A stretch of DNA of 64,000 nucleotides from Squalus acanthias (lineage: Eukaryota): NCBI GenBank assembly GCA_030390025.1, contig JASTWF010000034.1, forward strand, positions 2,914,001 through 2,978,000, in the 5' to 3' direction. Made by a program: the position numbers and the translations under genes. Numbering within the stretch: the stretch's first letter is position 1; each line of letters begins with the position of its first letter. Of this stretch, positions 1 through 64,000 are shown piece by piece. The notes under the pieces were generated by a model. It had not been told where the DNA came from and searched no databases. It worked only from the letters and a program-made list of their open reading frames with translations.

Positions 1-1235
1 TGTAATCTAGGCGGCCCTGGGAATGAAATTCCTGGACTGAGGCGGGAGCAGTGTAACCTAGGCAGCCCTGGGAATGAAATTCCTGGACTGCGGTGGGAGC
101 AGTGTAATCTAGGCAGCCCTGGGAATGAAATTCCATGGACTGAGGCAGGAGCAGTGTAATCTAGGCAGCCCTGGGAATGAAATTCCTGGATTGAGGCGGG
201 AGCAGTGTAATCTAGGCAGCCCTGAGGATGAAATTCCTGGATTTAGGCAGGAGCAGTGTAAACTAGGCAGTCCTGGGAATGAAATTCCTGGATTGAGGTG
301 GGAGAAGTGTAATCTAGGCTGTGCCTGGGAATGAAATTCCTGGACTGAGGTGGGAGCAGTATAATCTAGGCTGTGCCTGGGAATTAAATTCCAGGACTGA
401 GGCGGGAGCAGTGTAACCTAGGCAGCCCTGGGAATGAAATTCCTGGACTGAGGTGGGAGCAGTGTAATCTAAGCAGCCCTGGGAATGAAATTCCTGGACT
501 GAGGCAGGAGCAGTGTTAACTAGGCAGCCCTGGGAATGAACTTCCAGGATTGAGGCAGGAGCAGTGTAATGTAGGCAGCCCTGGGAATGAAATTCCTGGA
601 CTGAGGCAAGAGCAGTGTAATCTAGGCAGCCCTGGGAATGAAATACCTGGAATGAGGCAGGAGCAGTGTAATCTAGGCAGCCCTGGGAATTAAATTCCTG
701 GATTGAGGCGGGAGCAGTGTAATCTAGGCAGCCCTCTGAATGAAATTCCTGGACTGAGGAGGGAGCAGTGTAACCTAGGCAGCCCTGGGAATGAAATTCC
801 TGGACTGAGGTGGGAGCAGTGTAATCTAGGCAGCCCTGGGAATGAAATTCCGGGACTGAGGCAGGAGCAGTGTAATCTAGGCAGCCCTGTGAATTAAGTT
901 CCTGGATTTAGGCGGGAGCAGTGTAATCTAGGCAGCCCTGAGAATGAAATTCCTGGACTGAGGCGGGAGCAGTGTAAACTAGGCAGTCCAGGGAATGAAA
1001 TTACTGGATTGAGGTGGGAGCAGTGTAAACTAGGCGGCCCTGGGAATGAAATTCCTGGATTGAGGCAGGAGCAGTGTAATCTAGGCGGCCTTGGGAAAGA
1101 AATTCCTGTACTGAGGCGGGAGCAGTGTAATCTAGGCGGCCCTGGGAATGAAATTCCTGGATTGAGGTGGAGCAGTGTAATCTAGGCCGCCCTGGGAATG
1201 AAATTCCTGGATTGAGGTGGGAGCAATGTAATCTA
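1..1235. repeat. 51-bp tandem repeat (~24 copies, runs off window start)
   Basis: Unit tgtaatctaggcagccctgggaatgaaattcctggactgaggcgggagcag is read directly; the 17-codon period explains the repetitive ORFs at 125-334 and 703-897. Confidence 0.95.
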
Positions 1236-2729
1236 GTCGAGTCCCATCGTTCCATCACTGGGATATTCTCTCTGATCCCGCCATTTAAGACCATTTATTT
1301 ATTATTTCTTTAATCCTGATGGCCTGGTATGGAATAAATCAGAGATCTAGTGTGGGGAAATCAATTTTGTCAGTGGTCTAAACAGAGTGCTAAGGTTGTG
1401 AATTTGGAAAGCTTGGGAATTGGAGAGTGGGGGAAGGAGGAGAGAGCGAGAGGAGCGGCCGGAGGTAAAGGTAGGCCAGAGAACCCGGAGCTGGGAGCGA
1501 GTGTTAGGGAGTGAGGTAAGTGACATCAGCACAAGGGAAGACGCTGCAAAGAAAAAATAGCATGTTGATGGTGATTTTTTTGAAGTCTTGAGTTTAATTC
1601 CGTTAAGTTAGTTGGTAGTCTATTAAATAGAGGCATGGCAGGGCACCTCAGTGCCGTGGAATGTACACCTTGTGTCATGTGGGAACTCCAGGACACTTCC
1701 CACGGGTTTCGGAGCTTGAGCAGCAGCTGGCTTCACTGCGGTGCAGCCGTGAGGCTAAGAGCTCCGTGGATAGCACGTTTCAGGAGGTGGTCACCCCGCA
1801 GCATAAGAGTGTGCAGGAAGAGAGGGAATGGATGACCGTCAGACAGACAAGGAGAACCACGCATTTAGTGCAGGAGCCCCATGAGTGCATCTCACTCTCG
1901 AACCAATATTCGATGGGTCCTCTGGGGAGTACAGCCAGAGCCAAGTCCATGGCACCACTGGTGGCTGAGCTGTAGGGGGGCGGGGGCAGGAAGGTCGGGA
2001 AAGCAATAGTGATAGGAGATTCGATAGTTAAAGGAACAGACAGGTGTTTCTCCAGCCACAGACGTGACTCCAGGATGATATGTTGCCTCCCTGGTACCAG
2101 GGTCAAGGATGTCACTGAGTGGCTGCAGGACATTCTGAGGGGTGATGGTGAACAGACTGAGGTCGTGGTCCATATTGGAATCATCCACATAGGTAGAGAG
2201 AGGAATGTGATCCTGTAGGCAGATAATAGGGAGCTAGGAAAGAGATTATAAAGCAGGACCTCGAAGGTAGTAATCTCCAGATTACTCCTGGTGCCACGAG
2301 CAAGTGAATACAGAAATAGGAGGAGAGAGCAATTTAATGTGTGGCTGGAGATATGGTGCTGGAGGGAGGGCTTTATATTCCTGGGACATTGGGGCCGGTT
2401 CTGGGGGAGGTGGGACCTGAAAAGGCCGGTCGGGTTGCACCTCAACAGAGCCGGAACCAATATACTCACGAGGTGTGGGCGGGGGTGGTTGCTAGTGCTG
2501 TTGGCGAGCGTTTAAACTAATCTGCCAGGGGGATGGGCACCAGGATGTGGCATTAGAAAGGAGAAACAAGGTTCACAAAAGATAGGGAGAGACAGATAGC
2601 AGTAAAGCATGAAATAGTACGGTATTATGTGGGTTCAGACTAACAGAGAATCCATGAAGGTCTAAGATAGAAACAGAAAATGCTGGAAACACTCAGCAGG
2701 TCAGGCAGCATCCGGGGAGAAAGGAACAG

Positions 2730-2766
2730 AGTTAACGTTTCAGGTCTGTGACCCTTCATCAGAACT
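2730..2766 (-). ncRNA. Minimal hammerhead ribozyme (Penelope type)
   Basis: Minus strand AGUU-CUGAUGA-A-GGGUC-ACA-GACCU-GAAA-CGU-U-AACU: intact core, stems I and II, palindromic ACGU in place of helix III. Confidence 0.82.
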
Positions 2767-2793
2767 GGAAAAAGTTAGAGAGGTAACAGGTTA

Positions 2794-4842
2794 ACATAAG
2801 TACATAAGAAATAGGAGCAGGAGTAGGCCAATCGGCCCCTCGAGCCTGCTCCGCCATTCAATAAGATCATGGCTGATCTGATCCTAACCGCCAATCTACT
2901 ATCTATCACAGAACCATCTCCTGCATCTAACAGAATTGCACACACGAAATAGGAGCAGAATCAGGCTACACGGTCCCTGGGCCCGCTCCACTACCCACAG
3001 GGCCATGACCGATCCGAACCTAGACTCATGTCCAAATTCCTGCCCGCTCCCCGTAACCCTTAATGCCCTTTACTTCTAGGAAACTGTCTATTTATGTTTT
3101 AAATTTATTTAATGATGTAGCTTCTACAGCTTTTTGTGGCAGCATATTCCATGGACCTACCACCCTCTGAGTGAAGTAGTTCCTCCTCATCTCAGTTTTG
3201 AAAGAGCAGCCCCTTATTCTAAGACTATGTCCCCTAGTTCTAGTCTCACCCGTCATCGGGAACATCCTCCCCGCATCCACCCGATCCAACCCCTTCACAA
3301 TCTTATATATTTCAATAAGATCTTCTCTCATTCTTCTGAACTCCAATGAGTAGAGTCCCAATCTACCCAACCTCTCCTCATATGACCACCCCCTCATCCC
3401 CGGGATTAACCGAGTGAACCTTTTTTGCACTGCCTCGAGAGCAAGGATGTATTTCCTTAAGTAAGGACACCAAAACTGTATGCAGTATTCCAGGTGCGGT
3501 CTCACCAATACCTTGTAAAACTGAAGCAATACCTCCCTATTTTTATATTCTATCCCCCTAGCAATGAAAGCCAACATTCCATTTGCCTTCTTAATCACTT
3601 GCTGCACCTGCATACTAACCTTTTGAGTTTCGTGCACCAGGACCCCCAGATCCCTTTGCACTTCAGTACTCTCCAGTTTCTTGCCATTAAGATAATAAAT
3701 TGCTCTAGGATTTTTCCTGCCAAAGTGCATCACCTCACACTTTCCAGTGTTGTATTCCATCTGCCAAATCTCTGCCCACTTACTTAGCCTGTCTATGTCC
3801 CCTTGCAGGTTTTTTATGTCCTCCTCTCTCACTACTTTCCCTCCCATCTTTGTATCATCTGCAAATTTTGATATGTTACACTTGGTCCTTCCTCCAAATC
3901 GTTAATATAGATTGTAAAGAGTTGGGGACCCAGCACTGACCCCTGTGGAACACCACTAGTTACTGATTGCCAGTCTGAGAATGAACCATTTATCCCAACT
4001 CTTTGCTTTCTGTTAGATAGCCAATCCTCTATCCATGCCAGAATATTACCCCCAATCCCGTGATTTTTTACCTTAAGCAATAATCTTTTGTGTGGCACCT
4101 TGTCAAATGCCTTTTGGAAGTCTAAATACACTACGTCCACTGGTTCCCCTTTATCCACTCTATATGTTACTTCCTCAAAGAACTCCAGCAAATTTGTCAA
4201 ACATGACTTCCCCTTCGTAAAACCATGCTGACTTTGTCCTATTAAATTATGATTATCCAAATGTCCTGTTACTGTTTCCTTAATAATGGACTCCAAAATT
4301 TTACCTACCACAGATGTTAGGCTAACTGGTCTATAGTTACCAGCCTTCTGTCTACTGCCCTTTTTAAATAAGGGTGTTACATTAGCAGTTTTCCAGTCTG
4401 CCGGGACCTTAGCGGAATCCAGGGAGTTTTGAAAAATTATTACCAATGCATCTACAATCCCTACCGCCACTTCCTTCAAGACTCTAGGATGTAAGCCATC
4501 AGGTCCAGGTGATTTATCCGCCTTGAGTCCCATTATTTTACCGAGTACCACTTCCTTAGTGATTTTGATCGTGTTTAGCTCCTCTCCCCCTATAGCCCCC
4601 TGTTTGTCCAGTGTTGGGATATTCTTAGTGTCCTCTACTGTAAAGACTGATACAAAATATTCATTCAGTGTTTTTGCCATCTCCATATTTCCCACCATTA
4701 ATTTCCCGGTCTCATCCTCTAAGGGACCAACATTTACTTTAGCCACCCTTTTTCTTTTTATATAACTATAAAAACTCTTATTATCTGTTTTTATATGTTT
4801 TGCTAATTTACTTTCATAATCTATCTTCCCTTTCTTAATCAA
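2794..4842 (-). mobile_element. 5'-truncated CR1 LINE (RT region, one frameshift)
   Basis: ORFs 3832-4842 and 3092-3847 contain [34 protein letters not shown] and RPHLEYC; ttcttatg-type tail at ~2794-2810. Confidence 0.95.
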
Positions 4843-5344
4843 TCAGGTGCAGGGGCAGGGAAAGGGGGGAGGGGAGGAAATAACAAAAGGGACGGTCTGT
4901 CATAGGGTGGAAGGCAGGAGTGGTTAAATGTTACAAATGTGGATGGTAGAATCATCAACAGCTGCCGCCGGAGCTGCAGTCAGTGTGGGAGTGGAGCGGA
5001 GAATTAAAGTGACAAGCGCTCCACTCCCACTCTGACCTCTCTGTCCTCGGCCTCTTACAACGTAAGCTCGAGGAACAACACCTCATCTTCCTATTAGGCA
5101 CTTTATCAGCCTTCTGGACTCAACACTGAGTTCAACAATTTCAGACCTTAACCTCGGCCCCCATTTTTCAGGCGGCAGCTGTTGATGATTCTACTATTGC
5201 CATTTGCAACATTTAACCACTCCTGCCTTCCACCCTATCACAGGCCGTTCCTTTTATTACTTCCTCCCCGACACCCTTTCCCTGCCCTGCATCAGATTTC
5301 CAGCATCCGCAGTATTTTGCTATTGCAATGTCTAAAATTAAATA

Positions 5345-5810
5345 AAAAGAAAGACTTACATTTATATAGCGCCTTTCACGACCACCAGACGTCTCGAAGC
5401 GTTTTACAGCCAATTAATACTTTTGCAGTGTAGTCACTGTTGTAATGTGAGAAACGCGGCAGCCAATTTGCGCACAGCAAGCTCCCAGAAACAGCAACGT
5501 GATAATGACCAGATAAACTGTTTCTTTTATATTGATTGAGGGATAAATATTGGCCAGAACACCGGAGATAACTCCTGTACTGTTCTTCGAATTTGTGCAA
5601 TCGGATCTTTTCCGTCCACCTGAGAGAGCAGACGGGGCCTCGGTTTAACGTCTCACCCGAAAGACGGCACCTCCAACAGTGCAGCACTCCCTCATTACTA
5701 CATTGGAGTGTCAGTCTAGATTTATGGGCTCAATTCCCTGGAGTGGGCACTTGAACACATAACCTCTGACTGAGAGGCGAGTGTGCTACCAACTGAGCTA
5801 CAGCTGACAC
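5345..5810 (-). mobile_element. SacSINE1-like DeuSINE (tRNA-derived head + Deu domain)
   Basis: Minus strand has a tRNA-like A/B-box head (tagctcagttggt...gtgttcaagt) and the Deu-domain core gaggtgccgtctttcgggtgagacgttaaaccgaggccccgtctgc. Family name is from recognition, not a database search. Confidence 0.82.
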
Positions 5811-8684
5811 TGTCAGATGGGTTTACAGTGCATGTGTGTAAACGCACGAAGCGCGGTCAATAAGGTTGGTGAGCTGGAGGAGCAAATAGCAACATAGGAA
5901 AATGATGTTGTGGCGATAACAGAGACCTGGCTTTAAAAAGGGCAGGATTGGGTACTAAATATTCCTAAGTATAAGATATTCGGGAAAGATAGGGAAGGAA
6001 AGAAATGTGGTAGGTTAGCAGTATTGATAAAGGAGAATATTAAAGTGCTGGAGACGAGAGGATGTCTTGGAGGGATAAAGGACAGAATATATTTGGTTAC
6101 AGTGAAGGAACAATAGAGGTACCATTACACTGCTAGATGTATTCTATCGGCCACCAACTAGTGGAAAGGAGCAAATTTGCAGGGAAATTAGAGAAGTAGA
6201 AGAAATATAGAGTAGTAATAATGGGGGACTTCAGTTATCCTAATATAGACTGGGATAATAATTGTATAAAAGGCAGAGATGGGGAAGAATTTCTGAAGTG
6301 AGTTCAAGAGAACTTTCTTGATGGGCCCAAAGAGGAACGAAGCATTGCTGGATCTGGTTCTGGGGAATGAGGTAGGTCAAGTGGAGAAAGTGTCAGTAAG
6401 GGAACATTTAGGGAACAGTGATCATAGTATCATCAAGTTTAGATTAGCTATGGAAAAGGACAAGGAACAATCTAGAGTGAAAATACGTAATTGGGGAGGG
6501 CCAATTTCAGTGGGTTGAGAACGGAGTTGGCTTGGGTAAATTGGAATCAAATATTGGCAGGCAAAGCTGTAATCGAACAATGGACCGCCTTTAAAGAAGT
6601 GATGATTCGGGTACAATCGAGGTACATTTCCACGAGGCGGTTAGGCAGCGCAAACAAAGCCGGAGCTCCCTGGATGACGAAAGAGATAGTGATTAAGAGG
6701 AAGCAGGAAAATATGGCGTATGACATATGTGAAGTTGAGAATACAAGTGAGAACCAGGCTGAATACACAAAGTTGGGAGAGAAAGTGAAAAACGAAATAA
6801 GACGGGCAAACAGAGTATGAGAATAAATTGGCAGCTAACAAAAAAATGGAATCCAAACGTCTTCTATAGGAATATAAATAGTAAATGGGCAGTAAGAGGA
6901 GGGGTGGGGCTGATTAAGGGCCAAAACGGAGACCTTTGAATGGAGGCAGAGGGCATGGTTGAGATATTAAATTAATACTTGGTATCTGTCTTTACCAAGG
7001 AAGGAGCTGCTGCCAAAGTCATAGTGAAAGAGGAGATAGTTAAGATACTGGATGGACTAAAAATTGATAAAGACGGGGTACTAGAAAGGCTGGCTGTACT
7101 TAAAGTAGATAAGTCACCAGGAGCGGATGGGATGCTTCCTAGGATGCTGAGGGAGGTAAGGGTGGAAATTGCGGAGGTACTGTCCATACTCTTCCAATCT
7201 TCTTTAGATACAGTGTGGTGCCAGAGAACTGGAGAATTGCAACTGTTACAGCCTTGTTCAAAACGGGTGTAAGGATAAACCCAGCAACTGTAAAGCAACC
7301 AGTTTAACCTTGCTGGTTGGGAAGCTTTTAGAAACTATAATCTGGGACAAAATTAACAGGCACTTCGACAAGTGTGGATTATTTAAGGAAAGCCAGCACG
7401 GATTTGTCAAAGGGAAATCGTGTTTTAACTAACTTGTCGTGTTTATTGATGATTCAACAGAGAGGGTTGATGGGCTCAATGCGGTTGATGTTTTGTATAT
7501 GGACTTCAAAAAGACGTTGATAAAGTGCCACATAACAGGTGTGCCAGCAAAGCTGAAGCCCATGGAATAAAAGAGACAGTGGCAGCATGGATACACAATT
7601 GGCGAAGTGACAGAAAACAGAGAGTAGTGGTGAACGGTTGTTTTCCGGAATGGAAGAAGGTATACAGTGGTGTTCCCCAGGGGTTGGTACTAGGACCACT
7701 GCTTTTCTTGATAAATATTAATGATTTGGACTTGGTGGTAAAGGGCACAATTTCGAAATTTGCAGATGACACAACACTTCGAAGTATAGTGAACAGTGAG
7801 GAGAATAGTGATAGACTTGAAGAGGATATAGACATGCTGGGAGAATGGGCGGACACGTGGCAGATGTCATTTAACGCAGAAACATATGAAATGATAAAAT
7901 TTGGTAGGAAGAATGAGGAGAGACAATATAAAGTAAAGGGTACAATTCTAAAAGGGGTGCATGAACAGTGAGACCTGGGGTATATGGGCACAAATCGTTG
8001 AAGTTTGCAGGGCAGGTTGAGAAAGCGGTTAAAAAAGCATACAGGATCCTGGGCTTCATAAATAGAGGCATAGAGTACAGAAACAAGGAAGTTATGATGA
8101 AACTGTATAAAACACTGGTCCAGCCTCAACTGGAGTATTGTGTCCAATTCTGGGCACCGCACTTTAGGAAGGATTTGAATGCCCTAGAGCGGGTGCAGAA
8201 ATGATTTACAAGAAAGATTCCAGGGATTAGGGACTTCAGTTATGTGGATAGACTGGAGAAACTGGGGTTGTTATACTTAGAGCAGAGAAGGTTGAGAGGA
8301 GATGTGAGAGAGGTGTTCAAAATCATGAGGGCTCTGGACAGAGTAGATAGCGAAAAACTGTTCCCATTGGTGGAAAGGTCGCTAATCAGAGGACACAGAT
8401 TTAAGGTGATTGGCAGAATAACCAAAGGGGACATAAGGAAAAGCTTTTTTACGCAGCGAGTGGTTAGGATCTGGAATGCACTACCTTAAAGGGTGGAGGA
8501 GGCAGATTCAGTTGTGGCTTTCAAAAGGGGATTGGATAAGTACCTGAAGGAAAAAAATTGCACGGCTTTGGGGAAAGCGCGTGGGAGTGGAACTTGCTGA
8601 AGTGCTCTTGCAGAGAGCCGGCACGGGCTCGACGGGCCGAATGGCCTCCTTCTGCGTTGTAACCATTCTATGATTCTATCTTTT

Positions 8685-9151
8685 AAGAAAGAAAGACTTG
8701 CATTTATATAGCACCTTTCACGACCACCGGACATCTCAAAACGCTTTACAGCCAATGAAGTACTTTCGGAAGTGTAGTCACTGTTGTATTGTGGGAAACA
8801 CGGAAGCCAATTTGTGCGCAGCAAGCTCCCACAAAAGGCAATGTGATAATGACCAGATAATCTGTTTCTGTTATGTTGATTGTTGGATGAACATTGGCCA
8901 TGACACCGGGGATAACTCCCCTGCTCCTCTCGAAATAGTGCCATGGAATTTTTACGCTCACCTGAGAGCGCAGACAGGGCCTCGGTTTAACGTCTCATCC
9001 GAAAGACGGCACCTCCGACAGTGCAGCACTCCCTCAGCACTGCACTGGAGTGTCAGCCTAGATTTATGTGCTGCAAGTCCCTGGAGTGGGACTTAAACCC
9101 AAAGCGTCTGAGTCAGAGCGAGTGTGCTACCCACTGAGCAACAGCTAACAC
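8685..9151 (-). mobile_element. SacSINE1-like DeuSINE, second copy
   Basis: Colinear and highly similar to 5345-5810; abuts the CR1 3' tail. Confidence 0.82.
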
Positions 9152-9264
9152 ATTATTCCTTAATTTTTCTGTCACTTTCTCGTCTTTTGTTTCTCAGCTT
9201 TTGATCAATACAGGAAGAGAAACTCCCTTCTCTCTCTTCTATCCTCGGTATTTTTGGACTCTAC

Positions 9265-9405
9265 AGGAATCAAGGGATAGGAGGATGAGTTGGGTGTGGG
9301 GGGAATGTGGATTTGCGGTCGAAGATCAGCCATGATCTTATTCAATGAAGGGTTCGAAGGGCCGTATAGCCGACTCCTGCTCCTAATACTTATATTCTTA
9401 TGTTT
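9265..9405 (+). mobile_element. CR1 3' UTR fragment
   Basis: gatcagccatgatctt...actcctgctcctaatacttatattcttatg matches the CR1 tails elsewhere in the window. Confidence 0.75.
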
Positions 9406-9564
9406 ATGGGCAGATGAAATATTGCGTATTCGCTCACTTTTAATTTAAAACTGTGTACAGTAAGGTGAGCTAGATTGTGTTGCAGTAAAGTGTTGTGGTG
9501 ACAATGGTTCAATGAGTCTGTTTGTTCAATGACTGTAATTAATGCCAGTTACAGTGAGGCCTAA

Positions 9565-9600
9565 TGATGTCACTCGGGGATTTCCCACTGCTCTAAATAA
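9565..9600 (+). promoter_or_regulatory. Putative GPCR core promoter: CRE-like site, NF-kB site, TATA-like box
   Basis: TGATGTCA at 9565-9572, GGGGATTTCCC at 9576-9586 and TAAATA at 9594-9599, all within 120 bp upstream of the ATG at 9685. Confidence 0.55.
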
Positions 9601-9684
9601 GGAGCTCCTTTCTCTGTGTCACCTCACACAGTCAGCGCGCTGCCCCCAGCACAAAGACCACCAGACACTCACAATAAGAAAGGC

Positions 9685-9775
9685 ATGGATTGGGGTGAAG
9701 TGCTTAGGATATTAGGAATATGTTATGATATACAAAATATGTACTATCCCCTCCTCACTGCTGTTGATGTTCCTA
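9685..9775 (+). CDS. GPR139/GPR142-like GPCR, coding exon 1
   Basis: Encodes MDWGEVLRILGICYDIQNMYYPLLTAVDVP followed by a phase-1 donor a|gtaag at 9776. YYPLL..V.VP is the start of TM1, which exon 2 lacks. Confidence 0.8.
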
Positions 9776-9809
9776 GTAAGGATCTATGTCCAGTTATTAA
9801 TTCTAAGTG

Positions 9810-12800
9810 ATGGAGAGGCCCAGAGAAAGAGCTAGGCGTTTCAGTGACGAGGCATTGGTGGCTCTGGTTGGCGCTGCGGGACGGCGATGGGCAGTGCTGC
9901 TCCAAGAGAGTGGCAGGAGGCCATTGCCCCGGGAATTTAGAAGGGTGTGGAGGGAGGTGGTTCAGCACATCTGCTCGAGGAGCCTGATGCCGAGGACCCA
10001 CACCCAATGTCGTATGAAGTTCAATTACCTCATTCGGGTGATTACCTACTTTTCAATACCTCTACATCCCTCCATCTCAACTCCACTCTGTGCCCAGAGG
10101 ATTTACAAACCCAAATGCCCAACACTCATCCAAGAACTATGTCCATCTCATAAAACACACATGCACATCCCACACCTTGCACACATTAATCGCTATTCAA
10201 CTAGAGGAGACACAACTGCCAAAAACATGGCTGCACACAGTAACGGCTAATCAACTATAGTAGGCACATCTGCTAAACACATGGCTGCACACAATAACGG
10301 CTGTTCAACTATTCTAGGCACATCCTGGTGACTCCAGGATCGTAGGTTGCTTCCCTGGTTCCAGGGTCAAGGATGTCACTGAACGGCTGCAGGGCATTCT
10401 GAAGGGGAAGGGGGAACAGTCAGAGGTCGTGGTTCACATTGGCACTAACGACATAGGTAGAAAGAGGGATGAGGTCCTGCAACCAAATTTAAGGAGTTAG
10501 GAAGCAGATTCAAAAGCAGGACCTCAAAGGTTGTAATCTCTGGATTACTCCCGGTGCCATGTGCAAGTGAGTATAGTAATAGGAGGATAGAGCAGATGAA
10601 TGCGTGGCGAAAGAGTTGGTTCAGGAGGGAGGGCTTTAGTTTGATGGATCACTGGGTATCCTTCTGGGGAAGGTGGGACCTGTACTAGTCTGACGGGTTG
10701 CACCTGAACCGGAAAGGGACCAGCATCCTTGCGGGGAGGTTTGCTAGTGCTGTTGGTGTGGGGGAGGGGGCTTAAACTAACATGGCAGGGGGATGGGATA
10801 CGGAATGGAGCTATAGTAGGGGGTGATGCACAGCCAAATATAGAGAAAAGAACAACTCAGTCTGAAAGCCAGAGCAAATATGTAACGGCACAAGGGGTTA
10901 TGGCAAGCCTGGATGGCATTTATTTTAATGCAAGGAGTCTTACGAGTAAGGCAGAGGAATTGAAGGTGTTGATGAACACATGGGAGTATGATAGTATTGC
11001 TATCACAGAGACATGGTTGAGGGATGGGCAGGACGGGCAGCTCAATATTCCGGGGTATAGAATCTTCAGGCGAGACAGAGGGGTTGTAAAAGAGGAGTGG
11101 GTATCGCAATATTAATCAAGGAGTCAATTACTGCAGTAAGGAGGGATGATATCTTAGCAGGTTCCTCTAATGAGGCCCGATGGGTAGACCTTAAAAACAA
11201 AAAGGGGGCAAGCACTTTGGTGGAAGTGTACTAAGGCCCCCAAACAGTCTGGGGGAGATAGAGGAACAGATATGTAGGCAAATCTCAGAGATGTGCAGAA
11301 AAAATAGGTTAATAATAGTAAGGGATTTCAACTTCCTCAATATTAACTGGGATAGTCAGAGTTTGAAAGGCTTAGAGGGTGCGGAATACTTAAAGTTCAT
11401 CCAGGAGAGCTTTTTGAGCCAGCATGTAAAAAGTCCTACAAGAGAGGGGGCAGTACTGGACCTAATTCTAGGGAATGTACGCGGGCAAGAGGTAGAAGCG
11501 TCAGTAGGAGTGCATTTTGGTGACAGTGACCATAATTCGGTGAGATTTAAGGTAGTCATGGAAAAGGACAAAGATGGATCGGAAATAAAGGTTCTAAATT
11601 GGGGGAAGGCCGATATTAATATGATAAGGCAGGGTCTGGCCAAAATGGACTGGGATCAGCTACTTGTAGGAAAAACCACATCAGAGCAGTGGGAGTCATT
11701 CAGAAATGAAATAGAAAGTGTACAGCGCCAACATGTTCCCGTAAAGGTCAAGGGTGCGACCAACAAGTCCAAGGAACCCTGGATGTGAAGGGATATACAT
11801 GAATGGATTAGGAAAACAGGGAGGCTTTTGGCAGATACAAAGGACTAAAAACAGTGGAAGCCCTAGAAGTGTACAGAAAGTGCAGGGGGGTACTTAAAAA
11901 AGAAATTAGGACAGCGAAGAGGGGTCATGAAAAAACACTGGCAGTCTAAATAAAGTAAAATCCCAAGGTGTTTTATAAGTATATTAAGGGCAAGAGAAGA
12001 ACCAGGGAAAGAGTAGGGCCCATTAGGGACCAAAGTGGCAATCTGTATGTAGAGCCGTAAGATGTAGGTGAGGTTTTAATTTAATATTTTGCATCTTTGT
12101 TCATTATGGAGAAGGACGATATAGGCATTGATAGCATGCAGGGGGATTGTGATATAATTGAACAACTTAGCATTGAATGTGTGGCGATACTAACGGTCTT
12201 TAGCGGGCTTAAATGTGGATAAATCCACAGGCCCAGACAAGATGTATCCCAGGCTGTTGTGTAAGGCAAGGGAGGAGATTGCAGGGGCTCTGACATAAAT
12301 TTTCAGAACCTCTCTAGCCACAGCGGAGGTGCCAGAGGACTGGAGAACAGCTAACATAGTACCATTATTCAACAAGGGTAGTAGGGATAAACCAGGGAAT
12401 TACAGGCCAGTGAACCTAATATCAGTGGTAGGGAAATTATTGGAAAAATTCTGAGGGACAGAATTAGTCTCCACTTGCAGAGTCAAGGATTGATCCAGGA
12501 TAGTCAGCGTGGCTTTGTCAGGGGGAGATCATGTCTAACCAATTTGATTGAATTTTTCGAGTGGGTGACCAGGTGTGTGGATGAGGGTAGTGCAGTTGAT
12601 GTAGTCTACATGGACTTCAGTAAGGCTTTTGACAAAGTTGCGCATGGGAGACTGGTCAGGAAGGTAAAAGCCCATGGGCTCCAGGGCAATTTGGCACATT
12701 GGATGCAAAATTGGCTTAGTGGCAGCAGGCAGAGGATGATGGTCGAAGTTTTTTTTTTAACTGGAAGCCTGTGTTCAGTGGTGTACCGCAGTGATCGGTG

Positions 12801-15300
12801 CTTGGTCTTTTGCTGATTGTAATTTACATTAATGAATTAGATATGAATGTAGGAGGTATGATCAGTATGTTCGCAGATGACACGAAAATTGGTGGAGTGG
12901 TAAATAGCGAGGAGGGAAGCCTGAGGCTACAGGACGATATAGACGGGTTGGTCAGATGAGCAGAACAGTGGCAAATGGATTTTAACCCTGAAAAGTGTGA
13001 GGTGATGCATTTTGGGAGGATTAACAAGGCAAGAGAATACACAATGAATGGTAGGAACCGAGGATGGACAGAGGATCAGAGGGTCCTTGGTGTGCATGTA
13101 CATAGATCCCTGAAGTCAGCAGGACAGGTAGATAAGGTGGCTAAGAAGGCATATGTGATACTTGCCTTCATTAGCCGAGGCATAGTATATAAGAGTAGGG
13201 AGGTTATGATGGAGCTATACAAAATGCTAGTTAGGCCACAGCTGGAATACTGTGTGCAGTTCTGGTCGCCACACTATAGGAAGGATGTGATTGCATTGGA
13301 GAGGGTGCAGAGGAGATTCAGCAGGATGTTACCTGGGCTGGAGCGTTTCAGTTATGAAGAGAGACTGGACAGGATGGGATTGTTTTCCTTAGACCAGAGA
13401 AGGCTGAGGGGACACCTGATTGAGGTGTACACAATTATGAGGGGCATAGATAGAGTAGATAGAAAGGAAGTTTTCCCCTTAGTAGAGGGGGCAATGACCA
13501 GGTAGCATAGTTTCAAGGTAAGGGGCAGGAGGTTTAGAGGGGATTTGAGGGAAAAACAAATCACCCAGAGGATGGTTGGAATCTGGAACTCACTGGCTGA
13601 AAGGGTGGTAGAGGCAGGAACCCTCACAACTTTCAAGAAGGATTTGGATGTGCACTTGAAACGCCATAGCATACAAGGCTACGGACCAAGTGCTGGAAAA
13701 TGAGATTCGAATAGATAGGGCTTGATGGCGGGCGCGGACACGATGGGCCGAAGGCCCTCTTTCTGTGCTGTATAACTCTATGGCTCTATCTGCCAAACAC
13801 ATGGCTGCACACAATAACGACTATTTAACTATGGTAAGCACATCTGCCAAACACATGACTCCACACTCACTCACTCACAAGCTGTCCTTTTTCTTGCAGG
13901 CCAAGTTCTCTCATAACAGACGGTAGCAGCAAAGCATGGGACCAGGACCGGCGGACCTACACCTCCTGACTGAGTTGGAGGACAGAGTGCACAGGATCGT
14001 TGCCAGCCAGGTCATAGGTGCAGTGTCCGCTGGAGAGGTCGACCCCCTTGGGACAGCAATGGTATGTTCATCAGCTTTCTCTCCTCTCTCACACCTCTTC
14101 ACCCTCACAACACCAGCCTTTTACACTTTCAATCCAACTAACTGTCTCCAGTCCTTGCTCCCTTCCTGCCCCCCTGCGCTTATGCTAAAGCCACTCTAGC
14201 ACCTTCCTGCTTTCAGATAGTGAGCCACCTGCTGACCAGCCTGTCCCTCAGCCTGCTAGTGGCAGCAATTTGCTAGTCGAGGAGGAAGAGGAAGCCAGAG
14301 GCTCACCACCTGCATCTCCCAAGGGTGAAACATCAGACACTGGATCCAGGCATTCCCTGGCGGGGAAAAGGGTGTTAGGGTCTGTGAGGGAGAATCTCCT
14401 GGACCCAGCGGGCTACAGCAATGCCATATGGGTAAGGGAAGCAGGCGCGCGAGGTCTGCTGCACAGGACTTGGATGAGGACCTCTTTATCGCGGCCATGA
14501 ATACCCAAGCCTTGAGCATGAACACTGAGCTGATGGGTGCAATGGCAAGGGTGCTTGACAGCATGGATACACTGGCTAGGAGCGTGGAGGAGTCCACCGC
14601 TAGCACAGCTGTCATCTGTGCACAAGCCCTTGAACCCATCCTTGCCTCATTGCAGAGGATGGTTGAATAGCAGGGAGACCGTGGTGAACCAGAGCCGTGT
14701 GTAATGGGTGAGGTGGCACGATCCATTGCAGCACAGACCGACGCAACGCAATGACAAAGTGCTGCAATTCAGTCATTGGATGGTGCCATCCAGTCTCAGA
14801 CTGCTGTCATGCAGTCTCAGATTGATGTCACGCAAGCATGAGTACTGCCATCCTCGCAGGGTCACCCAACGTCCATCAGGGAGATCAAGGTGCGGCAGCA
14901 GGCCAGCAATCTGTGCTGGAGCAGATTGCACCGGATGCTGAGGTTCTGCAACGGGGGAGTGGCAGTGTGTCGGTCGAACAGGAAGGTGCTGCCCACTCTC
15001 AAGTTGACAGCATTCCTGTCCCACCAACGCCACTTCCCCATTGCACTTGGCACGGCCTGCAACACAGCCAGCCCAGCCTGCTGCCGCCCGTGCAGAGTTG
15101 GTGCAGTCTGCAGCCGGGCACTCCAGGCCCAGAGCTGGTCGAGGGCGTCCTTCAAGGCAATCTCTTGATCCAGCATTCAGCAGCCTTCCACCAGCCTTGC
15201 TGCAGACAGTGGAGCCAAATTAGGTGGAGCAGTAGGGTGGGAAAGGGGGAAGTGCGCAGGGGATGGAGGTCACCCTCGAAGGCCAACAGTAGACTCTGTA
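9810..15300 (+). pseudogene. Harbinger Myb/SANT-like (trihelix) DNA-binding protein, multi-exon, disrupted
   Basis: Exon 1 encodes RARRFSDEALVALV...W...W...RTHTQCRMKFNYL. Exon 2 follows ttgcag at 13900 and has an in-frame TAG at 13924. Exon 3 follows tttcag at 14217 and is frameshifted. Confidence 0.8.
10326..13787 (+). mobile_element. 5'-truncated degenerate CR1 LINE inserted in the Harbinger Myb-gene intron
   Basis: ORF1 esterase remnant, endonuclease (IYFNARS, AITETWL) and RT (DFSKAFDKV, RPQLEYC) fragments, and tail ataactctatggctctat. It splits a ~52-bp repeat (ctgccaaacacatggctgcacac) that continues on both sides. Confidence 0.93.
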
Positions 15301-15599
15301 AATAAATCGGGGAATGTTTGTTGGAAAGTTCGAGGTTGTTGTTATTATATTTGTTTACTGTTTTGCCGTTTATGTCCATGTTGTGAGGACAAGTTTTGTT
15401 AGTTCATGAATTGTTGGGTCTGTTTCTAATTGTTTGTCCTGAATAAATTACACAGATTTTGTAACATAAATATTTTTAGAAATTCTAACTTTACATCTTT
15501 CCTGATTTGAATCATTGCAGCTTTGCCCGGCAATATGGTGTGCGGGATGCTTTCAGTGATGTGCTTCTTCATCCCAGAAGCCATCTTCTCAGTAAGGGA

Positions 15600-16767
15600 T
15601 TAGAATCGGTGTCTTATCAGCCATTCACGGACAGCCCTTGCAATGGCAACATGGTGCGCCTCCCTGCCACGTTGGTGCTGCTGATCCTCCTCTTCAACCT
15701 CCTCCTCATCCTCCTCCTCAGGTGGTGCACCAATCCCTGGTGGCAATAGCTGGGCCCTCATGATTGCAATGTTTTGAAGCATGTAGCACACAACAATAAA
15801 GAGGGAGACTTGCTCGGGATAGTACTGCAGGGCTCCCTCTGAGTGGTCCAGACACCGGAACCTTTGTTTCAAGTCACCGGTCGTGTGCTCAATGAGGTTC
15901 CTGGTGGAGCTATGGCTCTCATTGTATTGCAGCTCGGCAGGGGTGTTGGGTTTATGGAGCGGTGTCATCAGCCAGGTGCAGAGTGGATAACCCTTGTCCC
16001 CAAGGAGCCATCCACTAGGTTGATGCGGTGGTTGGAAAAGGTCTGCGACACCAGTCTGCCGCAGGATAAAAGTATCGTGGCTGCTGCCAAGATAGCGGGC
16101 ATTGACGGCGAGGATGAGCTGTCTGTGGTCACACACCAACTGGACATTCAGAGAGTGGATTCCCTTGTGGTTTCGGAACACCTCTGCATTGTCATAAGTT
16201 GCCCACAATGACACATGCGTGTAGTCAATGGCGCCCTGAACCATGGGGAAGCCCACTATTCTCGCACAGCCACATGCGCGTTTGTGCTGTTTGTCCCGGG
16301 TCGTCGGGAGAGATGTACTGGCGTCTCCTCTTCTACAAAGCCTTTGTCACCTCCTGGATGCAACAATGAACAGCAAACTGGGAGATATTCACTATGTCCC
16401 CAGTAGAAGTCTGAAAGGGACAGCTGACTTCGAAATTCAGAGCCACTGTCACCTTCACTGCCATCGACAGAGACGTCCTGATCCTGAACTAAGGCTGCAG
16501 ATCTGGTTGCAGGAGGTGGCAGAGCTCAGTTTCCACCTCCTTGCTGACCCGCAGTCTTTGGAAACACTGCTCCTCAGACAAATGGATATAGGAGGAGAAT
16601 TGCTCCCGGAATACCCTGGGAGGATAAGGTCTCCTGTGCAGAGGCCTGTTGACCCTCCTCCCTCTGACAATGTTTGCCACTGTCTCTCTGCGCCTCTGCT
16701 GTCTCTGAAGGTGAAGCTGGACAATGAAGAAGCCCCGAGTTAGTGCAGCCCCCATCGAAGCTTCCAT
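15600..16767 (-). pseudogene. HARBI1-like Harbinger DDE transposase, interrupted
   Basis: Motifs GAIDYTH, GSSHD, LLGDKGY and RNLIEHT...LKQRFRCL. The N-terminal ORF 16489-16767 is separated from 15600-16256 by a stop/frameshift. Confidence 0.92.
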
Positions 16768-17469
16768 ATATCGTTAGAAGGAAGGTGAAATAAAAATGAA
16801 CCTCCAAAGTTGTTCTCAGGACCCAAAACTCTTTCGGTCAGCGTCGAATCTCTCCAGACGTCTGTCTCCCTCTCAACCTGTGTGTACCAAAAATTTTGCC
16901 GACAAGAAAAGACAGGAAGCGGCCGCCTTTAAATAGCGCTCCCACAGCTCCTTCCTGACTTGAAAACGTTCCCCTCTACCTGTCGTTCCTAGCGGCAGGC
17001 GGAAAGGCAGGGGACGTGACCCATTATCCGGTCCGGGGTGTTACCGGGGCGTTGCACTCTCGCATGATGTCACGATCTGCGAGTGCAGGAGAACGTTGCG
17101 GCATTCTTTAGCACCGCTGCAAAAAGACTGGTCTATTTCGCTAGTGGCGCTAAAATAGCCGTGCTCGGGCGCTAAGTATCGAGCACACGGATAGCGCCCC
17201 CGAATGCGCTAAGGGGAGGCGCAAACCAACCGGCTTTTCCCCCGCATGTTTAACTGTGTTTCTCTCTTTGTCGTTCCCCATCCCATCCGCGCTGCTGTCA
17301 GCTATTGATTCTGATCGTGATATTGTGTTACCAACATTAAAATGTTCTATATTCAACTCAAATAAATTTATTGGAGGTGACTCTTTATTTAACGAATTTC
17401 AATCTGCTACCGACACTGAACATTTGTATCAGGTCAGAAGAATGCTGTCTTGGTTTAGGAGACTTTTCA

Positions 17470-17615
17470 CCTAATGGCGAAAGGCCATGGACCTGAAACT
17501 AGAACTCTGTTTCTCTCTCTCTCCACAGATACTGTCTAACCCGCTGAGTATTTCCATCATTTTCTGTTTTAATTTCAGATTTCCAGTATCCTCAGTATTT
17601 TGCTTTTGTTTTCAC
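17470..17615 (+). mobile_element. Degenerate Penelope terminal fragment
   Basis: gacctgaaac...ctctccacagatactg...ttcagatttccagtatcctcagtattttgct matches the family at 2671 and 27573. Confidence 0.7.
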
Positions 17616-18922
17616 CTAATGCTCGGTATGGTTACTTACAGAGTCACAGGAACAAATCCTGGCAGATCACATCCACATCTTTAAATGTCTGAAATATCCG
17701 CTAATCATTCAGTTCCAGTCAGTGTCTCCTTTTTCACCCTCTCCAGTTCTGCATTATTGGCACTGCTTCTGATGGCTAAAGTATGATTACAAGAATAATT
17801 TACATTCTCACAAAACGTTAATTCAGCCAGATTTCAATACATTTCTTTCTGATCATGTTTTGAATTTACAGTTGGATCCCATGCCCGTCTGTCATAGTAC
17901 AGTGGATCTGTCAGTTTGACCCAGAGTGATTCTCTATTGCATCCGGCTGTACTTCAGGATAAATACTCCCAGCTGATTGTAACTGAAGCACTGAGGATAA
18001 GAAAATCCTTTGATATCTTCTCGTCTAATATTCTCTGCACAAGTTGGAAACAACAGGTGAAAAAGTACAAGGATAAATCTCTTCCATTTGTGTTCAGATA
18101 CTTTACAACAGCATTCGGCAGCACTTTGCCTGTGGGTTAAGTTGGCTGATTTCGATGCTGATAAATGAATTTAGTGGGACATTACCTGGTCAATCATCAG
18201 TATTTACTTTAATTCAGAGGCCATTACTTGCAATGTTACTTGGCAAATCTTCCTTTCAATGAGCTAGAATTTGAGTATTTCAACAAAAATGCAGTAAACT
18301 CAATCTCCAAAATATATCTGATAACCCAGTTATCTTTATTACTACAGTGCACTTGTATTTATTATCTTAGCATTGTCGTATTACATCCGTACCTTTTATA
18401 TACAATTGCTTGTAATTATTGCATGCCAAGGATGCAGTTTCTGCATTTTGCTGTTGCATTCATTTTCAGTTCTAAATAAAATGGATATTCTAACCAAGAG
18501 CAGGAATCCAAGCGGGATTTCCCCCTCCCTAACACAGTTACACAGAAGCGAACTGCACCGCTCCAAATGCTGACTGATCCCGGGACATGAAGGCTTCCTG
18601 AGAGGGTCTGGTCCTTTGTGTCCCTGGTACCTCGAGCGGTGCTTTTGTCTGCTGGGCTAAATTTAGATCGATCATTTAATCTCTCCTTGATCAAACATCT
18701 GTTACTTTCATAATGTATTTATTCCATTTCATTTGTTGATTCCACAATGTATTCCCGATTATTCTTACAATAAGCTCCGTATTTTGCTTCACAGGTACTA
18801 GGATTAGATTATATCATTGAATGTCGGTTATCAGTTGCAGATTTCACCCCGAATTCCATCAAACTGCTGCTTTTGCTCCCACCCTGATGTATAATTTCCC
18901 TGTTTATTTCCCTTCCTCACAG

Positions 18923-19824
18923 TTAACTTAATAACGATTGTGATCCTGTCTCGGGGAAAGTGTGATCTCTCCAAATGTGTCACTCGCTACCTGGTGGCCA
19001 TGGCAGCGGCGGATCTACTGGTCGTTATCCTCGACCTGATATTGAGGCACATTCCCATTCTTTATAAGGAACAGCTTGATTTCGTGTGGTCCATCCGCGT
19101 GTGTAATATCCACGCCGTCCTGCTGTTCGCAGCCACAGACTGTTCTGTCTGGTTCACCGTCACTTTCACCTTTGATCGATTTGTGGCCATTTGTTGCCAG
19201 AAGCTGAAAACTAAATATTGCACCGAGAAAACGGCGGCTGTGATTCTGGGAATAGTGACTGTGCTGAGCGGTTTAAAGGACATCACCTGGTATTTTATGT
19301 TCAGAGGTCGGTATAGGCATGGGAACCAGCCCTGGTTTTGTGATATCACAATCGATGTTCGGAATTCACGGGTCTGGGGAACAATCGAGCTCGTTCATTA
19401 TATTCTCACCCCGTGTGTCCCATTTGTGGTGATTGTGCTGCTCAATGCTGTCACCGTCAGACACATTTTAGTGGCCAGCAGAGCCCGCAGGAGACTCCGG
19501 GGTCCCAGCAGTGGGGAGTGTCCCAGAGACCCAGAGATGGAGAGCCGCAGGAAATCCATCATTTTACTGCTTGTTATCTCCGGCAATTTCATCCTGTTAT
19601 GGGCAATGTTTATGGTGTATTCTATATGGAGCCGGATGTTTTATTTGGGGGATAATTCTGTATTTATACCATATTATGTAATGGAACTGGGATTCATGCT
19701 GCAGCTGCTGAGTTGCTGCACAAACACTGGGATTTATGCCGTGACCCAGACTAAGTTTAGACAGCAGTTGAAGAATGTGGGAAAATATCCCTTTACTCTG
19801 ATTGTAAAATTCATTAAAGGATGA
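18923..19824 (+). CDS. GPR139/GPR142-like class A orphan GPCR, coding exon 2
   Basis: Polypyrimidine tract and acceptor AG at 18921-18922, phase 1. Uninterrupted ORF with LVAMAAADL (TM2), FTFDRFVAIC (DRY-like), hydrophobic TM4-TM6 and SCCTNTGIY (TM7). Confidence 0.92.
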
Positions 19825-19877
19825 GAAGAAGCGGAGACTTTGCAACCTGAGAGTTGAGAATTCCCTGGGCCTGATAT

Positions 19878-22670
19878 TGTGGCGCCCCGCACAAAGATGG
19901 CGGCTCTGGGGCTCCGCACAAATATGGCGGCTCTGGAGCCCAGCACAAAGATGGCGGCTCCGCGGTCCAGCACATATATGGCGGCTCTGGGGCACCACAC
20001 AAAGATGGCGGCTCTGGGGTCCCGACCAAAGATGGCGGCTCCGGATCCCAGCACAAATATGGCGGCTCTGGGGCACCGCTCAAAAATGGCGGCTCTGGGG
20101 TCCCGTCCAAAGATGGCGGCTCCGGGTCCCAGCACAAAGATGGCGGCTCTGGGGCTCCGCACAAAAATGGCGGCTCTCGGGTCCCGCCCAAAGATGGCGG
20201 CTCTGGAGCCCCGGACAAAGATGGCAGCTCTGGAGCCTCGCACAAAAATGGCGGCTCTGGGGCCCCGGACAAAGACGGCTGCTCTGGGGCCCTGGACAAA
20301 GTTGGCGGCTCTGGGGCTCCGCATAAAGATGGCGGCTCCAGGGCGAGGCACAAAGATGGCAGCTCTGGGGCCTCGCACAAAGATGGCCACTCCGGGACAC
20401 CGCACAAAAATGGCGGCTCTGGGGTTCCGGCAGAAAGATGGCTGCTCTGGGGCCCAGCACAAAGCTGGCGGCTGTGGGGCTCCGACAAAAATGGCGGCTT
20501 CGGGGCCCCGCATAAAGATGGCGGCTCTGGGGCCCCGCACAAAGATGGCGTCTCCGGGGAACCGCACAAAAATGGCGGCTCTGGGTTCCCACCCAAAAAA
20601 TGGCGGCTCTGGTGCCGCGCAAAAAGCTGTCGGCTCCGGCGCCCCGCACAAAGATGGCGGCTCTGGGTCCCGCCCAAAATTGGCAACTCCGCGGCCCAGC
20701 ACAAAGATGTCGGCTCTGGGGCCCAGCACAAAGATGGCGGCTCTGGGGCCCAGCACAAAAAGGTGACTTTGGTGCCCAGCACATAGATGGCGGCTCTGGG
20801 GAACTGGCCAAAAATGGCGGCTCTGTAGCCCCGCACATCGACGGCGGCTCTGGGGCACCGCATAAAGTTGGCAGCTCCGGGGCCTAGCACGAAGATGGCG
20901 GCTCTGGGGCCCCGCACAAAGATGGCGGCTCTGGGGCTCCGCACAAAAATGGCGGCTCAGGGGCACAGCACAAAGGTGGCGGCTCCGCGGCCCGCACAAC
21001 GATGGCAGCTCTGGGGCACCGCACAAATGTGGCGAGTTTGGGGCCCCGCACAAAGATGGCGGCTCTGGGGATCCGCACAAAGATGGCGGCTCTGGAGCAC
21101 AGCACAAAATTGCGGCTCTGGGTTGCAGCACAAACATGGCGGCTCCGGGGACCCGCACAAAAATGGCGGCTCTGGGTTCCCACCCAAAAAGTGGCGGCTC
21201 TGGCGCCCCGCAAAAAGCTGTCGGCTCCGGCGCCCCGCACATAGCTGGCGGCTCTGGTACCCGCCCAAAATTGGCGGCTTCGCGGCCCAGCACAAAGATG
21301 GCGGCTCTGGTGCCCCGCACAAGGATGGCGGCTCTGGGGCCCCGCACAATGATGGCGGCTCTGGGGCCCAGCACAAAAATGGCTGCTCTGGAGCCCCGCA
21401 CATAGACGGCGGCTCTGGGGCACCGCATAAAGTTGGCAGCTCAGGGGCCTAGCTCGAAGATGGCGGCTCTGGGACTCCGCACAAAGATGGCGGGTCTGGG
21501 GCTCCGCACAAAATTGGCGGCTCAGGGGCACAGCACAACGATGGCAGCTCTGGAGTACCGCACAAAGATGGCGGCTCTGGGGCACAGCACAAAATGGCGG
21601 CTCTGGGGCGCAGCACAAAAATGGCGGCTCCGGGGCACAGCACAATGATGGCGGCTCTGGGGCCACGCACAAAGATGGCGGCTCCGGGGCCCAGCACAAA
21701 GATGGCGGCTCCGGTGCTCCGCACAAAGATGGCGGCTCTGGGGCTCCGCACAAAGATGGCGGGTCTGGGGCTTCGCACAAAATTGGCGGCTCAGGGGCAC
21801 AGCACAACGATGGCAGCTCTGGGGCACCGCACAAATGTGCCGACTTTGGGGCCCCGCACAAAAATGGCGGCTCTGGAGTACCGCACAAAGATGGCGGCTC
21901 TGGGGCACAGCACAAAATGGCGGCTCTGGGGCGCAGCACAAAAATGGCGGCTCCGGGGCCCAGCACAATGATGGCGGCTCTGGGGCCACGCAAAAAGATG
22001 GCGGATCCGGGGCCCAGCACAAAGATGGCGGCTCCGGGGCCCCGCACAAAGATGGCGGCTCCGGTGCTCCGCACAAAGATGGCGGCTCTGGTGCACCGCA
22101 GAAACGGGTGACTCTGGGGCCCCGCACAAAGATGGCGGCTCTGGCGATCAGCACAAAATGGCGGCTCTGGGTCCCAACACAAAGGTGGCTGCTCCGGGGC
22201 CCAGCACAAAGATGGCGGCTCTGGGGCCCAGCACAAAAATGGCGTCTCTGAGGGTCCGCAAAAATGGCGGCGCTGGGGCCATGCACAAATATGGCGACTC
22301 CAGCGCCCGACAGAAAGATGGCGCATTTGGAGCCCCGCTAATAGATGGCGGAATTGGGGCCCCGCACAAAGATGGTGGCAGAGGGGTCCCGCACAAAAAT
22401 GTTGGCACTGGGGCTCCGCACAAAGATGGTGCCACTGGGGCTCCGCACAAAGATGGCGGCTCTGGAGCCCCGCACAAAGATGGTGGCACAGGGGCCCCGC
22501 TTAAAGATGGTGGCACTGGGGCCCTGCACATAGATGGCGGCTCTGGAGCCCCGCTCAAAGATGGTGGCAATGGGGCTCCGCACAAGGATTGCGGCACTGG
22601 GGCCCCGCAAAAAATGGCGGCTCTGGGGCCCCGCACAAAAATGGCGGCTCTGAGGCACCGCACAAGGATT
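19878..22670. repeat. 27-bp CpG-rich tandem repeat (~100 copies), each carrying a YY1-type motif
   Basis: Unit cgcacaAAGATGGCGGCtctggggccc; the 9-codon period yields the MAALGPRTK-type ORFs. Confidence 0.95.
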
Positions 22671-22964
22671 GTGGATGTCAGTCGGGGTCTTTCCCTGGCG
22701 GCGACAGGCGAGTGTCCGGATGGCGGGAGCAGTTGGAGTCCCGGTTACTGTGAGAGCGGGTGGCGAGTCGGAGCAGCCTGGCCCAGCACGGCCCAGAGGA
22801 CCTCGAGCAGCCCAGCCCGGGGAGGAGATGGCCCGGCACCAGGACTTTATTACTCATTACAACACTTTAAAATCATTACACAACTTTACAGATCTTTTAT
22901 AACACTTTATAAATCATTATGACCGTTAATAAAACATTATGATGCTTTTTGAATGATTATAACT

Positions 22965-23340
22965 AATTCTTGGGATGTGGGCACCGCTGACAAAGCCAGC
23001 ATTTATTGCCATCCCTTAAGCAGGTGATGGTGAGCCACCTGAGACAAGTGAGTGTCTTGATGAGCTATTTCAGAGGTCAGTTAATAATCAGCCACATTGC
23101 AGTGGGTCTGGAATCACATTTCAGCCAGACCAGGTAAGAACGGTAGATTGCCGTCCCGAAAAGCCATTAGTGAACCAGGTGGGTTTTTATTCCAGATTTA
23201 CACAAGCTTTTTATTCCAGATTTGTTTAATTAATGGCATTTAAATTCCCCCAGCTTCTGGGATTTGAACACATGTCTTTAGATTATTTGCCCAGTCATCT
23301 GGTTTACTAGTCCAGCAACATAACCACTATGCTACCGTAA
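22965..23340 (-). mobile_element. tRNA-derived SINE (old, family unassigned)
   Basis: Minus-strand head ggtagcatagtggttatg...gtgttcaaatccc; its tail is similar to the LINE 3' end at 23345-23515. Confidence 0.6.
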
Positions 23341-23344
23341 CCTT

Positions 23345-23515
23345 CAAATATATCGTTGTTCCTTCATCGTCACTGGGTCAAAAGCTTGTGGGAGCACCTT
23401 CACCACACGGACTGCAGCGGCTCAAGATGAAGGCCCACCATTTTCTCATGGGTAACCAGGGATGGGCAAGTGATACCAATCTTGACAGCGTCACCCCTAG
23501 CCTGAGAACAAATAC
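23345..23515 (+). mobile_element. LINE 3' end fragment (CR1-related)
   Basis: caccacacggactgcagcggctcaag...ggatgggcaa resembles shark LINE 3' ends. Confidence 0.55.
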
Positions 23516-24327
23516 ATCGAAATAATAAAATAGGATTAAAATCAATGCTTTTATAATTCATTGATTGAAACCAGATGAGGCCTGTGATCAGAGCGGGGCT
23601 TACAGTACGCTAAACAAATTGTCAACACCACTTGGATCTCCAATTCTATCGTTGTATGATTGATACTGCTCACACTGTACCAATTTCCCAATCATTACAA
23701 AAGGTTCTTGATAATGGATCACATATTACCACAATTGAAGCCCATGGGATTAAAGTGGCAGTGACAACAGTGAGTGGTGTGGGGTGTATCAGCATGTAAG
23801 AGAGAGTTACATTAAGGGATGTATCAGAGTGTTACAATGGGTGGTGTGGGGTTTATCAGCGTGTTGTAGTGAGGTATGTTCGGTACATCAGAGTGTTACA
23901 GTGAGTAGTGTGGGGTATATCCGAGTGTTACAGTGAGGGGTGTGGGGTTTATCAAAGTGTTGTAGTGAGGTGTGTGGGGTATATCATAGTTTTACCGTGA
24001 ACGGTGTGGGGTATATCAGAGAGTTACAGTGAGGGGTGTGGTGGATATCGCAGTGTTACAGTGAGGGGTGTGGGGGTATATCAGTGTTACAGTGAGGGGT
24101 GTGGGGTACATCCGAGTAATACAATGAGCGGTGTTGGGAATATCAGAGTTTTACAGTGAGAAGTGTGGTGTATAACAGAGTTTTACAATCAGGGGTGTAG
24201 GTTTATATGAGTGTTTTACATTGAGGGGTGTCGGGTATATCAGAGTGTTACAGCGCGGGGTTTGGAATATATCAGACAGTGTTACAGTGACGGGCGTGGA
24301 GTAAAACGGTGTGTTACAGTGAGAGGT

Positions 24328-25150
24328 TTAAGAACATAAGAACGTAAGAAATAGGAGCAGGAGTAGATCATTCAGACCCTTGAGCCTGCTCTGCCATTCA
24401 ATGAGATCATGGCTGATTTTCTGCCTCAATCCTTTCACCTGCCTTATTCGATATCCCTTCATGCCATTACTAGTCAGAAATCTATCGACTTCTGTTTCGA
24501 ATATATTCAATGACTGAGCATCCACAGCCTTATAGGGTAGATAATTCCAAAGATTCACCACCCTCTGTTTGAAGAAATGTCTGTATTAGAGTTAGATATA
24601 TTTCTTAAGGCGAAGGGGATCAAGGGATATGGGGATAAAGCAATGACAGGGTACTGAATTTGGATGATCAGCCATGATCGTATTGAATGGCGGAGCAGAC
24701 TCGACGGGCCGAATGGCCTACTCCATCTCCTCTCTTCTATGCTTCTCATCTCAGTCCTGAATGGCCTACCCTTTATCATGAGGCTGTGGCCCCTGGTTCT
24801 AGACTCCCCAGCCAAGGGAAACATTCTCCCAGCATCCAACCTATCAAGCCCTGTAATAATGTTTTATGCTTCAATAAGATCCCCACTCATTCTTCTGAAT
24901 TCAAGAGAATACAGGACTAGTTTACTCAATCTCTTCTCATACGACAGTCCCGCCTTCCCAGGAATCAATCTCGTGAACTTTCGTTGCACTCCCTCTATGG
25001 CAAGTATATCCTTCCTTAGGTAAGGAGACAAAAATTGCACACAGTACTCCAGGTGTGGTCTCATCAAGGCACTATACAAAGGGAGGTAGACTTCTTCACA
25101 CCTGTACTCTAATCCTCTTGTAATGAAGGCCAGCATACCATTTGCCTTCC
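24328..25150 (-). mobile_element. CR1 3' fragment with a nested plus-strand CR1 tail (~24585-24742)
   Basis: Minus-strand ORFs with RPHLEYC, DAGRMFPL and VNLWN; the oppositely oriented tail ends ctcttctatg. Confidence 0.88.
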
Positions 25151-25228
25151 TTGGGGTATGTAAGAGAGTGTTACAATCAGGAGTGTGGGGTATATCAGTG
25201 TGTTGCAGTGAGAGGTGTGTGGTTTATC

Positions 25229-26355
25229 TGTGAAAGAATAAGCCATATAACCTATTCAGAAAAATACACCATTCTATGAAAGAATTCTGGCCTTATTAAA
25301 ACATGACAAACTGGATCTGGAAATCTAGAAACCTAACTATGAAAATGCTGTGAAAGCATTCTGGCTGTAGAGATAAGATAGTTGTTGACACTGAATCAAT
25401 AACCTTATTGAAACAGAAGGTTAAAGGCTCCGGTAGTCTGACCTTTCGGAACAAGACAATGGTTCACCCAGGTTAAGGTGTTCTAATTTAGATTTTGTAA
25501 AGAAGCACAAACATCTGCCTTCGTAAAAATGACATCAAGTAAAACGCACCTGCCGTTACGCCGTTTTTTATGGTAAATTAAGAACACCTAGGGAAGAGAC
25601 ATAATTCTGTAATGCTGCCAGCTGTGGTGACTGTAAGAATTGCAGGGGTCAGCAGAAAAATCACCAGAGATAATTAGCTTACATCGGCAGAAAACCTTAA
25701 AGAAAATACCACTGGAAAAGGGTATAAATATTGAACTGTCAAATGGGATAGTAGACTCGCTTTAAGGGGCAAGGTGATTCTTGGCTTCAGAGGTGGCTCT
25801 GTATGTCTCCAACTCTATGTACCTCGGGTATCAAAGTTATTTGATTTTTGTGGATATCCTGTAGAAAATTAAGAACTGTAAAACTGTAGCGAAGTTAAGA
25901 TTTGAAAGTAAGGTTCTCTAATAATAGAATTGTAAGCTTTCTCTTTTTGGAACTGTTAATGTTGCGATTGACACACCAACTGTAAATTACATGTCGGTTC
26001 TTTAATAAATCTATATATTTTTAGAATTGTCTCAAGTAAGACTTCTGTATCAAACTCGCAAACTCAATCTCTGTACACTCTTTGGTGAGGAGTTGCAGAA
26101 TTCTGGGGAGTTGTCCAGACCCTCATAATATCCGGAACGTTACCGTCTATCTAAACTTATTAAAAGTGCTATCTGGAGGACGGTAACATTTTCAGGTTCT
26201 TCCTTTCCTTTAGGGAGAGATAGTCCGGACCTTTAGACCCAATTAAGCATCTTTAGGATTCGTCTACCTCAAAGTTTGGTTGAAAGTGAACGTCTGAAGA
26301 ATATGCTTGATCCGGGGTAGCCTTAAAGGGACTAGGACTAGTAATTATCCCTTCA
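25229..26355 (+). mobile_element. Solo LTR (1127 bp), ERV or Ty3/Gypsy
   Basis: TG...CA ends (tgtgaa...cttca); flanks tatc/gatc fit a 4-bp TSD with one mismatch; TATAAATA at 25723 and AATAAA at 26004; cleanly interrupts one satellite unit. Confidence 0.75.
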
Positions 26356-27572
26356 GATCAGCGTGTTGTAGTGAAGTGTATGGGTTAAACCAGAGAGTTA
26401 CAGTGAGACATGTGGGGTATATGACAGTGTTACAGTGAGGGGTGTGGGGTTATTCAGATAGTTAAAGTGAGTCGTGTGGGGTATATCAGTGTTTTGCAGT
26501 GAAGGGTTGTTGTGTATATCAGTATTACAGTGAGAGGTGTCTGATAAATCACAGTTTTACAGCGAGGGGTTTGGGGTATAACAGAGATTAGAGTGAGGGG
26601 CGTGGGGTATATCAAAGTGTTACAGCGAGGGGTGTGCGGTATATCAGAGTGTTAAAGTGGGGTGAGTGGGGTATATCGGTCTGTTACAGTGAGAGGTTTG
26701 AAATATGTAAGAGATGATTAAATTAAGGGGTTTATCAGTGCTACAGTGAGGTGTGTGAGGTATATCAGACTGTTAAATTGAGGGGAGCGGCGTATATCAG
26801 TGTGTAAGCATAAAGGGGTGTGGGGTATATCGGATTGTTACACAAAGCATGTGTGGGATATATCAGAGTGTTGCAGTCAGGAGAGTGGGTGTTCATCAGA
26901 GTGCTACAGTGAGGGGTGTGGTGTATATCAGAGTGTTACAGTCAGGGGTGTGGGGTTATATCAGTGTGTTACATTGAGGGGTGTCGGGTATATCAGAGTA
27001 TTACAGCGAGGAAAATGGAGTATATCAGCGAATGTTACAGTGAGGGGCGTGGTAATAACGGTGTGTTACCGTGAGATGTTTGGGGTATGTCATAGAGTGT
27101 TACAGTGAGGAGTGTGGGCTATATCAGAGTTATAGTGAGGGGTGTGGTTTGTATCAGTGTGTTACAGTGAGGGGTTGTGGGGTATATCAGATTATTATAG
27201 TGATTGTTGTGGGGTATAACAGTGTTACAGTGAGGTGTGTGGGGTATACCAGAGTGTCACAGTGAGGGATGTGGGGTGTATCATCAGAGTGTTACAGTGA
27301 GGGTTCTTCAGTATCTCAGAGTGCTACAGTGAGGGGTGTGGGGTATATCATTGTGTTACAGTGAGAGGTCTGGGGTATGAAAGAGAGTGGGGTGTATCTG
27401 AGTGTTGCAGTGAGCGGTGTGGGTATATCAGAGTATAGTGAGGTGACCAGAGTGTTACAGTGAGGGTTCTGGGGTATATCAGAGTGTTAAAGGGAATGGT
27501 GTGGGGTATATCAGTGTGCTAAAGTGATGTGAATGGAGCATTGCTCTGTAACTAGTCCATGGGTACCTGCCT

Positions 27573-27708
27573 GTTCCAATGAAAGGTCTAAGACCTGAAA
27601 CGTTAACTCTATTTCTCTCTCCACAGATGCTGCCTGACCTGCTGAGTATTCCCAGCATTTTCTGTTTTTACTTCAGATTTCCAGCATCCGCAGTATTTTG
27701 CTTTTGTG
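27573..27708 (+). mobile_element. Penelope terminal fragment with a mutated hammerhead core
   Basis: gttCCAATGAaaggtctaagacctGAAAcgttaac: CUGAUGA is altered to CCAAUGA. Confidence 0.75.
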
Positions 27709-27752
27709 CGCCTGCCTGGAATTGTTTGTTCGGACAGTATTGAGGGAGCTTT

Positions 27753-28960
27753 AAGAACATAAGAAATAGGAGCAGGAGTAGGCCATTTGGCCCTTCGAGC
27801 CTGCTCCGCCATTCAATATGATCATGGCTGTTCTTCTACCTCATCTCCACTTTCCTGCACTATCCCCATATCCCTTGATTCCCTCAATATTCAAAAATCT
27901 ATCGCTCTGTGTCTTGAATATACTCAATGATTGAGTCTCCACAGCTCTCTGGGCTATAGAATTTCAAGGATTCGCCACCCTCTGGATGAAGAAATTTCTC
28001 CTCTTCTCAGTCCTAAATGGCCGACCACTTATTCTGAGACTGTGACCCCTGGTTCTAGACTCCCAGGCCAGGGGAAACATACAAACATAGAATCTAGGAG
28101 CAGGAGTAGGCCATTCGGCCCGTCGAGCCTGCTCCACCATTCAATGCGATCATGGCTGATCATTCAAATCCAGTACCCTGTCCCTGCTTTAATCCCCAAA
28201 GTACACATATCCCACCCTACCCCCGTAACCCCACGTATTTAATTCCCCCCTAACACTAAGGTTCAATTTATCATAGCCAAATCAACCTAACCCGCACATT
28301 TTTGGACTGTGGGAGGAAACCGGAGCACCCGGAGGAAACCCACGCAGACACAGGGAGAATGTGCAAACTCCACACAGACAGTCACCCGAGGTCAGATTCG
28401 AACCCGGGTCCCTGGCGCTGGGAGGCACCAGTGCTAACCACTATGCCACCGTGTTGCCCATATTCCATCCTCCCTGCATCTAACCAGTCAAGCATAGTAA
28501 GCATTTTGTATGTTTCAATTAGATCACACCTCATTCTTCTAAACTCTAGAGAATGTAGGCTTCGTCTACTCAATCTCTCCACATAGGACAATCCCCCCAT
28601 CCCAGGAACCAGCCTGGTGAACCTTCCTTGCACAAGTATACCCTTCCTTAGGTAAGGAGACCAACACTGTACACAGTACTCCAGGTGTGTATCTCACCAG
28701 GGCCCTGTATAATTGCAATAAGATGTCTTTACTTTTATACTCAAATCCTCTTGTAATGACGGCCAACATACCTTTTGCTTTCCTAATTGCTTGCTGTACT
28801 TGCAGGTTAAAGTTCAGTGATTCGTGTACAAAGACACCCAGGTCCCTCTGAATACCAACATTTCCCAATCTCTCACCATTTAAAAAATACTCTGGTACGA
28901 AAAATAGAAATGCAAAGTGGATAACTTCACATTTCTCAGCATTATATTCCATCCACATAT
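27753..28960 (-). mobile_element. CR1 3' fragment with nested CR1 tail and SINE
   Basis: RT C-terminal ORFs 28566-28958 and 28382-28633; tail aagaacataagaaatagg at 27753. Confidence 0.88.
28200..28459 (-). mobile_element. HE1-type V-SINE
   Basis: Head gggcaacacggtggcatagtggttagc (A box), ggttcgaatc (B box), and V-domain gtgtggagtttgcacattctccctgtgtctgcgtgggtttcctccgggtgctccggtttcctcccaca. Confidence 0.85.
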
Positions 28961-30299
28961 TACGTCCACGTAAGTTATTAGAATATTAATCACAATGCAA
29001 CCAGACAATCAACAAATATAAAGTGCTGTAGTTCTTTAATTCACAATATTAAAAAGAACTGAACAAAATGGGTATCCGTATTTTCAACTTCAATAACTTC
29101 CATGAATAAACGTGGTCTTCTTGAACCAGCACACCACCCATGTAATAGGTGAGAAATGCAGCACTTATTCACAATTGCAGAAAAACACATACACAATTTG
29201 TGTCGCTGAATTATAAACAAAAAGCAGGAAAAACTGTGATTTAACAGAAATAAACATCTGCCTTTCTTTCTGGACAGAAGAACCAGTCAGACTGACTAGG
29301 AAATGTTTACTCATATGTTGATGTGAAGATTTATAATTTACCAATTTCGCTCCTAGTGTTTTTCTCTCAAACATTCTCCACAATATTATTCCCTGCTCTT
29401 ATCAAGAAAAATGTTGAATTATTTTAGGTACTTCACAATTAAAAGCGAGGAACAAACTTCATTGAACTCACAATTTTTCATCTCCTATATCAAACATTCA
29501 ATCGAATTGTACGTTATCAGTTTAATCAAAGTATTTTCTGTGTCTTTCTCAATAAACAAATAAAATAGTTTCCTGCAATTTTTTTACATCATTATATATC
29601 TCTTGTTTCTGTTAACACTTCCCTAAATGTTTAAGAGGAAATCTACATTTACATTATTGCTGTGACTTGTTAGGACTACAGAACGACAGGCAAAATAAAA
29701 GGTTTTGTGTTTTTCCATTTTTTCGTTCTCTTCCTATATGTCTTAATGGAATATTTTTTTAAAATTCATTTAAAATTAGTATTTAACTCCTACAAATCCT
29801 TCCCTGCCCTCCCCCTCCTCAACACCATGGTTGCATGTTTGTGTAAAGCTACTCACTTCACTTGATCGCTCACAATCAAAAATTGAGTAATTTCAATTTT
29901 AAAACATTTTAAGCATTTCAGAACCTCTTTAAAAACGTTTGGACTTCAAGACCTGGTTGAAACTTGTTTAGATGAGGAGGAAATTGATTTTTGCTTCTGT
30001 TTCTTCCAAAAATTATATTCAAAACTTAGGGGGGAAAAATGTTTTTAACACTCATTTATTGTGAAAAGTTCATTAAAAATCTTTAAATTCTTTCAAGTCT
30101 CATTGCAGCTTTGACAGAAGAAGTTGCTCCAAGTTTCTATTTCCCCCTTCAATGCTGTCGTTAAACATACAACAAAAAAAATAAAATAAAGTTTAATTCC
30201 AAACGGAGTTCAAATCAGAAAGTGAGTAACATGGTTAAACTTGCTAAGAAGGCGGCGAGGTTATCTCTCCCCAGCCCTGGCGATGAGTTGGGATCAGTG
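28960..30299 (-). pseudogene. Orphan terminal-exon-like fragment: possible GPI-signal C-terminus plus AT-rich 3' UTR
   Basis: Minus strand reads TDPNSSPGLGRDNLAAFLASLTMLLTF* (stop 30215-30217), then ~1.25 kb of AT-rich non-repeat sequence; paralog at 53895-55068. Confidence 0.4.
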
Positions 30300-30539
30300 C
30301 TGTACTTGCCCTGGGAGCATTTGATTGGGACAGTGCAGAGAACTTTAATCTTTATATAACCCGTACTATTATTGCCCGGGGAATATTTGATGTGGCAGTG
30401 CAGACGGAGCTTTACTTTGCATCCCGGGTGTTTGGGTATTGGGCCCCTCCACCAGCTCCAGCTCACTGTGCGAACTATGAATTTAATTGCGCAGGATCTT
30501 ACAGATCGCTGCGCGGCCAAGAACCTTCCAGGGAACATT

Positions 30540-30702
30540 GCTCAGCAGGTAAGGCAGCATCTGTGGAGAGAGAAACTGAGTCAATGTTTCAGGTCGATGA
30601 CCTTTCATCAGAAATGGAAAATCTTACTGATGTAACAGATTTTAAACAAGTACAGTGGCAGGGAAAAGAGGGTATGGGAGGAAAGAACAAAAGGGAAGGT
30701 CT
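30540..30702 (-). mobile_element. Penelope terminal fragment with a partly degenerate hammerhead
   Basis: Minus strand CUGAUGA-A-AGGUC-AUC-GACCU-GAAA-CAUU: core intact, helix III palindrome and stem I mutated. Confidence 0.75.
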
Positions 30703-31084
30703 ATGCTGTACCTGCCCTGGCTGTGTTTGGTGGGATTGGGTAGTGGGAGCTTTACTCCTGCTGTACTTGCCTTGGGAGAAATTGATGGCACAGTGCAGAG
30801 GGAGATTTACCCGTTACCTAACAGGTGCTGCACCTGCCGTGTAAATGTTTGGTGAGGCAGTGTAGAAGTAGCTTTTAACTGTAATTAACCCATGCTGTAC
30901 CTGCAATTGGAGTATTTAATGGGGACAATGAAGAGCGAAATTTACTCTGTATCTATCGTGTGCTGTACCTGCCCTTGGAGTGTTTAATATGACTGTGTAG
31001 AAGGAGCTTTACTCTTTATCTAACCTGTACCTGCCTGTGAGTGTTTGATGTGACAGTGCAGAGTGAGATTTACTTTGTATCTCC

Positions 31085-31455
31085 ATGTCCGTCCCTACCT
31101 CAGCTCATCTGCTGCTGATACCCTCAAATATGCCTTTGTTATCTCTGGACTTGACTATTCCAATGCACACCTAACCGGCCCCAGATCTTTCACCCTCCAT
31201 AAACTTAAGCTTAACCAAAACTCTGCTGCCATATCCTAACTCGCACCAAGTCCCGGTCACCCAACACTCCTGTGCTTGCTGACCAACACTGGCTCCCGGT
31301 CCAGCAACGCTTCAATTTGAAAATTCTCATCTTTGTTTTCAAATCCCTCCACGCGCTCTCCCTACCTATCTCTGTAACCTCCTCCAGCCCTACAACCCTC
31401 CGAGATATCTGCACCCCTCCAATTCTGGCCTCTTGAGCATCTCGGATTTTAATCG
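31085..31455 (+). mobile_element. L2-like LINE 3' coding fragment
   Basis: Degenerate RT C-terminus (LDYSNA...HWLPVQQRFNLKILIFVFKSLH); a related copy lies at ~51995-52225. Confidence 0.7.
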
Positions 31456-32136
31456 CTCTTGCGGCTATATTTTTATCTTTATTCCCCCATCTCTCTCTTT
31501 CTTTTAATCTCTTTCTGCAGCTGTAACTCTCCGTATATCTTTCTACTTCTTTTCTTGATCGCTGTCTATGTATTTCTCACTATCTGCGTTCTGGTCCCCA
31601 GTTTCTCTCACTGGTTCTCTGGGAATTTGGGAGTGATGAAATGTAAGAATGAAAGATGCTTTATTTAAATTTGGGGAGACAGGCGGTGAGGGTCCCTGGT
31701 TACATTTGGGGCCAGTGGGATACAGACGCAGGCTGTACAGTCAAAGAGGCGTGTCCTGTATCTCTACAGCTTTCTTTATTTCTCTGTATCTCTCCCTCTC
31801 TGTATATCTCTGAACCTCACTCTTTATGTGGCTCTCTGTATATGAATCTCTATTTATCTGTTTCTTGCTTTATATGTCTGTATCTCTCTATACCTTTCCT
31901 TCATCTCTTTATAATTCTTTATTTGTTGAAATCTCTACATCTCTCACTTTGAATCTCCCTCTACACTGTCCCATCAAACACTCCCAGGGCAGGTACTGCA
32001 CGGGTTAGATACAGAGTAAAGCTCCCTCTACACTGTCACATCAAACACTGATGCGGAGATGCCGGTGTTAGACTGGGGTGGACAAAATTGAGAGGTCGCA
32101 CAACACCAGGTTATAGTCCAACAGTTTTATTTGAAA

Positions 32137-32178
32137 TCACAAGCTTTCGGAGCTATCGATTGCTCCTTCCTCAGGTGA
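32137..32178 (-). ncRNA. Minimal hammerhead ribozyme in the Penelope pseudo-LTR
   Basis: UCAC-CUGAGGA-A-GGAGC-AAUCGAUA-GCUCC-GAAA-GCU-U-GUGA, with palindromic AGCU helix III. Confidence 0.82.
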
Positions 32179-32571
32179 AGTAAATTAGATACAGAATCGC
32201 CAAAGCATATATAGATAGAAAACAAAGCATGTGTACCTTACAATTGCAGACCACTAAATTAAATCATCCTGACTATCTGCCGAGGTGTGATAAAGTTAAT
32301 TAAGTCAGCCAGGAAGGTACCACATCAAAGACATAGCAAGATACAACTGAGACAATGAGGTGTAGTCGCAGGGGTTCTAACGTGTGAAAAGCTGCCGTCT
32401 GTATGTAAAACGAAAAGCTTTAAAATTTTTACTTTTTTACTGGGAAAATTTTTACTTTTTTACTGGGAATCACATCTGTGAACAAGCTAACGACGACTCG
32501 AGTCCGGATCACGTCATGTATCGTGACATAAACCCAAAATCCCGATTGAGACCGTCTTCATGAGTGCGGAA

Positions 32572-33495
32572 CTAGGCTATCAGTTTCTGCTCGATGATTT
32601 TGCGTTGTCGTGTGTTTCTAAGGTTGCCTTGGAGAACGCTTACCCGCAGATCCGAGGCTGAATGTCCTTGACTGCTGAAGTGTTCCCCGACTGGGAGGTA
32701 ACAATCCTGCCTGGCGATTGTTGCGCGGTGCTCGTTCATACGTTGTCTCAGTGTCTGCATGGTCTCGCCGATGTACCATGCCGCGGTGCATTCTTTCCTG
32801 CAACGTATGAGGTAGACAACGTTGGCCGAGTCACATGAGTATGTACCATGTACCTGGTGGGTAGTGTCCTCACGTGTGATGGTGGTATCTGTGTTGATGA
32901 TCTGGCATGTCTTGCAGAGTTTGCCATGGCAGGGTTGTGTGGTGTCGTGGTCGCTGTTATCCTGAAAGCTGGGTAATTTGCTGCGAACGATGGTACTTCT
33001 GAGGTTAGGCGGCTGTTTGAAGGCAAGTAGTGGAGGCGTGGGGATGGCCTTAGCGAGGTGTTTGTCGTCATCGATGACATGTTGAAGGCTGCGAAGAACA
33101 TGGCGTAGTTTCTCCGCTCCGGGGAAGTACTGGACGACGTAGGGTACCCTGTTGGTTGTGTCCCGTGTTTGCCTTCTGAGGAGGTCTATGCGATTTTTCG
33201 CTGTGGCCCGTCGGAACTGTCGATCGATGAGTCGAGCGTCATATCCCGTTCTTACGAGGGCGTTTTTCAGCGTCCGTAGGTGTCCATCGCGTTCCTCCTC
33301 GTCTGAGCAGATCCTGTGTATTCGCAGGGCTTGTCCATAGGGGATGGCTTCTTTAACATGGTTAGGGTGGAAGCTGGAGAAGTGGAGCATCGTGAGGTTG
33401 TCCGTGGGCTTGCGGTAGAGTGAAGTGCTGAGGTGTCCGTCTTTGATGGAGATTCGTGTGTCCAGGAATGAGACCGATTCTGAGGAGTAGTCCAT
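32572..33495 (-). CDS. Penelope RT C-terminus/thumb plus GIY-YIG endonuclease (partial, open frame)
   Basis: SFLDT...YRKPT...SFHP, followed by CKTC, NVVYLIRC and YIGET..LRQRMNEH...VGEHF. Confidence 0.88.
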   Translation of the reverse strand: MDYSSESVSFLDTRISIKDGHLSTSLYRKPTDNLTMLHFSSFHPNHVKEAIPYGQALRIHRICSDEEERDGHLRTLKNALVRTGYDARLIDRQFRRATAKNRIDLLRRQTRDTTNRVPYVVQYFPGAEKLRHVLRSLQHVIDDDKHLAKAIPTPPLLAFKQPPNLRSTIVRSKLPSFQDNSDHDTTQPCHGKLCKTCQIINTDTTITREDTTHQVHGTYSCDSANVVYLIRCRKECTAAWYIGETMQTLRQRMNEHRATIARQDCYLPVGEHFSSQGHSASDLRVSVLQGNLRNTRQRKIIEQKLIA

Positions 33496-33538
33496 GGTGA
33501 GTTTGATGGTGGGATGGAACTTGTTTATGTTATCGTGT

Positions 33539-34025
33539 CATCAAACACTGCCAGGGCAGGTACAGCAGGGGTTAGATACAGTGTAAAGCTCCCTCGACGC
33601 TATCCCATAAAACACTCCCAGGGCAGGTACAGCACGGGTAATATACAGAGCAAAGCTCCCTCTAAACTGTCCAATCAAACACTGACAGGGCAGGTACAGC
33701 ACGGGATAGATACAGAGTAAAGCTCTCTCCGCACTGTCCCATCAAGCAATCCCAGGGCAGGTACAGCACAGGTTAGATACAGATTAAAACTCCCTCTACA
33801 CTGTCCCATCAAAAACATTCAGAGGGCAGGTACAGCACGGGATTAGTTACAGAGCAAAACTCTCTCTGCATTGTCCCATTAAACACACAGAGGGCAGGTA
33901 CACCACGGGATTAGATACAGAGTAAAACTCATTCTACACTGTCATTTCAAACACTCCCAGGGCAGGTACAGCACGGGATTAGATACAGAGCAACGCTCCC
34001 TCCACACTGTCTCATCAAAGACTCG
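33539..34025. repeat. 67-bp satellite, reverse orientation
   Basis: Repeated units of cccatcaaacactcccagggcaggtacagcacgggttagatacagagtaaagctccctctacactgt. Confidence 0.9.
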
Positions 34026-35090
34026 CAGGTAAATCCGTGCTATAACTGCCCTGAGAGTATGGTGCAAGGGGGAGGGATTCAAATTCCTGGGACATTGGAA
34101 CCGGTTCTGGGGGAGGTGGGACCAGTACAAACCGGACGGTCTGCACCTGGGCAGGGCCGGGACCGCTGTCCTAGGAGGAGTGTTTGCTAGTGCTGTTGGG
34201 GAGGATTTAATCTAATGTGGCAGGGGGTTGGGAACCTGAGCAGGGAAACAGAGGAAAGCATGTCAGGAAGGGACAGAAGGTATGGAGTAAAAGGTAACGT
34301 GTTAAATAAGGTAAAAGCAGGAAGTAAGTGTCGCAAAACACATTTGAAAGTTCTTTATCTGAATGCACGTAGCATTCGTAACAAAATTGATGAGTTAACG
34401 GCACAAATAACTATGTATGGGTATGATCTTGTGGCCATTACAGAAACATGGCTGCAGGGTGACAACGTCTGGGAATTAAATATGCCAGGTTATTTAACAA
34501 TCAGGAAGGACAGGCTATGTTAATAAAGGAAGGAATCACTGTAATACTGAGAAATGATATTGTGTCAAAAGATCAGGATAATGAAACAGTTTGGGTAGAG
34601 ATAAGGAATAATAAGGGGAAAAAAACACTGGTTGGCGTAGTATATAGGCCTCCTCATAGTTGCAACTCTGTTGGAAGAAGTATTAATAAGGAAATAGTTG
34701 GGGCATGTAATAAGGGAACAGCTATAATTATGGGTGATTTTAACTATCATATTAACTGGAGAAATCAAATTGGGCAGGGCAGCCTTGAGGAAGAGTTTAT
34801 TGAGTGTCTTAGGGATGGATTTCTTGAGCAGTATGTAACTGATCCTACAAGGGGGCAAGCAACCTTGGACCTGGTACTGTGTAATGAGTCAGGATTAATT
34901 AATAATGTCCTAGCTAAGGATCCCCTTGGATTGAGTGACCATAACATGGTTGAATTAGAGGGTGAGAAGGTTGGTTCTCAAACAAGCATGCTGAGCTTGA
35001 ATAAAGGAGACTATGATAGTATGAGAGCAGAATTGATTAAAGTGGACTGGGAAAATAGATTAAAGGGTAAGACGGTACATGAGCAGTGGT

Positions 35091-35219
35091 AACAACAGAA
35101 AACGCTGGAAAAACTCAGCAGGCCAGGCAGCATCCGTGGAGAGAGAAAGAGAGTTAACGTTTCAGGTCGATGACCTTTCGTCAGAACTGTGAAGAGCCGG
35201 AAATCAAATAGATTTAAGG
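35091..35219 (-). mobile_element. 129-bp Penelope-derived insertion with 12-bp TSD
   Basis: TSD atgagcagtggt at 35079-35090 and 35220-35231, inside CR1 ORF2. Confidence 0.88.
35152..35188 (-). ncRNA. Minimal hammerhead ribozyme
   Basis: AGUU-CUGACGA-A-AGGUC-AUC-GACCU-GAAA-CGU-U-AACU: perfect core and stems. Confidence 0.85.
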
Positions 35220-37719
35220 ATGAGCAGTGGTGTTCATTCAAGGAGTTATTATACAACTTTCAACATAAATATATTCCACTGAGGAAAAAAGGGTGTCAAA
35301 GAAATGACAGCTATCCATGGCTAAGTAAAGAAATTAAAGAAAGTATCCAACTAAAAAGAAGGACATATAAGGTAGCCAAAGTTAGTCGGAGGATAGAAGA
35401 TTGGAAAGTCTTCAAAAGACAACAAAAAGTAACTAAAGGATTGATTAAGAAAGGGAAAATAGACTATGAAAATAAATTAGCAAAAAATATAAAAACAGAT
35501 AGCAAGAGTTTCTATAGTTATATAAAAAGAAAAAGGGTGGTTAAGGCAAACGTAGGTCCCTTAGAGGATGAGACCGGGAAATTAATGGTGGGAAACATGG
35601 AGATGGAAAAAATGCTGAACAAATATTTGTTTCAGTCTTTACGGTAGAGGACACTAAGAATATCCCAACACTGGACAAACAGGGGGCTCGAGTGGGGGAG
35701 CAGCTAAATACGATTAAGATCACTAAGGAATTGGTACTCAGTAAAATAATGGGACTCAAGGCAGATAAATCCCCTGGACCTGATGGCTTACATCCTAGGG
35801 TCTTGAGGGAAGTGGCAGTAGGAATTGTGGATGCTTTGGTAATAATTTTCCAAAACTCCCTGAACTCAGCAAAGGTCCTGGCAGATTGGAAAACTGCTAA
35901 TGTAACTCCCTTATTTAAAAAGGGTTGTAGGCAGAAGGCTGGAAATTATAGACCAGTTAGCGTATCATCTGTGGTGGGTAAAATTTTGGAGTCTATTATT
36001 AAGGAGACAGTAACGGAACATTTAGATAAACATAATTTAATAGGACAAAGTCAGCATGGCTTTATGAAGGGGAAGTCATGTCTGACAAATTTGCTCGAGT
36101 TTTTTGAGGACAACACGTACAGGGTGGATAAAGGGGAACCAGTGGATGTAGTGTATTTAGACTTCCAGAAGGCATTCGACAAGGTGCCACATAAAGATTA
36201 TTACTCAAGATAAAAAATCACTGGATTGCAGGTAATATTCTGACATGGGTGGAGGATTGGTTATCTAACAGGAAGCAGAGAGTTGGGATAAATGGATCAT
36301 TCTCGGACTGGCAACCAGTAGCCAGTGGTGTTCCGCAGGGGTCGGTGCTGGGTCCCCAACTCTTTACAATCTATATTAACGATTTGGAGGAGGGGACCGA
36401 GTGTAACATATCAACGTTTGCAGATGATACAAAGATGGGAGGGAAAGTATAGAGTGAGGAGGACATAAAAAACCTACAAGGGGATATAGACAGGCTGGAT
36501 GAGTGGGCAGAGATTTGGCAGATGCAATACAATTTTGGATAATGTGAGGTTATGCACTTTGGCAGGAAAAATCAGAGAGCAAGTTATTATCTTAATGGCG
36601 AGAAATTGGAAAGTACTGCAGTACAAAGGGATCTGGGGGTCTTGGTGCAAGAAAATCAAAAAGTTAGTAGGCAGGTGCAGCAGGTGATCAAGAAAGCCAA
36701 TGGAATGTTGGCTTTTACTGCTAGGGGATAGAATATAAAAACAGGGAGGTATTGCTGCAGTTGTGTAGGGTATTGGTGAGACCGCACCTGGAGTACTACA
36801 TACAGTTTTGGTGTCCATACTTAAGAAAAGACATACTTGCTCTCGAGGCAGCACACAGAAGGTTCACTCGGTTAATTCCGGAGATGAGGGGGTGGACATG
36901 CGAGGAGAGGTTGAGTAGATTGGGACTCTACTCATTGGAATGAGAGGCGATCTTATTGAAACATATAAGATTGTGAAGGGGCTTGATCGGGTGGACGCGG
37001 TGAGGATGTTCCCAATGATGGGTGAAACTGGAACTAGGGGACATAATCTTAGAATAAGGGGCTGCTCTTTCAAAACTGAGATGAGGAGAAACTTTTTCAC
37101 TCAGAGGGTAGTGGGTCTGTGGAATTTGCTACCCCAGGAAGCTGTGGAAGCTACTTCATTAAATAAATTTAAAACAGAAATAGACCGTTTCCTAGAAGTA
37201 AAGGGAATTAGGGGTTACGGGGAGCGGGCTGGAAATTGGACATGAGTTTGAGTTCGGATCGGTCAAGGCCCTGTGGGCGGCGGAGCGGGCCCAGGGGCCG
37301 AGTGGCCTGGTCCTGCTCCTACTTCTTGTGTTCTTTAGAGTTGAGGTTGGATCAGATCAGCCAAGATCTCATTGAATGGCAGAGCAGGCTCGAGGGGCCG
37401 ATTGGTCTACTCCTGCTCCTATTTCTTACGTTCTTATGTTCTTATATGATGGGAGGACTGTGTGCAGGAAGCTTTACTCTGCATCTAACCCGTGCAGTAC
37501 CTACCTTGGGAGTGAATTTTTAAAAGGGAACTATTCACCCCTTTCTGATACCGTACCTGTTTGTCCCGTGTGTGTCGTCTCAGTGTCAGCTCCTGTACGT
37601 GTATCATTAAACATTGATTAAAAGGAACTATTCACTCTCATCTGGTACTGTACTGCCCGTATGTCTCCACGCTGCTTCTCTCTCCCTGGCAACTGTCTGA
37701 GGCTGCACCTGTCCTGTGA

Positions 37720-38860
37720 GTGTTTGATTGGAGAATGGGGAGGGAGCTTTACTCTGTATCTAAAACGTGCTGTACCTGCCTGGGAGTGTTTCATGGAATA
37801 GTTTACAGGGAGCTTTGCTCTGTTACTAGCCTGTGCTGTACCTGCCCTCGGAGTTGTTGATGGGACGGTGTAGCGAGTGCTTTACTTTCTATCTAACCGG
37901 TGCTGTAACTGCCGTGGGTTTGTTTGATGGGACAGTGTACATGGAACGTTACCCACTAGCTAACCCATGCCGTAACTACCTGGGAGCGTTTGATGGGACA
38001 GTTTTGTAGGAGCTTTAACCTGTATCTAACCCGTGCTGTACCTGCCCTGGGAGTGTTTGATGGGAAAGTGTAGAGGGAGCTTTACTCTGTATCTAACCCG
38101 TGCTGTACCTGCCCTGGGAGTGTTTGATGGGACAGTGTAGAGGGAGCTTTACTGTGTATCTAACCCGTGCTGTACCTGCCCTGGGAGTGTTTGATGGGAT
38201 AGTGTAGAGGGAGCTTTACTCTGTATCTAACCCGTGCTGTACCTGCCCTGGGAGTGTTTGATGGGGCAGTGTAGAGCGTGCTTTACCCTTTATCTAACCC
38301 GTGCTGTACCTGCCCTGGGAGTGTTTGATGGGACAGTGTAGCGGGAGCTTTACTCTGTATCTAACCTGTGCTGTACCTGCCCTGGGAGTGTTTGACGGGG
38401 CAGTTTAGCTGAAGTTTTACTCAGTATGTAAACTTTGCTGAACCTTGCCTGGGAGTGTTTGATGGGACAGTGTAGAGGGAGGTTACTCTGTATCTAACCC
38501 GTGCTGTACCTGCCCTGGGAGTGTTTGATGGGGCATTGTAGAGCGTGCTTTACCCTTTATCTAACCTGTGCTGTACCTGCCCTGGCAGTGTTTGATGGGG
38601 CAGTATAGGTGAAATTTTACTCAGTATGTAACCTTTGCTGTACCTGGCCTGGGAGTGTTTGATGAGACAGTGTAGAGGGAGGTTACTCTATATCTAACCC
38701 GTGCTGTACCTGCCCTGGGAGTGTTTGATGGGCCAGTGTAGAGGGAGCTTTACTCTGTATCTAACCCGTGCTGTTCCTGCCCTGGGAGTGTTTGATGGGG
38801 CAGTGTAGAGCGTGCTTTACCCTTTATCTATCCCGTGCTGTACCTGCCCCGGGAGTGTTT
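37720..38860. repeat. 67-bp satellite array
   Basis: Period measured as 38041 to 38108; unit ctgtatctaacccgtgctgtacctgccctgggagtgtttgatgggacagtgtagagggagctttact. Confidence 0.95.
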
Positions 38861-39004
38861 TTCTAAAATGGAACGATTCAGACCCGTCTGATACAATACG
38901 GCCCGTGTTTGTCACAATGTCAGCTCCTGGACATCTACAGTTGACATTTGGTAAAATGGTACTTGTCACTCTCAATGTTCCCTCTACGCTGCATACTCTC
39001 TGTA

Positions 39005-39345
39005 GTTTAGAAGAATGAGAGGTGATCTCATTTAAGATTCTGACGGGGATTGACAGGGTGGATGCTGAGAGGTTGTTTCCCCTGGCTGGAGAGTCCTGAA
39101 CTAGGGGTCACAGTCTCAGCATAAGGGGTCGGCCATTTTTCAGACTAAGATGAGGAGGAATGTCTTCACTCAGAGGTTTGTAAATCTTTGGAAATCTCTG
39201 TCCCAGAGTGCTGTGTATGCTGAATCGTTGAGTACTGTATATTCAAGGCAGATAGATAGATAGATTTTTGGACTCGAAGTAGATTCAAGTGATATGGAGA
39301 ACGGGCGGGAATTTGTAGTTGAGGTCGAAGATCAGCCTTGATCTT
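39005..39345 (+). mobile_element. CR1 3' fragment
   Basis: tttagaagaatgagaggtgatctc...gacagggtggatgctgagagg...gatcagcc. Confidence 0.8.
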
Positions 39346-39659
39346 GCCTTTGTATCTAAACTGTGCCATACCTGTCCTGGGAGAATTTGTTGGAGCGATG
39401 TATAACTGGTGCTAAATAGCCCTGGACTGTTTGATGAGGACCGTGTAGATCGAACACCACGTTGTTTCCATCCAGTGCTGTACCTGTCCTGGGAGTGCTT
39501 GATGTGAAAGCGTCGAGGGAGCTTTGCTTTGTATCTAACCGGTGCTGCAGCTGATGGGTGCAATGTAGAAGGAGCTTTATTCTTTGTCTAACTGGTGCTA
39601 TACCTGCCTTGGGTGTGTTTGATACACTGTAGAGCGAACTTCACTCTTTATCTGTAATG

Positions 39660-41812
39660 AAGTAACCAGGGATAATCATATATTGGATCTAATATTTAGA
39701 AGTGAGCCTGACCTCGTATCGGGTCTCCATGTGGTGGAACATCTGGTCAACAGTGACCACAGCATTCTACGGTTCCAACTGGAAATAAAACTAAAGGTAC
39801 TGAGAACCTGCAACTCGTACCAGATTTCAGAAGAGCAAACCTCACCAAAATGGCATTTGATTTGGAACGGGTAAATTGGCTAATGAGACCGATGTAGAAT
39901 ATAAATGGAAAGTTTTTAAGAATAAGATAAAAAATGTGGAAAACAAATGTGTGCCCAAATTCAAAAGAAGGAAATATGGTAAGAAAAGGCCAAGGTGGCT
40001 GACTGGTTCATGGAAAAAAAGACTTTAGACAACTGTGGGAGCAATGGGGAAAGCTTTTTCAGTTGTGAAGAGTCGGAGAATTACTAAAGTCTTCAACCTT
40101 GAAGATGATGTTCAACTATTAGAATTTAAAAATGTTTCTAACCAAACCTGTATTAACATAGATGCACAGATTGTTTTAGAAATAATTAAGAACTTGAAAA
40201 TAGATGGAGCAGCCGGGCCGGATGGTATCCACTCGACAGTCCTCAGGGAGATGGGGCATGTGCTTTGCTGGACCCGAGCCTGTATTTGTAAAACCTTACT
40301 GCACTCTGGAATGGTTCCTGGAGACTGCAAGGAGGCTAATGTAGTCCACATCGTTACAAAAGGTGACAAGACAGACCCGGGTAAGTATAGGCCCATTAGT
40401 TTAACATCAGTAATAGGTAATATGCTTGAAGGAATCATTAAGGATGCAATATATGAATACTTGGATAGAGAGGGTCATATTAGGGACACCCAACATGACT
40501 TCATAACAAGGCGGTCATGTCTTACAAATCTAATTGTATTTTTGAAGAAGTTACAAAGTTGGTGGATAAGGTACCACATAAGAGGCTTCTCTATAAGATC
40601 AAATACTCTGGTAATAGTGGTAATATATTGTGCTGGATTCAGAACTGGATGGCAGGACGTAGGCAAAAAAGTAGTTATAGATGGATTGGGAACTGTTTGG
40701 AGACCGGTCATCAGTGGTGTCCCACAGGGATCAGTGTTGGGAGTGTTGCGCTTTACTATTTTTATTAATGATCTGGATGTAGGTGTTGGGGGCAAAATCT
40801 GAAAATTTGCAGATGATACCAAGAATTGTGCGAGTGTTAGAACTGTAGATGATGATCGTCCGCTTCAGCCAGATCTTAATCTGTTGGGTGATTGGTCTCA
40901 AGACTGGAAAATGATGTATAACTTAAATACGTGCAGTGTTATGCATGTGGGCAGGGCAAATGCTAAACATTCATACACCCTTCAGGGAAAGGCATTATAG
41001 ATAGTGCATACATCCTTAAAGGTACATGAGCAAAGCTGTGCAGCGATAGCTAGAGCAAATAGCGTGTTTGGGCGTATCCATAGGACAATCGAGTACAGGG
41101 CGAGGCATACTGTTTTTCCTTGTAAAGGACATTAGTCAGGCCACACTTGAAATACTGTGCCCAGTTTTGATCTCCTCACATGGTGGGTGATATTGAGGCT
41201 TTGGAAAGGGTACAGAGGAGGAGCCACTAGACTAATTCCCAGTGTAAAGTGTCTTAGTTATCAAGAAAGGCTAAAAGGGTTGGGATGTTCTACCTTAGAG
41301 AAGCGTAGACTTAGCGGAGATCTGATTGAGGTTTATAAGTTAATGAAGGGAATAGATTTTGTACCAGCTGGCAGTTTATTTCAATTACGCAGGACCAGGG
41401 CTCACTAATTGAAGTTGTATGAGTCTACATCTAGATTAGATGTCAGGAGGTGGTTCGTTTCCCAGACAGGCTGCCTACTCATGTGGTGAATGCGGAACGC
41501 TGAATTCCTTGAAGCGAGAGCTGGACCTGCTTCTGGCTGGGGCGGAGATCACCTCTTACAGAAGGCAGGTACGGAGGGGAATTCAGGGCCAGAGTGATCT
41601 CCTGGATTAGTTTCCATTGCCTAGATGGGTTAGAGAGGAATTTCCCTGGTTTATTTTCCCCAAATTGGCCTGCGTTTTTCGCCTCTCCCAGGATATCACA
41701 TGGTTTCAGGTGGGGTGGAGCGTATATGTTGTGATACACAAGGGACCTCAATTGTGTGGGACAGGCTCGATGGACCAAATGGTCTTTAATTGTCCGTCAT
41801 TGTTCATATGTT
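39660..41812 (+). mobile_element. Old, divergent CR1 ORF2 remnant
   Basis: [29 protein letters not shown] and RRLSGDLIEVYK with many frameshifts; its 3' UTR differs from the other CR1s. Confidence 0.85.
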
Positions 41813-41924
41813 AATATGTGTGTCCTATCCCGTGCTTTACCTGCCCTGGGAGTGTTTGATGGGACTGTGTAGAGGGAGATTTACCCTTTATCTAACCCAT
41901 GTTGTACCGCCCCTAACAGAGGCA

Positions 41925-42175
41925 GGAAGACGGAGAGAGAGACAGAGAGAGGGAGAGAAGCAGAGAGAGACTGACGGACAGAGTGAGGGTGGCAGAGAGA
42001 GAGGAGGACAGAGAGAGAGAGGGAGAGACAGACAATGCCACAGAGAAAGAGGAAGAGAAGGAGAGAGAGTTGGACAGAGTGAGTGTGACAGAAACGAGGA
42101 TCTGGAGAGAGAGGGAGAGAGAGAGAGAAATAGAAAGACAGCGGGAGATTGAGGGGCAGAATGAGAGAGTGACAA
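41925..42175. repeat. GA-rich low-complexity tract
   Basis: Degenerate (GA)n; similar tracts at ~51460-51545, ~53245-53270 and ~59500-59745. Confidence 0.9.
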
Positions 42176-42239
42176 AGATTGTTTGATGGGACAGAGTAGA
42201 GGGTGCATTACTCTGTATCTAACCCATGCTGTATACCCT

Positions 42240-43080
42240 GTCAATCCCACTCAGAATCTTATATATTTCAATGACATCACCTCTCATTCTTCTAAACTCC
42301 AGAGAGTATAGGCCCAGTCTACTCAATCTCCTCATAGGACAACCCTTTCATCACAGGAATCAATCTAGTAAACCTTCGTTGCACAGCCTCTGAGGCAAGA
42401 ACCTCATTCCTCAGATTAGGAGACCAAAACTGTGCACAGCAGGTGTGGTCTCACCAAATCCCTGTACAATTAAAGTAAGATTTCCTTACTCTTACACTCC
42501 AACCCACATGCAATAAAGGCCAACATGCCATTGCCTTCCTAATTGCTTTCAGCACCTGCATGCTAAATTTCTGTGTTTCCTGTGAGAGGACAACTAAATC
42601 TCTCTGAACACCAACATTTAATAGTTTCTCACCATTTAAAAATACTTTTTTTTCTATTCTTCCTACCAAAATGAATAACGTTACTTTTCTCCACATTATA
42701 CTCCATCTGCCACTTTATTACCCACTCAATTAATCTGTCAATATCTCTTTGTGTGCTCCACACAGCTTACTGTCCCACCTAGCTTTGTATCGTCAGCAAA
42801 CTTGGTTACATTGCACTCGGTCCCTTCATCTAAGTCGTCAATATAGATTGTAAATAGCTGAGGCCCAAACACGGATTCTTGCGGCACCCCACTACTTATA
42901 GTCTGCCGACTGGAAAATGACCTGGTTATCGCTACTCTCTCTGTCTCTCTGTCTCCCTGCCTCTGCCGGGGCAGGTACAGCACGGCTTAGATACAGAGTA
43001 AATATCCCTCTGTTTTCTGTCCGTTAACCTATGCTCTATCCAAGCTAATATATTATCCCCAAACCCCATGAGTCCTTATC
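42240..43080 (-). mobile_element. CR1 RT fragment with a satellite insertion
   Basis: ORF 42738-42983 contains SGVPQESVFGPQLF...FADDTK. Confidence 0.85.
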
Positions 43081-44254
43081 TGCAAGAAATGGTTTGCAAG
43101 AACCATGCAGGAGCACGACACGTCCAGCTCGTCCGTTAGCCCTGAGGCCAATGTAACCGAATCAGTGGTGTGGGTCAGTGGGCCCAGCGGCTTCCAGTTG
43201 CACTGCAGTTGGGTAATGGGCGAAATGTTGCCCCCATCAGTTAAAGGTTCTTCCCTAAACTGATCTTATTGTCAGCGAGGTAGACTTTATGTGTCGCAGT
43301 GCTTCGTGAAAGAGGAAATCTGGAACTCGCTTCCCCCAAAAAGGTTATGGATGCTTTCAAGGCGGAAATCGATGGATTTTTGTTGGGTAAGGGTGTCGAG
43401 GTGCTATCAGGAATTTGTTGCGGAGATCAGAATTCTGCCAGCTGCTTCCTGTCTCCGTTAAGTTCTACATTTTGCGGACCTGTTCATGTGTTTTTTGTTA
43501 TATTTATTTACCTGCTTGTTGGCCGTTTTATTTTTAATCTGTTTTTATTCCCAGAATTCAGCTCCGACTCTGGCAACCCATCTTTACGCTGCGAGGTCAC
43601 AACATGGCATTGCAGTTCTGAATGGGGAAAAAAATTGACAAAGGATGAAGGAGTCACCCCTTGAAACACACATAACGCCAAACAAACTGCAATACAACAC
43701 TCCAGCTTGATTATGGTGGTGTGACATTCTGTGACAAATAGGGACTTTATAAAACACTGATTAGGCCCCAGCTGGAGTACTGTGTTCAGTTCTGGGCACC
43801 ACACTTCAAGGAATGATGTCAAGGCCTTGGAGAGGGTGCAGAAGCGATTTACTAAAATGACATATAATTAAATAGAAATGCATAGCATACACGGCACAGA
43901 AACAGGCCATTCGGCCCAACCAGTCCACGCTGGCATTTATGCTCCACTCAAGCCTCCTCCCACCGTTTCTCATCTAACTCTATCAGCATAAACCTCGAAT
44001 CCCTTCTCCCTCATCTGCTTATCTAGCTTCCCCTTGAATGCATAACTTTTATTCGCCTCAACTACTCCCTGTGGTATCTTCCTCCGCAGTGGACAAACTG
44101 AGGCCTTCACACTGAGGCTGCACCCAATGGGCCCACGTGAGTTTGTATCTGTTTATTACCCCGGGGTTTCATTTCCTGTCGCGGAACCTGAGTTTCCTGT
44201 GCCTCGTGTTAACTTGTTCCTGTTGGCTGCGGCCCTTGAGTTTTAAAGAAGTTT

Positions 44255-45910
44255 AAAGCCTAGTGTTAATGTAACCCTGGCCTTGCAATGTGACAGAATC
44301 ACGTTAACCCGCGGAGCGAGACAGAGAGAGCCCCCACCCCGAGTGGAAATTAAAGTTAGCAACGTGAACCTGTGGAAAGCTTGTTATAATTCCATGTAAT
44401 GCTTCTGTTTCCGGGCAATGTGATGAATTTGATGGTTAAGTTATATGCACGGTGGCCATTTTAAGTGATATCTATCCGTGGCGAGCTTTTTAAATGATAT
44501 CTATCTGTGGTGGCCATTTTAAATGATATCTATCCGTGGCGGGCATTTTAAGTGATATCTATCCGTGGCGTGCATTTTAAGTGACAGCTATTCCTGGCAG
44601 TGATTTTATTCGACATCCGTAGTGGCAATTTTAAGTAATATGCGCGGTGGCCAGAAAACAGAGGGGCACTTGTTACAGAGTCCGACTCCACACTGGGAGA
44701 GACACAAGCTGTACACAGGGACACTTCTTACAGAGTCTGACTCCACACTGGGAGAGACACAGTGTACACAGGGACACTTCTTACAGAGTCTGACTCCACA
44801 ATGGGAGACACACACACTGTACACAGGGACACTTGTTACAGAGTCCGACTCCACACTGGGAGATACACACACTGTACACAGGGACACTTGTTACAGAGTC
44901 CGACTCCACACTGGGAGAGATACACTGTACACAGGGACACATCTTACAGAGCCCGACTCCACACCAGCAGAGACTCACACATAATACAGGGACACTTGTT
45001 ACAGCGTCCGACTCCACACTGGGAGAGACACTGGGAGAGCCTAGGTTTAAAGTAGCCCTGGCCTTCCAATGTGACACAAACACGTTAACCTGTGGTGCGG
45101 GAGAGAGATGCTCCCCACCGCGAGTGGAAATTAAAGTTATCAACGTGAACCTGTGTAAAGGCTTGTTTTAATTCTAGAACAATGCTTCTGTTTCCGTGAA
45201 GAGCGATGAATTTGACGATTCAATGATATGCACGGTGGTTTTTTAAGTGATATCTACTAGTGGCGGCCATTTAAAGAGGTATCTATCTACGGCAGCCATT
45301 TTAAGCGTTATCCATCTCCGTGGCCATTTTAAGTGATATCTATCTGTGGCGGCCATTTTAAGTGACATCTACTCGTGGCAGCGATTTTATGTGATATCCG
45401 TGGCGGCTATTTTATGTAAGAAGTACGCCGGCCATTTTAAGTGATATGAGCGGCGGCCATTTTAAGTGACACGGGCTCGGGCCATTTTAATGAATATGTG
45501 CGGCGGGCATGTTCATTATTATGCGCGACAGCCAGTTTACACAGGGACACTTGCTCCAGATTCCGACTCCACACTGTACACAGGGACACTTGTTACAGAG
45601 TCCGACTCCACACTGGCAGAGACACATACTGTACACAGTGACACTTGTCACAGAGTCCGACTACACACTGGGAGAGACACAAAGTGTACACAGGGACACT
45701 TGTTACAGAGTCCGACTACACACTGGGAGAGACACAAATTTTATACAGTGACACTTGTTACAGAGTCCGACTCCACACCATCAGAGACTCACACTGTACA
45801 CAGGGACATTTGTTACAGAGCCCGACTCCACACTGGGAGAGACACACTGTACACAGGGACACTTGTTACAGAGTCAGACTCCACATTGGGAGAGGGACAG
45901 ACTGTACACA
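44255..45910. repeat. Two-copy composite unit (~780 bp): unique ~200 bp, ~29-bp GGCCATTTT repeats, ~55-bp minisatellite
   Basis: 44255-44450 aligns with 45040-45235. Each is followed by gtggcggccattttaagtgatatctatcc repeats and then gtacacagggacacttgttacagagtccgactccacactgggagagacac repeats. Confidence 0.88.
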
Positions 45911-46989
45911 GAGAAAGTTATGACAGAGCATAAGAACGACTGTATTTTCTGGATACTTTGATATTTCTGGAAATAACATCCATTTATGTTTCAAATTGAT
46001 CTATCGGATGTGTTCTTTCAACCCTACCACCAATCCCGTCACCTTCTAAGCCTCCTCTCACTTGTTGACAGATGGGCAGGATTCCCTCTTCACTGCACTG
46101 AATGGGAGTGCTGAGATCCACAAGAGAGACTATACCAGGGCTGGTGTAGCACGGGTGAGGGACAGAATAAAGCTCCCACTAAACTGTCCCACCAAACATA
46201 CTCAGGGTAAGTACAGAGAGTGTTCGAAACAAAGGAAAGCTCCCACAACACTGCCCACAAAGTGTTTGATGAGACAGTGTAGACGGAGTATTAATCTATA
46301 TCTAACATGGGGTGCACATGCTGTGGAATGTTTGATGGGGCAGTGTTTGGGAAAAAATCTTTATCTAACCCTTGCTGTACTTGCCTTGGGAGAGTTGGAC
46401 GGGGCAGTGTATGGGAGCGTTAATCTGTATCTAACCGTACTGTACCTGCCCTGGGAGTGCTTTTCTAAAAGAGAACTATACACACTTATCTGGTACAGTA
46501 CGGACCATGTGTGTTTCAGTGTCAGCTCCTGTACATGTACAGTACACACCAGGTAAAAGGGAATGATGCACTCCCGTCTGGTACTGTACACTGTGTGTGT
46601 CTCAGTGTCAGCTCCTGTACATGTGCAGTAAACATTGAGAAAAAGGGAAAGATTCACTCTTATCTGGTACTATACATGCTATGTGTCCACCGACTCCATC
46701 TCTCTCCCTGGCAAAAGTCTGAGGTTCTACCTGTCCGGGGAGTGTTTGATTGGAGAATGTGAAGGTAGCTTTACTCTGTATCTAGCCCGTGCTGTACCTG
46801 CCCTAGGATTTTTGATGGGACGGTATTGAGGCAGCTTTACTCTGTATCTACACCTAGCTGTACCTGTCCTTGGAGTGTTTGATGGGACGGTGTAGTGGGT
46901 GTTTACTTTCTATCTAACCCGTGCTGTAACTGGCGCAGGAGTGTTTGATGGGAGAGTGTACAGTGTGCTTTAATCTTTACCTGACAAGG

Positions 46990-47885
46990 CCTGTGAGGAG
47001 GATGCAGAGAAACTCCAGTATGATCGGGACAAGTTGGGTGATTGGGCAGATCCATGGCAGATGCAGTATACTGTGGATAAATGCGAGGTTATCCACTTTG
47101 GTGGCAAAAACAGGAAAGCAGATTATTATCTGAACGGCAATAGAATGGGAAAAGGGGAAGTGCAACGAGACCTGGGAGTCCTTGTGCACCAGTCGTTGAA
47201 GGTAAGCATGCTGGTGCAGCAGGCGGTTAGGAAGGCAAATGGTATGTTGGCCTTCATAGCGAGAGGATTCGAGTACAGGAGCAAGGATGTCTTGCTGCAG
47301 TTGTACAGGGCTTTGGTGAGACCACACCTTCAGTGTTGTGTGCTGTTTTGGTCGCCTTATCTGAGGAAGGATGTTCTTGCCATGGAGCAAAGATTCACCA
47401 GACTAATACCTGGGATGGCAGGAATGACGTATGAGGAGAGATTGGATCGATTGGGCTTGTATTCGCTAGAGATTAGAAGAATGAGAGGGGATCTCATTGA
47501 AACTTATAAAATTCTGACAGGACTGGACAGACTAGATGCAGGAAGGATGTTCCCGATGGTCGGGGAGTCCAGAACCAGGGGTCACAGTCTAAGGATAAGG
47601 GATAAGCCATTTAGGACTGAGATGAGGAGGAGCTTTTTCACCCAAAGAGTGGTGAACCTGTGGAATTCTCTACCACAGAAGGCAGTTGAGGCCAATTCAT
47701 TAAATATATTCAAGAAGGAGTTAGATATATTTCTTAAGGCTAAAGGGATCAAGGGATATGGGGAGAAAGCAGGGACAGGGTACTGAATTTGGATGATCAG
47801 CCATGATCTCATTAAATGGCGGAGCAGGCTTGTGGGGCCCTCTGGTCTACTCCTGTTCCTATCTTCTATGTTTCTATGTTTCTAT
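46990..47885 (+). mobile_element. 5'-truncated CR1
   Basis: ORF 47034-47786 encodes the RT C-terminus; tttctatg tail. Confidence 0.93.
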
Positions 47886-47959
47886 GCGTGCTGGGAGTGT
47901 TTGATGGAACAGTGTAGTATTGTGAATCATCTGATTTTATTATATATTCAATTATATCG

Positions 47960-48415
47960 GAAGCAGGAACCCTGTCAAAATCAAAACCTCTCAAACCCAG
48001 GGGTCACTGGATAGTGATCAGAAGCAGGAACCTGGCAAAATCCCACCCTCTCAAATCGAGGGGCCACTAGACAGTGATCAGGAGCAGGAACACTGGCAAA
48101 AGCCAATCCTCTCAAATCCAGGGGCTACTGAACAGCTATCATGAGCAGGAACGCTGGCAAAATGCCACCCTCTCCAACCCAGGGGTCACTGAACAGTGAT
48201 CAGGAGCAGGAACCCTGGATGATTGTTCCTCTCTATAAACCAGGGATCTCTGGACAGTGATCAGGAGCATGAACCGTGGCAAAATCCCATCCTCTCAAGC
48301 CCAGGGGTCACTGAACAGTGATCAGGAGCTCAATCCCACCCTCTCAAACGCAGGAGCCACTGGACGATCATCAGGATTTGGAACCCTGGCTGAAACTTAC
48401 CCTCCCAAACCCAGG
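47960..48415. repeat. ~61-bp satellite
   Basis: Units of cagtgatcaggagcaggaaccctggcaaaatcccaccctctcaaacccaggggtcactgga. Confidence 0.85.
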
Positions 48416-48704
48416 AGCCATTGTGCCCTGTATACCCAAGTCCAGGTCATTAATATATATATCAAAACGAGCAGTGGTGCACATATCGACATCTGGGGAA
48501 CACTACGGTATACTTCCCTCCAGTCTGAAAAACAACTCTTCACAACTACTCTCTGCTTTTGATCTCTTAATAAATGATGTATCCACTTGCACACTGTCCC
48601 TTTAATCCCATGGTCTTCAATTTTGCTAACACGTCTATTATGAAGCACCGTTATGTTCTGCGAATGAGGAAAATGGTCCCAGTTTAGCTCCCTGTTTACA
48701 CGGT

Positions 48705-49430
48705 CCCATCAAACACTCCCAGGGTTGGTACAGCACGGGTTAGATACAGAGTAAAGCTCCCTCCACACTATCATATCAAACACACCCATGGCAGGTACAG
48801 CATGGGATAGATACAGAGTAAATCTCCCTCTACACCGTCCCATCAAACACTCCCATTGCAGGTACAGCATGGGTTAGATACAGAGTAAAATTCTCTCTAC
48901 ACAGTCCCATCAAACACTCCCGGTGCAGGTACAGCACGGGTTAGATAAAGAGTAAACCTCCCTCTACACCGTCCCATCCAACACTCCCAGGGCCGGTACA
49001 GCACGGGTTAGATACAGAGTAAATCTCCCTCTACACCGTCCCATCAAACACTCCCAGGGCAGGTACAGCACGGGATAGATCCAGAGTAAATCTCCCTCTA
49101 CACCGTCCCATCAAACACTCCCAGGGCAGGTACAGCACGGGTTAGATACAGAGTAAAACTCTCTCTACACTGTCCCATCAAACACTCCCGGGGCAGGTAC
49201 AGCACGGGATAGATACAGAGTAAATCTTGCTCTAAACTGTTCCATCAAACACTCCCAGGGCATGTACAGCACGGGATAGATACAGAGTAAATCTCGCTCT
49301 ACACTGTTCCATCAAACACTGCCAGGACAGGTACAGCACGCGTTAGATACAGAGTAAAGCTCCCTCTACACTGTCCCATCAAACACTCGTAGGGCAAGTA
49401 CAGCACAGTTTAGATACAAATTAAAACTAT
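48705..49430. repeat. 67-bp satellite array, reverse orientation
   Basis: About 11 well-conserved units; degenerate patches at ~30300-31080, 51220-51980, 55070-55425 and 59750-59960. Confidence 0.93.
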
Positions 49431-49774
49431 TTCCACACAGTTCTTTATGTTGATCTATTCTGGGGGAAATGATTGTTGGGGCAGTGTAGAAGTATCTAAT
49501 TCATGCTGTGCCTGCCATAACAGAGGCAGAGTGACACTGAAAGAGAGAGACAGAGAGAGCAACGGTGCTGTACCTGGCCTGGGTGTGTTTGGTGAGACCG
49601 GGTTGAGAGAGCTTTAATCTGTATCTAACCCATGCTGCACTTGCCCAGCTTGTGTTTTACGGGTAGCATTGTTAGATCATTAATCTGTCTCTCACAATGC
49701 TGCACCGACCCAGTGAATGTTTGATGGGACAGTGTAGAGAAAGCTTTAATCTGTATCCAACCCGTGCTCTACCT

Positions 49775-51167
49775 AGAACGGTCCCAGCGGATTGGAAGGT
49801 CGCACATGTAACACTGCTATTCAAGAAAGACGGGAGAGAGTAAACAGGGAACTACAGGCCAGTTAGCTTGACATCTGTCATTATGAAAATACTGGAATCC
49901 ATTATTAAGGGAGTAGTAGCAGGACACTTAGAATATCATAATACAATCAAGCAGAGACGTCATGGTTTTATGAATGGGAAATCATGTTTAACAAATTTAT
50001 TAGAGTTCTTTGAGGATGTAACGAGCAAGGGTGTGCCAGTGGATGTGGTGTATTTGGAATTACAAAAGGCATTCGATAACGTGCCACATAAAAGGTTACT
50101 GCACAAGTTAAGAGCTCACGGGGTTGGGGGTAATATATTAGCATTGGTAGAGGATTGGCTAACTAACAGAAAACAGAGTGTCGGGATAAATGGGTCCTTT
50201 TCAGGTTGGCAAACTTGAACTAGTGTGGTGCCACAGGGATTAGTGCTGGGGCCTCAACTATTTACAATATATATTAATTACTTTGATGAAGGAAGCGAGT
50301 GTACTGTAGCCAATTTTGCTGACGATACAAAGATAGGTGGGAAAGCAAGTTGCTCGGCGGACACGAAAAGTCTGCAAAGGGATATAGATAGGTTAAGTGA
50401 GTGGGCAAAAAATTGGCAGATGTAGTATAATTTGGGAAAATGTGAGGTTATCCACTTTGGCAGGAAGATTAGAAAAGCAAAATATTATTTAAATGGAGAT
50501 AGACTGCAGAATGCTGCGGTACAGAAGGATCTGGGAATGTTGGGCTTTATTGCTCGTGAATGGAGTATAAAAGTAGAGAAGTCCTGTTACAACTGTACAG
50601 ATGGTTGGAGAGACCACACCTGGAGTACTGCGTACAGTTTTGCTCAACTTATTTAAGAAACAATATATTTGCATTTGAGGGGGTTCAGAGAACGTTCGCT
50701 CGGTTGATTCCTGAGATTATAGGGTTGTCTTATGAGGAAAGGTTGAGCAGGTTGGCGTTTAGAAGAATGAGAGGTGATGTTATTGAAATATATAAGATAC
50801 TGAGGGGGCTTGACAGGGTAGCTGCTGAGAGGATGTTTCCCCTTGTGGGGAAATCTAGAACGAGGGGTCATAGTTTCAGGTTAAGGGGTCGCCCATTTAA
50901 GACGGAGATGAGAAGAAACCTCTTCTCTCAGAGGGTCGTGAATCTTTAGAATTCTCTACCCCAGAGAGCTGAGGTGGTGGAGTCAGTGAATATATTCAAA
51001 GATTAAATAGACAGATATTTGAGATACAGAGGAGTCAAGGATTATGGGGAACAGGCAGGTAAGTGGAATTCAGGTCAAGATCAGATCAGCCATGGTCTCA
51101 TTGAATGGCAGAGCAGGCTCGAGTGGCCAAATGTCCTATTCCTGCTCCTACTTCTTATTTCTTATGT
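49775..51167 (+). mobile_element. Degenerate CR1 RT fragment with 3' tail
   Basis: ORFs 49868-50949 contain [19 protein letters not shown] and RPHLEYC. Confidence 0.92.
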
Positions 51168-51499
51168 AATTATACACACGCACACACACTGAAATCTACA
51201 CTCGCACACACTGAAAGATGTAGCTTTACTCTGTATCTAACCCGTGGTGTACCTGCCTGGGAGTGTTTGACGCGACTGGGTAGGCAGAGCATTCCTCTCT
51301 ATCTAACCTGTGCTGTACTTGCGCTGGGTGTGTTTGCTGGGTCTGGGTAGCAGGAACTTCCCAGGGAGTATTTGAACACGTGCTGCACCTGCTGTGGAAA
51401 AATTTGATGGGGCAGGTTAGAATTATCTAACCCATGCTGTACCTGTCATAACAGATGCAGAGAGACAGAAAAAGAGGGAGCGAGAGAAATAGGGGGGGG

Positions 51500-51540
<41 letters not shown>

Positions 51541-53269
51541 AGAGCGCAACTGTGCTGTACTGCCCTGTGAATGTTTGATGGGACAGTGTAAAGCGATCTT
51601 TACTTTGGAAATAACCCATGCAGTTCCCGACCTGTGAGTGTTTGATGGGACAGTCTGAAAGACAGCTTTAATCTGTATCTAAACCGTGCAGTTCCTGCCG
51701 TGTGAGTGTTTGATGGGACAGTCTGAAAGACAGCGTTAATCTGTATCTAAGCCGTGTTGTACATGCCCTGGGAGTGTTTGATGGTACAGCGTAGAGGGAG
51801 CATTAATCTGTATCTAACCTGTGCTGTACTTGCCCAGCTGGTGTTTTATGGGTAGCATTGTGAAAGCATTAACCTGTTTCTCACAATGCTGTACCGACCC
51901 AGTGAGTGATTGATGGGACAGTGTAGAGACAGCTTTAATCTGTATCTATCCTGTGCCATACATGCCAGCGAGTGTTTCATATGAAATTGAAGAATGAGCT
52001 GCTGAAATCCTCATCCAAACCTTTGGTAGTCCGAACTCGCACCAAATCCCTTTCACCGATCACCCCTGTGGTCGCTGACCGACATTAACTCCCGGCCTGG
52101 CAACGCTTCAATTTTAATGTACGCCTTGCCCCTCCCTATCGCTGTAACCTCCTCTGTCCACACAGCCCTTTGAGATCTCTGCGCTCCTCCAATTCTGGCC
52201 TCTTGCGCATCCCCGATTTTAATCGTCCCGTATATTTATCTTTAGTTCTCCATCTTTGTCTGTACCTCTCTCTCTCCATCTCTCCTTTAATCTCTTTCTG
52301 CACCTTAATCTCTCCATATATCTTTCTACTTTTTTATTGATCTCTGTCTTTATATTTCTCAGTATCTGCTTTCTCGTCCTCAGCTTCTCTCACTGGTTAT
52401 ATGGGAATTTGGGAGTGATGAAATAGGAGAATGAAAGATGTTTTATTTAAATTTGGAGGTACAGACGGTGAAGGTCCCTGGGCTACATTCTGAGACCAGT
52501 GCAGCACACACGCAGGTTGTACAAAAACTCGTGTCCTGTATCTCTAATGCGTTTAATTATATCTCTGTATCTCTACAGTTTTCTTTAAATCTCTGTACCT
52601 CTCTCTCTATGTGCTTCTCTGTATATCGATCTCGTTTTATATTTCTGTATCTCTCTGTACCTTTCCTTTATTACGTAATAATTTTGTATTTCTTGAAATG
52701 TCTACACCTCTATCTTTGTAACTCTCAGAATGTCTGTTCTCAATTTCTCACAGGATCTCTCTCAGGTCTATTATTTGAGAGAGACATTTTAAAGTTAAAC
52801 TGAAACTGCTCCAAAGACACAAGCGATACAGAACTAGAATGTGTGCCAACACCTGCTGCCTCATCTGGTCTGGGAACCTTGGGATTTGAATATTCCACCA
52901 TCTCCTGCGCTTGAAGTCATTCGCGTTGGCCAGACATGGTTTAACCATTTCATTGTTTTGGGGTGATTATCATGAACACTTTTACCTGTTTCTGATCTAC
53001 ACAGGATGCAACAGATCAGAAAAAGCATGTCCCTGGCCAGAATGCTGCCCTGGGCAAAATCTACACCTCCATTCAACAATGCCATTTCCTGCCTCTGCAG
53101 AGATATCATACGGTTCCACAATGCAGGAATGTCGGGAGCAGCCCTTGATCCCATATCCTAGATCAACTTTAAAAACTCAAATCTTTCAGGTAAAGAAACT
53201 GGATTTACCAGCCAGATTGCGCTCCACAAATTGAATCGTTTAAGACTCTCTCTCTCTCTCTCTCTCTCT

Positions 53270-53895
53270 GAGATAGAGAATTCCAAAGATTCACCACCCT
53301 CTGAGTGAAGATATTTCTCTTCATCTCAGTCCTAAATGGTCGACCCCTTATTCTGAGACTGTGACCCCTTGTTCTCGACACCCCAGCCAGGGGAAAGATC
53401 TTCCCTGCATCTACCCTGTCAAGTCCTGTCAGAATTTTTTATGTATCAATGAGATTACCTCTCATTCTTCTAAACCCTAGAGAATATAAGCCTAGTCTAC
53501 TCTATCTCTCCTCAGGGGCAATCTCCCCATCCCAGGAACCAGTCTGGTGAACCTTTGTTGCACTCCCCCTACGGCAAGTATATGCTTCCTTCGGTAAAGA
53601 GACCAAAACTGTACACAATACTCCAGGTGTGGTCTCATCAGGGCCCTATATAATTGCAGTAAGACTTCTTTACCCTTATACGTAAATGCTCTTGTAATAA
53701 AGGCCAACATACAATTTGCTTTCCTAATTGCTTGCTGTACCTGCACGTAAACTTTCAGTGTTTCTTGTACAAGGAAACCCAGATTCCTCTGAATACCAAC
53801 ATTTCCCAATCTCTCACCATTTTAAAAATACTCTGCTTTTCCTGCCAAAGTGGATAACTTCATATTTCTCAGCATTATATTCCATCCACATATTA
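53270..53895 (-). mobile_element. CR1 3' fragment, paralogous to 27950-28960
   Basis: ORF 53492-53809; same junction (ttccatccacatattaYgtccac) to the AT-rich block as at ~28950. Confidence 0.88.
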
Positions 53896-56569
53896 TGTCC
53901 ACTTAAGTTATTAGATTAATCGCAATGCAACCAGACAATCAACAAATATAAAGTGTTGTAGTTCTTTAATTGGCAGTATTAAAAAGCACTGAACAAAACG
54001 GGTATCCGTATTTTCCAACTTCAATCACTTCCATTAATAAACGTGGTCTTCTTGAACCAGCACAACCACCATATAACCGGTCAGAAATGCAGCACTTATT
54101 CACAATTGCAGAAAAATACATACACAATTTGCGTCACAGAATTATAAACAAAAAGCAGGAAAAGCTGTGATTTAACAGAAATAAACATTTGTATTTTTTT
54201 CTGGACAGGAGAACCAGTCAGACTGACTTGGAAATGTTTACTCTTATGTTGATGTAAAGATTTATAATTTACCAATTTCGCTTGTAATGTTTTTCTCTCA
54301 ATCATTCTCCACAATATTATTCATGCTCTTATCATGAAAAGTGTTGAATTATTTTAGGTACTTCCCAATTAAAAGCGGGAAACAAACTTCATTGTTCTCT
54401 CAATTCTGTATCTCCTATTTCAAACATTCAAACCAAATCGAATTGTACGTTATCAGTTTAATCAAAGTACTTTATGTGTCTTTCTCAATAAACAAAGAGT
54501 GGTTTCTTCTAAAGTAGCATCCTGTAATTTTTATACTTCATTACATAACACTTGTTTCTGTTAACACTCCACTAAATGTTTAAGATGCAATCTATATTTC
54601 CATTATTCCTGCGACTTGTTAGGACAAAAGAGCGACAGACAAAATAAAATGTTTGTGTTTTTCCCCTTTTTTGGTTCTCTTCCTAAATGTCTTAATTGTA
54701 TATTTTTAAAATGTCATTTAAAAATAATATGTAACTCCTACAAACCCTCCCCTGCCCTCCCCCTCCTCAACAGCATGGTTGCATGTTTGTGTAAAGCTTC
54801 ACACTTCACTTGAACACTCAAAATCAAATATTGAGAAATTTCAATTATAAAACATTTTAAGCTGTTCAGAGCCTCTTTAAAAACGTTTGGACTTCAAGAC
54901 CTGGTTGAAATTTGTTTAGGTGAGGGGAAATTGACTTCTGCTTCAGTTTCTTCCAAAAACATTTCAGAAACTTAGGGGGAAAAAATATTTTTAGCACTCA
55001 TTTATTGTGAAAATGTCACTAAAAATCTCAAGTCTCATTGCAGCTTTGACAGAAGAAGTTGCTCCAAGAGTAAAGCTCCCTGTACGCAGTCCCGTTAGAC
55101 ACTCCCAGGACAGGTACAGCACGGGTTAGATACAGATTAAAGCTATCTCTACACTGTCCCATAAACACTCCCAGGGCAGGTACAGCTTGGGTTAGATACA
55201 GATTAAAGTTCCCTTTTGCACTGTTCCATCAATCCCTGACAGGACAGGTACAGCACGGCACATATACAGAGTAAATTTCCCTCTACACTGCCCGAGTAAA
55301 AGCTCCCACGGTAGCTACAGCACCGCTTAGATCAAAATAGGGATCCCTCAACACCGCCTAATCAAACATTCACAGGGCAGACACATCACGGTTTAGATAG
55401 AGATTAAAGCTGTTTCCACACAGTCCTTTATGTTGAGCTATTCCGTTTTGGATTTTTTATTAAAACTACCTCTAACGCCGGGCCTCGGCGTGTGTGTGGG
55501 TGAGCCGACCCCTGGGGGCACTGCTCTTGATCTAGGGCTCCTGGGCCTCCATTTTCCCCCCACACCCCCGAGGCCCTGCCTACTGGAAGACTTTATCTCT
55601 GCTTGTGTCTCTGGCCCAAAGCCCAGCGTTGGCGGTGAGATTTAAAACCCGATGTTTGCGTGGAGGGCTTTTTGGGTGTGGAGGGGAAGCATGGCCAGGG
55701 GAAGAAGGCCACGTCTTTTCACCCCAACCCCAAACCCGGCAACAGGCCAGTTATTGTGATCAGCATCAAAATAAACAGCTTTAATTTGATGCCTTTTTTT
55801 GCCTCTTTCTCTCCAACCACCAAAAATATAGCCAATATTTCAAAACTTGATCTCTGTGACCAGGAAATATTTCAATGCTCACTCACCACGTGCTCTGCAA
55901 TGCACATGGTTAATTTAATATTTATTTTTAAGACGGCTGTTGCCTTATTTTTTTAAAAGAATTAATGCAGATTTAAACCTATGACCCAATTACACCGAAC
56001 GTGTGATAATACTGGATCAATCCGCCACTTAAACGTGCGTGGATGATAATGGGTTCCATTTTAGGGCTTTGCTAATGTCTCTTAACACATCTTCATATTC
56101 AGAAAACCTTAAATATATATTGCCCACGTCCTCCAAAAAAAAATCCCTCGAATTTAAATTTAAAATTAAAATATGCCTGTTTGTGAATTTCCAGCGAATG
56201 CCTGTTACAAAATGGCCTCTCATTCTGGTCTAGTGTATTTATGCTCGGTGCTGCAGGAATGAGTCATTGGTGTGACCTCCAGAACTAATCGACGCTCTCA
56301 AGAGCCGACCTGTGAATGAGATTGGTACTTGCATAGAATCATAGAAATCTGTTGTATTCCAGATTAATTTTATTTAGTAAGAAATAATTCAAATTGACAA
56401 CAGCCCAGGGAGGGATTTGAACTCGTGTTTTCTGTATTGTTTGCCCAGGCCTCCAGAATGACATCACCCCGAAACTATCAGCCTGGAGAATGGTTAATCT
56501 GTGAACAAACCTTCCTTCGGCCCTTGTCTGGGGTCTCAGGTTTGTGTATTGCCCCCATCTCTAGTTCCT

Positions 56570-59150
56570 TCATACATAGATACATAGAAGATAGGAGCAG
56601 GAGTAGGCCATCCGGCCCTTCGAGCCTGCTCCGCCATTTAATGAGATCATGGCTGATCCTCCAATTCAGTATCCCGTCCCCGCCTTCTCTCCGTAACCCT
56701 TAACCCCTTTTGCCTGTAGAAATATATCTAATTCCCTCTTAAATATATTTAATGAGCTGGCGTACACTGCCCTCTGTGGCAATGAGTTCCACAGGTTCAC
56801 CACCCTCTGAGTGAAGAAATTCCCCCTCATTTCTGTCCTAAATGGTTTAGCCCTTATCCTTAAATTATGTCCTCTAGTTCTGTTCTCACCCGCCAAGGGA
56901 AACATTCCTTCTGCATCTAGTCTGTCTAGACCTGTCAGAATTTTATACACTTCTATGAGGTCCCCTCTCAATCTTCTAAACTCCAGTGTGTACATCCCTA
57001 AACTACATAGTCTCTCCTCATAGGTCAATCCCGCCATTCCTGGTATCAGCCTGGTGAATCGCCGCTGCACCCCCTCCATGGCAAGAACATCTTTCCTCAG
57101 ATGAGGCGACCAAAACTGTACACAGTACTCGAGGTGTGGTCTCACCAGTGCCCTGTACAGCTGCAGCAAGGTATCCCTGTTCCTGTATTCCAACCCTTTT
57201 GCTATGAAGGCCAGCATACCGTTTGCCTTCTTGATCGCCTGTTGCACCTGCATGCTCGCCTTCAGTGACTGGTGTACAAGAACACCCAGGTCTCTCTGTA
57301 CTTCCCCCTCTCCCAATTTATTGCCATTTAAATAATAATTTGCCCTCCCGTTCCTGCACCCCAGGTGGATAACTTCGCACTTGTCCACATTATAGTGCAT
57401 CTGCCATTTATCCGCCCAATCACCCAGTCTGTCCAAATCGCTCTGGAGCTTCCTGGTCTCCTCCTCTGAGCCCACCCCCCCCCCCCCTCCTAGTTTAGTG
57501 TCGTCTGCAAATTTGGAAATGCTGCATCCGACTCCCTGATCCAGGTCATTAATGTAAATTGTGAACAGCTGGGGACCCAGGACAGATCCCTGTGGTACCC
57601 CACTTGTTACTGCCTGCCATTCAGAAAATGAGCCGTTTATTCCAACTCTCTGTTTTCTATCTGACAGCCAGTTCTCTATCCACGTCAATACTTTCCCCTT
57701 TATCCCATGAGCTTCAATTTTCCCTGCTAATCTTTTATGTGGGACCTTATCGAAGGCCTTTTGGAAGTCCAGGTACACCACATCTACTGGCTCTCCCCCA
57801 TCTATTTTACCAGTTACTCCCTCAAAAAATTCCAATAGATTAGTCAAGCACGATTTACCCTTTGTAAATCCATGTTGACTCTGTCCTATCCTGTCCCCAT
57901 TTGCTAAGTGCTCCGCTATTTCATCCTTAATGATGGACTCCAGCATTTTGCCCACAACTGATGTAAGGCTTACAGGTCTGTAATTACCTGCTTTTTCCCT
58001 ACCCCCCTTTTTGAATAGTGGGGTAACGTTAGCTACCCTCCAATCCATGGGCACTGTTCCCGAGTCTAATGAATTCTGAAAAATCATACTTAGTGCATCC
58101 GCTATCTCCAGGGCCACCTCCTTCAGCACCCTAGGATGCATGTTATCAGGCCCTGGGGATTTGTCCGCCTTCAATCCCTTTAGCTTCCTTAACACCATAT
58201 CCTTAGAGATATTGACTTGCGTCAGTTCCTCCTTTGCAAATGTCCCTATTTTTCCCGATATCCCAGGGAGGTTTTTTGTGTCTTCCTTCGTAAAGACTGA
58301 CCCAAAGTATGCATTTAGTTGGTCTGCCATTTCTTTATTTCCCGTTATATATTCCCCCGTATCTGACTGCAATGGGCCAACTTTGGTTTTCACCAGTCTT
58401 TTCCTCTTGATATACTTATAAAAGCTTTTGGAGTTAGTTTTTATATTTTCCGCCAGCTTGCTTTCGTAAGCTATTTTGCCCCGCTTGATTAAGCCCTTTG
58501 TCCTCCTTTGCTCTATCTTAAACTGTTCCCAATCTTCCGCTCTGGCGCTTTTTTTGGCTATTTTATACGCCCTCTCTTTGGATTTTATGCTGTCTCTAAT
58601 TTCCCCTGTTATCCACGGTTGAGTCACCTTTTTAGATTTCCTTTTATGCCAGATTGGTATAAACAATTTTTGCAATTTTGTCATTCTATCTTTAAATGCT
58701 TGCCATTGTTTATCTACCTCCAGTCCTCCCAGGAACGTTGTCCGATCAGACCTACTCAGTTCCCGTCTAATGGCATCATAATTCCCCTTGTTTAAATTCA
58801 GGACCTTAGTATCTGAGTCAATTTCTTCGCTCTCCATTTCGAGTGAGAAATCGATCATGTTATGATCGCTCTGACCCAAGGGTCCCCGTACAACAAGATT
58901 ACTAATTAGTCCCTTCTCATTGCACAGTACCCAGTCCAATATAGCCTGTTCCCGAGTTGGTTCCTCGACATATTGATCCAGATAACCATCCCTTAAACAC
59001 TCAAGGAATTCCTCCTCCTCATTATTTTTACTGATTAGGCTATTCCAATCTATATGTAAGTTAAAGTCACCTATGATGACAGCTGTGCTCTTATTGCACG
59101 CTTCTCTAATTTCCCTCGTGATGCCCTCCCCAACCTCTATTTTACTATTT
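56570..59150 (-). mobile_element. Young 5'-truncated CR1 LINE
   Basis: Tail ctatgtatctatgtatg at ~56571-56587; 5' end falls inside the endonuclease domain. Confidence 0.95.
56666..59149 (-). CDS. CR1 ORF2p (partial endonuclease + complete RT), uninterrupted frame
   Basis: The 757-aa ORF 56666-58939 extends upstream in frame through IIGDFN...YVEEPTR to ~59149. Confidence 0.88.
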   Translation of the reverse strand, partial: NSKIEVGEGITREIREACNKSTAVIIGDFNLHIDWNSLISKNNEEEEFLECLRDGYLDQYVEEPTREQAILDWVLCNEKGLISNLVVRGPLGQSDHNMIDFSLEMESEEIDSDTKVLNLNKGNYDAIRRELSRSDRTTFLGGLEVDKQWQAFKDRMTKLQKLFIPIWHKRKSKKVTQPWITGEIRDSIKSKERAYKIAKKSARAEDWEQFKIEQRRTKGLIKRGKIAYESKLAENIKTNSKSFYKYIKRKRLVKTKVGPLQSDTGEYITGNKEMADQLNAYFGSVFTKEDTKNLPGISGKIGTFAKEELTQVNISKDMVLRKLKGLKADKSPGPDNMHPRVLKEVALEIADALSMIFQNSLDSGTVPMDWRVANVTPLFKKGGREKAGNYRPVSLTSVVGKMLESIIKDEIAEHLANGDRIGQSQHGFTKGKSCLTNLLEFFEGVTGKIDGGEPVDVVYLDFQKAFDKVPHKRLAGKIEAHGIKGKVLTWIENWLSDRKQRVGINGSFSEWQAVTSGVPQGSVLGPQLFTIYINDLDQGVGCSISKFADDTKLGGGGGVGSEEETRKLQSDLDRLGDWADKWQMHYNVDKCEVIHLGCRNGRANYYLNGNKLGEGEVQRDLGVLVHQSLKASMQVQQAIKKANGMLAFIAKGLEYRNRDTLLQLYRALVRPHLEYCVQFWSPHLRKDVLAMEGVQRRFTRLIPGMAGLTYEERLCSLGMYTLEFRRLRGDLIEVYKILTGLDRLDAEGMFPLAGENRTRGHNLRIRAKPFRTEMRGNFFTQRVVNLWNSLPQRAVYASSLNIFKRELDIFLQAKGVKGYGEKAGTGY

Positions 59151-59964
59151 GTTTCATGTGTTTGAAGAGTTTGAAGTTAGTCAGACACGATCTGATTCTC
59201 AGCTTATTCAACCAAACAAAAATCCCCATCTCCTTTCAACAATCCCATTTCCTGCATCTGCAAAGATCTCGCAACCGTTCCACAATGCAGGAATATCTGA
59301 AACAGTCTCTGTACCCACATCGTATTCAATGTTAAGCACTCAAATCTTTCAGATAGAGAAACTAGATATAGCCAAAAAATTCGGCGCCCTATATTTAAGA
59401 TATAAAAAATGTCACAAAAAAGTGATTTATTGTTGTTATTTTAAACAGTCAGGCTGAAATACTTCAGGGTACTTTTCAATCAAGAAAAAAATATAGTGGG
59501 AACAGAGAGAGAGGGAGAGAGTAAAAAAGAAAGGTGGACAGGGAGAAGGAGAGAAGTAGGGATAGAGATAGCGTGTTGGCAGAAGAGAAGACGAGGGAGA
59601 GAGAGATGAGGACATGGACGGTAGCAGAGAGAGGAAACAGCGAAAGAGAGGGACAGATGGATAGACATTGAGAAAGAGAAAGACAGAGGGAGCGAGATGG
59701 ACAGAGAGAGGGAACGAGATGGAGAGAGAGAGAGAGGGAGTCAGACACTCAAACACTCCCAGGGCAGGTACAGCACGTGTTGGATAAAGATTAAAGCTCC
59801 CTCTACACTGTCGCATCAAACAGTCCCAGGGCAGGTACAGCACGCATTAGATACAGAGTAAATCTCCCTCTACACTGTCACATCAAACACTCCCAGGGCA
59901 GATCCAGCACAGGTTAGATACAGAGTAAAACTCCCTCTGCACTGTTCCAGCAAACTGCTCCCTG

Positions 59965-61420
59965 TACTACGATGCAGTAGTCAGTTTGCTCATCCCCCCC
60001 TGCCGTCCCTGGCCTCGTTCACACAGGGAGCAAGAATCTCGCACCTGTTGGACAAGGCCAAGGGCTGAGGCTCCTCTACCACTTCCTCTTGGAAACCAAT
60101 ACCTACCTCGCTTGTAGTCACACCTTCCTGTCCCTGACCATGGGCCAAATTGGAAGTAATTATTCTAATGGGTGTGAATGCCTCCTGGAACATAGTGTCC
60201 AGGTAATGCTCCCCCTCCCCAATGTGTCGCAATGTCTGAAGCTCGGACTCCAGCTCATCAACTCTGAGCCGAAATTCATCGAGCAGCCAACATTTGCTGC
60301 AGATGTGGTCGCCCTGGACCTCAATGGTGTCCAAGAGCTCCGACATGCAACAACAACAACACATTGCCTGGTCTCCCATCTCAAATAATTAATTAGTTTT
60401 AAAATTTGGGTGGCTTTTTATCTTTTAATCTACAACAAGGCACTTAAATTTAGACGCTCAAGTTATAAAAAAGCGAGAATTAGAGAAATACTCACCAACC
60501 AATCACTTACCTGTTCTCTGGTGACGTCACACTTCGATTACTTTTTTACTTCTTCACACTCACAGGTCCGTTGTATCTCAGCGTCTCCCGGGTTTTCAAC
60601 TCTCCCTCTGTTCCCGGGTTTTGAACTCTCCCGTGTTTTGGCGCTCTCGCTCTGTTCCCGGGTTTTGAACTCTCCCGGGTTTTGGCGCTCTCGCTCTGTT
60701 CCCGGGTTTTGAACTCTCCCGGGTTTTGGCGCTCTCGCTCTGTTCCTGTGTTTTGAACTCTCCCGGTTTTGGCGCTCTCGCTCTGTTCCCGGGTTTTGAA
60801 CACTCCCGGGTTTTGAACTCTCCCGGGTTTTGGCGCTCTCGCTCTGCTCCCGCTGCTTTTGAACTCTCCCGGGTTTTGGCGCTCTCGCTCTGCTCCCGCT
60901 GCTTTTGAACTCTCCCGGGTTTTGGCGCTCTCGCTCTGCTCCCGCTGCTTTTGAACTCTCCCGGGTTTTGGCGCTCTCGCTCTGTTCCCGGGGATTGAAC
61001 TCTCCCGGGTTTTGTCGCACTCGCTCTGTTCCCGGGGTTTGAACTCTCCCGGGTTTTGGCGCTCTCGCTCTGTTCCCGGGGTTTAAACTCTCCCGTGTTT
61101 TGGCGCTCTCGCTCTGTTCCCGGAGTTTGAACTTTCCCGGGTTTTGCCGCTCTCCCTCTCTTCCCGCTGCTTTTGAACTCTCCCGGGTTTTAACGCTCTC
61201 GCTGTGTTACCGCTGCTTTTGAACTCTCCCGCTGCTTTTGAACTCTCCCGGGTTTTGGTGCTCTCGCTCTGTTCCCGGGGTTTGAACTCTCCCGGGTTTT
61301 GGCGCTCTCGCTCTGCTCCCGCTGCTTTTGAACTCTCCCGGGATTTGGCGCTCTCGCTCTGGTCCCGCTGCTTTTGAACTCTCCCGGGTTTTGGCGCTCT
61401 CGCTCTGCTCCCGCTGCTTT
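59965..61420 (-). mobile_element. CR1 5' end: tandem-repeat 5' UTR plus ORF1 N-terminus
   Basis: ORF 59990-60379 has a Cys cluster, CSKC, coiled coil (RVDELESELQTLR) and LSNR, like ORF1 at 1635. The 5' UTR carries GTGACGTCAC and a caggtaagt donor. Confidence 0.82.
60585..61420. repeat. 44-47-bp CpG-rich tandem repeat (~19 copies)
   Basis: Unit ttttgaactctcccgggttttggcgctctcgctctgttcccggg. Confidence 0.95.
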
Positions 61421-61647
61421 CAGTATACAGGGTGTATCACGGGGGTTAACTATACTGGGGATTGTGACAGGGGTGCAGTATACAGTGTTGGTGTCACAGG
61501 GGTAAAGTATACAGGGGGAGTGTCACTGGGGTATAGTATACAGGGGGGTGTTACAGTGGTATAGTATACAGGGGATTGTCACGTGTATAGTATACAGGGG
61601 GTGTCACGGGTATAGTATACAGGGGGAGTGTCACGGGTATAGTATAC
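61421..61647. repeat. ~27-bp degenerate minisatellite
   Basis: Units of gtatagtatacagggggagtgtcacgg. Confidence 0.8.
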
Positions 61648-64000
61648 ATAAGAACATAAGAAATAGGAGCAGGAGTAGGCCAATCGGCCCCTCGAGCCTG
61701 CTCCGCCATTCAATAAGATCATGGCTGATCTTATCCTAACCTCAAATCTAAAGAACACAAGAAGTAGGAGCAGGACCCGGCCACTCAGTCCCTGGGCCCG
61801 CTCCGCCACCCACAGGGCCTTGACCGATCCGAACTCAGCCTCATGTCCAATTTCCTGCCTGTTCCCCGTAACCCCTAATTCCCTTTACTTCTAGGAAACT
61901 GTCTATTTCTGTTTTAAATTTATTTAATGATGTAGCTTCCACACCTTCCTGGGGCAGCATATTCCACAGACCTACTACCCTCTGAGTGAAGAAGTTTCTC
62001 CTCATCTCAGTTTTGAAAGAGCAGCCTCTTATTCGAAGATTATGCCCCCTAGTTCTAGTTTCACCCATCCTTGGGAACATCCTTACCGCATCCACCCGGT
62101 CGAGCCCCTTCACAATCTTATGTGTTTCAATAAGATCGCCTCTCATTCTTCTGAACTCCAATGAGTAGAGTCCCAATCTACTCAACCTCTCCTCATATGT
62201 CTACCCCCTCATCCCCGGGAATAACCGAGTGAACCTTCTTTGTACTGCCTCGAGAGCAAGTATGTCTTTTCTTAAGTATGGACACGAAAACTGTATGCAG
62301 TATTCCAGGTGCGGTCTCACCAATACCTTATATAACTGCAGCAATACCTCCCTGTTTTTATAATCTATCCCCCTAGCAATAAAAGCGAACATTCCGTTGG
62401 CCTTCTTGATCACCTGCTGCACCTGCATACTAACTTTTTGATTTTCTTGCACCAAGACCCCCAGATCCCTTTGTACTGCAGTACTTTCCAGTTTCTCGCC
62501 ATTAAGATAATAACTTGCTCTCTGATTTTTCCTGCCAAAGTGCATAACCTCACATTTTCCAATATTGTTTTGCATCTGCCAAATCTCCGCCCACTCACCC
62601 AGCCTGTCTATATCCTCTTCTAGGTTTTTTATGTCCTCCTCACTTTCTACTTTCCCTCCCATCTTTGTATCATCTGCAAACTTTGATATGTTACACTCCG
62701 TCCCCTCCTCCAAATCGTTAATATAGTTTGTAAATAGTTGGGGACCCAGCACCGACCCCTGCGGAACACCACTGGCTACTGGTTGCCAGTCCGAGAATGA
62801 ACCATTTATCCCAACTCTCTGCTTGCTGTTAGATAACCAATCCTCCACCCATGCCAGAATATTACCCCAATCCAGTGATTTTTTATCTTGAGCAATAATC
62901 TTTTATGTGGCACCTTGTCGAATGCCTTCTGGAAGTCTAAATACACTACGTCCACTGGTTCCCCTTTATCCACCCTGTACGTTATGTCCTCAAATAACTC
63001 AAGCAAATTTGTCAGACATGACTTCCCCTTCATAAAGCCATGCTGACTTTGTCCTATTAAATTATGTTTATCTAAATGTTCCGTTACTGTCTCCTTAATA
63101 ATAGACTCCAAAATTTTACCCCCCGCATATGTTAGGCTAACTGATCTATAATTTCCAGCCTTCTGCCTACGACCCTTTTTAAATCAGGGTGTTACAATAG
63201 CAGTTTTCCAATCTGCCGGGACCTTTGCTGAGTCCAGGGAATTTTGGAAAATTATTACCAAAGCATCCACAATCCCTACTGCCACTTCCCTCAAGACCCT
63301 AGGATGTAAGCCATCAGGTCCCGGGGATTTATCCGCCTTCAGTCCCATTATTTTACTGAGTACTAATTTCTTAGTGATTTTAATCGTATTTAGCTCCTCC
63401 CCCACGAGAGCCCCCTGTTTGTCCAGTGCTGGGATATTCTTAGTGTCCTCTACCGTAAAGATTGAAACAAAATATTTGTTCAGAATTTTTGCCATCTCCA
63501 TGTTCCCACCATTAATTTCCTGGTCCCATCCTCTAAGGGACCTACGTTTTCCTTAACACCCTTTTTCTTTTTATATAACTAGAGAAACTCTTGCTATCGG
63601 TTTTTATATTTTTTGCTAATTTAGTTCATAATCTATCTTCCCTTTCTTAATCAATCCTTTAGTTACTTTTTGCTGTTTTTTGAAGACTTCCCAATCTTCT
63701 ATCCTCCCACTAAGTTTGGCAACCTTACACGTCTTTGTTTTTATTCGGATACTATCCTTAATTTTTTTACTTAGCCACGGATGGCTGGCATTTCTTCTAC
63801 ACCCTTTTTTCCTCAGTGGAATATTTTTTTTTGAAAGTTGTAAAATAACTCCTTGAATGAATACCACTGCTCATGTACCGTCTTACCCTTTAATCTATTT
63901 TACCAGTCCTCTTTAATCAATTCCGCTCTCATACCATCATAGTCTCCTTTATTCAAGCTCAGTACGCTTGTTTGAGAACCAACCTTCTCACCCTCTAATT
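61648..64000 (-). mobile_element. CR1 LINE ORF2 (frameshifted), runs off window end
   Basis: Same subfamily as 34030-37445; RT ORFs 61841-63867; duplicated 3' UTR. Confidence 0.95.

Follow-up and report, generated by a model that had tools for sequence, protein, structure and literature searches.

A receptor gene of two exons lies on the forward strand of the window, the whole stretch of 64,000 nucleotides analysed here. Its exons and flanking elements were located as follows.

9565..9572, forward strand: octamer TGATGTCA, seen in the sequence of the putative promoter, which we take to be an ATF/CRE-like motif
9576..9586, forward strand (matching on both strands): NF-kB consensus site, 8 nt upstream of the TATA-like box
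9594..9601, forward strand: TATA-like box, 91 nt before the ATG, with no ATG between the box and 9685
9685..9775, forward strand: coding exon 1, 91 nt (30 codons plus 1 nt), encoding a short N-terminus and the first half of TM1 and ending in a phase-1 GT donor
9776..18922, forward strand: single intron of 9,147 nt, about 7.4 kb of it transposon and about 1.7 kb not
9807..17245, strand not assigned: Harbinger-type DNA transposon with a Myb/SANT-like ORF and a DDE_Tnp_4 nuclease, ends approximate
10330..13790, forward strand: decayed LINE, presumably of the CR1 type, nested in the Harbinger element, with endonuclease and RT domains, ends approximate
17246..18922, forward strand: 3' part of the intron, common to related sequences in other runs
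18514-18523: second NF-kB consensus, in the 3' part of the intron
18923..19824, forward strand: coding exon 2, 902 nt, from the end of TM1 to the stop codon (PF00001, E 9.8e-22)
19813..19818, forward strand: possible poly(A) signal ATTAAA, overlapping the last codons
19880..22669, forward strand: 27-bp satellite of about 104 copies, beginning 55 nt past the stop codon

Joined in phase 1, exon 1 (9685-9775) and exon 2 (18923-19824) give an open frame of 330 amino acids, with no stop or frameshift across the 993 nt of joined coding sequence; both the exon coordinates and the phase-1 junction of the original prediction proved exact. The start ATG at 9685, the first downstream of an in-frame TAA at 9598, has a G at both -3 and +4 (Kozak context), and the frame ends at the TGA at 19822-19824. 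The donor reads A/GTAAGG, while the acceptor, CAG/TT at 18922/18923, follows a stretch with 88% pyrimidines and a single AG within its last 40 nt, a branch-like CTGAT being found at 18884. A 21-residue TM1 profile, based on 87 of the 120 homologues, gave exon 1 a score of 29.0 and the next-best site of the window -11.1 (53,126 stop-free positions, six frames), and the match stopped exactly at the donor. The profile scan and the exon searches revealed no closer or second exon 1, a finding that would have spoken against the model, and no second receptor exon 2 in the 64-kb window. By eye, about 20 of the 33 homologues without the TM1 motif had N-termini of unrelated sequence, often derived from LINEs, whose break coincides with this junction, which implies that an acceptor is located here in the paralogues too. 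An intron just before N1.50 inside TM1 is thus supported in the family, indirectly and from proteins only. The two-exon receptor gene model was therefore confirmed at the level of the predicted coding sequence.

We infer that 9775 is spliced to 18923 and that the gene is expressed. The joint was absent among the 15 of 353 joints listed in the read alignments, which were dominated by repeats and came from runs of relatives only (region 9300-19860; 4 of 24 sequencing runs; 80% likeness; unspliced contigs included), and its absence there speaks neither for nor against the junction. The best share of the gene in any sequencing run was 0.43; no run contained the exact gene, and no RNA run was listed. 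The view that this is the only host gene here was consistent with the Pfam search of the 17 other ORFs of the window, which rendered transposon domains or nothing save one sub-cutoff WD40_alt match, with the Rfam search of the window, which rendered nothing, and with the exon 2 search; it holds at the level of ORFs, which small exons could escape.

The distance between the exons is explained by nested transposon insertions and not by an unusual gene design; exon 1 is indeed 9 kb away, as the word "stranded" had implied, but the cause is a Harbinger element with a CR1 LINE inside it. The Myb/SANT-like ORF of the element runs on the forward strand from 9807 (a weak match, below the Pfam cut-off), and its DDE_Tnp_4 nuclease lies on the reverse strand at 15600-16346. 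Its right edge is marked by one contig of run X19 that aligns only from 17246 onward, and X19 contigs skip 10291-13871 and 10322-13790, matching the nested LINE. Contigs of 318-882 nt from the same run cover 17246-18880 at roughly 82-88% identity. The transposon starts about 30 nt past the donor, and no left terminal repeat was found, the best partner of the right end matching at 14/20 nt; the missing left end suggests that sequence immediately following the donor was deleted. The pyrimidine tract of the real acceptor is surpassed in strength by those at three other sites in the intron.

In the flanks, the NF-kB and ATF/CRE-like sites beside the TATA-like box hint that this copy might be inducible by inflammation, like formyl-peptide receptors. 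An NF-kB plus TATA pair appeared at least once in 28 of 100 resampled windows, and we therefore regard the promoter motif as no more than a lead; the consensus, picked post hoc, matched 7 times at 4 places in the window against 12.2 expected in shuffles. Beyond the possible poly(A) signal the next AATAAA is at 22928. The 27-bp satellite contains 59 copies, all on the forward strand, of a motif that we assume to be YY1-like. No tandem array was found between 1236 and 10178, that is, none just upstream of the promoter, where autocorrelation at periods 18-39 stayed at background (0.26-0.29).

The predicted product is a class A (rhodopsin-like) GPCR. It scored 78.1 bits with Pfam PF00001 (curated cut-off, 30.5), and the class A motifs C3.25, the ECL2 Cys, D-R-F, P5.50, W6.48, N7.49 and Y7.53 are intact. 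Five of the seven landmarks N1.50, D2.50, R3.50, W4.50, P5.50, P6.50 and P7.50 are present; positions 6.50 and 7.50 are non-Pro throughout its subfamily. A structure model of exon 2, thus without the first half of TM1, was helical (pLDDT 72.8) and matched class A structures in Foldseek, where ghrelin, CCK and chemokine receptors ranked almost equally with weak E-values; the ESM Atlas returned the family label only. The N-terminus encoded by exon 1 is short and lacks an N-glycosylation sequon, which is present in 67 of 89 close relatives, in many of them within 14-residue repeats.

The search rendered 2,485 homologous proteins at E<=1e-10. The 120 listed were all from sharks, 119 of them at 72-79% identity, and by our own count they comprised 46 from Heterodontus, 44 from Heptranchias, 28 from Pristiophorus and 2 from Scyliorhinus. 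Three sharks thus have at least 28 to 46 close clusters each, in agreement with the earlier statement that related orphan receptors are expanded in cartilaginous fish. In RefSeq and UniRef these proteins (Heptranchias perlo, Heterodontus francisci, Pristiophorus japonicus, Scyliorhinus torazame) are named automatically "probable G-protein coupled receptor 139". They resemble the present gene in exon 2 (72-79%), in the TM1 motif, in the position of the junction and in the pocket; it differs from them in its short N-terminus without sequons and in an Asp at position 1.46. No listed homologue exceeded about 80% identity, which means that the list does not contain this copy; a metagenome scan gave 59 pattern matches and 0 relatives. 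By sequence, the gene is a new copy within a known but little-studied shark family whose NCBI labels are automatic. As for these database entries, the small first exon is often overlooked in gene prediction, and many of the sequences begin with a spurious N-terminus derived from a LINE.

In the phylogenetic tree the gene nested in a close clade of the family with support of 100/100, as a paralogue of the shark receptors, in a tree set without true GPR139 and GPR142. The shark family was supported at 97/95 and its sister relation to an orphan lineage, here A, at 96/93; a second one, lineage B, stood apart (100/99). The root was formed by two unnamed long-branch proteins, 8 of 17 family rows were unnamed representatives, and fragments were excluded from the representative set in the trees and in the site-rate analyses. 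Lineage A (e.g., P0235 of Pleurodeles, P0392 of Xenopus and P0408 of Acipenser) was represented by a single cluster per genus in 20 amphibian genera and also occurred in a sturgeon, and is apparently a single-copy orphan of these animals. It shares the short N-terminus and the C3.25-ECL2 cysteines with the present gene, but is only about 31% identical to it, is apparently single copy and has a frozen GPR139-like pocket with F3.33, W6.48, a basic K6.51 and N7.39, and also P6.50; the first four match four GPR139 pocket positions named in PMC5430874. Lineage B (e.g., P0241 of Latimeria and P0271 of Scyliorhinus), of non-mammalian jawed vertebrates, has the same TM1 start motif, 25-33% identity and the same automatic name GPR139, but forms a separate clade with its own shark members; none of the 120 proteins listed is from a mammal or bird. 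It is possibly one of the GPR210A/B subtypes named by Rinne et al. 2019 (PMC6504862).

The rates of evolution differed between parts of the receptor. In the wide family (49 rows, which may include pseudogenes), pocket, outer non-pocket and inner TM sites had rates of 1.39, 0.97 and 0.50, respectively (pocket above inner, p=2.6e-7; above outer, p=0.039; pocket positions assigned via generic numbering on the alignment and columns treated as independent). The corresponding values were 0.20, 0.58 and 0.60 in lineage A and 0.36, 0.68 and 0.53 in lineage B (40 of its 77 rows), and within the gene's own subfamily (40 rows of the close set) the pocket was slower than the outer helix faces (0.40 versus 0.65). 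The pocket is thus fast across subfamilies and frozen in lineage A, the pattern to be expected if a repertoire has diversified in its ligands. Odorant receptors, TAARs, formyl-peptide receptors and MRGPRs, a receptor branch unrelated to the shark family, have in common with it many paralogues, a conserved G-protein face and a fast pocket. The close subfamily has a fixed polar pocket (D2.57, R2.61, H3.28, D3.37, E5.39, H5.42, E7.36, Q7.42) under very variable loops, which suggests ligands that share a charged head, e.g., a peptide end, with the loops tuning selectivity.

These data would fit a history in which a non-mammalian GPR139-like orphan was amplified in sharks, its counterpart staying single copy in amphibians and sturgeon, and in which the pocket was then rewired subfamily by subfamily, this copy belonging to one large, closely knit subfamily. 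Given such rewiring, the family would most likely form a repertoire that recognises many different ligands, much as odorant receptors, TAARs or formyl-peptide receptors do, rather than supply additional copies of one Trp/Phe sensor. Our main reading, to which we assign a probability of about 0.6, is that of a two-exon class A GPCR with an intact frame, a paralogue within an elasmobranch orphan family that is likely such a repertoire. Purely by analogy with GPR139, we infer that it would couple to Gq.

That the receptor is instead a bona fide sensor of aromatic amino acids, working as GPR139 and GPR142 do, seems very improbable. W6.48 is general in class A receptors. Human GPR139 (PDB 7VUG) was indeed the best PDB sequence match (phmmer, 35 bits, E 9e-8), and GPR139 and GPR142 share with this gene two exons (for GPR139, PMC7318219), F3.33, H5.42, W6.48 and the lack of Pro at 7.50, the three retained residues being among the four needed for GPR139 activation (PMC5430874). 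Nevertheless, only three of the five pocket residues F3.33, H5.42 (5x43), W6.48, N7.39 (7x38) and R6.51 are kept, with Phe at both 7.39 and 6.51; in GPR139, N271A strongly lowers Trp and Phe responses (PMC5430874), although N271S is tolerated (PMC6367278). The gene also lacks P6.50, has a Cys at 3.25, a position without Cys in the aligned GPR139, and belongs to a multigene family, whereas GPR139 is a conserved single gene. Human-zebrafish conservation of GPR139 is 70% (PMC7318219), and the 35 bits found here fall short of the high conservation expected of an orthologue. The coelacanth orphan P0241 reached 113.8 bits, and GPR139 was absent among the best 50 Foldseek matches listed. Orthology with GPR139 was rejected on account of the replaced N7.39 and R6.51 and of the far better score of the non-mammalian orphan. 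The nearest non-shark relatives found are the two non-mammalian orphan lineages, and the predicted link to GPR139/GPR142 is distant; the name "GPR139-like" thus holds for membership of a family so labelled, and not for the polar residues with which GPR139 binds amino acids.

A more serious alternative, still unlikely in our estimation, is that this copy is a young pseudogene or dead allele, its frame open but its product blocked in folding or trafficking by the Asp at 1.46, or its splicing prevented by the transposon-filled intron. "Intact", as the gene had been called, is true of the reading frame; at 1.46 in TM1, 186 of 198 relatives have Gly and 1 has Asp. We take this position to be G51 of RHO. 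The mutations G51R, G51A and G51V are among those in a table of PMC10106759, and the rare Gly-to-Asp change may cripple this copy. Exon 1 lay in the lowest tail of the family (profile score, 29.9; as low in only 1 of 73 leave-one-out scores), the departures at conserved columns include G45D, T141I, C147G and L163H, of which G45D looks private (at 18965 nearly all the aligned read depth has the other base), and the proximity of the transposon to the donor and the three stronger pyrimidine tracts point the same way. Against this, the same Asp occurs in a Heterodontus paralogue (P0100), there is no stop or frameshift, and neither the donor and acceptor nor the Kozak and TATA-like elements show any damage. 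Exon 2 showed 9 departures at 185 conserved columns, typical of the family (homologue median, 8; 9 or more in 49 of 117, without the long, apparently fused or duplicated P0001, P0002 and P0058), although homologues chosen by likeness to this gene bias the comparison in its favour. Only 19% of the exon 2 differences fell on conserved columns, versus 63% expected if uniform. By this protein-level proxy exon 2 shows apparent purifying selection and no decay. Much less probable still is a chimera, with exons of different paralogues united by deletion or recombination or the true exon 1 outside the window. The missing left end of the transposon and the lack of a positive correlation between exon 1 and exon 2 similarities to the homologues (Spearman -0.25, p=0.02, n=87) would favour it; the 64 kb hold no other copy of either exon, however, and P0055, which resembles the variable part of exon 1 most closely, falls in the same exon 2 clade (SH-aLRT 93, quick tree). 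A chimera would, besides, still be an open, spliceable gene.

Under the main reading, an open-framed member of a diversified orphan family, the single gene is ordinary for its family, and the interest lies in the family. No paper on a shark expansion of the GPR139-like family was found in the literature searched, subscription journals being mostly outside its scope. A term search of the main texts of PMC8455134, PMC11979771, PMC10620051 and PMC12294341 gave no mention of it; supplements of the shark genome papers may list it. The whale shark genome paper describes a "relative paucity" of GPCRs in cartilaginous fishes (PMC8455134), as against thousands of shark proteins that form one orphan family under the automatic label GPR139. 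We tentatively propose, at somewhat less than even odds, that sharks and rays possess an undescribed and very large set of GPCRs for the sensing of chemicals or microbes, amplified from an orphan that is single copy in amphibians, which would offset their small set of odorant receptors. The single-copy amphibian sister offers a tractable, ancestor-like comparison in Xenopus, and if pocket diversity mirrors ligand diversity, the family might constitute a missing system of chemosensation or innate sensing.

The two-exon structure first proposed for this receptor gene was confirmed from the sequence. The exons and the elements around them are as follows:

9685-9775 (+): exon 1, 91 nt, ending in a phase-1 GT donor
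18923-19824 (+): exon 2, with a CAG acceptor behind an 88% pyrimidine tract and a branch-like motif (CTGAT) at 18884
9565: ATF/CRE-like octamer
9576-9586: NF-kB consensus
9594: TATA-like box, 91 nt before the exon 1 ATG
~9807-17245: Harbinger-type transposon, with a weak Myb/SANT ORF on the + strand and a DDE_Tnp_4 nuclease on the - strand
nested inside this transposon: LINE of ~3.5 kb, skipped by contigs of another run

Joined in frame, as had been claimed, the exons gave 330 codons with zero stops and a hydrophobic peak from residue 22 that crossed the junction, while exon 2 alone had a start only at residue 57, with the loss of TM1. The exon 1 ATG was the first one downstream of the in-frame stop at 9598. 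A closer first exon was looked for with a TM1-start profile built on 87 of 120 homologues, which singled out 9685-9775 (29.0, against -11.1 for the best of 53,126 other window positions) and stopped matching at the exon 1 donor. The other refuting condition, paralogues lacking the intron, was countered indirectly: foreign N-termini broke at this same junction in about 20 of the 33 motif-less homologues (counted by eye), and thus the acceptor position appears to be common to the paralogues. In a run mapping of the predicted junction, none of the 15 joints listed out of 353 was 9775-18923, the runs being those of relatives (share of at most 0.43) with contigs that include unspliced intron.

Exon 1 lies some 9 kb away because the transposon and its nested LINE fill most of the 9,147-nt intron, whose non-transposon remainder (~1.7 kb) is mostly 17246-18922, a part common to related sequences at roughly 82-88% identity. 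The left terminal repeat of the transposon was looked for and not found, from which we infer a deletion directly downstream of the exon 1 donor. In-window repeats made up 64.6% of the window, and searches for a further receptor gene, for other host domains and for RNA families were all negative. A 27-bp satellite (19880-22669, ~104 copies) begins 55 nt past the stop codon and holds 59 of the 63 plus-strand motifs of the window that we take to be YY1-like; no promoter or exon-1 look-alike was found downstream of it. On the upstream side of the gene, no tandem array was detected between 1236 and 10178. An open LINE ORF2 stretch of 836 aa at 56666-59176 (-), with endonuclease and RT domains, is probably a young element, and a 321-aa ORF at 32572-33537 (-) with a weak GIY-YIG match is presumably a Penelope-like retroelement. 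Minisatellites were numerous (1-1236, 23822-27527, 33539-34029, 37702-38860, 44457-45911, 48697-49425 and 60584-61648), with periods of ~29, 32, 46, 51, 55 and 67 bp; copies of the longest unit were present in both orientations.

The three promoter motifs (ATF/CRE-like, NF-kB and TATA-like) all fell inside 40 nt, a grouping noticed post hoc, with NF-kB and TATA pairs occurring in 28 of 100 resampled windows. Three of the four window places of the NF-kB consensus were in the gene (9576, 18514 and 19515). The window had 7 matches in all, compared with a chance expectation of 12.2. These motifs offer a lead to a candidate immune-inducible role. The second consensus (18514-18523), in the intron part common to relatives, is possibly an enhancer or alternative promoter; a contig from sequencing run X1 spans 18400-18818 and differs at 22 of 413 letters.

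Exon 2 showed no apparent decay. It departed from the family at 9 of 185 conserved columns, close to the homologue median of 8 and equaled or exceeded in 49 of 117 homologues, although these were picked by likeness to the gene, which favors such a result. Only 19% of its differences lay on conserved columns, compared with 63% expected if uniform. Both values speak against a dead copy, a reading that we consider unlikely but that draws on exon 1, whose score was among the lowest of the family (only 1 of 73 leave-one-out scores fell to this level) and which carries Asp at position 1.46, where 186 of 198 relatives carry Gly and 1 carries Asp. We take rhodopsin G51 to be this same position. Changes of G51 are among the rhodopsin disease mutations in the accessible text of PMC10106759.

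Exon 2 matched PF00001 and retrieved 2,485 proteins at E<=1e-10, the best 120 of which were all from sharks and, in 119 cases, automatically named GPR139. The predicted expansion in cartilaginous fish proved real in at least three sharks, with clusters among these 120 matches of at least 46 in Heterodontus, 44 in Heptranchias, 28 in Pristiophorus and 2 in Scyliorhinus (hand counts that may include isoforms); a skate member (P0410) was also found. The gene is a new member of a family already known from automatic annotation. No description of the shark expansion was found in the literature searched, partly as excerpts, a scope outside which lay most subscription journals and shark genome-paper supplements; PMC8455134 describes cartilaginous fishes as relatively poor in GPCRs. 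In many close paralogues (P0004-P0050), a ~14-residue unit with an N-x-T sequon is repeated one to five times at the N-terminus, forming a variable-length glycosylated stalk; at least one unit was present in 51 of 89 close relatives. This stalk looks derived, since the gene under study and two non-mammalian orphan lineages (A and B, below) have short, nearly sequon-free N-termini. The database models P0014, P0026, P0076, P0094, P0102 and P0107 have LINE-derived N-termini, which match LINE fragments of the window and are, for the most part, false first exons.

Whereas the two-exon gene and the shark-expanded family of the original prediction stood, its closeness to GPR139 did not. Human GPR139 was the best solved relative, yet at 35 bits it was far weaker than the non-shark matches recovered by exhaustive search, P0235 (124.6 bits) and P0241 (113.8 bits). 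The former represents lineage A, a gene found once per genus in 20 genera of amphibians and also in a sturgeon. The latter represents lineage B, which spans sharks, bony fishes, amphibians, turtles and squamates; the 120 matches listed for it include neither mammals nor birds. In a tree without true GPR139/142, rooted on two unnamed long-branch proteins and with 8 of 17 family rows unnamed, the expanded family formed a single clade (97/95) with lineage A as its sister (96/93), and lineage B stood apart (100/99). The names GPR210A and GPR210B were given by Rinne et al. 2019 (PMC6504862) to non-mammalian orphans related to GPR139/142; lineage A or B may be one of these. The lineage B receptors P0274 (Stegostoma) and P0372 (Hyla) carry the names of TMEM183A isoforms, suggesting that the lineage B gene adjoins TMEM183A, a candidate synteny marker.

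In GPR139, F109, H187, W241 and N271 are required for activation and R244 is a modeled hydrogen-bond partner (PMC5430874, accessible text). The gene under study keeps the equivalents of F109, H187 and W241 but has Phe in place of N271 and R244, whereas lineage A retains F3.33, W6.48, a basic 6.51 and N7.39. Tree-aware site rates were compared for positions numbered by alignment.

Site rates at pocket/outer non-pocket/inner positions (27, 37 and 92 positions, respectively)
Wide family (49 rows): 1.39/0.97/0.50
Lineage A (21 rows): 0.20/0.58/0.60
Lineage B (40 of 77 rows): 0.36/0.68/0.53
Close subfamily holding the gene (40 rows): 0.40/0.65/0.27

In the wide family, the pocket exceeded the inner (p=2.6e-7) and outer (p=0.039) positions, with columns treated as independent. 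The pocket is frozen in the single-copy genes and fast-evolving among the shark paralogues, a pattern that a ligand-diversified repertoire would predict. In the close subfamily, the polar pocket was fixed and ECL1, ECL2 and ECL3 were the most variable parts (entropy of 1.6 to 2.2 versus 0.2 in TM3), from which we infer that the ligands may have a charged head in common, possibly the end of a peptide, and that the variable loops may tune selectivity. The main interest lies at the family level, where a diversified pocket and an apparently single-copy sister gene in amphibians form a testable picture.

Follow-up and report, generated by a model that had tools for sequence, protein, structure and literature searches.

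A tandem array of ∼104 head-to-tail 27-bp units, about half of which bear a full YY1 consensus, starts 54 bp behind the stop codon of a receptor gene of the shark Squalus acanthias. The array is a minisatellite, and its base composition is that of a CpG island. The explanation favored here, with moderate confidence, is that a minisatellite made this repeat-built CpG island without selection at the level of the individual YY1 sites.

A 27-bp array behind a receptor gene

The window (the whole stretch of 64,000 nucleotides that was analyzed) is rich in LINE fragments and tandem arrays. The receptor gene, the array, and the adjoining sequence comprise the following features:

9685..9775, plus strand: GPCR coding exon 1; 30 codons and one base, with a GT donor next to it
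18923..19824, plus strand: GPCR coding exon 2; AG acceptor upstream, stop codon at 19822–19824
19825..19877, plus strand: spacer between stop codon and array; 53 bp, without a canonical poly(A) hexamer
19878..22669, plus strand: 27-bp minisatellite; ∼104 head-to-tail units with the YY1 consensus at unit positions 6–16, in one orientation
20537..21289, plus strand: block duplication in the array; units 25–30 (from 20537) found again as units 47–52 (from 21128)
22364..22579, plus strand: subfamily at the 3′ edge of the array, units 93–100; six of the eight units have a C-to-T exchange at the motif CpG, which alters the YY1 core
22670..22845, plus strand: GC-rich flank; GC 0.69, CpG observed/expected (o/e) 0.69, forming one CpG-island-like stretch together with the array
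22854..22933, plus strand: AT-rich stretch; a 19-mer repeated 3.3 times, then a poly(A) hexamer at 22928

The open frame at 18895–19824 encodes a rhodopsin-type GPCR (Pfam PF00001, 7tm_1; E 9.8e-22). Joined at the GT-AG borders, exon 1 and exon 2 yield one uninterrupted frame of 330 aa; the junction agrees with that of homologues, and the two exons are predicted to be spliced. The intron (9776–18922; 9.1 kb) contains a Harbinger-like element. Among 3,993 candidates, 2,488 were homologues of the GPCR; the best 120 were all from sharks (Heptranchias, Pristiophorus, Heterodontus, and Scyliorhinus), with 55–79% identity, and 119 of these 120 were named “probable G-protein coupled receptor 139”. 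The gene 5′ of the array is an intact two-exon shark “GPR139-like” GPCR. Many shark GPR139-like proteins (P0008–P0051) start with a tandem 14-residue repeat that contains a potential N-glycosylation site and varies in copy number; the GPCR of the window does not have this repeat. A search of titles and abstract openings did not find expansion of the shark GPR139-like family as a subject.

The earlier note had described a 2.8-kb array of 27-mers starting 54 bp after the GPCR stop codon, an internal duplication with one variant at both ∼20581 and ∼21172, and a first AATAAA after the stop at 22928, all of which was borne out. Tandem Repeats Finder (TRF) reported a period of 27 with 103.7 copies and 78% matches (19880–22669), and wrap-around segmentation yielded 104 units, 103 of them complete. 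The array begins at 19878, with the stop codon ending at 19824, and lies 10.2 kb from exon 1. The hexamer at 22928 is the first canonical one 3′ of the GPCR stop, and the array could, judging from the order of these signals, be part of a long 3′-UTR via read-through.

Among the 103 complete units, 91 distinct sequences were found, at a mean divergence of 13%. The duplicated variant belongs to units 25–30 and 47–52, which have rare variants and indels in common; altogether, five duplicated blocks scoring at least 14 were detected (lags of 22, 12, 21, 10, and 30 units), each comprising 3–6 units. Besides rare mutations, the units carry seven common alleles at six positions (8, 19, 22, 24, 25, and 27); four of these positions are part of a homopolymer run of G/C or adjoin one. 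These alleles are mostly unlinked (three of 20 pairs with p < 0.05, uncorrected) and show little clustering, a scatter as seen where exchange shuffles variant repeats. That several indels are in homopolymer runs might point to an assembly artifact, a reading that is hardly credible in view of the number of distinct units, their divergence, and the indels common to the duplicated blocks; the blocks and the 91 distinct units show that the array is not an assembly collapse.

Because 27 bp equal nine codons and long open frames cross the array on both strands (up to 568 aa), a protein-coding repeat, active or decayed, had to be considered; the variable positions 19, 22, and 25, three apart, had prompted this candidate. 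The long frames exist because the unit has no stop codons. Identity by codon phase was 0.86, 0.85, and 0.90, i.e., without bias, 15 of 103 unit intervals differ from 27 bp and thus leave the frame, two protein searches with ∼8,000 candidates each found nothing, and atlas scores were below 0.9. The candidate was rejected, and the coding reading, which is very improbable, can be regarded as largely refuted. In its favor is also an unnamed cluster of 11 proteins (P0155 and P0248–P0257) of 104 or 131 aa, the two forms differing by three units, whose nine-residue repeat agrees with one frame of the array at seven of nine residues. Only P0155 has the words of the repeat among 127 profile matches; the other matches that were inspected are unrelated repeat proteins, many with a period of nine. 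When the DNA context of the cluster was sought, none of 172 pattern stretches was confirmed. The P0155 repeat may be a relative of the 27-mer or a convergent array, and the cluster probably represents a similar minisatellite that was annotated as a gene. A structured RNA was also rejected, as ten units fold no better than shuffled sequences (z −1.17) and Rfam gave no match in 17000–26000.

YY1 sites and CpG retention within the array

The motif in the unit is a genuine YY1 consensus, as had been claimed. It is one base away from the published YY1 site of Peg3 (PMC4196374), and it has, beside the five-base core, both flanking bases that YY1 is described as needing in EMSA (PMC11602158). The claim of ∼100 tandem sites is correct for the units (∼104), yet overstates the sites: all ten specified bases are present in 51 of 103 complete units when counted by column (50 exact by pattern count), the seven critical positions are intact in 63, and the five-base core in 74. 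The latter number is close to that expected if the core positions mutated independently (71.2).

Whether the motif is the best-conserved part of the unit, as the earlier note had stated, depends on which positions are counted. Motif identity was 92.0% compared with 85.4% elsewhere in the unit (p 0.026 against random position sets), and among the 27 circular shifts, the motif came first in identity and second in parsimony, which weakly supports the statement. However, this raw excess is wholly because of the six polymorphic positions, which lie outside the specified motif bases; without them, non-identity was 8.0% in the motif and 8.0% outside (p 0.50). For tests within the array, whose units are non-independent samples, p ranged between 0.02 and 0.07 for all positions, between 0.08 and 0.17 for positions 1–21, and between 0.19 and 0.50 without the six polymorphic positions. 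Rare mutations amounted to 8.2 per position in the motif and 7.5 outside, and to 5.2 each when the duplicated blocks were collapsed, which dropped 25 units and left 78. Of all motif bases, the A of the core (unit position 9) is even the one mutated most often (intact in 87 of 103 units; 10 parsimony changes), and in the collapsed set, the C-to-T allele of the motif reaches 10%. As mutation rates are about the same inside and outside the motif, the individual sites are without detectable purifying selection. The earlier note had proposed per-position conservation as a check, with motif positions no more conserved than the rest of the unit speaking against its reading; half of this was found, in that sporadic mutations strike the motif as they do the rest of the unit. 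The common variants behave differently from the sporadic ones: all six positions miss the ten specified bases, one of them being the free position of the motif, which is among the most variable of the unit. The chance of this is 0.04, and it is 0.13 for avoidance of the seven critical bases. Common alleles avoiding the specified bases would be what selection on spreading variants gives.

CpG islands are defined by a GC content of at least 0.55 and a CpG o/e of at least 0.65 over at least 500 bp. With a GC content of 0.64 and a CpG o/e of 0.68 over 2.8 kb (0.47 for the window), the array exceeds these thresholds; of the three CpG-island-like stretches in the window, it is the largest. Another of the CpG-rich stretches, a 44/46-mer array at 60501–61550, also reaches them, with 0/72 CpG transitions in its main part. 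That CpGs are largely retained in the 27-mer array, as noted earlier, was confirmed against an internal control. Transitions at consensus CpGs (25/412) were as frequent as at other C/G positions (94/1,532; ratio 0.99), also in the collapsed array (21/312 vs 70/1,159). For the 11 further arrays of the window with a CpG in their consensus, taken together (four without one were left out), the ratio was 4.0 (39/294 vs 88/2,678), and nine hand-picked arrays gave the same picture. A ratio of 1.4 or lower was likewise seen in four of the 11 control arrays, with small counts except for the 0/72 at 60811–61231. Within the 27-mer array, the CpG of the motif did not fare better than the other CpG of the consensus (transitions in 16/206 vs 7/138 cells). 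Unit position 19 is T in 74 units and C in 23; if C is ancestral, that CpG could have largely decayed, and G-to-A beside this position was seen in two of 23 C units and in none of the 74 T units.

The lack of excess CpG decay suggests, by way of the mutation pattern, that germline methylation of the array is low. Speaking for caution are the four control arrays with similarly low ratios, position 19, the six units at the 3′ edge that have a deaminated motif CpG in common, and the non-independence of the units. Cartilaginous fish genomes are described as globally methylated, transposons included (PMC5437953). Of the methylation-sensitive element that the earlier note had envisaged, the CpG part withstood the internal control and fits low methylation; the part that concerns the YY1 sites did less well, given that the motif is not spared by sporadic mutations.

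Known systems and competing explanations

GC-rich minisatellites (VNTRs) consist of short head-to-tail units, reach kilobase length, and contain interspersed variant repeats. The array resembles them in its few common variants shuffled among the units, its block duplications, and its divergent edge units, and its 27-bp unit is within the ∼10–100 bp of this class; it differs from them in that the unit bears a full YY1 consensus and in that CpG decay is not in excess.

The history favored here starts with a 27-bp seed containing the YY1 consensus, probably derived from promoter-like or transposon-internal sequence, which was amplified head to tail into the array seen today. YY1 sites are reported to overlap the start codons in many promoters (PMC3429435), which makes these a plausible seed source. 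Growth and turnover proceeded by duplication of blocks of 3–6 units and by the shuffling of a few old variants, now the common alleles, among the units as in minisatellite variant repeats, both of which are seen in the array. Point mutations built up at about equal rates inside and outside the motif, and the consensus CpGs decayed no faster than other bases, for which low germline methylation would be the simplest cause; a poorly methylated array would then turn into a repeat-made CpG island. The 50–70 intact sites probably bind YY1 when unmethylated, considering that the YY1 binding domain of fish is reported to be identical to the mammalian one (PMC10760456), and such binding may itself help keep the array open. 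If the receptor gene is affected at all, this would be a side effect.

The earlier note had drawn an analogy to the tandem YY1 sites in the Peg3 and Xist control regions. In the Peg3-DMR, ∼10 YY1 sites on average (PMC4196374) are described as extending over 2.5 kb in the first intron beside the promoter, where they are differentially methylated (PMC4196374, PMC5526879, PMC2665242); mutating them reportedly changed transcript levels and left methylation unchanged (PMC5526879). As there, the YY1 motif of the array resides in a CpG-rich tandem repeat, and many tandem sites are present (51 of 103 units full, 74 of 103 with the core). Unlike the published Peg3 sites, these 51–74 are found 3′ of a stop codon, at a distance of 10 kb from exon 1, and neither in a first intron nor at the promoter of the gene, where the analogy fails, even if an unannotated promoter on the 3′ side of the array is possible. 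By its sequence, the array is built like the Peg3 YY1 array, yet by its position, it is outside that class. Tandem units with one YY1 site each are also described for the 5′-UTR monomers of mouse L1 Tf, where on average 2–4 monomers are followed by a tether and ORF1 (PMC11602158). The shark array, in contrast, consists of 104 27-bp units that no element body follows; with neither tether nor ORF1 or ORF2, it is not a LINE-1 5′-UTR monomer array. Repeat-borne YY1 motifs in fish are reported from the X of Poecilia picta, where they are tied to low methylation (PMC10760456). Those repeats are dispersed, transposon-like copies for which methylation was measured, as opposed to one dense tandem array for which the mutation pattern suggests low methylation. 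In titles and abstract openings, a literature search found no YY1 tandem array described in sharks.

Against this background, it has to be asked whether the array has a job. That it acts in regulation is possible, as far as its composition and location can tell. The most explicit version, a selected, methylation-sensitive YY1 cluster serving as downstream enhancer or looping anchor of the receptor gene in the manner of Peg3, is considered rather unlikely. It would account for 51–74 intact sites on the same strand, compared with the reported average of ∼10 at Peg3 (PMC4196374), for the common variants missing the motif (p 0.04), and for the CpG decay not being in excess; the array is, furthermore, the largest CpG-island-like stretch of the window and adjoins the stop codon, while the 1 kb around exon 1 is no CpG island (GC 0.46, CpG o/e 0.41). 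Yet rare mutations do not spare the motif, a third to half of the sites are broken, the motif CpG is kept no better than the other one of the consensus, the position is unlike that of Peg3, and the repeat left no trace in the read-through tails of homologues, which have other 3′ sequence. Such a tail was present in nine of the 120 best homologues, and these speak, if weakly, against the array as a family-wide feature. (The tails of three Heterodontus homologues, P0039, P0080, and P0058, have one 3′ sequence in common that is unlike the array and may be another repeat behind the stop.) A broader proposal, which we regard as improbable, is that an unmethylated, very dense YY1 platform stands behind members of the greatly expanded shark GPR139-like family as a per-gene enhancer or tether, with its copy number or methylation choosing the receptor that is expressed; selection would then determine which variants spread and thereby how many sites stay intact, and would not act on each site.

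Quite unlikely as well is that array, GC-rich flank, and AT-rich tail are one inserted element, in which the promoter or a subterminal repeat of a transposon was amplified out of control. YY1 sites are described in the mouse L1 monomers (PMC11602158) and in a spreading DNA-transposon-like repeat of a fish (PMC10760456), a 54-mer with a YY1-type match is present inside the Harbinger-like element of the window, and the abrupt start of the array 54 bp past the stop resembles an insertion. What was found around the array argues against it: 22923–24657 contains no ORF of at least 120 aa, no second copy of either flank exists within the 64-kb window, none of the 25 longest inverted pairs (of 423) was convincing as terminal inverted repeats, and the GC-rich flank had neither an Rfam match nor a convincing protein match for its frame. 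The amplification of a retroelement promoter, as suggested in the earlier note, is thus unsupported in the window. The next LINE piece (24330–25151) matches the window's RT-bearing copies, and a two-unit pattern had no match among metagenome contigs.

If the minisatellite is ordinary, it is one more of its kind in sharks, notable for five to seven times the YY1 sites of Peg3 and for its own CpG island. If it is functional, tandem YY1 control elements would extend from mammalian imprinting to cartilaginous fish and would make it testable how a receptor family represented by thousands of database entries is regulated.

Other YY1-type repeats in the window

The window contains 16 arrays with at least five copies and periods of 20–70, and YY1-type cores are not confined to the 27-mers. 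They also occur in a 29-mer array (44450–44594 and 45260–45500), ∼22 kb from the 27-mer array and far from the GPCR gene, whose unit is unrelated outside the core, and in the 54-mer repeat of the Harbinger-like element (10178–10324; match at 10224). By hand arithmetic, with seven specified bases and both strands counted, the distinct unit consensus sequences (∼660 bp together) are expected to contain ∼0.09 YY1-type matches; the chance of two such repeats beyond the selected one is ∼0.003, again by hand arithmetic and post hoc. Repeats with YY1 sites thus seem to be recurrent in this genome and not peculiar to the receptor gene, and their presence in three unrelated repeats of 64 kb raises the question of whether YY1-bearing seeds are amplified preferentially.

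The 29-mers are within an ∼800-bp local duplication (44200–45950; 76% identity), each copy of which contains a 29/25-mer array, its YY1-type cores being on the minus strand, and behind it a 55-mer array. The Harbinger-like element has a DDE_Tnp_4 frame (15600–16346, minus strand) and a Myb-like-looking frame without a Pfam match (9807–10250), and a LINE nested at ∼10330–13780 interrupts its 54-mer repeat. A frame at 32572–33537 (minus strand) matched GIY-YIG weakly (E 7e-4, below the cut-off) and is probably a fragment of a Penelope-like retroelement.
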